In this document: piece after piece, positions 1-44,624 of the stretch
Layout: every line of letters begins with the position of its first letter
Numbering within the stretch: position 1 is the stretch's first letter
DNA from: Perkinsus olseni
Taxonomy: Eukaryota
Assembly: GCA_013115125.1 (NCBI GenBank)
Contig: JABANN010000270.1
Coordinates: 1 to 44,624, forward strand
Direction: 5' to 3'
Length of the DNA: 44,624 bases
Translations under genes and position numbers: made by a program
Notes under the pieces: generated by a model
Seen by the model: the letters and a program-made list of their open reading frames with translations, nothing else
Told to the model about the DNA's origin: nothing
Databases searched by the model: none

Positions 1-69
1 CACCACCCAGTCGACTAAGTTTGGTAATTTATAGAAAGGGGTTACACGTGAGGATCACTGGAGCCATAG

Positions 70-990
70 TTGAGTACTTCTGAAGGCTCTCGGCCGGCTA
101 AGCGCCCAAGAAAGAGCTCATCGTATCCAAGCATCGCACTGTATTTCCGGACGAGGTCTGCTCCGAGTTCCTCGTCTCCGGCCGTGACCGGCGGAGGCAG
201 AGTCCAGGAGGGCACTGAGCCAAGTCCTCCCGCTGAGGAAGGACTGCCCTCTGACCAAGATGAGAGCATCGTAGCTAGCACAGGTCAAGCTAGAGCGGAT
301 TTTGATGACCGGGTTCTCGAGGCTGTGAACGTCCTCAACCCTGATGACCTTCCTCGCAGACCTGCCAGTGGGAAGCCGGCTGACGTCAAGCAGAGCGACT
401 GGATATGCCGAGTCCCCAACGGCCCTTATGCCGGGTATTACTGTCGCGTCTGCATATACATATGCCCCCGGGCTGGGGGCCCCGGCACAGCTGGCCGTTG
501 GTGGGTGCAAGTGGGGGTGCTTGGGTCACAAAACCTGTCGCCATCAACGATGTGAAGAAGCTCAAGAAGAAGGCGACGAAGCACGTCAACAGCGACGCCC
601 ACTTCAGAGCATGCACTCGCGTCTGGGAAGACCAAAATCTCAACCTTGGACGTGGAATACTGTCTTCGTTTGCCGAAGTGCTAATGGGAAAGATACTCAC
701 TCGAACTCATACCAGCGCTGTGAAAACACCTCGGTTCAAGGCGTACTCATTACTTAAATGTTGGGTGCCGCACTCTGGCTTCTTCGACTAGCTGTTGTAC
801 GCTTGTGCTGCCGGGACCGACGCTGGCCTATGGCAGTGGCTCGCCAATCGACCCAACAACGCTCTCTACGCATCTCGGTCGATCTTCACCCAGTATCCGG
901 AGTCCATCGGTCGCGTAATGACTACCCGCACTCAGGAGAGGCTCAGGAGGCTCGTTGCTAGGAGTCAGTAATTCTCGCTGATATCGTAGA
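70..990 (+). pseudogene. Decayed hAT-family transposase N-terminus (TTF-type zinc finger + DUF4371-like region)
   Basis: W..Y-C-x2-C (DWICRV..YYCRVC) continues after a frameshift near 500 into AWVTKP..KKLKKKATKHVNSDAH (H-x2-S-x2-H). After a TAG at 789-791 it reads NNALYASRSIF..IGRVM..RLV..*FSLI, resembling the 'NA.YTS..IQ...FS' segment before the first hAT catalytic Asp. One frameshift and two stops. Confidence 0.6.
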
Positions 991-1540
991 CTAAGTCTAC
1001 GAGTTTACGAGTCGTAGACTGGCTGCGCGTACGAGCGCCTCCAGGAGCAAGGTTTGGGGTAGGAAACACTTATGGGCAATCAAGGGATTGCTGGAGAGCC
1101 CCCTGCTAGGCGTAGGAATGCCCTAGGATCGCGCTCAGTGACCAAACGCAACTGTCATGATATAATAGCAGGCTGCCTCCTCCGAACTTCACAATAACCG
1201 TTGATAACAGTGTAGCCTCCACAGGTGACATTACCGGGATTATCGGGGACAGGAGAGGTGCATGTGGATCCATGCTGATGGTTGCCACGCCGCACAACTT
1301 GTGGGTCACAAGAGGCGTCGAGGTCGGACCCGGTCCGACGGACCGTATGCACTGATGAACTCTAAAAGCCATCTGCTACCTACCCTCAATGAGCCAGCGG
1401 ATTCACTAGCTCTCACTCCAGTGGAGAGTGTGTGGTTGTCCACGGAGTGGGCTCCAGCATGGTTGTGACTGCGTGCAAGATGTCAATTATCGATTAACTT
1501 CTCACAACTGCGTTATCGGCTTGATCACCTTCATTGAATC

Positions 1541-2400
1541 ATGTCGGTCCTATCTGGCCCATGTCTCGCTGCCTTGCCGGTTGTTGCTCTGTCTGGCTGG
1601 CCGGCCATACCTAACTTCAACGCCTTCCCCTACACCGGATCGTTAATGTAAAGGGAGGAAAGTTCTGGTGTAGAGGTTGTTTTACAACCTGCAATGGGAG
1701 GGGCCATTGTACGTGGCCGTGAAATGCGGAAACCAGAGTTACGAGGACGGTCCATTCGCCCTTAGCTGTCGCGCACAGTACCGCAATGGTTGTGCCCGTG
1801 GTGACACCGCGTTCAAGATTCAGTTGAAACCGATTTATTATCCCTGGGAATACATCGATTCGCAGCTTGGTATGGACTAGATCTACAACGGCGTGAAAGC
1901 TGCCTGTCCTTTCATCGAGTTCGCCGAGGGAGACATGGTGGGTTTCAGGGTGAACTCCTGGAACTCGGGTACCATCCAGTTCCAGGGAAAACGGGTGACA
2001 CTCACTCGCTTCAACCTTCCTCTAAGGGAGGGTATGTACCTTGCGGGAAGACGCACCTGTGGTGAGTGCCACCGAGCCAACTTGATATTCAACGTCACTC
2101 AAGACGGGTCATTGACAATGAGTTGCAGTAATGGGAGGACTGGTGACACCACCGCTACCATTGGCCCTTACAAGCTGTACAGAAAGAGGGTAGGGGAACC
2201 CTACGCTGTGGACTTCGGTGGTGAGCGTTATCGCTTTCTTGAGGAGGCACGCAGGACTTGTGGACTCTGTTTCAACATTGACGATAGGGACGTCGAAACG
2301 CTTTGGTTCTATGAAGGCGGCTTCTATACCTACCTTAACATAAACTAAGGGAAGTGGACAGGAGTGACTGATGTTCCATCCTTCCCGGTATGTCAACTCC
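1541..2400 (+). pseudogene. Disrupted gene for a secreted lineage-specific repeat-domain protein
   Basis: Signal-peptide-like start MSVLSGPCLAALPVVALSG at 1541, TAA at 1649, frameshift near 1680. ORFs 1677-1880 and 1893-2348 are in the same frame, separated by a TAG. Two similar ~110-aa modules (..C....GP[FY]....C). Confidence 0.5.
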
Positions 2401-3587
2401 TTATTTTCGTCTAGGCGAGTGTTCCGAACCTCCCTGTGTGGTTCGGGTAAGCTGGTCGCTCCTTAAAACTCTTATGACCGGCTTGTTCGCCGTCGAATCT
2501 CTCTTTTACCCCAACTCGTACATGCCGGGCAGGCATTCTCATGTATGTTCTCTGCTAATACCAGACTCGTTCTGAGGATGCTGGTCGCTTTGTGTGACAG
2601 TGTCGAAGAATGGCTCTGGCCTTACGGATTCGAGGACTCCTCGACGAGGAGCTGTTCTACTCGCTCCGCTTCTGTTGTACTGAGCGCGGTTACAGAAGCC
2701 CGCCCGATCGATAGCGTAAAAATTGATTTGTGTTACGATCTAAGCGCTGCTGTCTATGTTGGTAGACGACGGTCGACTTCATACACCTCTGCGTCCGTAT
2801 TCTACGACAAATAAGAGCTAACCCTGAAGTAATACCCCTCGCTATCACTGGTCGATCACCCGAGATTAGCTTGAGTGAGAGCAACAGTCACAAATCTTGC
2901 ATTTCGTACGATTTGTCCGCGTCCAAGGTTGCAGTGAGATTGGAGTCGGCGTATAACCTACCGCTGCTAACGACAGAATGATTCAAAGATCGATGGCCCT
3001 TTCTGAGCTGAGGCTCCTGCGCTCCGCTGAAGAAGGCGAAATTGGGAAGGCCTGTAGCAGTCTACCCTCTGGCGCTCAATGTGTTCGCGTGCTGCTGCTG
3101 CTGCTGCTGGCACGCGTAGTCAGTCCGCTCAACCCGAGAAGTGGCTGCTCTTCCCTTCGTAAATTCAGTGTGCGGGTTGGGAGAGACTGGCAGTAAAGAC
3201 TATGGTCCCGGATGGTATTGACTCTAAACCTGTTACAGTAACCTCGCTTGATATCTACGCCCTTCTGACGCCGTGTTATGGTTTGCCGTGTTTGCAACGT
3301 GTCGATGTTGGTGGCAAGCGATGGCGTTGGCGTCTCAAGTATACAGTTCACCTATGTGCATCCGATGGTGTGTGTTAATTCATAATCCAAGACTGGTCGC
3401 GGCTTAGCTAGACTCTTCCCGTTGTGCTCAGTTAGAGGCTCTCTGTAGCGTTGTTATGCAGTGCAATCAGAACGTTCGTCGAGAAGCATCCGGTGGGGGT
3501 CTAATAACTCGGCCGGGTCTAATAACTGTAGCTCGTGTGCATAAGTCTCTGTGAGAATATCAGCTCGGAGTTCTTTGAGACACTGAG

Positions 3588-4809
3588 ATGCCACCGACCG
3601 GGATAATCACCCTGGACCGCATCTTGAAGATAACAGGCCAGTTCGATCCATTGACTGTCACCCTTCTTGAACTCACTGAGCAAGGCTTGGAAGAGATCGA
3701 CAGAAGTAACCTCGGCAGGGCGGCAATGGATCTTCAGACGGTATCAGTTACCAGACGCAGCGATCAGGTATCGGACTGTGTGAGAATACCATCTGGCTGG
3801 ATCTCTCCGGGAACAGGATATCTAGAGGTGCTTCACTGGCGTTGGATGCTGGCGGTAGTCGGATCTCATTAGACTCCCTTATTCAGGGCTAGATGTCGTC
3901 CGCCGTCTATCCTGCCTGGCTTATCTCGACTTGTCCAACAACAGGCTCTCGGAAGTAAAAAATGCTCATCTCGCTGGTATGTCAAATCACCAGTGCTTTT
4001 GTAAGGTCGTTGATCTCACCGGCCTTGTCAGCCTGAAGAACGTAAATTTGGACGGAAATCCTTTCCGTACAGTGCGGGCGGATTTGTTTGCTGATCATCC
4101 CTCGACCGCGTCCACCATAAGTTGCTCACAACGCGATCGAACTTTTCCCTCTAGGAAAGGTTTCGGACTTGGCAGGGTTGTCGGGGTGCTCTCAGTTAGA
4201 AAATATCTCACTACGGAGATGCCCCTTAGTTGAGCGGGTAGCGGAAGGTCCTGCCGGTCCCTTCCTTGGTAGATGTTAGCGTTAGGTATCCTTTGCGACT
4301 CTCGCGTCAAACCTTAGAGCTGTAGTGCCCAGTTTGAGGAGACTCAATGGTGTTAATATTGTGGAGGTGGATAAGATGCCCTTGGATGCTGCTCCGGAGG
4401 CATCAGGTGTGTCGTGTATTCAAGAGGAATGAACTTTAGTTCATTCCGCGGAAGTAGTGGATCCCTGCAAGCGGTGCGTGTGTGAACGCCATCCGGCGCC
4501 CGAGTTCCAGTAGGGGTCTGAGAAACGCAACTTGTCTTCACCGAAATTGCGCTACTCGTAAAGATGCTGTAGTGATGTCGATCAGTGGAGGACCGTTGAG
4601 TGCAGCGATTCGACTTCAGGATCCTCCCTAGCAACGGACGAGTATCTCGCCAAAACTCGCCTGGAGCTGTCGCGGCCCTGGGTAGACGACGACGCCATCA
4701 ATGGAGCACTAGACAGAGTGGGTTCCTCCACCATGACAATCCCCTATTCCTGTCCGCGTCAGCTGCGCTCACGACGGTTCGAGTCGAAGAACATGCGCAT
4801 GATAGATGA
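3588..4809 (+). CDS. Leucine-rich repeat protein, LRRC61-like (multi-exon; 3' end uncertain)
   Basis: N-terminus IITLDRILKITGQFDPLTVTLLELTEQGL; spliced LRRs WLDLSGNRI, YLDLSNNRL, NVNLDGNPF, ENISLRRCPL; LRR-cap-like VPSLRRLNG. Confidence 0.65.
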
Positions 4810-4988
4810 GCTCCTCTGTGCAGGGGAGGCCAGGCCGAGGATGCCTTCGCCTGGAGCCTTCGATGAGGCCAAAGCGGCGGGGTCGTGACTGTTGTCTCGT
4901 CTAGTGTTGCGTTCCATGGCTGAGGGAAGCGTGGGCGAGACAAGCGATTTTATGGCAGTTTTCGAGCGGCTCTTTTTCCCCCAGTTCT

Positions 4989-6881
4989 ATGACCAGTGCT
5001 GGGCTATACGATGACCGGTGCGAGAACACTCAAGGAAGACTCTCGTTGCATCGTGAGGTGGCCTCCCTCAACACAGAAGACCTTCTCAGCCCCTTGTGTC
5101 TAGAACTCCTTGGGCCACGGGCTAAGGCCGAGCTGGTGTGACTCTCCGCTACCACAGCTTACGGAGCTTCGCTCCGCTTCAGGTTGGTCACGCTCGAGCC
5201 CTGCTACATCGCGAGATCGACAACTTTGATGGTCGAGAGCCTGATACCCATAAATGGGCGAAGGCCTTCCCGCTGGCTGAATCGAGATGCGGTCGAACGA
5301 GTTCGTCGAGTACGGTTACCTCTCTCGCCATTCACAGCGCGGAGGATACGGCCAGGGACGTCTGCAGTAGTACCGTTGGTCCATGGGCCGCTACCGCTCC
5401 TCGCAGGTGGCACGACCTGGTGGTTAGCTGAGGAGCTCTTGCCGCATGTCCTCTCCTTCATAGTGGAAGTCGGAGAGAATCTTAGGTCGCTCCGAGCAGT
5501 ATGTGAGTACTCTGATCCCTGCCGTTGTCGAGCAGTTGACCTCCCAGGTAGGGCCTTCAACACGGCAACCCGCCTACCCCAGTGCTATCAAGGATCTCAT
5601 GTGTATCTGAGCAGTGGCGCCTGCAAGGCTGTGGACCCCGAGGCTCACTGGATGAAGGTTCTCGAGCTTCCACTCGAACAGGTTTGGCCGCTGCTGGGCT
5701 GCTCTGCTCGATGTACCCGTCTGAGGGAAGTTTCTTAACCGTCGGATTGCACTGCATGCCAACACTACAGAGAGCCCTCAACTGACACATCGGCAACAAT
5801 CTAACTAAAGCGAAACCGGCTTTATTGTGCACACGCGCGCTGCTTCGGTGTCAGGCTGCATCCATCACCGTTGGTACATTAGGAGTTCCCGTCCGCCATC
5901 TCGAGCTGCTATCTGATGTACTGTCGATGTTTGCAACTGTTCGAATGACCGCCCTTGCTTCAGACCTTCGGTACCGATAAGGTGGTGAGGCATATGACGG
6001 GCTTCGCTCGCGAAGTGCACAGCCCCAACATAGAGTGGGTCGACGAGCACACCGTGAGACGGAAGGACGAGCATGATCCTTTCCTGGCTATCGTGCTCGG
6101 CAACGCTCCGCTAAGACGTAAGTATCGATGTAGCCTGGTTTGCCAGATGTGGCCTCTCTCAGGCCTGGTTTGCGGCGATTGTTATTTCGCTTTTCGGATA
6201 GCCAAGACGAGTCGACGACATTTTGGTGGCGGTGTGACGATAGCCCTCACCACCAACCCTCCACTACAATCGGTAGGTGCCTCGTTCCCCCTGTCAGTTT
6301 CATGTTGCTACTGAGCTCTTTGTCGTTGCGCTGTTGCTTAGATACCGGAGAAGCTGCGGGGTCCCGACGTTACACTAGCGATCGTTCAGAAGGGTGAGGT
6401 GTTCGTCTATGGTGAGAAGATAGAAACTAGGGTAGGGCGTGTAGCGTTGAAGCTCTGAGGAAGCCTCTGAGCATTGCTTCAGTTCCTGTACTGGAATGCC
6501 TCGTCATTGAAGGAAGGGGATGTTGTAGGCCTGCGAATCGATCGGGAAGGAAGCGTTACACTGTAGGACGCTTCATGCTTCCATTGCGAGCCACATGGCT
6601 CTTCGCGTGGTCGTCGACAGATACAGGAATAACAGGATAGTTCCCACCACAGCCCCTCTGCAGATCGCCTACTTGGGCGTACCGCCGCAGCTGCTGCTGC
6701 CTGGGGTTGATCAACCCAGCATGTACGCCCGTACCTGTGCCCTGTCTATCGCGACGGCACAGTACTAGTGGTGATCAGATACGCAATGCTGCATGTGAAA
6801 GCTAACACTACAGCCGTTACATTACTCCCCGACCACGAGCCTCCTGAAGATGACAAGTTTTGGCTGTCTGAAGGGCAGTGA
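4989..6881 (+). CDS. Putative F-box-like + Neuralized (NHR)/SPRY-like domain protein (multi-exon; start uncertain)
   Basis: EELLPHVLSF..LRSLRAVC (F-box-like); HSPNIEWVDEHTVRR..AIVLGNAPL..YFAFRI..GGGVTIALTTNPP and LKEGDVVGLRIDREGSVTLY (NHR-like); stop TGA 6879-6881. Confidence 0.45.
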
Positions 6882-7112
6882 TGTGATATTCATTATGATT
6901 TCATTTTCAATTGTTTCGTGCTCGGATTGTGTTTGTCAATTGACACTGTTCGTTTTCGGGAGCCGCGACGCTCCTCGTGTGCGATAAGTCGTCGCTTGGC
7001 CGGTATGACAGAAAGGAAAACCCGAACTCGACTAGACCTCTTCTGAGCACTGAGACGCTGCTCTACTTCAGTTGATTTTAGCGTGTTTAGTGGTAGCCTG
7101 CGTAGTAAAAGT

Positions 7113-9419
7113 ATGAAGTTCCAAAGCAATTCAGTAAGGACAGCTCCAGTGCGAAGACAGCTGCTTGCGACAGCGGTCGCTTCTCCTGTTGCAGATCATC
7201 GCATTCATCATCGGCTCGTACTCTGTCGCGGCAGAAAAGTTAGAGTCCACAGCAGGCACGGCGCCGCGGCAGGCCTCTGTCGTGGGGAGCGAGTTCCAGG
7301 TTGAGAACAATGCAGGAAGCGATGGCCAGGACGACATTCATGCGCCCTACAAACTCATCATCACGACCGAACCTAGTGAGTGCTGCATAGGGTTATCTTG
7401 TCCGTTACACGACGGCAGATTCTGGCGGGGGTCGTCGACTGGCCAGCATCGAAGATCACGTCAGAAGGCTCAACAACAGAGTGAGGAGAGCGAGTGACCA
7501 GCCCTGTTCGACCATGGTGACTTGTAGACTCTGAGCTCCCAATTCACCACCCTTCTGAACAGCATTCGCTCAACTAAAGTCCTCGAGAAGATGTCGCTGG
7601 AGGTTCTCACCCTGCGCGATACCAGTAGGCACCGAATCGAGAAGGGGGTGTCAGCCTACTCGACAGGTTCCTACACGCCGGCGGAGATGTGTGAACTGTT
7701 CATGGAAATACAGCGGGAAATGTAAGTCATTATGCGTCTGTATTGATGATGCTCGTCATTGCACGGCTCAGTCACGGAGATGACGATGGAGTCTTCTGCG
7801 GCCCGGACGAGATCGTTTACGGTGAGCCTTTGGTCCGAGATAGGGGTCAGGTTGTCTCTTGCTCAGCCGACGCGACGATCCCGAATGACCCTTCCTATGG
7901 TCTACAGTATCACCATGCGCTCATCAATGCGCCACAGGTGTGATGCGACTGAGTCCGCGGCGACGCGTGAGCAGCCTGCGCCCTTCAGGCGTGGGACGTC
8001 ACCACTGGAGACCGCTCGCTGGTGGTTGCTCTCATCGACTCTGGGATCGACTATAGCCATCCTGACCTAGCCGACAACATTTGGACCAACCCGGGAGAGA
8101 TCCCGAATGACGGTGGGCAGCCTTCGGTGATCCTCTCCTGTACCTTCCTTCGCCTTCAGGCATCGACAACGATGGCAACGGGTATATTGATGATGTTAAC
8201 GGCTGGGACTTCCACGGTGATGATGCCAACCCAATGGACGCCTATGGTCACGGCACGCATGTTGGAGGCATACTGGCAGCTGAGGGTGAGTGCGCCCTGT
8301 GGAGGGCTCTCGGGCCAGGCTGTGCTGTCCCAGGTAACAACAACAGGGGAGTAGCCGGGGTGGCCTGGAAGGTGTCGGTGGCGCCTCTGAGATTCCTCAA
8401 TGAGAAGGGCCAGGGTTACCTCAGCAACGCCCTTGAGGCCATTGACTATGCCATTACTATGAACATCAGGATGAGTAAGCGACGGGCGTTCTATTATGGT
8501 GGGCTATAGTGCTCCTCAGGTGTGAACAGTTGGAGCTGTACAGGGTGCAGCGTCCCTACTTTGGAGACCGCAGTGCAACGAGCAGGTGAGCAGAGACCAG
8601 GAGGCTCTCTGTTCACGGCAAGACCGTCCTCAGGCGAGGCTGGACACCTGTTCATCGCCAGCGCGGGCAACAAGAAGAATGACAACGATGCCGTAGGTCG
8701 AGCTCCTACTGGTGGCCTCGTAGGCCCCGTCTGTAGACCCCTACGATTCCATGTGGCTTCAACTTGGATAATATCATCTGTGTTGCCGCTACGGATGCCA
8801 ATGACGTTCTCCTGTGAGCTCGACTCTCCTGCTGCTGCTTGTGTGCACCTCTGTCCCCTCAGGAGCAATAGCAACTACGGCGCCACCACAGTAGATCTAG
8901 CCGCACCTGGTGGTTCCATCTACTCCACCAAACCGTGAGTGGCTGGCGTGAATGCGATAGTCTGTCGCACCCCTTCCCCTGGCGTTCGGTGGTGCTCTAC
9001 TCTCTCCTGTCAGGTCTAACACGTACGCTTATATGTCCGGCACGTCAATGGCTGTACCCATGGTGGCAGGAGCTGCTGCCTTGATGCTGGTCGCAAGGCC
9101 GCTCGCGACCGCAGCTCAAATCAAGGTGCTTGCCAGCCATCACCATGTCATGTCATTCCTCCGCTGGTAGTCTTCGATCCTGAGCAGCGTTGAAGCCGTC
9201 ACTGGACTGCAGGGCAAATGCGCTAGTGGTGGCAGACTGGACGTGGACGCGGCGCTCACCTCCATAACGAGTATGACCGCAATGTCAAATCCACCCTGGA
9301 GCTTGTCTTTTTTCCTAGGTATTGTATCGGCATCGTCCATCACAACAACAACAACAACAACGATTTCACGTACGATTGGGGAGGCCTGCTTTCCGCACAA
9401 CACTCAGTTGGAGTCCTAA
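7113..9419 (+). CDS. Secreted subtilisin-like serine protease (peptidase S8), multi-exon
   Basis: Signal peptide MKFQSNS|IIAFIIGSYSVAA. Catalytic motifs VALIDSGID (~8025-8050), GHGTHVGG (~8246-8270), oxyanion ASAGN, SGTSMAVPMVAGAAAL (~9035-9083). Thr-rich tail; last exon approximate. Confidence 0.93.
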
Positions 9420-9504
9420 TACTATGGCGCGACCGCTGTTTATCCTATTAGTTCACTATAAGTGAATAGGGAAAATATGGAGATGAGTATGATGTATCAT
9501 TATA

Positions 9505-9833
9505 ATGATATTATTATTATATTCATTATTATACACGATGTCATTCTCTATGGATTGTTTATGTATAACTTGTCGTTGCTCCTCCTGGCCACGCTCTCCT
9601 CCCTTCAGCGTGTGAGCAAGCAGCAAACGACGCCTGCGCCGCACTGGACAACGGAAGCTGGTGCCAATACGGCGTTACCGTCTCGACATGCCAAGGAGCC
9701 TTCTCTGTTCAATGTCCTTGCGGACAGGTAAGAGCCTCTGGTCCTCACCTCGTTAACGATGCATCACCTTCAGAACCGCCGAGCCCTCTTCGACTACTCT
9801 GATTCGAAGCTTGGAGCAGGCCTGCATATCTAA
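9505..9833 (+). CDS. Small secreted cysteine-rich peptide precursor, 78 aa, 3 exons (9505-9562, 9609-9727, 9774-9833)
   Basis: Two 46-nt GT-AG introns give an open frame: MILLLYSLLYTMSFSMDCLSCEQAANDACAALDNGSWCQYGVTVSTCQGAFSVQCPCGQNRRALFDYSDSKLGAGLHI*. Hydrophobic N-terminus, 6 Cys in exon 2. Confidence 0.75.
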
Positions 9834-9941
9834 CTCTCCTCTCACCAGCTCAACTGCTGTGTGGAAATATCTAGATAACTTGAACTCTGTTGTGTAAATC
9901 ATATCTTCGCTTCACAATTCACTCTGCCCCGATTCAACTTT

Positions 9942-11060
9942 ATGCGTGGGCTTGTATCCATCTTTTTCGCCCGTCTCAATACTATCGCAGAATCGTTCAA
10001 AAATTCCCTTACAAGTTTACATGCGTATGTTGATCGATGAGCCCCTGTTGAGTTTCATCTACCCCAGCACGTGCTGGAATCTTAGCTCGACGCACGACTT
10101 AGAAAACTATACAGCAACTCCGGTGGGGGAGTCTACCATGCGTTTGAGCGCTTCTATTGCGAATACCGATCTTAAGCAGATTTTCTCACTGCAACCCCCC
10201 GGTTCATGGGCTCCAGCGTCTGCTACGTCTTGGTCGCCCAGGGCGACTCGCCCTCTCGACTCTGTTCTCGGCCGCGATGGCTCTGCAGACTGCCTCACGA
10301 ACTCAAGTAGGTGAACTAGGTTTTGCTCGGACTGAATTTGTCTTGCTCTTCAAACACGGTTTATGGTGAGCACCGCGCTGAACCGCCTCTCTGCTCGAAG
10401 CTTTGAGCTGTCAAATTACTTAATGTCGGCTATTTCCTGTCGAGTCTTGAAACTATTTTTCCTCGATCAGGTGAGCCATGCCTCCCAGGGGGTATGTAGG
10501 AAGCAGTATTCCTCATCGAGTGAATATCCTTACTTAGTCATCTCCCTGCAACGCGAAGATACTTACTTCAGCTGGAACACGGGTCCAAATGACTTCTTCA
10601 ATTACAATATGTGGTCAAGGGTTTCTAGATTCCTTTTGTTCCCGGGGCGATCCAGGTAGCTGACTTGGAAAGAAAGAATAGTCTATGAGGAAGAGCTAGC
10701 AGCCTCGAAGACTGTTTCGAATCGCACCGTCTACGAGAGCACCGCGGGTCTGACCGATAGATTCCATAACTTGATCGCCCCATTGAACCCCTTCGACCAC
10801 CTTGCCGACGACCTCAAAGTCCAGTTCAGGAGGCCCTTGACGGAGGCCAGTCGCCGAGCTCTTTTCGACTACGTCGAGAATAGGCCTCCCCAGGAATACA
10901 CTGCTGGAAGCCAATGGATTCCCAAGTTCGTTGATCATGTGATCGACTCGTTTCTCGTGAAAGCTCACAGAGAGAGGGAACGCGAAGGGAAGCCTCTTAA
11001 AGAATTTGGTGAGTAGGCTTCTCACGGGGTCATTGGTCATGTTTGGGCTATGTTCTTCAA
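9942..11060 (+). CDS. Hypothetical multi-exon protein (boundaries approximate)
   Basis: Short GT-AG introns and a long coding-like exon ~10660-11008 (LTWKERIVYEEELAASK..RRALFDYVENRPP..KPLKEF|gtgagt). No family recognised. Confidence 0.35.
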
Positions 11061-11436
11061 CGTAATCTTCCCCGGTGATAGCCCACCTGGACAAATTGCT
11101 GCATGCAAGTTAATGTGTTCGCCGCAGTACTTCCTATTCTTGAAGAACGTTCGCATACTTGCTCCGTCAGAACGTTGAAGAGTGTTATGAGGAAGTCCCC
11201 ATGGCGCCTCAGAAATGCCCCCATGATGTCGCTGTTGATTGAAAATGCTGTCGAGTTGAGTGTGTTCCGAAAAGGGTCAAGTAGACCAACTATGCTACTC
11301 AGCTCTTCATGTTCCCCATTGGACCATCTTGTAGTCGACGCTAACCCAAATCAAAAATACGGATAGTAAATCGGATGCATACCAAATATTGGTATCATCA
11401 CCACACAATCATGCTGCGTACTATCAGCACTCCTAT

Positions 11437-12224
11437 TCAGGAGTCAACGAACCGGAGGTGCATGGGCAACTTGCTCCGTCTCGCTCGCTCACTAGCAGGA
11501 AGGGCGCGGAAGTCGCCTCGTCCCATCACTAGGCTGTGACGGACGTCGTAGCTTTCTTTCGTGACAGTACACAGGTAGGAGACAAAGTGCTGATCGTCTT
11601 TCTCGAGGTCTCCCTTTTCTTGAAGGTCTCTGAATGCAGCCTTTACCGCTGCTATGCATCGATCGCTCTGTCCTGTGGCTTGGGCTAGCTCAGACTTGAG
11701 TGGATCCATCTGGCGATTCACGGTCAGCCTAGGGAGAGGTTGTCTATAATGACCGGCCGCGGCGTCTTCCCTGACACAAAACAGCTTACTTAATACTCTA
11801 ACCCACATCATCTTTCACAGCGTGCAGCGGAGCGAAGCGAGCACATTCTCACAGCTAAAGCCAGCCGTTGAGAACGGGCGAGGTACGAACCGATCGCTGC
11901 ATACTCACCGTCTGAACAGAGTATGCCCACCAGACTTCCCGTCTGCGCAGTCTAAGCTGCTGATAATTACACCATCATCATACTTAAAGTAAGCTGTGGA
12001 TTCTCGAGGCTTGCTGAACAGCTTTTTGATGGCTGATACGGGTACCTTCTCTTTGACGTAGCAGTGGGAAGACTGATCTCTTTTGGGCGTGGGTATCTAC
12101 CATAGCACGGACGCGACTGGGCGAGTGCATGCATCCGGGTCGTCTAAGGACCTACCACTTCGAGATAACTAGCCGTAGTAGTGATACTGAAGAAGATGAT
12201 GGGGAGTGTTCGTAGACTGAGCAT
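11437..12224 (-). CDS. Hypothetical secreted protein (multi-exon)
   Basis: Minus-strand ATG at 12224 begins a signal-like MLSLRTLPIIFFSITTTASYLE; coding-like last exon DPLKSELAQATGQSDRCIAAVKAAF..RFVDS*. Confidence 0.45.
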
Positions 12225-12257
12225 GGCGCCTGGCAGCAGAAATTTTTCTGGAACAAT

Positions 12258-12652
12258 CGGGGTGTTCAATAGACCTCTCCTGAAACTCGAGAGCGCTCCC
12301 AGGAGCGAAGTTTCCCAGATCTTGTTCAAAAGATCTGCCTCAGGGGCGCTTCCAGGAGTGATCTCAGGATCACTCCCGAACGTGTTCAATACAGTTCGCG
12401 CTCGCCCCCAGGTGCGCTCCTGGGAGAGCTAATTTCAGGATAGTTCTCACCGCTCCTGAGAATGCGCAAGACGAACACCACCGCATTGGAAGTTCAGCAC
12501 AACACGGTTATCGCAATTGAGTTCGCTCCCGGGAGCGCTCCTGCAAAGTTTCAAGAGCGAGTCTATTGAACACAATTCCAGGAAGGCTCTTCAAAAGCGC
12601 TCTTTAAGAGCCCTCCTGGGATCGAACTTGGCCTCGACTATTGAACACCCCG
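12258..12652. mobile_element. MITE (non-autonomous DNA transposon), 395 bp, 15-bp TIRs, 3-bp AAT TSD
   Basis: cggggtgttcaatag (12258-12272) and ctattgaacaccccg (12638-12652) are perfect inverted repeats. AAT lies on both flanks (12255-12257, 12653-12655). Internal degenerate GAGCGCTCCCAGGAGCG-type repeats. Confidence 0.85.
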
Positions 12653-12856
12653 AATGGTCGTCAGTTTGAACTTGCGCGGATCAGCCAGCGCTCGCCATTC
12701 TGATCGATATTCAACTTGCCTTCCGCCAGTTGAGTTGAGTTGCGTTGCCGTGGCTGTTATAGTGTATCTATCGACTTGCCGAGAAGGGTGTTTTATATGA
12801 GTGTGTTGCCGTAGCTCAACTCGTCGTAGCTCACCCGACGAGCCATTACGACGGCG

Positions 12857-15800
12857 ATGGCATCGGGGCAGAGAGGTTTCAATGTGAAGTGCCTTGCTGC
12901 CACCCTATGGAGCGAAGCCAAGACGGAAGAGTTTATCGAACGGGGAGATACCAGAAGAGTCTGTGATGTGGTGAAGTTGTGGTATGCCCTGGTAGTCGTT
13001 CTTTGCCTTGTTAATATGGCATCAACGAAGCCCGACAAAAGAGTGGACGATGACTTGGAGGGCGAAGATGAGCTAACACAGCAGGAACGGCAGAAGGGGG
13101 TTTATCAACGTCAGGGCACTTACCGGGAGAAGGCTTTACATAGGGTACGTTAATTACATGGGATAGAGTGCGGTCTGGATTGGCAGCGCTGGTGATTCTC
13201 AGGTGCTATCACCACAGCGTGCTGACCCCTTCTCATCCGAGACACCCGCTGCGGATTTGACCACCTATTCGGATGTGGCACAACAGGCCTCTTTACAGAA
13301 GGAGAGGGCGGAGGTAGTGAAGGGAAGTACGTCCACTGTACCCATTCTACCGTACAAATACTGACAGGCAACTTACACAGAACAAAAATTTTTCGTACTG
13401 TTTGACGCCTGATGGGACAGCAGGGAGCTTTGAATCTTCTAGCGGTTGAACGCTCTGTGACGGTGTGGAGGGGCCTGGCAGGCATGGCGAGTTGCGGTGG
13501 AATCAGGTACTAAGGCAGATCCAGACTCAGAAGAAGGAAGGGGAGAATGGTGTTGGGGTAAAACGGAAAGACGAAGGCAAAGATGAGGACTCGAAAAAGG
13601 AAGAAGTCAAGAAGCGACGTAGCGGTAGGACTGCTGCTGCCGGCTTCACCTTAGTTGTGGAAGTATCCGCTGTAGGATTCGATATTAAGGAGCCGGATGA
13701 CCGCTGGGAGACACCTGTGGCCGGGTCTGGAGAGTGGGGCGAGACCCCGGCCGTCGGGGCGTTCGGTGGCGGGGAACCCGCTACGAAGAAGAAACGTATG
13801 ATGCCTGTGTAGTGGCGCTCCGACGGTGGAGCTGGTCGTCGTTTGCTAGGTGTGTCCCGCTTCTCCGATGCTCCTCCCGAGACGCCCTACGGGGCTGGCG
13901 GGGAGACTCCGGACGGCAGCGGCAGTATGGGAGAGACTCCAGTGACCAGGAGCAGATGGGATGATGCTGTGGGCCGAACGCCAGGTAGTAGGAGGGGAGG
14001 TCGAAGGAATGGGTAAGGTGGGTGGTACCTGTTTATGTTTCAGCTACAGCAGGAGCCACCCCGGGAGCCACTCCTTTGGTGGCCGCGACTCCAGGGACGA
14101 CTCCCCTTTTCCAGCCTGGCATGGAGACGCCGATGGGGCTCACACCGCAGTTCCAGGCTGCTGGGTAGTAATAGCAGCGGGGGTTTTTTTCTCTTACGCT
14201 GGACTGCCGTAATGCATTTTCTGAGTTGTGTTGCCTTAGGTATGGTATGACTCGATTGGACCGAGAGCTTGACGTGAGGAACCGGTACGTATGCTGGCTG
14301 CTTGCCGAAGGCGTAGTGGTTGCTGTACTCAGGTACATGACTGATGATGAGATTGATGCGCTGCTGCCGCTGACGGGCTATGAGATTGTGAAGGCACCGG
14401 AAGGGTAGTATTGGGGCGTCCGGTGGGATGGGGGTACTTCACCGCATGGGTAGGTATGAGGCACAGCAGCAGGCCCATCGGATGAGCGTGAATCAGGCTG
14501 CCACTCCTCTGGGGGAGACTACTGGCTTCTCAAGTAGGGTCGGGGGATTGTCACGAGGGAAAGGCTGTATCGTCGTTCATGTTAGTGCCTTCGGGTGGCG
14601 CTACCCCGGCTATGATGGCTGGACTGGATGCCTCCACGGCTGGTCTGAGTGATGCTGGTACGGGACTGGTCCACCCCAAGTAGGTTCATCAGAGTTTATC
14701 ATCTGCTGCCGCTGTGATGGAGCTGCTGTAGGTATGGTGGAGCTGGTGATTTGCCGGACCTTCGACCGGAGGATGTACAGCACTTCTCTGCCCTTATACA
14801 GGTGAGGGACCGGGTGATGTGCTAAGTGAGGGGCCGTGGCACGAGCGTTTGGAGATTCAGGAGATGAATATTCGATAGGATTCGGCCGTGGATTCGCCCT
14901 TAACTATTCCGTTAGATTGTCCTCTTTTGTTCGTATTGTTATGATAGCAGTCCTAGCTCGTACGGTATTGGGGACACCGAATGAGGAAAACTGCCCTCGT
15001 GCGATGGCTTTTCTCTCGTCAGGGTGGTGAGACTGATGATAATCTGAGCCCCGAGGAGGCGAAGGAGAGGAAGGTTATGGCCTTGCTCTTGAAGGTTAAA
15101 AACGGTGAGCTCAACTTGGGTCGATGATTTTGCTGTGATGAGTGCTGTTTGGTCGGTAGGCACGCCGCAAATGCGTAAAATGGCTATGAGGGAGATCACG
15201 GAGCGGGCAAGGCAGTTCGGACCGGACGCTCTGTTCAACCAGATTCTGCCTCTCCTCATGAGCACCACCTTGGAAGACCAGGAACGGCATCTTTTGGTCA
15301 AGGTAGGCCGCTGCAGATCCGTCGGCCTGGCAGTCCCCTGCGCACCACTCAGGTTATCGACCGTGTCCTCCACAAGCTGGATGATATGGTCCGCCCCTAC
15401 GTTCATAAAATCTTGGTGGTTATAGAGCCTCTGTTGATCGATGAGGATTACTTCGCTCGTGTGGAGGGCCGAGAGATCATCTCGAATCTGTCAAAGGTGA
15501 AGCGTCTCTCCTGGGTTTGCTGTTACGGTCGTCTCTCCTCAGGCAGCTGGTTTGGCTACCATGATCGCGACTATGAGGCCCGATATCGATCATCCCGATG
15601 AGTAAGTCGGGGGTGCGCTTTTCTCTACGCAGATACATATGCCATTCTGATAGACTGCTGTGGGTGTGTGTTACTGCCTCGGCGTAGGTACGTCCGTAAC
15701 ACCACTGCTCGAGCGTTCGCTGTGGTAGCCAGCGCTCTGGGCGTACCACAGATCATGCTGTTCTTGAAGGCTGTATGCCAGAGTAAGAAGAGCTGGCAGG

Positions 15801-18800
15801 CTAGGCATACCGGCATCAAGATCGTAATACTGGGGAATCCTGGAAGTCGGCCTTGACGTGGTGGTGTCCGTGATGCAGGTCCAGCAGATCGCTCTCCTGA
15901 TGGGGTGTGGAGTCCTACCATACCTCAAGCAACTAGTGGACATAGTGCAGTTCGGGTTGGGAGATGAGCAACAAAAGGTAGAGGTTGATATCTTCCAGGC
16001 CGCTGGTCAGGCCGCGTGCTACAGGTCCGTACGATCACGGCGTTGGCTCTGGCTGCCTTGGCCGAGGCATCCTTCCCTTACGGTATTGAGTGCTTCGACA
16101 GCGTCCTCAGGCCACTATGGCGGGTAAGTTGTTAAAGCGACCTGAGCTAGTCAAGGTGCACGCCTGTCTTTATTAGGGTATCTGCGAACACCGCGGTAAG
16201 GGATTGGCGGCATTCCTCAAGGCCATCGGGTGAGTCTTACAGGCGGGGGGGATTGGAATGCACGCAGAAAAGACTAGGGGTATCATATCCCTGTCTTCCG
16301 GGGGTGTTATGGTACGGGCTTGCGTGTGAAGTTTTGTTGTCCCGGATATAAACAACAACAAGGTTGTGGATAGTCAGTCGTTGGCCAATTTCTGCTCGTC
16401 ATCGATACTGTCCTGCCGATGGTCGACCGCCCTGCCGCATTGCTCAGGTATATCATCCCGTTGATGGACGCCGAGCATGCCAACTACTACACTCGGGAAG
16501 TGATGATCATATTGGTGCGAGAGTTCTCGACTCCTGACGAGGAGATGAAGAAGATCGTAGGTTGACCCTGGCAAGATACGAAAGGGATTGCTGTGGTGTA
16601 GGTCCTGAAGGTTGTGAAGCAATGTGTAGCGACAGAGGGTGTTGAACCGGCCTATGTTCGTGAGGATATACTTCCGCCCTTTTTCCGAAACTTCTGGGTG
16701 GTCCGCATGGCCGCTGATCGCAGTAAGTGTGGCGGTGTCTGTTGCAGCGCTCAGCAGTGGCGTTGTTGTGGCTTAGGGAACTACAGGCAGCTGGTGGACA
16801 CTACGGTGGAGCTGGCCAGGAAGGTGGGCGGAGCGGAGATTATCCAGAGAATCGCCGAAGACCTGAAGGACAACAACGAGGCGTACTGATAGTGGTGATC
16901 TGGGTGGGGGCTTGGAACCGGGTGGCCAGGTACCGACGGATGGTGATGGAGACAATTGAGAAGATTGTGGATGAGATGGGCGTGCAGGATGTCGACTCTC
17001 GTCTGGAAGAGCAAGTATGATTTTACAGCGGAGCGAAGCTGGGTTGTTTATGACTTTTCTTTCAGATTGTTGATGGTATGCTGTATGCCTTCCAGGAGCA
17101 GTCGTCTGACGATACTCAGACGATGCTCAACGGCTTCGGCACCATAGTGAACTGCCTAGGGGTACTGCAGCTGCTGGTGCCGGTCGCATGAACCATAAGG
17201 GATGATGACCCTCTTTCAGGTCCGCATCAAGCCCTACTTGCCGCAGATCGCCGGTATCATCCGTTGGAGGCTGAACACACCCAGCGCCAGGGTAAGGACT
17301 TCCTTCGACGGCTGGCACTGATGGTGCCGTCAGGTGCGACAACAAGCAGCGGACTTAATAGCGCGTATTGCTGGCGTTATGAAGCTGTGTGGTGAGGAGC
17401 AGATGCTGGGACACTTCGGCCTCTTCCTCTACGAGTATCTTGGAGAGGAGTATCCTGAGGTCAGCATACGTGCCATAGTGATATCTTTTGTGTTGCGACT
17501 CTTGAAATTATGAGGACGCGGCATGACCGACTTTGTTGTCTATGGGAAGATGTACCGTTTAACAGGTGCTCGGATCGATCCTGGGTGCATTGAAGGCCAT
17601 CGTGAACGTCATCGGCATGACCAAGATGGCTCCGCCGATCAAGGATCTTCTTCCCCGGCTAACGCCCATTCTAAAAAATCGGCACGAGAAGGTTGAGGAG
17701 AACTGTAAGTGTTGTATCATCCGGTCCGCCCGCAGGTGACTTTGTCCTTAGGTATTGATCTTGTGGGCCGCATCGCCGATCGAGGTGCCGACTTGGCTCC
17801 TCCTAGAGAGTGGAACAGGATATGCTTCGACCTGCTGGAGTTACTCAAGGCACAGAAGAAGGGTATCCGACGAGCTGCCGTGAACACCTTCGGGTAGTTT
17901 GGGAACGAACTCACGCTAGTGGTCGGAGTATCCTCAAATCCATTGACCGCATATCCTGTCGCGGGAGAGGCATTGTCTTCTGTAAAGGTACATTGCCAAG
18001 GCTATCGGCCCCCACGATGTGATCGCTACCTTGCTCAACAACCTAAAGGTTCAGGAGCGACAGTTGAGGGTCTGCAGTAAGTCGTGGGAATTTCTAGGCG
18101 CGCGGTAATTTCGAGTGCCCATCTCAGCGACGGTGGCAATTGGTATCGTTGCGGAGACCTGCGGCCCTTTCACTGTGCTGCCTGCCATCATGAATGAATA
18201 CAAGGTGCCCGAGTTGAACGTACAGAACGGTATCCTCAAGAGCTTGTCATTCATGTTCGAGTAAGTTGCAAGGTGGCGTCGTGTGGGGTATCATTTATAG
18301 TGCGGTAATACAGCTAGATGGGCGCGGGAGTCTGAGTATCAACTGATAATTTAGTGTAGGGAGTAGCATTGAGGATCAGCGGGGGCGTCCCGGTTGTCCA
18401 GGAGCCCTTTCGGGTCCGACTCGTCCCACCGCTGTATGTCATTGTCGTCTTCTATCGGTGATCCTTATTGGTGTATCAGGTATATTGGTGAGATGGGCAA
18501 GGACTACGTCCATGCGGTGACCCCTCTGCTCGAGGATGCCCTCATCGACAGAGACCTGGTGCATCGCCAGACTGCCACTTGGGCGACCAAGCATATGGCC
18601 TTGGGTAGCATTACCAGGCTTCCCTGTAGACAGGACTGTTCTTGCCATGAGTTTAGGTGTTCATGCTTTGGGTCAAGAGGAGTGCCTTGAGCATCTCATG
18701 AACTATATCTTCCCCAATATCTTCGAGACAGCCCCTCATATGATACAAGTACTACGGCGTGGCCTTCCGGGGTGGCGGTTGGCTGCAAGACTGCGTTTTC

Positions 18801-19239
18801 TCTCAGGCCTTCTTCGATGCGATGGACGCTATGCGAGTGAGCATTGGACCTTGCCGAGTGCTCCAGTAAGCGGTCGTTGGTGACCAGTGCAAGTCCGCAC
18901 ACCGTCCGACCATCAGATACGTCGTTCAAGGGCTGTGGCATCCGGCGCGGCGCGTACGGGAGTGCTACTGGCGAGTGTACAACTCTCTGTACATTGGAGC
19001 TGAGGACGCACTGGTGGGACTACCTCTAGGGGGAGGGGTCGGTCATATTACCTACAGGTTGCCTTTTACCCGCGTATTCCGCTGACATGGGACGGTCAGG
19101 ATGAGGAGCAGGACCATCCTGAAGTACCCAAGCTTGGACCGTAAGTGACGGGGGAGAGACGGGCACTGGGGGCCAAGAGGTTGCCGTTGGCAGGTACAAC
19201 AACCGATACTGGCGTACCGAGATGGACTTGATCATTTGA
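12857..19239 (+). CDS. SF3B1: Splicing factor 3B subunit 1 (U2 snRNP), many exons; start may be 12857 or 13017
   Basis: RWETP/WGETP repeats; [94 protein letters not shown]-terminus [10 protein letters not shown] (TGA 19237-19239). Confidence 0.97.
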
Positions 19240-19324
19240 TGAGGGCACAGTAGAAGAAGCGTCACTGCGCCACGAAATTGCAGTGCGGCGGCCTTACGTT
19301 ACAGCTGAACGTCGTTATTTACTA

Positions 19325-20400
19325 TTACTCTCTGGCGGAAGGGTTGTCGAGACTTGGCAGTCTAGAAAATCTCGAGAACAGTATTTTCCGTGCTAAAGTG
19401 ATGCAGTGAGTCGCGTTGTTCAATACAGGTGGATGTGTTAGAACCGGGGAGGCGAGATTGAGTAGCTCCTTTTTTACGGTGATGGCATCCTCGTCCTCCT
19501 GGACCGAGGTCAATCTGTCTAAGTGGGCGACTAACTACCTCAGTGATTCGCGCAACTGGGAGTGCGTGGAGTACCCAGAGAGGATTGGGGAGAGCACGCC
19601 CGCCTTGAAGTAGGATTGGCTGGGGACTGGGTGAAAGAAAGCCTTGTGTACTTCGCAACGCCATAGTCCTGGTCCGTTGTCAGAGTCCTCAAGGTACATG
19701 TGCGGGGGTGCGACGCGACCGCCACGATGAGCAAGAAGGGTATCACTGCAATCTATGAGATACGCGTGACGGCCGATGTCAAAGTAGGTCGTGAGGAAGG
19801 TATAATAAGTAGGAACCATTCCCTCAGGTTACACTGCCGATAGACAAGGGAAAGTCCCTATGTGAGGCAAAGGGCGAGATCAGCGTGCCTTGTGTGAGGC
19901 CGGCCCCGCCGTCTACTGGGCGATCAGGTTTCTTTTGCAGATCGATTCCGTCGACGCTGAAGACGGGTTCCGAGATACCAAGGTGAACTTCATCCCATCC
20001 ATGAACTACCAGCCGGGGGCTGACGAGGTTGGGCTGTCCCCTCGACTCCTCGTAGCAATTTTCTCTCTGCCGTTCAGAACCTGAGGGCGTTGATGTGCTC
20101 ACTTTTGGAGCGGTGTAAACAGGACCTGCCGCTCGTCGTCCGAAGGGCCCTGGTTCAGTTCGACCGGCGTATCAAAGAGGAAGCTTCCAACGTCCTAGTT
20201 CCGAGTGCTTAGTTTCCACCAATTATTGGGCTTGTCCTGAGCTAGTTGGAGTCAATCGGGCAGACCTCAGGATTCGGGCACATCGATCTTGTAGGGCCCT
20301 CTCCCGACCGAAAGGCCACCACTGTTCCCTTGCGGTCGTAGTTGGCGATACGTATACGGCCTTCGCAGTGTAGCGATGGTGAATCGTATTGGTCATCCTA
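19325..20400 (-). CDS. Hypothetical multi-exon protein (5' end uncertain)
   Basis: Minus-strand coding-like exons (e.g. 19535-19819) with GT-AG boundaries, ending ..LDNPSARE* convergent with SF3B1. Confidence 0.35.
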
Positions 20401-20629
20401 TTAGGGAGATGAGGAGCCCTTTCTCTGTGTCTTTCACAGTTCGGAAAGATGATAGTCGTGAGGGAAGCCGATGGGCTCCTGCCTCCTCTGTGATGAACGC
20501 TTGTGCTTCTCTTCTCCTCCTATAGGGTGTCACTTCATATAGGAGAGTATGCTCTACGGTTCCTCGAAGCTTATCATTCTGTGTGAGGGAATCTTAGGTC
20601 GCTGGCGGTCAGATTCAGGTAGCGCTCTC

Positions 20630-22090
20630 ATGGCCACCACCGTCTTCTCCACACCAAAGCCAACCCCGCTGAAGCAGCTCGGCAGCAGCCCCATGCCCAT
20701 GCAAGGAGCCCCACAGGTCGCAGTATCCCCTCATAGATGGACCAGTCTGACGGCCAACCATCGTAAAGCACAAGCTTACGACCCCAAATGCTCATGGCCA
20801 CCGCCGCCCGTGTTGAAGGTGCGCTTTTGGGTGCCCAAGGCCAGCCCATTGTCTTTTGAGATTTCAGTCTGACAGTGGAGCTCCGACTCTGGCCCCAGTG
20901 GGTGCGATGACCGGTTCCACTGCTAACCCTCTAGGGCAGTTCAAGCCGTTTAGCTTCAATGGTGGACGTGGACTCAGTCCACCAGTGGTCCGTCGAGCTA
21001 CCGAAGCTCCTCCTGTGAGGGAGCGGTGAAGGTGGACCGTCAGACTATTGAGCCCCCTCCCCTCAGGCGCACAGAGCTGGATCTCAGTTCGGGCCGAGGC
21101 CGCCCGCGGCGTCGTTACAGAACACACCTCGGCTGCTACGTGACTGCAATCCAATGTTCTTCGTATGATGCCTGATGGGGCTTCTGTTGAGACCACTCTC
21201 TCTTCAGTCCCCCCAGCCCCCGCGCTCGAGGCAGATTCCCGTGTCACCCCAGCAACCGGGCCTGTCCGTTCCACCCTCACCTCAAGCGGGGGTCAGGACA
21301 TACAGGTGGCCGCCTTTCTTCGGGATGTCCGAAGGCAGGAATGACCCTCTTGGTGCATCTCGTGTCACCACAAGTATTGGGCCGCCTTCGTTTGGAGTAG
21401 CACGCGAGGCCACTGCGCCTAGCAGCAGACAGGTGGATCGCTGACAGCTGGTTGAGCGTTGATTCCTCGTGATTAGTTCTTCGCCCCAATGACCCCTCTC
21501 ACTGCGCAGCCTGTGATGGGGCTTAGCGTATCGGGAAGGGAGGTGCAAGGTCGCGTTGTGAGGAGAATTAGAATCGGCGTTGATGGGGCGGTGAAGTCCA
21601 TCGAGGACCTGTAGTGTCACCATAGTTCTTCCCTGCCCACCCGTCTTCTCGTCAGTACTGATGATGGCCCACCTCGGCAAGCAGGGAGCATTGATGCTCC
21701 AGCGGTCAATAGGGCTGCTACAGTGAGCCTTCCCAGGTACGGCCCTGTCAGCTTTCGGTGAAACTGAGTGAACGCTGGGTCATTGTGCTCAGTTGGGTGG
21801 TTCTCAGGACTTCACAAGTCGGTGGGGCCAGAGCCACTGCCCAGGTGGAATCAGGCGGGTCGGTGGTGACGACCTCGGTGAGCGTTGGCAACAACAAGCC
21901 TCCCCTGGCACCAAGATTCCAGCCAATTAGTAGCCAGACGCAGTCCTCATTCCGTACTAGCCTCACCACTACTACTGCTACCAACAGGCCAGCAGCTCCC
22001 ACAGAGCGCACGCGAGTGCAAGCTAGAGTCTGGGGAGCTGTCTCGGGTGAGGGTCTTCTGCTCTGGCACTGTCGGCTGAGCTCCTCTTCC
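20630..22090 (+). CDS. Hypothetical Ser/Thr/Pro-rich low-complexity protein (multi-exon, approximate)
   Basis: MATTVFSTPKPTPLKQ start and successive S/T/P-rich exons separated by short GT-AG introns. Confidence 0.3.
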
Positions 22091-22282
22091 TCACAGGGGG
22101 CAAGATAGACTCAACCTTCCAAGCTGGAGCCTCTCGAGGATACGTTTACGAAGAGGGCTAGACGGTATCAGAGAGTCCAGGTCTTCCCTTACCCCAGGGG
22201 CACCACCATTGCAGTGTAGACCGTATGTGCCCAGTGAGGGCACCATTCATTAGTGTTCGAGCAGTATCAGTATCATCCCATC

Positions 22283-23390
22283 ATGTCCCTCCATAGCAAT
22301 AACCAATCTCATGCATCCACCACGATCAACAGTGAAGCCTTCGTGTGTGAGTGGGCGCGGCCTCGTACCACCAGCGTGGGAGCCATCTCGCCCAAATCTT
22401 TGTCCTTCTTCTTCAATGCCCGCTGATTCACGGACACCGCGGTCTTCCTCTTCCCTGGTGTCACCTAGCAGTGCAGCTCCCAGCTGGTGTCGGTGTGGTT
22501 GTGGCGGTCGAAAGTGGCCCCGCCGATTGCTCGTGTGCTTGGCAGTCGGCTACGCCTGTTGGTTCGCGCTCCTCATGGTGAGTCGTGCTAGCCCCGCACA
22601 GCTAGCCGTCACGGCTGTCTCACTTCAGGTGGCGCATGCCGTTACGGGCGACTTGGTCTCCGGCTGGATCAGATTCTGCACCTCTGTGGATGTCCGGACA
22701 TGGACGTTCGTCGTGTTCGGGTCCTTTGTTGGTGCCCTCATCACACTGGCCCCGTCATACTATCTGATTAGAAAGTAGCTATCGCGCTTCGTGTCAGCGG
22801 GATCCTGTCCCCCTTCAGGGCTCCGACCTTGGAGTCCCTGATTGATGGTAATGTGCACAGTGTGGCCGACTCTGATGAGACCACCTTTGCCGAAGTTTGT
22901 GTGGAAGCGCTCACCCACTTGCCAGCTGCGACGCGATCACTAGGCCCACGGGCAACAGTAAGATACCGTCATTGGGCTGTTCCATGCGTACGGACAGCAC
23001 AGAACGTAGGGCAATACATCCAATGCTTTCTCAAGCTTCATTACGATATCTTCTTGGCAGTCACGGCGCTTAGCCGTGCTACGGTAGTTTGGAGATGATG
23101 GATCGTCTCTTTCGGCTTAGGCCTCGACTGGAGTTCCCCCTGGGGCACGCCACTTGCTTCGTGACGACGACGATGGTGGTGGTGGAGCGTCGCCTATTGA
23201 CGCCATTTACCCAGCACCTTCCGCTCCGCCCCTCCCCAGTGTGGGATCCCTACCAACTGGTGAGTGCAGGGCCCACCAGCAGCAAGAGATTCGACCGAGC
23301 CGGGTGCCCGACCAGAAGCGTGTGATGCAGCCCACCCTATAGGATCTCCTACTCGGTCAGCTAGAGGGAGCCGTCCTCGGGGACGCGCAT
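22283..23390 (+). CDS. Hypothetical membrane protein (approximate)
   Basis: Two hydrophobic segments: LLVCLAVGYACWFALLM and WTFVVFGSFVGALITLAPSYYLI. Confidence 0.35.
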
Positions 23391-23835
23391 GTACCGTCAC
23401 CAGTAGGCTTGGATGAATTGTAATATTACTGTCTCTGCTTCGCCACCGACTGTGGTGTTTTGAATGACTTCAATACGGCTGGGTGGAGGTGGCAGCCATT
23501 CCCGGATCGGCCGTGTCACGGTAGGCTGGCCATCACGGCGAGTAACGGTGTACGCGTGCGGCACGCGTATCGGGTGATGGCTGCACGCATGCACATGGCC
23601 AGCTGTAGCTAGACATCATTCCTACGCACTAGGTGCGCCCTCTCTGTGGGTTTGACTCATCGCTATGATGAGGTCTCGGTTGAGCCTAGCTTCGACTGCT
23701 TTGTCGCGGGGATGGACTTGTATTCTGGCTAGTTATAGCAGTTAGTCCGCTAACGGTGTCCTTAGCCAACGCTGACCTCGATCCGCGTGGCTCTGCTTCT
23801 CATTGTGTGGTGATCAGTAGCGATACCCCCACCGG

Positions 23836-24728
23836 ATGGTCCAACCATCGGCAGCGGCATCAAAGACAGATCAGCCAGCGGTTCCCCCCGGTCCGAGGAA
23901 GGTTACCTCAGTGAGCCCCTTGAGGAGGGCGGCCTCCGAGCTATACGCCGGATGCAGGTGGAGCTAGAGGGCCTGAGGAGAGTCTTTGACTGGATCGACA
24001 CTAAGAAGGACGGAGTCCTCGACTTCGAGGAAGTCCTCTCGGCCTTCTATCGGGTTGGTTACAGACCCTCTAAGGCCGACGTTGAGCAGTACATCTGGTG
24101 AGCACCTTCTCCTTCGCCCCCCGGGGGACCACGGCAGCCGCCTTAGGGAGGTAGACGATGACCTCGACGGCACGGTGTCCTGGGATGAGCTATTGGTCAT
24201 GTACCAACGGTGCATACTGGACAAGACTGGACTGGAGCCCAGGGGGCTCTTCACCCTCATCGAATTCCTTCTGTAGGACTCTCCGTCTGTCTCGGCCGCT
24301 ATCGCGCGCTTTTAGTTTCGACAAGGAGTTCAAAGGAGAGATCGCCGTCGAAAACACGCTAGAGGTGCTCTTCGTGCGTCATGGCCGGGAGAGGTGCCCT
24401 CCGTCGCACCCCTGTCGCCGGTCGAACTCGGCTGCTTTAGGCTAGATGAGGAGATCCGAGAGATCTTCGGAGCGACAGCCAGCGCTGGTGTGGAGACCGG
24501 CCAGGAGACCACCATTAACTTCTCAGACTTCCGGGCTGGAGCGAACGAGAGACTTCGAGCCCTTCGCTGTGGCAGAGGGAAGGTCACCCAGCCAGCTGCA
24601 TCGATGACCCCAGCCAAGGTACAGTGTGCTCGTGCGTGCGGGCTATGTTGTGGTGACGCCGTTGGTAGAGTGGCGGGCCGTCCCGAGTTGCCCCTAAGTC
24701 GAGCAGGAGATGCCCTACCATGAAGTGA
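23836..24728 (+). CDS. Calmodulin-like EF-hand protein
   Basis: LRRVFDWIDTKKDGVLDFEE and IWEVDDDLDGTVSWDEL EF-hand loops, followed by YQRCILDKTGLEPRGLFTLIEFLLFDKEFKGEI. Confidence 0.8.
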
Positions 24729-24829
24729 TGTCGGTGATCATGATCACGGGCCGTCCTACTTTCCAACCCTTTCCTCCTTGTGTTATCCCTACCATTGTGG
24801 CTCACGGTCATTCTCATTGGTCATTCGCA

Positions 24830-25882
24830 ATGACAGCCTCCCTATTGGAACTGCAGGATGCCCTGTCGGAGCTGAGGGAAGCCGAGAAGGTACGCTGGTC
24901 GCCCCCGGCCCGGTTATTTCCCCTCGTAGTTGCTGAACACGAGAATCCGGGCCCTCCAGAAGCTGCCGTGCTCGCCATGGCTGGAGCCCTCCGACCGAGC
25001 TGCGATCAAACCTGCATTTTCCCTGCTCGATACTTTCCGCCCGACTGGTGGCCAGTCCGGAGGTAGCTCGCTGCTCTCTTGATTGCCGCTCGTATCTCCT
25101 TTTCTAAGCCTTTGGGTAGTGTTGCTCCTTCATCAGGCAAGACGGACCTCCCCAAGACATTATCCTCTCTTCTTCGCAAACCCGAGAGCCCCACGGAGGC
25201 AGCGGAGGGCACCGAAGCTGCTGCTGCTGCTGCTGGTAGCGTTGGAGAGCTCTCTGAGGAGGCCGCTGTCGTGGCTGAGCGTGCTGGGAAGATCAAGAGC
25301 GTTTGCGACCAGGCCTTGAGAGAGGCGGCCGAGGGTAGGCAAGTGGGCTCTTCCATGATGCCAGACAATACAGGACTATGGACTTCGCGTTACCCTCTGC
25401 AGCCGAGAAGCTTGAAGTGGAAATCGGGCGGCTTGCAGAGGAGTCAGCGAAGGTCTTCGCGGAGCTCGAGGAGGCTGAGATGACGATGCCGAGTCCCGAC
25501 GATGCCCCCATGGACGTGTCCTTGGATGGAGGTGGGGACCGTCTCTCCTGGTGCCCCCTCTATGGCCTCTCGCAGCTCCTGAGAATAATGGCGAGATAGC
25601 GGCTGCATTGTCGAGCGACCTCAGAGTAGTGTACTCTCGAGCCCGAGAAGAGCTAGTGCTGGAGGGACCAGAGAGAGAGAAGGTGAGAATCGTTCACATC
25701 GTTAGGGAGCTGCTGGTGGTTCCTAGGCTCTCGTGGCCCACCTCTTCGAAGGCCTTCCGAGGCGGTTGAACTGGTGGTCCAAGCCTCTGTGTGAGGGCCC
25801 CAATCTGCACGAACTAGTCGAGGCTGCTAGGGAGATAGTCAAGCATGCCCAGAGGGATGCAGCTGAAGGGCAGCCGAATTAA
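24830..25882 (+). CDS. Hypothetical helical/coiled-coil protein (multi-exon)
   Basis: MTASLLELQDALSELREAEK|LLNTRIRALQK..; Ala/Glu-rich exons; TAA 25880-25882. Confidence 0.45.
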
Positions 25883-25948
25883 AGTCTATCCACAATCGCT
25901 GTAGTTGTGTTGACCGTCGGACCTGCACTTCAGATTGACCTTCTTGTC

Positions 25949-27827
25949 ATGGCCATACGCCCTCGCCGGAATTGGACAGAGACTGAGGTGGTGTAGCTGC
26001 CCTGCTTCCCCTTTGGACGGACCTTCAGGTGGTGTCTGCTTTGACGGCCTTCGCGGATGCTGTGGGGGACCGAGTAACGGACCGCTCTGAGCTGTCGGAC
26101 TTTCGGAAGCTTGGACTGTCTTGGCCTAAGCTGGTTGATGCAGTGAGGGGCTCACCTCTCACGGCTGAGTTGGACCCGTTGTCCGTGCTCAGAATCCCCC
26201 GCTTGTCAATCGTACGCCAATGGAGGCTCGGAGGAAGGTGAAGGTCATCCTCACGGATCTCAGCGCTCTCTCCCACGACTATGAAGGTCAGCGGTACTTC
26301 CTAGCGCGCTGGCCGAGTCTTCCTGACAATGTCCGAGATGTTCTCATCGGAGAGCCCCAGTCGGCCGCCAGCTCCCTCGCGACGGCGCCCTCGACCTCAG
26401 AAGTGTCTAGCAACTCTCTCGACTTGACCAACACCTCAGAGACGGTAACCAGTTCTCAGGCGCTGAGCAACCTGGACGAAGCGGTTGGCCACGAGGGGCA
26501 AGATTGCAGTCCGGAGTCGGCCAAGAGTGCACGTTCGGCGTTAGAGGAGACCTGGGACTCTGAAGGAGGTTCCTCAGAGGACGAGAAGGAAGAGGAGCAG
26601 GAGGCAGGCATGGATGCATGCGTTGATGATGCTTTCAATGTGACTGAGGTGCAGAGTGCCACCTCGCAGTTGCCGGCGGGCTCGCAGATGCTGGAGGCCT
26701 CGCAGGTCTCCACTGTGCCGCCTCTGGTGAGCAGACTGTGGAAGTCAGTGACGATGATGCCGAGCGATATCGAGGAGGAGGACGAAGAAGATGAGGAGGA
26801 ATCTTCGGGTGACGAGCTCGACAGAATGCTGCCGCTGTTTACAGCGAGAGGTGATCATCGTGACTACAGCGAGGACCCGAGCTCGTGCATCATCGCTGAC
26901 ACTGATTGGTTCGATGCGTGTGAGGTGGTCCTTAACGAGGGGGAGGAGAGGGAGTTGGCGAAGGGCAAGGCAGAGCAGGTCCACGGCTTGAGGGTGGGCA
27001 CCTGGAATGTGTGGTTCAGCAAGAGGAGTCCCAGCCAGTCTCTCAACCGGCAGGAGGAAGTCAAGAAGTTCGTCTGTGGCCTTCACGAAGACGGGTGGCC
27101 GGATATTCTGATGATTCAGGAATCGAACCTCTCCGCCCATCGAGCGCAGATCTGCTATTTCCACACTCATCTGCGTCGCTATGAGTTCCTCACAGGATAC
27201 AAGAGCCAAGTCCATGATACCGGCATTCTGGTGAATTGTGAGAAGTTCTCAGTGGCTCGGCCGGTCCCTGAGGAGCTCCTGATGACGGTTCAAGAAAGGC
27301 TTGTGAGGGCCCACTGTGGCGCTATACCCTCGGGCCAGCTGGCTGCTGCCCTTGGTCGGATATGCGTGATTGAGCTCGAGCACGAGAAGATGAGAAGCCG
27401 GTTTTTTGCTTGTTCGTTTCATGCCACCAGGCACCAAGCCAACGCCTGCAGTTCGGCGGTTCTCCTCTTCCTGCAAGAGCTCAGTGATGCCACTCGAATG
27501 CCGGTGCTGCTCGGTGGTGACTTCAACTGCGATATCGTTGACCTACTCGATGGCAACCCTGACCTCGACAACGCTCTGCCTGGCCTAACTGTGGCTGAGT
27601 ACTCCTACAAGCGCCACCGCTTCAAAGGCAATCGGGACAAACTGATAGACCGTTTGGCGGTTATCAATCCCCGACCTAACAGGGAATTCGACCTCAAGCT
27701 TAGCGGGGTCGCGGCTTGTTGCTTCGAGGAGACTCTCTTCGTGGAGGCCGCCCATGAGCCCGGCGCACGAGTCTTCGACCACTTGCCCATAATGGGTCAG
27801 CTAGTGTTAGGCGAGAAGTGGCTCTGA
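25949..27827 (+). CDS. Myb/SANT-like domain + acidic linker + endonuclease/exonuclease/phosphatase (EEP) domain protein, ~595 aa; exons 25949-25987, 26029-26142, 26193-27827
   Basis: EEP motifs VGTWNV, DILMIQES, SFHA, LGGDFN, LIDRL, FDHLPI. Spliced N-terminus RRNWTETEVVSAL..SWPKL..LVNRTPMEARRKVKVI is in frame with ORF 26220-27827. Confidence 0.8.
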
Positions 27828-27920
27828 TGTGTATCGTTGAGCACGCTGTCGTAGTAGTAGAATTAACCATGTTATTCAGTCTCTCTGTCTCTCCATCGTT
27901 GTGGTGTTGGGAGACGATCG

Positions 27921-28913
27921 ATGGCTGTGCATTTCAGTTGGAACCGGTCGATGGATCTCCTTTGGCTGCTCGAAAGGCCACCTGTGCCGTGCACCCCACT
28001 ACAGCTAGATGCCAGAGGAGTTCCTACCAACAACCAGTCGACTATCTATCAACCCCCATCAACAGCAGCAACAGCCCATCCCTACTACAGAGGGCCGCCA
28101 CTCAATACCCTCGGTCACCATCGACCTCCCTCGCATCAGCCGCATCATCATCAACACCACCACCATCAGCAGCAGCAGCAGTTGCGGATGATGCCTCATC
28201 AGCCAAGACAGTCGTCTTTCGATCAAACTATCGGTACCGCTCTCATCGACCAGACTATACCCTTGGCGGCCCACCCTCTGAGCTCCCATCCAGCGGCCTT
28301 CCCTCCCTACGCCATGCAAATAGGGGGAGGCTTCGACATGGCAAGAGCGCAGCTATCCGGTCCTGTTCGCGCCGCGTCCCCGGCGAGGGGTGTTGGTCGA
28401 AGGAAGGACTATGCGGCACCGCCTGGCGTTTGGAAAAATTCCGGGGGCTATGTATCGACTGTGTACGTGAACAGGAGGCGTTTGTATGGCCCTCTAAGGC
28501 GTACCGTGACCGAGGCGACCGAAGACCGCCGACGGCTGCTGAGTGCTAAGGAAAGCCATGCCACTGAGAGCGAGGTCCGTGATCTTATAGCCTCTATGAG
28601 GCAGGTTACCAAACCCAAGATTGCATCATTTTCATCGTCACGGAAACTGTATGATTCTTTTGAGGGTGCAACTGCACACTCGCCGGGGCAAGCTCGAGAC
28701 CCTATCTTCCCGCGAGATATCGCTGGGAATCCCCTCACGGATCTGCGAGGCCTTCCCCCTGGCCCTCCGCCTTCGAGGGCCAGCATCTATGGCGGAAGCC
28801 TGTCAACTTTCCGAGGCCGACCCGGCTCCCTGCCCCTACCCTCTCATCACCTGTCCTTCACGCCCCCACTGGATTCGGGCTTTCTTGAAGCCGACGTTTA
28901 CGAGCCATCCTAA
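27921..28913 (+). CDS. Intronless putative AP2-like DNA-binding transcription factor with poly-H/Q tract
   Basis: PPGVWKNSGGYVSTVYVNRRRLYGPLRRTVTEATEDRRRL (~28420-28540) follows the AP2 three-strand + helix pattern; flanks are low complexity. Confidence 0.55.
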   Translation: MAVHFSWNRSMDLLWLLERPPVPCTPLQLDARGVPTNNQSTIYQPPSTAATAHPYYRGPPLNTLGHHRPPSHQPHHHQHHHHQQQQQLRMMPHQPRQSSFDQTIGTALIDQTIPLAAHPLSSHPAAFPPYAMQIGGGFDMARAQLSGPVRAASPARGVGRRKDYAAPPGVWKNSGGYVSTVYVNRRRLYGPLRRTVTEATEDRRRLLSAKESHATESEVRDLIASMRQVTKPKIASFSSSRKLYDSFEGATAHSPGQARDPIFPRDIAGNPLTDLRGLPPGPPPSRASIYGGSLSTFRGRPGSLPLPSHHLSFTPPLDSGFLEADVYEPS

Positions 28914-29310
28914 TAGGATGATCCTATCCACTTCATCCTCAAGCTAACAATAATAATAGTAGAGGCCCCTCGGGAGAGTACCCATCATTTAGGAGTGACC
29001 CCCGCTGGATGTGATTGAGGACAACTGAGCTTAGTCTCTGCCATCATCATCATCAACAGCATCATTATCGAATCTGTAACGTTAGCAGGATGAGCTTCGC
29101 TGTAATTTTTCGTAAGGTTGGGTCGTAGTAGACCGTCTCAGCGGAGGAGAGGACGACGTCTTTCGGCAGTCCTTCATCATCAGGCCCTCGGCTATATTTC
29201 ACATTAAAGCTGCCATATAATAATAATCACCATCAGCAACGCCATCACCCTAGGCTTGCGTTCATTCCCTATAGTGGAGGGGTCCCGGGGTCACCAAGTT
29301 GCTTACCGAA

Positions 29311-30189
29311 ATGTCTTCTGGTAGTGCAATCCGAAGGGCATCGGCGGTCGAGTATCATCTGTGCCCGGAGCTGCAGCTTCCGATGGGTCACGTTAAGGAA
29401 GCACTAGCCGCGGTATTCAGGTCTCTCTCTCAGTCCTGCTCCAGTCTGGGCTCAGGTGCTGCACACGATTCTGCTAGGAAGGAGTATAGGAGGCCAAAGC
29501 TGCGTAGAGCCCATCACCGTCTCGAGCGAGGTCATTGACATCCACTACGTAGTTTTACTCCCTTCAGTCTTGCACTAATTATTCATTTCCTCAGTCGAAG
29601 TCGGACGACCCGCACGTGGACAGAACAGTGAAAGCTGCCTTGCAGGAGTTCGGTAGATTCCTCGAGCGCCGGCCAGAGCGGAAGGCCTCTATAGTGCTTT
29701 CCTTCTTCGTTCCGAAGCACCGTAGCTCGATGACCGGTGGGGCAGCAGCGGCTCCTGCTGGCTCCTGGACCTTCAACGTCATCGCCGACTTCCTCTCGGG
29801 CGTGTCCGACAACCGGGAGATGTTCGAGCAATGGACCATACCGGTCCACGTGGTGCCTCCGAGCCACTCTGGCCAAGGCGTATCCAGAGAGGTCAAGGCG
29901 GCGATCAGGAGTGGCGATGTTATCTCGGGCGTAATGTGGTATATTTGCCAAAGGATGCTCAAGTCCAGTCGCGTCCAGCTTCCCAAACCGGGCGTGGCCG
30001 GCAGTCGGAGCTGCTATGATTTTGAGATCACGAACAAGGTCACGGAGGACTCCTCAGCGCGGCACCGGAGTCCATCAGGTGAGCCGCCGGGCGTAGCGTA
30101 GAACCGGTAGGAACCCTCCCCGGTCAGGCGGATGGTCCCCGAGAGCAATTCTGGCCCAGCAAGTTCGACACCTACCGAGCATTGTCTGA
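29311..30189 (+). CDS. ATG101: Autophagy-related protein 101 (HORMA domain)
   Basis: VKEALA|VLHTILLGRSIG..VSSEVIDIHY..DPHVDRTVKAALQEF..IVLSFF..WTF..FEQWTIPVHV..LPK..YDFEI parallels human ATG101 (VEEAMLAVLHTVLLHR..LDRAL..SLEFY..WPF..WEVWTVKVHV). Confidence 0.85.
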
Positions 30190-30303
30190 TGAAGTTTTTG
30201 CAGTAGTACTAAATGTTGTGATCGTTTAATCGAAACATTGACGCTAGCCGTTGACTTGTGTTGTGAGCTCCCCGCCTCGGCCGTCACGGAGCTTCCATGC
30301 TAG

Positions 30304-32030
30304 ATGGGCATCAAGGGCTTGTATGAGTTCTTCAAGTCCCAGGCCCCCTCGGCGATCCGCGAGTGTCGGCCGGAAGAATTTGCGGGGAAGAGGTTGGCGA
30401 TTGACGCGTCCATTTGGATGTACCAGGTGGCACAGCTCCGGCACGGTCCCCTGGGGGCTTCCCTTTAGTCCTCCTCCTCAGTTCAAAAACAAGATACGGT
30501 ATGAAGACAAGATGCTGACTAACAGCAAAGGCGAGTGCACCTCTGGCGTGCATGGTTTCCTCCATCGGACGATCAAGATGCTGGAGCTAGGTAAGGCTGC
30601 TGCGGAGGAGGCCTCTCAGTCCTCCCACCATGGACCAGGTATCCGTCCGATATTCGTCTTTGACGGCCACCCGCCCGCTATGAAGCGCGACTGCCTCAGA
30701 GAGAGGAGGATCCAGGCCATGAAGCAGGAGCGTTCACGCAGGGCCGCGTCCTCCCCCATACCAGCCTCAGAGCCGTCGTCGCAGTGAGCCTCGCTGGTGG
30801 TCGATGGTCGTGGTCAGCTTAGCCCGGCAGTTGCTCGAGCCCGAGTACATCCAATCCGCAGTGTGCGGTGGTTCGAGGCATAGTCAGGAGGCTGGACTTC
30901 GGCGACCCCCGTCCAAACAATAAGGGCTTGGCCCCGGGGTAGCACGGGAGCGATACGGCTGTGCCAGTAGAACTCTCTGTGTGTACAGGAACCTCCCCCT
31001 TCTGAGCCTCTCCCGGCCACTGCCACTTCTGCTGCCTCCTGCAACGACCGTCTACCCTCGTCGCCTCACCCAGGAGGAAGAATACGTTGTGGACGTTGTG
31101 AAGTACCTCGGCTGCGAATATGTCTTGGCGCCGGGAGAGGTGATCTCGACCGCCCAATCAACCCTCATCGTCCCTCCTCAGGCCGAGGCGACGTGCGCCC
31201 AGCTGTGCAAGGAAGGCAAGGCTGATGCAGTGTCAACGGAGGACATCGACGCCGTAGTCTTCGGAGCCCCCCTAGTGCTCAAGAATCTGTCCAACACCCT
31301 CCACCGACTGGAAGGGAACGGCGGTAGGACCTTGGCACGTGCTGATCAGCATCGCCGGCTCCTCGCAGGCTCTCGGTCAAAGGAAGAGGCAACCAACAAC
31401 TACGTACGAGAGATATCACGAGACATCGTGCTCGACGCCTTGGGGCTGACCGCCGAGAGCCTGGCCGAGCTCGCCATTCTGTGTGGTTGCGACTACTGCC
31501 CCAGCATCCCCAAGATCGGCCCCAGCCGGGCCTATGCCCTCCTCCTGAAGCACGGAAACATCACCTCTATCATAACCGCAATAGAGGGTTCCAAATCTTA
31601 CAAGGCACCGTCCGAGTGGGCCTATCGAGAGGCGAAGGAGTTGTTCCTCAACCCGTCCATCACCGCTGAGGTCCCTCCGAAGCCAGCCGTCGACGTAGAT
31701 GCTCTCGCCGACCTCCTCGTTAACCGGCTCAACTACAACCCTACGCGCGTGGACACCATCAAGACCCGAGTAAACCGCATTGGTGAGACGAACCGAGCAG
31801 AGGCCTCCACCCGAACAACCGGCGGTAAACGACAATCGACACTACTGGAGTTTGCGTTCACCCCCGTCCCCAAGCGTTCAAGGACGAGCGCCACAGAGAC
31901 CACACCATCGACGGCAGCTTCCTCCCAACGTAATCTTTGTGATACCGTCGAGGTAGTTGACTTGGACGACGTGTCCTCCTCATCCGAGCCGAGTGATATT
32001 AATATGTACAGTAAATCATTCATTATTTAA
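30304..32030 (+). CDS. FEN1: Flap endonuclease 1-like XPG/Rad2 nuclease
   Basis: MGIKGL..AIDASIWMYQF; GECTSGVHGFLHRTIKMLELGIRPIFVFDG; APGEAEATCAQL; TEDIDAVVFG; LCGCDYCPSIPKIGP (H3TH); PIP-like QSTLLEF near the C-terminus. Confidence 0.88.
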
Positions 32031-32231
32031 TATGTACCATCTACCATCAGCTTGCATGCCTTACAACCTCTGGGTGGTGTTTTTAAGTGCCATACAACCG
32101 TCGTGAGAAGCCCCCAAGTTTCTCGAGAACGCCTCCCAAGTGACCGTTACTGACTACTTCCGGCAACACAAAAACAGCTGTCGTGTAGAGATAAATGTAC
32201 GTAGCAGCGTTATTACTCTATTGGTCACTGG

Positions 32232-35200
32232 TTACCGGGGTGGACCGTCTTCCGGCCCTCTAGCGAAATTATCAACCTTGAAGCGCCACGTCTCCAAATC
32301 ATACGACAGGAAGGTGGCATCCAAGTCCTCAGTCAACTGGCGCATACGATTAATGTACTGAAAAGACCCAAGTGACGACCAGTCTAACGGGCGAATCCAC
32401 CAACCTTCTCAGGCTGCTGTCGCGCTCTCTTCATGTTCTTCGGTTTTACGTAAAGCTCCACCACAGCGGGCTTATTCAGGCCTTTGCCCACCGGAGGCCG
32501 AACTGAAATGCCGCAAGTTGGTGCGTTTGCAAAGCCGTTATATTCCTACCCGAGTCGTCTAGAAAGACGGCAACCTTCCCCAAGACGAACTGGACAGTGT
32601 CGTCCACGGACAAGTAGCGAACATCAGTAAGGCCTGGCAGAGGAAGGCATACTCAGCAAAATCCGGAGATGGGCGAACTCACCAGGCCACGTGATCTTGC
32701 CGTAGGAGTAGTGGCCGATCGCCAAGTTATCGACACGGGCTAGCTCCGCTTCGCTCATCAATGACAAAGCATCGAGTGACGGCCGAATCCTGAGTCCGGA
32801 TCTACCAGGCTGATGGGAAGATGAGGGCACTCACCACATGTTAGGGTCCTTCAGTTTGGGTACCATATTCCGCGGAGCCGGCTCACGCAGCCTCGCGGAC
32901 GCTACACTGGACGACCGTCGACGATCAGCCGACAGAGACCGACGTTCGCACGAAGAGTATCTGCGAGGGAGGGTGGTCTGCTGGGGGCGCCGAGGACGGG
33001 CACTTACACGACGCCCGGGCGGGTGATGACGACGTCGGGCTCGTGGTCGACCAGGGAGGTAGCCAACTCGCTCATCGCTGGTGGAGACCTCCTTGGAGAA
33101 GTCATCGAGCCATATTCCCGGCTAGGGCTGCCATGTGGTGGCGTTGGATGATGGTGTCTGAAGTGAGGAACGCTTCGCCCTCAGTTGAAAAAGGAGAGGA
33201 GGGCCTACTCAGCCAAGGCCACGAAGCTGGACCCAACAGCGTCGGGGTTCCGCAAGGGAAGGGTACCGTCGTCTAGCAGCAAATTGGTGCTCCCTCCACC
33301 TAATCACGGCCAGTACTAGGAGAAGCAATCCGCCGCGACCTACCGCTGATGGTACTAGCACGGCCTGTAGCAGCTCTGGGAGTCATGGCACTGCGCGGTG
33401 TGAGGACATGGTCCGCGCTAGGGGAGGAGGGGTTGCCGCTACCCCTAAGGTGGAGGTGCCGCATTGAAGATGGATTGACTGGAGAGGGCGGCACACCACC
33501 GAGTGCTGGGCCGGGAAGGGACAGCCTGAGCACAACAACATAGTATATCGCTCACCTAGCCCGAGCTTAGTACCTGTCACTGCGAGGAGAGAGTCCGGGT
33601 GATCTGGAAGAAGACGGTGGGGTCTGAGGGCTGCCGCTGACGGTCGTGGGAGGAGGAGGCGCGTGGCTCTTCGGCTCTTCCTTCCAGAGATAAGCAGCCA
33701 GGCTCTTGTCAACCTCCTTAGGCAGGAGCAATCCACTGGGCCGGGGCGGGGCCGGCAGCGACGCCGGTGTTGCTAACTGCTGCTGCTGCTGTTGTTGTTG
33801 GCTTCCACCGAAGAGGCCGCCCCCTTGGGGTTGAGAGGAACCAAAGAGGCCACCACCAGTAGCCTTGTTCCCACCGAAGAGACCTCCTCCTCCGCCACCA
33901 CCGAAGAGACCGCCACCAGACGACGAGGCCGAACTGCCAAAGAGGCCTCCTCCGCCACCCCCGCCACCGAAAAGACCACCGCCGCTTGACGACTGGCCGA
34001 AGAGACCGCCGCCGGACGACGCCGTGTTGCCGAAAAGGCCGCCCCCCGAAGCCGGTTTGTTGCCGAAAAGGCCTCCGCCTCCGCCACCACCGAAGAGACC
34101 TCCTCCACTGCTACTCTGTTGGCCACCGAAGAGCCCGCCGCCGCCTCCGCCGAACAGACCACCGCCGGATGAAGACTGTTGGCCACCGCCAAAGAGGCCG
34201 CCGCCAGACGACTGCCCACCGCCGAATAAGCCGCCCCCACCTCCGCCGCCACCGAAGAGGCCTCCACCGCTGCTACTCTGAGTGCTGCCAAAGAGGCCAC
34301 CGCCAGCTGACTGACCTCCACCGAAAAGACCTCCGCCAGTAGACTGTTGACCACCACCGAAGAGACCGCCACCCGAAGACTGTTGGCCTCCTCCGAAGAG
34401 CCCGCCACCTGTGTTGGGAGTGGACCCGAAGAGACCCCCGCCGCTGGACTGAGCACCTCCGAACAGGCCTCCGCCTGACGACTGTTGGCCTCCACCGAAG
34501 AGACCACCTCCACCAGCGCCACCGCCGAAGAGACCACCGCCTTGACTCGATTGCTGTTGGCCGAAGAGACCACCACCTTGTGAGGACTGTTGCTGGCCGA
34601 ATAAACCGCCGCCTGCTCCACCACCGAAGAGACCGCCCCCTTGGCTACTCTGTTGCTGGCCGAAGAGGCCGCCTCCACCACCTCCGCCGAAGAGTCCTCC
34701 TTGAGATGACGACTGTTGTTGACCGAACAGGCCACCGCCACCACCGCCACCGAAAAGACCACCTTGGCTTGAACTTTGCTGGGCTCCACCGAAGAGTCCG
34801 CCGCCGCCTCCGCCACCTCCACCGAAGAGACCGCCTCCGGCACTCTGTTGCTGCTGTTGACCGAACAGGCCGCCGGCGGGTTTCTGACCAAAGAGGCCGC
34901 CACCCTGGCTCTGCTGCTGCATGCCGCCACCGAAGAGGCCACCACCTGACGATAGTTGAACAAAAGCTAGTTGCGGTACCGCTTCACCGACTGATAGTAC
35001 TACCCTGCTGCTGTGGCTGGCCGAATGCTCCTCCGCCGCCTCCACCGAAGAGGCCTCCACCGGATTGCTGCTGCTGACCGCCGAACAGACCGCCTGAGAG
35101 GGACCACGTCTAAAGAAGGCAACCAGGATACCTTTATCACCTGCCGGTTGCTGCTGCTGTTGCTGCATGCCAGTGGCCCCAGCGGCTCCGGCAGGGCCTC

Positions 35201-35988
35201 GGCCTTGGGCGTAGTCCTCATACCGCAGCTCCTCGAAGGACTTGCCCTTGTAGGCATCCATAGCTGTTATCGATACAAGCTAGCAGAAGGAAGGCTATGG
35301 CGGGGGACAACAAGAGTCTAAGGCCTACTACCTTTAGACGTGAGTCGTGGTCAATCACTTGCTGGTACTTCACCTGGGAGGTGCCTGCTGCCTGGCCACC
35401 TCCACCGAAGGCTCCTCCTCCACCGAAGAGACCACCCCCAGCGCTGCTCTGAATCAACGGGGCCAGTAGTACTAGTCTGGTGGGGTCATGTAATTCACCT
35501 GCTGCTGGCCGAACATTCCTCCTCCTGCCGCTACTGGCTGCTGACCGAAGAGGCCGCCCCCAGTGTTCTGCTGCTGACCGAAAGTTCCGCCACCGAAGAG
35601 ACCGCCACCGGAGGACTAAGATGAATTAAGACGAATTACTATAGCCGGTTGAGGAGGGCATCGATGCACCTGCTGCGGCTGGCCGAAAGCCCCTCCTCCT
35701 CCACCTCCTCCGAAGAGCCCACCAGCTGGTCGCTGTTGTTGGCCAAAGCCGCCTCCTCCGCCGAAGAGGCCGCCCCCTTGGGCCGACTGAGGGCTGCTAC
35801 CGAAGAGGCCTCCACCCGTGTTCTGAGGATCCCACCAGTGGCAATGGTACCTCTACCAGCCATATTACCTGTGGCTGCTGCTGACCACCGAAGAGACCTC
35901 CACCAGCCGGTTGGCCGCCACCGAAGAGCCCTCCTGCTTGGGAACTCTGCTGCTGTCCAAATAAGCCGCCGCCTCCCCCTCCGAACAT
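32232..35988 (-). CDS. NUP98: GLFG nucleoporin, Nup98/Nup116 family
   Basis: Dozens of GGLFG repeats; GLEBS motif [21 protein letters not shown]-terminal domain [65 protein letters not shown] at 32232-32234. Confidence 0.93.
33800..35960 (-). repeat. Coding GLFG tandem repeats (ccaccgaagag on + strand)
   Basis: Repeated [10 protein letters not shown] units within the nucleoporin. Confidence 0.9.
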
Positions 35989-36239
35989 ATTAGGGAAGGG
36001 GAATGGAAGGGTTACAAAACGCTATGGCAATACTAGTAGTTGCTCAACTGTAACTCAATACCACAACCTCCTCAAAATGATAACGACCATCAGACCTACT
36101 ACGCTGTGTAGAATAGAGCAACCAAATGTGTCAAAAACGAGAACAATGATGCAGTACACGCTTTGACCTAAGATACGCCTCGACCAAGGAAACACGATAT
36201 GATAGAGGAGTGACCAGCGCCTATAATCTCCACCCGAAG

Positions 36240-37523
36240 TACCGTAACGAAGGCGATTGGTGACGATGAGGTCAAGGGGGTCATCGCATGGTGCCTAGAC
36301 GAGCACGTCAAACAGCAGGAGTATCGCCAGACCCCGACGGAACAGTATCAGCTGACGTACCACCAGCTTCGCCAGCGTCACAGTGGACCTGAGCGGTATC
36401 AATACGGGAAACAGGGACAAGAGGGGAAGGCTACCGCGGCTCTGGCCACTCTGTTGATGAAGGAGGATTCAACGCGCTGTATCCGGCCTTTGGCCTCCGA
36501 CTGGAACCGCCTCAGTCTCTCTGCTGCCTCTGCTGCGGTGATACGTCCCTTCTCTAAAGCATCGTCAGTCATCTTGGAGACCTGGACAGAGGCGAAGGTT
36601 TGCATTCGCGGCGGAGTCCCCGGTTCGAAACCCGACCCATGCACTACCTCTTGCCTCCAGCAGTCGAAGTCGGCTTTCCAATTAGTAAGATGCAGTCGTT
36701 CTATGAGGTTATTCATGACCGTCACGCCTAAGGCAACCACTAGCTGCCCCCCGACAGAAACTTGAGCTACTACCATTATGGGCCTTCTGGGCGGAGCTGT
36801 CTCGAGCAGCCTGCTCTAGCCGACCACAGAGGACGCCCAGGCCGGAGACGGTAAAGTTCATCCGCTGGCGGTACAGCGTCCACCTGAAACCACCACCGAA
36901 CGTATGCTTGGCGGCCCATACTTCCCGTCTACTACTCGGGGTTATCTGGATGCCGCTGGTAAGTGATGGTCTCCTGCATCCGGAAAAAACTGCCTGAACG
37001 GAGCCAAATATGGACTAAGTGAAAAGCGAAGGAGAAGTTCCTCACTGAAAGTGTAGTTGGACCCCTTAGCCACCAGCACTCTATTGCGAACATCACACTC
37101 GACGTCCTCGACAGCATAGCCCTGATGGTGTAGATAATAATGAGAATGTCCTCAGGCGGGTATCACCTCCATGTTCCTCTTGTACATCATCCTCACCCAG
37201 CTGGGCAAGTCGTACTCTAGGTAGAATAGACGACGGACTCGAAGTCTCTGAGCAGCAACTAAGGTTGGACCATGCCGCCGCCTTCGCCCGGCGTTACCCC
37301 AGAATTCTGGTCCACTTCCCTGCATAGAGTGTCGACCTCCTTAACGTGAGACTGCTCAGGATTCGGGTATTTGGTCCACCAAGCAGAGGTACCTGATGTT
37401 CCCGAGTTGACCTACTTTGTATCTTGCAAGCTCAACCTATGATACCCGTAAGCGGCACCCTATCCCCATCTTACAAGTCTCCCAGTCGTACGGGAATGTG
37501 TGAGTCCTCTCGAAAAACCGCAT
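36240..37523 (-). CDS. PRELI/Ups-family mitochondrial lipid-transfer protein (3' end approximate)
   Basis: Spliced MRFFERTHTFPYDWET|CTSAWWTKYPNPEQSHVKEVDTLCREVD..RLF..LPSWV..E..NYTFSSFFRMQETITYQRHPDNPE..WTLYRQ: classic PRELI signature. Confidence 0.88.
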
Positions 37524-37999
37524 CGGATGGAAAAATTAAATCTCGGCGTGGCTAAATGCCACGTGAAACTGAAGACGTCCGCATCATCGAAATTCCCCCA
37601 TCGTTCCCTTCCCGGCACGCCTACCAGCCGAATGAATTTCGATGGCCGGGCGCGCGCGGCTGCTGTAGAACAGTTTGAAAATTGCAAAAATCTGGTGCCC
37701 ATCATCAGCGCGGGAGAGAAGGGCAAAGAGCAGCGATAGCGACGGAGGAGCTGGGAGCTTCCATGACAGGTATGGTGAGAATGGATAGGGGGAAAGTGAT
37801 CGCGCTGACGATAGCCCTGAGGCGTCACCTTCGAGAGAGGTTTGACGGACAAAGGTGGGCTGAAGACACTCCCCATCTCGCGTCGGATACCTCTGTTGTG
37901 ACGACACGAAGACGCTCTTCGTAGTGGCTTCGGTTGAAGGCATGGCGGGGGTTGTTGTTGGGTTTCTGATAGGGCATCGCGAGTAGTTGATCATCATCA

Positions 38000-40570
38000 A
38001 TGCCTTCCTCATCGACACTGGATTCGCCCTTACTAAAGAGTCGAGGAACGGAGCATCCGGCTGCTATAAAGGGTGAAGGCAGCTTCACTAACCCTAGGCT
38101 CACGGTAGTAGCAATACCGAAGGAAAAAATCGTACCAGCCCCTAGTAGTGGCCGAGGGCACATTGGGGAGGGGCATGAACAGGCGAAGGATGTAAGGCGA
38201 CAACTGAAGGAAGCTTTGGTAGTACTGATGGTGATGGTTGTTGTGATGGCTGCAGGTCCAACGGCGGCTGAGGAGGGCCATCTGCCTATCATGCTTCTTC
38301 ATGATACTCGAGATAGTCGGAGGTATCTTAGCTCACTCCTTGGCAATCGTAATACAATGCAATTGGTTCATCGCGCAGACGTATGTGTCATACCACTCCT
38401 TGCCCTAATCAGGTGACTGACGCGGCACATATCATGTCTGATGTATCCGGCTTCGCCGTGTCCCTGTTCGCCGTCGTTCTAGCAGGCAAAACTCCTACTT
38501 CCCAATACACGTGAGTGGCGTCTCTCTCACTGTCCCTCCATTACCACCGCCGCCGTCCTCAGTTACGGCTACAGGCAGGCGGAGATCCTCGGAGCCTTGT
38601 TCTCCGTGATGATCGTCTGGTTCATGACGGGTGTCCTGCTTTGGGAGGCCATCCAAAGGTTTATCAACCTCGAAGAGGTTAATGGCGGACTTATGAGCAT
38701 CATGGCGGTACGTTGGCGATGTCGTTCCTAGTGTAGCATCCCTCGCGCCTTTGGTCAGCTTATCGGCCTGCTGGTGAACTTCTGTCTAATGGCGACCCTA
38801 GGCCACAATCACACCCATGGTGGTGGCGCAGCAGCTGCCGGTGGCCATGGTCATTCCCATGGGAAGCAAGGGGACATCGAGGAAGGTGGACATACCCACA
38901 CTCACTCACATGGTAATGCACGTTCCTGTTCCACGACGACCGATACTTCTCGCCGCCCAGAGCAATTTCTGTCGGTTCTAACGTGGCCGCCCGTTAGCAC
39001 AGGGCGATTATCGTCACTTTTTCTCAACTGAATCCTCCTCACCTTGAGCCGTGAAATTCTTAAGGACCGCCTTCGCTGCGAAGGCAGCACGGTCACTCGA
39101 ATGTGCAGAAGTCATGCTCCCAGCACCAACAGTGAGGGCGGGGTGTAGGGCATGATGGTATGCCGAATGATGGGCGTCGGGGTGCTTGGATGTCTGATAG
39201 ATGGCAGAGGACCACGTTCTTGTCATCTGTCATCTCGTTGACGGTTTCTGCTACCGTGCCGCCGTGGCCTACTTACTGTGCGTAGGCTCACAAAATTGTG
39301 TTGCAACTGGGGTAACGCAACTGGTCTGTTTGCTTTACACGTGTATACCTTGCATGGCCTGTTCTCTGCTTATGGTCAATCAATAGTGGTACTCGTAACA
39401 CTAGTACTAGTGTGGTAGTGATTATGAATACTATTGTTATAGCTTTCTGCGTAGTTGTACGTTGTCGATAGCGTCATGCCTGCTGGCCCAATCAGTTCAT
39501 CCCCCTCTGTGTTTTACTCAGATAGCCATAACCTAGCTCTTGATGCTGCTGTGGTCCACGTACTGGGAGATATCGTAAGTTGAAGCGTGCAACTGACAGG
39601 GAGGTAATATCTTCCCGTTCACGTCATCAGATCCAGTCATTGGGTGTACTCCTAGCTGCTGTCCTCATCTACTGGAAGCCCTTCAATGTCGGTCATGTAA
39701 ACGGAGTTTCAAAATGGAAGTGAGCAGCTGCTGCCAGCTTCCAGTAGCACCGCAGTTGCTCTGCTCTCCTCAGCTATGCTGATCCGGCCTGTACCATCCT
39801 CTTCTCTATTCTGGTCATGTTTACTACCTTTAGTAAGTCATGCCCCCCCTACTCCCTCCTCCACTCCTCCCCCTCCTTCAGAAACCGTAAAGCAATCAGT
39901 GCATATCCTGATGCAGAGAGTACCGGACAGCGTGGATGTGGATTTGCTGCAGACCAAGCTCAGGCATGTTGAACATGTCCAGTGTGTAATCCTCCCTTAC
40001 CACCATGGAAGACATCTTTGACCTCGGGCGTATCTTAGGTTCATGATGTCCATGTATGGAGTGTGGGGTCTAGTGGCAATATCTGTACGGCCCATATAGT
40101 GGTATCAGGCTGCTCCAACTGCAGTAAGTAGCCCATGATGCTGCTGCTGCTGTGTGTTCCTACCCATGTGCTGTTCAGGCCAAGTCCTCAATGAGGCGAC
40201 TAAAGTAGCCAATGATATGGGTATTAGTCATACCACTTTCCAGTTGGAAGCCAGGGCTGAGGATGTTGACGTCGATGCCCTACAGGTAGTCCCCTAGTTC
40301 AACTACCTGCCCGCTCCGGATGCTCGCTCAGTGTTCTCCAGCTCAACCATCCCTCGTTCTTTCAGAGTTCTTGCTGTCACAATCAAGCCTGCAACAAGGG
40401 TGATGACACCTGCGGGGCGCCATCAGAGGCCATATCAGCGCCAGTAGTCATCGTCTCGCCCAGGGACGCATCGCCATTATTGAGGGTAAGTCCACGGTGA
40501 TGCCGGTCCATGCTTCTCATCGTTGTCCCTCTCTTGCTAGGCCCAGCAGCCATACGGTCATGAGCACTGA
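38000..40570 (+). CDS. Cation diffusion facilitator zinc transporter (ZnT/MTP1-type), copy 1
   Basis: FMILEIVGGILAHSLAIVTDAAHIMSD (TM2 HxxxD), YGYRQAEILGA, His-rich loop, NLALDAAVVHVLGD (TM5), [22 protein letters not shown]. Confidence 0.92.
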
Positions 40571-40891
40571 GCCGGTCTTGGAGGGTTCTAGAAGTTGCAA
40601 AGGTTGTATTTTCCGTACGAAGCTTGTATCGTTGTTGCTGCTGGTAGAGCTGCTCGTGTGGTCGTAACTTTATATGGGGCGGGCTCTGCTTCGCTAAGAG
40701 ACCTGCCTCGCCACACCCTCGATTGGTGGGGGGTCATTGCCGATCACTCGCAGCCTTATACACTACTGTTCCATCATTATCACATCTGAACTATCGCGGG
40801 TTCTCTGTCATATTTTCCCGCTATCTGTTGAGGTTCGTGTTTTCCGGGGGTTGTACTACCGTGTGCTTGCTCCAGCAGCTTTTTTAGTTCC

Positions 40892-42571
40892 ATGAGCGCA
40901 TCCCAGCGTAGCAGAGATTCTACTAACAGGAACATCAGGATCAGATTATGGATCGTCATAGCAATAGCGACTGCCTTCATGCTGGGCGAGGTCGTCGGAG
41001 GAATAATCGCCAAGTCTCTCGCCATCGTAGGCCCATCCCCAGCCCATCAGCCGCCATCTTGCTTCCCGCTGTAGATTGCTGATGCTGCCCACATCCTGTC
41101 CGATATATCTGGTCTCGTTGTGTCCTTGGTCGCCATCAAACTCAGCGCTCGAGAGCCGAACTGTCGCTACACGTGAGCGCAGTCCATCGTTGCCGTGTGG
41201 CTCGGTCATTCCGTCGCTTGGACGGTCTCAGGTATGGGTACTGGCAGGCTGAGGTCATCGGTGCACTCTTGTCAATTATGATAATCTGGACTACCACTAT
41301 TATTCTATTTTTTGAAGCCATCGAACGGTTTATCTCTCCTGAGGATGTGGATGGAGTTGTGATGTTCAGCCTCGGAGTAAGCCTTCTCGTGGGTGTGCTC
41401 GCCCTCCTTAATGCGGTTGTTAGGTTGCTGGCCTGGTGGTCAACGCTATTATGATGCTAGTTCTTGGTCATAACCACAGTCATGGTCATAGTCATGGTCA
41501 TAGTCATGGTCATAGTCATGATGACCACTCCCATGCTCATCGTGAAGACCATACGACAGAAGATCCCCATTCTGCAGTGGAGGAAGATGAGCTTGTGTTG
41601 GATTCCTCGCCCTCGCACTCCTCCAAGTTCCGGAAGCCTGCGAGCCGAGAATCCCTCCATACTCATCAGGTGCTGCGCCCGCCCATCATGCTCATCGCCG
41701 TCGTCGTAACCTGGCCCTCGACGCCGCCTTTATCCACGTACTGGGAGATCTTGTAGCTATCCTCGCTGCTGTCCATCCTATCATCATACTCCTTCGCCAG
41801 ATACAATCTGTTGGGGTCGTCATAGCCGCCGCTCTCATATGGTGGAAGCCTTTCGATATCGGCTCTACCTCTGACGGTGTGTCCCACTGGAAGTATGTTC
41901 AGAACCTATTAGCCCCTCTTAGCGGAGGCTCCATGCCCTCCTCACGACCTGTTCAGTTACTTCGACCCCATCTGTACCGTTATATTCTCCGTCTTGGTTC
42001 TCCTACCAACCACTCGTAAGCCTACTCAACTGTCGCCCCTCGCACGGCATGTCGATTCATTGAGGTACCCTGAGGAGGTCTCTACGTGCCTTGATGCATA
42101 AAGCTCCCGAGCATGTGGACGTCCACCTATTGCAGACGAAACTCAGGGAGATACCATACGTCGATTGCGTACCAGCAGTCGTCTACCGCCCTTCGTCCGG
42201 GTAGCTGTCATTCCGACTAGGTTCATGACGTCCACGTATGGAGTGTCGGATCGGCCAATACCATCTGTACTGCTCATGTGGCTTTCATAGGGTACGATAA
42301 CAGCGGTAGGATGGCCTCACCACTACAGCCGGACGTGAATACCATCACAGGTGCGGTATTGGCCGAAGCAAAGGCGGTCGCCAGCGATATGGGAATATCC
42401 CATTCGACTTTTCAACTCGAGGCATGCTCGGAGGATAGCGATGAAAAGGAGAGAAGGGTGAGCTAGACAACTTTCGCCAGTAGTCCTCATACTCCTTTCA
42501 GGACACCTGTTGTCATAGAGAGTCATGTTACGCTGGAGAGTCGACCTGTGCCAGCGTTTTCGAGGAACTAG
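40892..42571 (+). CDS. Cation diffusion facilitator zinc transporter, tandem copy 2
   Basis: [38 protein letters not shown], (HSHG)n loop, [36 protein letters not shown]. Most intron positions match copy 1. Confidence 0.92.
41468..41520 (+). repeat. 12-bp tandem repeat (catagtcatggt) encoding (HSHG)n
   Basis: Directly visible tandem copies in the His loop of transporter 2. Confidence 0.85.
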
Positions 42572-42599
42572 TGGTGTAAGCCCTTGCAGTGGTGTGTCC

Positions 42600-44624
42600 C
42601 TGCAAGCACCAGGATGGCAGCGAGTATGAACATTATTGTGTTCGTGGTCGAGCCAGGAGCCTATGGACTAATTGTCGAAAACTTTAATATCGTTGAATTC
42701 GTACTGACTGATAATATTATCCTCTCCTGTGCTGTGAGGTGTGTCATCGATCGAATGGTTACTGTCCTCCTGGGCCATCGAGAGGCCCATGGAGTAACTG
42801 TGGTAGAAACTGTAGAAGCATTCAATATCCTCAAGCTCATATCGGCTGATTATACTCCCCAACTCTCTTATGTAGCTAACTGTCGTCCCCACGTAATGGT
42901 AATTACATAGTAAGTTCCTTTCGCTATTGCGATCGTGTAGCCCTAGTATATGAGCATGTTTCTATGGCTATCTGAAGTGGATTGTGTTATGACTGGGTGA
43001 GGGAGTAGGAATACAGTAGTTACGACTTGGATCCTTTGGTTTCTGTGCTATATGTAACCTTAGTCATCGTCATGCGATGCATCCTCGGCCTTCGTGAGAA
43101 TCCTCTGGCTCACTCTTATAGTGTTGTTCCGAGCACAAGACCCTCTCAAGGGGCTTCTGATGGGCCAGCATGAGTTACTGTTGGCCTATCACAACGACTG
43201 GTGGGGAAGCGCTTCGACCCTTGGCAAGCGATATCACGGTTGCTGACCGCTTCGGGAGCTGCTGGTCATCACACTTTGTGCAGATGTAGACTGCTACGCT
43301 GCATGATCATCCCCTTCTCACTGACGGGTGGATCGAACTCTTACGCATACGCATGTGTGTGCGGCGACCATCCCTCAAGCGGCCTATTCCTCACGTGGTA
43401 GTGTCGATGGTGCTTAGGCGAGCGAGAGTCTATTCTTCGACTATACGTGCCTTCGGTGGAATCTCGAGTGTGCGGTCTACCACTCCAGATAAGACCTCCA
43501 GAAGGGGTTGTATTTTTCTCGAGACCTTCCGTTCCATCCTGTGCGATTTTACGGCGAGAGTCTTCGAACATTTGTCCCAACGTCTCGGCAGTCGGGAGAG
43601 GCGCTTCTCGACCATGTGTGCTAGGTCTAGGGAGTAGTTAAAACCTGAAGTAATCGGACACTCCGCCTCCTCACGCCCCGCCTCGAGCGAGTTTTGTCTC
43701 CAACAGCAGGCGTAGTAGCATGAGGGTCATCATTGAGTTCGTTGAGCTTGTTGAAGAGGTTACTCATAATCTACACTTGTAGAAGGCGTGTTGGAGAGAA
43801 TGATCGCCTCTACACAGCGGTCCGTGTAGGGACGATTCTCATCAACTTTGGCTTGATGTCATCTGTAACGAAGAGAGTACAACGTGCGAAAGTGAGGCTG
43901 TTATGCCACAAGGAACGACAATTCTTCCACTGCTTTCGAGGCCGATATGGTTATAAACTCATGACGATACACATGCAGAGGTGACGCCACTACGGGACAG
44001 GGCAGCAGCAACAGCTGCAGTTGGGGATCGAGCCAGGATTGCCTCACTTGCCCGACCACCGCTCGGACGCCACATGGCATGGTGGCCTCACTTCCGCATT
44101 CTCTCCGTTGCAGAGTGTACACCAGCAGTATACTGGTATTGGAGTGGCGCCGCGAAGTCCTCTCTTGTCATTTTCCACGAACATGTGTTTTGGGAGTCAT
44201 AGAAGCAGCGGGACAGATAACAGTAGTAACGCACAAATGGCGCGTAGTGAGTACGCGTGCTGCTGGTGGCCGCACTTGTGCGTTACACTCCACGCGTGTT
44301 GTGGGTGCAGATTGCCTACTACCGGTGCTCCTCTACTCGGTTGGTTGGTCCTGAGTATGTCCCGTCAGACTGAAGATCGTTCTCGCCGACCTCTGTCCCG
44401 GTCCGGTAGTGAGGAACCTCCACTACAGCGTCCGCGGTTGTTCCATGCCCCGGTTGACGAGCCTGAGTATTTCTCACCTACGGCGGAGATTGAAGCGAGA
44501 GCAAGCTTCTTGGTGGACGGAGGCCTCGCTCTATGCGGGGTACCTCACAAGTGTAGCGGCCCGAGCGGGGAAGGACCCGCGAGGGCCTAGGGCGAGCGCG
44601 GGTGGCCACTGACACCGGGAACTA
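42600..44624. other. Degenerate region with broken ORFs, probably decayed repeat or pseudogene DNA
   Basis: Short ORFs interrupted by stops on both strands; no recognisable family motif. Confidence 0.25.

Follow-up and report, generated by a model that had tools for sequence, protein, structure and literature searches.

End-joining stems in long introns of the SF3B1 gene of Perkinsus olseni: a partly supported case

Two long introns of the SF3B1 gene of Perkinsus olseni, or three if an exonic arm is admitted, have end-joining stems that are stronger than about 98 to 99% of controls. The signal is confined to the sense strand and to the intron's own two ends. The gene was analysed within a contig stretch of 44,624 bp ('the window'). 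We assign a probability of about 0.4 to the reading that a few of its long introns (14802-15022, 16230-16447 and perhaps 13314-13506, the last through an exon-intron helix) carry genuine end-joining stems in the pre-mRNA. Such stems would draw the two ends of an intron together, like the zipper and downstream stems of yeasts or the long-intron stems of diplomonads, and we infer that they may form in vivo and aid splicing. An earlier note had described paired arms near the ends of five longer introns and had seen in them a possible ruler, by which these introns would be folded back to standard length. The observation is partly confirmed and the interpretation partly supported, though not as to a precise length ruler, on a sample that is tiny.

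The SF3B1 gene and its introns

Exon chaining yielded an open frame of 1209 aa, which runs from ATG to stop at 13016-19239 on the forward strand, as do all features below, and is interrupted by 35 GT-AG introns. That the gene is SF3B1, as the earlier note had stated, is borne out by the 48-aa exon at 15353-15496, which matches SF3B1 chains in the PDB (E = 3.7e-24). All 35 introns were spliced out in RNA contigs of four runs. Among the joints listed, 15 out of 15 were seen at the coordinates of the model, and the length of a 3791-nt RNA contig equals the span 13012-19396 less the 2594 intron bases. No intron-retaining form was present among the RNA contigs listed for the four runs; contigs lose rare forms.

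The statement that most introns have some 40 to 60 nt is correct, since 27 of the 35 measure 42 to 59 nt. The remainder are of 75, 86, 94 and 106 nt, or of 193, 218, 219 and 221 nt. With nearly all introns at 42 to 59 nt, the pairing of splice sites presumably takes place across the intron. There is no clear branch consensus: nine of the 27 short introns do not contain even NTNAY at 5 to 40 nt from their 3' end. GGGG is present in 12 of the 35 introns, and G runs are common after the 5' splice site. G runs and C/U-rich 3' ends pair readily, a confounder that is controlled only in part.

One intron had to be redefined. It had been placed at 13275-13506, whereas an RNA joint skipping 193 nt in four runs puts its 5' splice site at 13314. 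Because the true intron is 13314-13506, the 5' arm described for it (13284-13297) is exonic.

Pairing between intron ends

Whole-intron folding was applied to the eight SF3B1 introns of at least 70 nt, with 200 shuffles for each. Their minimum free energy (MFE) was no lower than that of the shuffles (z from -1.39 to +0.30), and was also ordinary when compared to real windows, 73 to 182 of 296 to 297 of which did as well. The exterior loop held 3 to 21 nt in the introns, as against a median of 9 to 12 nt in the shuffles; for the four long introns, the MFE structures left just 3 to 15 nt outside. In any folded RNA the two ends are generally close. Since shuffled introns leave about 10 exterior nt, folding back is by itself expected, and since random introns likewise fold their ends together, a return to 'standard length' is alone no evidence. 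This general closeness does not, however, predict single compact stems that reach -23 to -24 kcal/mol and specifically join the two ends of the same intron.

Such stems were sought as the best 16 × 16-nt duplex between the two intron ends, with an overhang of at most 65 nt. Controls were 870 real windows and 400 end-wise shuffles for the long introns, 297 real windows for the introns of 75 to 106 nt, and, for the antisense strand, 445 windows per long intron. The strongest stem was found in the 221-nt intron 14802-15022, the length of which is confirmed by an RNA joint. Its arms lie at 14831-14846, beginning 29 nt past the 5' splice site, and at 14995-15010, stopping 12 nt short of the 3' splice site and adjoining the pyrimidine tract; the pairing originally described (14833-14845 with 14996-15008) has 12 of 13 pairs. 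The duplex, at -24.4 kcal/mol, was equalled by none of the 870 real windows and by one of the 400 shuffles. At equilibrium, the pair probability of this stem is just 0.05 to 0.2. The final 14 bases of the intron contain no A other than that of AG.

In the 218-nt intron 16230-16447, which is consistent with the total spliced length, a G-rich 5' arm (16242-16257) begins 12 nt past the 5' splice site. Its best partner is at 16423-16438, 9 nt short of the 3' splice site, and the duplex of -22.8 kcal/mol was equalled by six of 870 real windows and nine of 400 shuffles; pair probabilities with 60-nt flanks are 0.46 to 0.92. The partner proposed earlier, 16385-16400, gives -16.4 kcal/mol.

The intron-only end duplex of 13314-13506 is ordinary, with 460 of 870 real windows doing as well. 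The exonic arm (13284-13297, in exon 2, stopping 16 nt short of the 5' splice site) and its intronic partner (13464-13477, with 29 nt between its end and the 3' splice site) form a helix of 14 out of 14 pairs, 11 Watson-Crick and three G-U, at -22.4 kcal/mol. With 60-nt flanks, 13 of the 14 pairs reach a probability of 0.96 to 0.97. When exon arms were allowed, four of 444 control pseudo-introns equalled this helix.

The other introns gave no signal. In the 219-nt intron 18261-18479, weak arms (18272-18287, beginning 11 nt past the 5' splice site, and 18416-18431) are within chance: their -18.0 kcal/mol was equalled by 149 of 870 real windows, and no end-joining pair has a probability above 0.4. 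The hairpin 17473-17482/17535-17545 of the 106-nt intron 17460-17565 is not unusual either (MFE z of -1.21; end duplex equalled by 228 and MFE by 185 of 297 real windows). For the four mid-size introns of 75 to 106 nt, which include that one and those at 15602 and 17894, the end duplex was equalled by 108 to 263 of 297 windows. A stem in every long intron is not supported, as only two of four long and none of four mid-size introns stand out. A leucine-rich repeat (LRR) intron reported near 4060-4153 has no GT start and no visible RNA joint, and lies at z = +0.26 relative to shuffles.

The pairings quoted in the earlier note are present in the sequence as stated. Compact end duplexes exceed chance in 14802-15022 and 16230-16447, and do not in 18261-18479, 17460-17565 or the intron-only version of 13314-13506. 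The comparison with shuffled introns, which that note had named as decisive, went both ways: shuffles are as stable as whole introns, and compact end duplexes stand out in the same two introns.

The pairing is specific to the ends of a given intron. Own-end duplexes, in the order 13314, 14802, 16230 and 18261, reach -15.2, -24.4, -22.8 and -18.0 kcal/mol, compared to a mean of -15.3 (sd 1.7, best -18.1) for the 12 mixed-end pairs. Every long intron's 5' end matches its own 3' end best, and the actual assignment tops the 24 permutations. Arms placed deeper (overhang of 66 to 135 nt) show no excess, except for 13314 in the 66 to 100-nt bin. On the antisense strand there is no excess, the four introns being equalled, in the same order, by 356, 73, 236 and 323 of 445 windows, which makes the signal dependent on G-U pairs. 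The outcome was stable for arm lengths of 12, 16 and 22 nt and for overhang limits of 45 and 65 nt. By simple arithmetic, the probability that at least two of the eight tested introns reach P ≤ 0.0225 is about 0.013; a look-elsewhere effect persists, because the hypothesis arose from the data on which it was tested.

As to the ruler, the single-stranded lengths that remain are 41 nt for 14802, 21 nt for 16230 (59 nt with the partner first proposed), 59 nt for 18261 and 42 nt for 13314 by way of the exonic arm. These sums, 21 to 59 nt, may be compared to the short-intron mode of 42 to 59 nt, an agreement that is weak evidence given a search range of 0 to 65 nt. Residual lengths as scattered as these show no ruler, and shuffled introns bring their ends even closer, so that the 'standard length' claim is not supported. 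The 3' arms of the best duplexes in 14802 and 16230 stop 9 to 12 nt short of the 3' splice site; there they would mask the pyrimidine tract, and no free 'short intron' would be left.

Alternatives to stems that aid splicing

It is quite conceivable, if somewhat short of an even bet, that the stems are functionless extremes of the pairing that chance and composition produce between G+U-rich ends of introns, picked out by a reader in search of oddities. The whole-intron energies and exterior loops of the shuffles agree with this, as do the ordinary behaviour of six of the eight tested introns, the frequent GGGG runs and the use of the same data for hypothesis and test. With arms of 60 or 80 nt, mixed pairs often equal an intron's own ends (the 5' end of 14802 with the 3' end of 13314 gives -41.8 and -51.7 kcal/mol), and ordinary real windows attain -22 to -24 kcal/mol, for example 8933-8948 with 9093-9108, where the 3' arm is exonic. 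Composition does not readily account for the rarity of the 14802 and 16230 duplexes among windows and shuffles, for own ends being best in all four mixed-end rows, for an excess found only at end-proximal positions and only on the sense strand, or for its robustness to parameter changes. Real stems might also act the other way, as brakes or switches: lying over the pyrimidine tract, branch region or 5' splice site, they would slow or regulate intron removal, for instance in a feedback on SF3B1. In the MFE structure of 14802, the 3' arm and a G-U extension pair with the tract CTTTTCTC directly before the 3' splice site; folded in context, 16230 has its 5' splice site bases 16230-16235 paired with the downstream exon (probability 0.74 to 0.91); and the 13284/13464 helix holds the 5' splice site in its loop. 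Yeast introns in which structure controls a splicing autoregulation are described in two reports (10.1101/2025.03.14.643126, PMC13232506). We nevertheless consider a brake unlikely: all 35 introns are removed in the RNA contigs of the four runs, where no retained form is listed (rare forms being lost in contigs), no mutually exclusive alternative structure was identified, and the small-sample caveats apply here as they do to end joining.

The arms could instead be decayed terminal inverted repeats of MITE- or introner-like elements, inserted in ordinary introns of about 50 nt, in which case a normal outside length would be trivial. Three long introns are near-equal in size (218, 219 and 221 nt), and outside lengths of 41 to 59 nt resemble those of short introns. 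A precedent exists in Amoebophrya, of a neighbouring dinoflagellate lineage and, like Perkinsus, a member of the Myzozoa: according to PMC7789003, its introners carry inverted repeats of 8 to 20 nt at the intron ends, that is, complementary 5' and 3' ends of one intron, with a predicted hairpin joining the exon boundaries. Those repeats, according to the same source, lie at the splice sites, with direct repeats of 3 to 5 nt over the boundaries, mostly in non-canonical introns and in repeated families. In SF3B1, by contrast, every intron is GT-AG, the arms lie 9 to 29 nt in from the splice sites, no direct repeats flank them, and no further copies or repeat family were found within the 44.6-kb window. 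The long introns are moreover dissimilar to one another (blastn E-values all above 0.01; z from -1.44 to +1.97 in twelve local alignments). Antisense duplexes are ordinary, and the Watson-Crick part alone is therefore not significant. An origin from such elements is accordingly improbable. Least probable of all, and hardly to be expected, is a small structured RNA, for instance a snoRNA, that resides in the long introns and has the arms as a terminal or external stem. The host gene, SF3B1, has a housekeeping role, and box C/D RNAs borne in introns typically possess terminal stems. An Rfam scan of 12900-19400 (E ≤ 5) returned two weak matches, each under its gathering score and each outside the long introns; no C/D box pair was seen by eye beside the arms, and loops of 150 to 165 nt exceed those of usual box C/D RNAs.

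Relation to known systems

End-joining stems that aid splicing have one of their closest models in yeasts. [quoted passage not shown] Shared with that account are stems in long introns, bimodal intron lengths, a looped-out sequence that shortens the distance between signals, and a stability above that of shuffles. The yeast stems have in vivo probing and mutational proof, whereas those of SF3B1 are predicted from sequence, and the host here is, unlike yeast, an intron-rich alveolate with a short mode of about 50 nt. The 5' arm is placed as in a zipper in 14802, 16230 and 18261, and not in 13314, where it is exonic; a stability above shuffled or control sequence is found in two of four long and none of four mid-size introns. 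Since only 12 and 9 nt separate the 3' arms from the 3' splice site, a branch point 20 nt downstream of the stem would not fit. The 3' arms overlap the pyrimidine tract and the possible branch region, against zipper geometry.

Stem-mediated intron shortening had been noted earlier as known in yeasts. This is right for yeasts and too narrow, for it has been proposed in print for Giardia, Spironucleus and Trichomonas as well: in PMC6679479, pairing in long introns is predicted to hold the junctions at short-intron distance, the same idea as the one put forward for SF3B1. Short introns are uniform there, at 35 to 45 nt in Giardia and 40 to 42 nt in Spironucleus vortens (PMC6679479). Unlike these diplomonads and parabasalids, P. 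olseni has 35 introns in this one gene and an unclear branch consensus; compared to diplomonad-type stems, residual lengths are not uniform, and a stem is seen in only two of four long introns. For perkinsids, a literature search found no published report of such shortening.

A more far-reaching proposal, which we regard as a long shot, is that perkinsid spliceosomes are tuned to introns of about 50 nt and that, genome-wide, G-U-rich sense-strand pairing, including pairing between the upstream exon and the 3' part of the intron, lets a class of about 200 nt be spliced. Structure would then be a general, selectable determinant of intron lengthening in an intron-rich alveolate. If the stems are real, an alveolate with many and very uniform short introns would join the intron-poor yeasts and metamonads in splicing its long introns with the aid of structure, and this would offer a simple rule, testable genome-wide, for introns that escape the length constraint. 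The present basis is two introns of one gene, for a concept already published; its value lies in a corrected SF3B1 gene model, in a quantitative test applicable genome-wide, and in the warning that random introns also join their ends. A metagenome scan with this gene retrieved SF3B1 of other eukaryotes, the closest of which (about 75% identity over 1292 aligned nt) is a spliced, intron-less SF3B1 transcript, L003.

The SF3B1 gene model and its introns

On the plus strand at 13016-19239, exons joined so as to keep the reading frame and GT-AG intron borders form an open frame of 1209 aa interrupted by 35 introns. Its assignment to SF3B1 is based on this frame, on one 48-aa exon matching the SF3B1 chains of the PDB (E = 3.7e-24), and on a sub-threshold HEAT_EZ match in one of five exons (23.4 bits, for a cut-off of 27). 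Contigs of four public RNA runs were mapped to positions 1-20000 of the window, where 1-4000 and 7338-12673 had no coverage in these runs. The model coordinates agree with 15 of 15 joints among those listed, out of 49 RNA-contig joints in all. A 3791-nt contig corresponds exactly to the span 13012-19396 minus the 2594 modelled intron bases, and the contig pieces at 17564-17704, 17752-17892 and 19194-19396 are likewise consistent with the model. Every SF3B1 intron is removed in the RNA contigs.

Intron lengths fall between 42 and 59 nt in 27 of the 35 cases; four mid-size introns measure 75, 86, 94 and 106 nt, and four long ones, named hereafter by their start, 193 nt (13314-13506), 218 nt (16230-16447), 219 nt (18261-18479) and 221 nt (14802-15022). 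The near-equal sizes of the last three, which have no detectable sequence in common, might reflect a second mode of intron length. Introns of P. marinus are mostly shorter than 100 bp, according to PMC3101222. Ab initio gene finding, used to look for extra long introns, was discarded, as it merged genes and split the RNA-proven 14802 intron; the 'introns' of 300-440 nt that it proposed were also set aside, being probably intergenic.

Two introns described in the earlier note had to be revised. The one placed at 13275-13506 starts at 13314, since RNA joins 13313 to 13507; the same joint places the 13284-97 arm in exon 2. An 'LRR intron' at 4060-4153 has no GT start and no joint visible in the RNA contigs; its folding energy is no better than that of shuffled versions (z = +0.26).

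Pairing between intron ends

Folding of whole introns was analyzed on the eight introns of at least 70 nt, with 200 dinucleotide shuffles each. The minimum free energy (MFE) was in no case beyond that of the shuffles (z = -0.41, -0.73, +0.16, +0.30, -1.39, -1.21, -0.71 and -0.02). The exterior loop was 3 to 21 nt, compared to medians of 9 to 12 nt in the shuffles; the ends of shuffled sequences being equally near, any RNA of such size and composition 'folds back', and random introns thus also bring their ends together. The MFE of the long introns was ordinary relative to real windows of the same length as well, 73 to 182 of 296-297 windows folding equally well. Duplex energies computed with arms of 60 and 80 nt gave weak trends only (per-intron fractions 0.04-0.39), and a more compact test was used instead.

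This compact test retains the best duplex between a pair of 16-nt segments, with at most 65 nt in total separating them from the two intron ends. Controls were 870 plus-strand windows of 219 nt, none overlapping the long introns, and, for 14802 and 16230, 400 end-wise dinucleotide shuffles. The best duplex of 14802 (14831-14846 with 14995-15010) reached -24.4 kcal/mol, equalled by 0 of 870 windows and 1 of 400 shuffles; it contains the 14833-45/14996-15008 pairing described earlier, which is present with 12 of 13 pairs. That of 16230 (16242-16257 with 16423-16438) reached -22.8 kcal/mol, equalled by 6 windows and 9 shuffles. The end-joining stems proposed for the long introns therefore stand out from controls in these two, but 18261 (-18.0 kcal/mol, equalled by 149 of 870 windows), 13314 restricted to its intron (-15.2 kcal/mol, 460 of 870) and the four mid-size introns (228, 263, 138 and 108 of 297 windows as good) are ordinary. 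The outcome was stable whether the arm length was set to 12, 16 or 22 nt, and the overhang limit to 45 or 65 nt.

When 5' and 3' ends were mixed among the long introns, the 12 pairs averaged -15.3 kcal/mol (sd 1.7, best -18.1). For each of the four, its own 3' end is the top partner, and the true assignment ranks first of 24 permutations. Arms lying deeper in the intron (overhang 66-135 nt) showed no excess, except in the 66-100-nt bin of 13314. The antisense strand was ordinary, with 356 (13314), 73 (14802), 236 (16230) and 323 (18261) of 445 windows as good, which indicates that the signal depends on G-U pairs in the sense RNA. By our own arithmetic, the chance of finding 2 of 8 tested introns at p ~0.0225 or better is about 1.3%, a figure that overstates the true weight of the result, because the hypothesis was drawn from the same data by a reader seeking oddities.

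The 13284-97/13464-77 pairing was found as described, with all 14 positions paired (three as G-U), but it joins exon 2 to the intron instead of lying within the latter. With the 5' arm allowed in the upstream exon, this helix has an energy of -24.8 kcal/mol as a 16-mer, equalled by 4 of 444 control pseudo-introns, a null that includes windows adjoining real introns; the corresponding counts are 4 for 14802, 15 for 16230 and 123 for 18261. When the intron is folded with its flanks, the 3' portion of exon 2 (13254-13296) pairs lengthwise with the last 43 nt of the intron (13464-13506), in several helices of probability 0.5-0.97, and the 5' splice site is predicted to be held in a loop.

Stem geometry and competing explanations

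The earlier note proposed that the stems would reduce long introns to a standard length. Within a search range of 0-65 nt, the single-stranded residue outside the stem is 41 nt in 14802, 21 nt in 16230 (59 nt with the partner first suggested, 16385-400), 59 nt in 18261, and 42 nt in 13314 via the exon arm; the MFE structures of the long introns leave 3-15 nt. The 3' arm ends 12 nt (14802) or 9 nt (16230) from the 3' splice site. In 14802, the last 14 bases contain no A outside the AG, and a G-U extension of the stem pairs with the pyrimidine tract. No branch point can lie downstream of the 3' arm in this intron, and one located upstream of its 5' arm would class the structure as a 'downstream stem'. 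The predicted equilibrium probability of the 14802 stem is 0.18-0.20 when the intron is folded by itself, falling to 0.05 once 60-nt flanks are added; the stem of 16230 (0.46-0.92) and the exon-intron helix of 13314 (0.96-0.97) are well predicted. A branch-point motif search in the SF3B1 introns gave no usable consensus. These introns are rich in G and T (33% G, 28% T); downstream of the 5' splice site, GGGG occurs within the first 30 nt of 12 of 35 and GGG of 21 of 35, and a pyrimidine run of at least 7 is found near the 3' end of 5 of 35. Such G runs pair readily with C/U-rich 3' ends, and this bias is only partly controlled by the end-wise shuffles and the mixed pairs. The scatter of residual lengths, the MFE structures, the low predicted probability of the 14802 stem, the position of the 3' arm and the G runs, with no branch-point consensus at hand, argue against a working 'ruler'.

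The earlier observation is thus partly confirmed and its interpretation partly supported: a subset of the long introns may carry zipper-like end-joining stems, a reading to which we give a probability of about 0.4. Chance together with base composition comes close behind, the hypothesis having been raised on the very data on which it was tested. The stems could alternatively mask splice signals in a regulatory manner, which the geometry of the predicted fold permits; the contigs, however, show all introns spliced out, and we consider this unlikely. That the arms are transposon ends is more doubtful still. The long introns resemble neither one another nor any other sequence in the 44.6-kb window, no direct repeats flank the arms, the Watson-Crick pairs do not reach significance by themselves, and a MITE and repeat search of the window found none. 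Finally, long introns hosting a small structured RNA would be most improbable, given that none of them has an Rfam match.

Zipper-like stems have precedents. In yeast, 'zipper' and 'downstream' stems are proven by probing and mutation. PMC6679479 proposes that pairing in long introns of Giardia, Spironucleus and Trichomonas holds donor and acceptor at the distance seen in uniform short introns; the idea of the earlier note was, on this account, already in print. The introners of Amoebophrya, a lineage adjoining the perkinsids, have inverted repeats of 8-20 nt at intron ends and direct repeats of 3-5 nt (PMC7789003), features unlike those of the SF3B1 long introns. Among the papers listed by the literature searches, no title or abstract dealt with intron structure in Perkinsus. 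A metagenome scan for orthologous introns returned 80 loci, all SF3B1 of other eukaryotes. The nearest match (3801 nt) is a spliced, intron-free SF3B1 transcript from a metatranscriptome, with 98% protein identity in the query exon and ~75% DNA identity over 1292 aligned nt; it comes from a relative of the organism.

Other features of the window

One RNA contig has 10 extra letters ahead of 4957 that match an internal stretch of the Perkinsus spliced leader PmaSL1 given in PMC3101222; to judge from this match, ~4957 is likely a trans-splice acceptor. The match also supports assigning the sequence to a perkinsid. A 229-nt unspliced contig at 5653-5881, where each plus-strand frame is interrupted by stop codons, may be an untranslated, antisense or unspliced piece. 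The two arms of a 49-nt inverted repeat (3428-3476/5737-5785) are separated by 2260 nt and show 82% complementarity.

The plus-strand gene at ~7750-9700, which we take to be a subtilisin-like protease, has Asp, His and Ser motifs, and short introns plus one of 79 nt (8935-9013). A control window of the compact test in this gene gave a duplex of -24.1 kcal/mol between the region of a 5' splice site and the next exon. On the minus strand, 33567-35279 and on to ~36000, a long open frame of GGLFG-type repeats, presumably akin to an FG-repeat nucleoporin, is the source of most direct-repeat families in the window. At ~39500-42300 on the plus strand, direct repeats 2178-2182 nt apart reveal two tandem paralogous genes. 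Their membrane-like segments and histidine-rich loop (HSHG) are suggestive of a pair of cation-efflux transporters.
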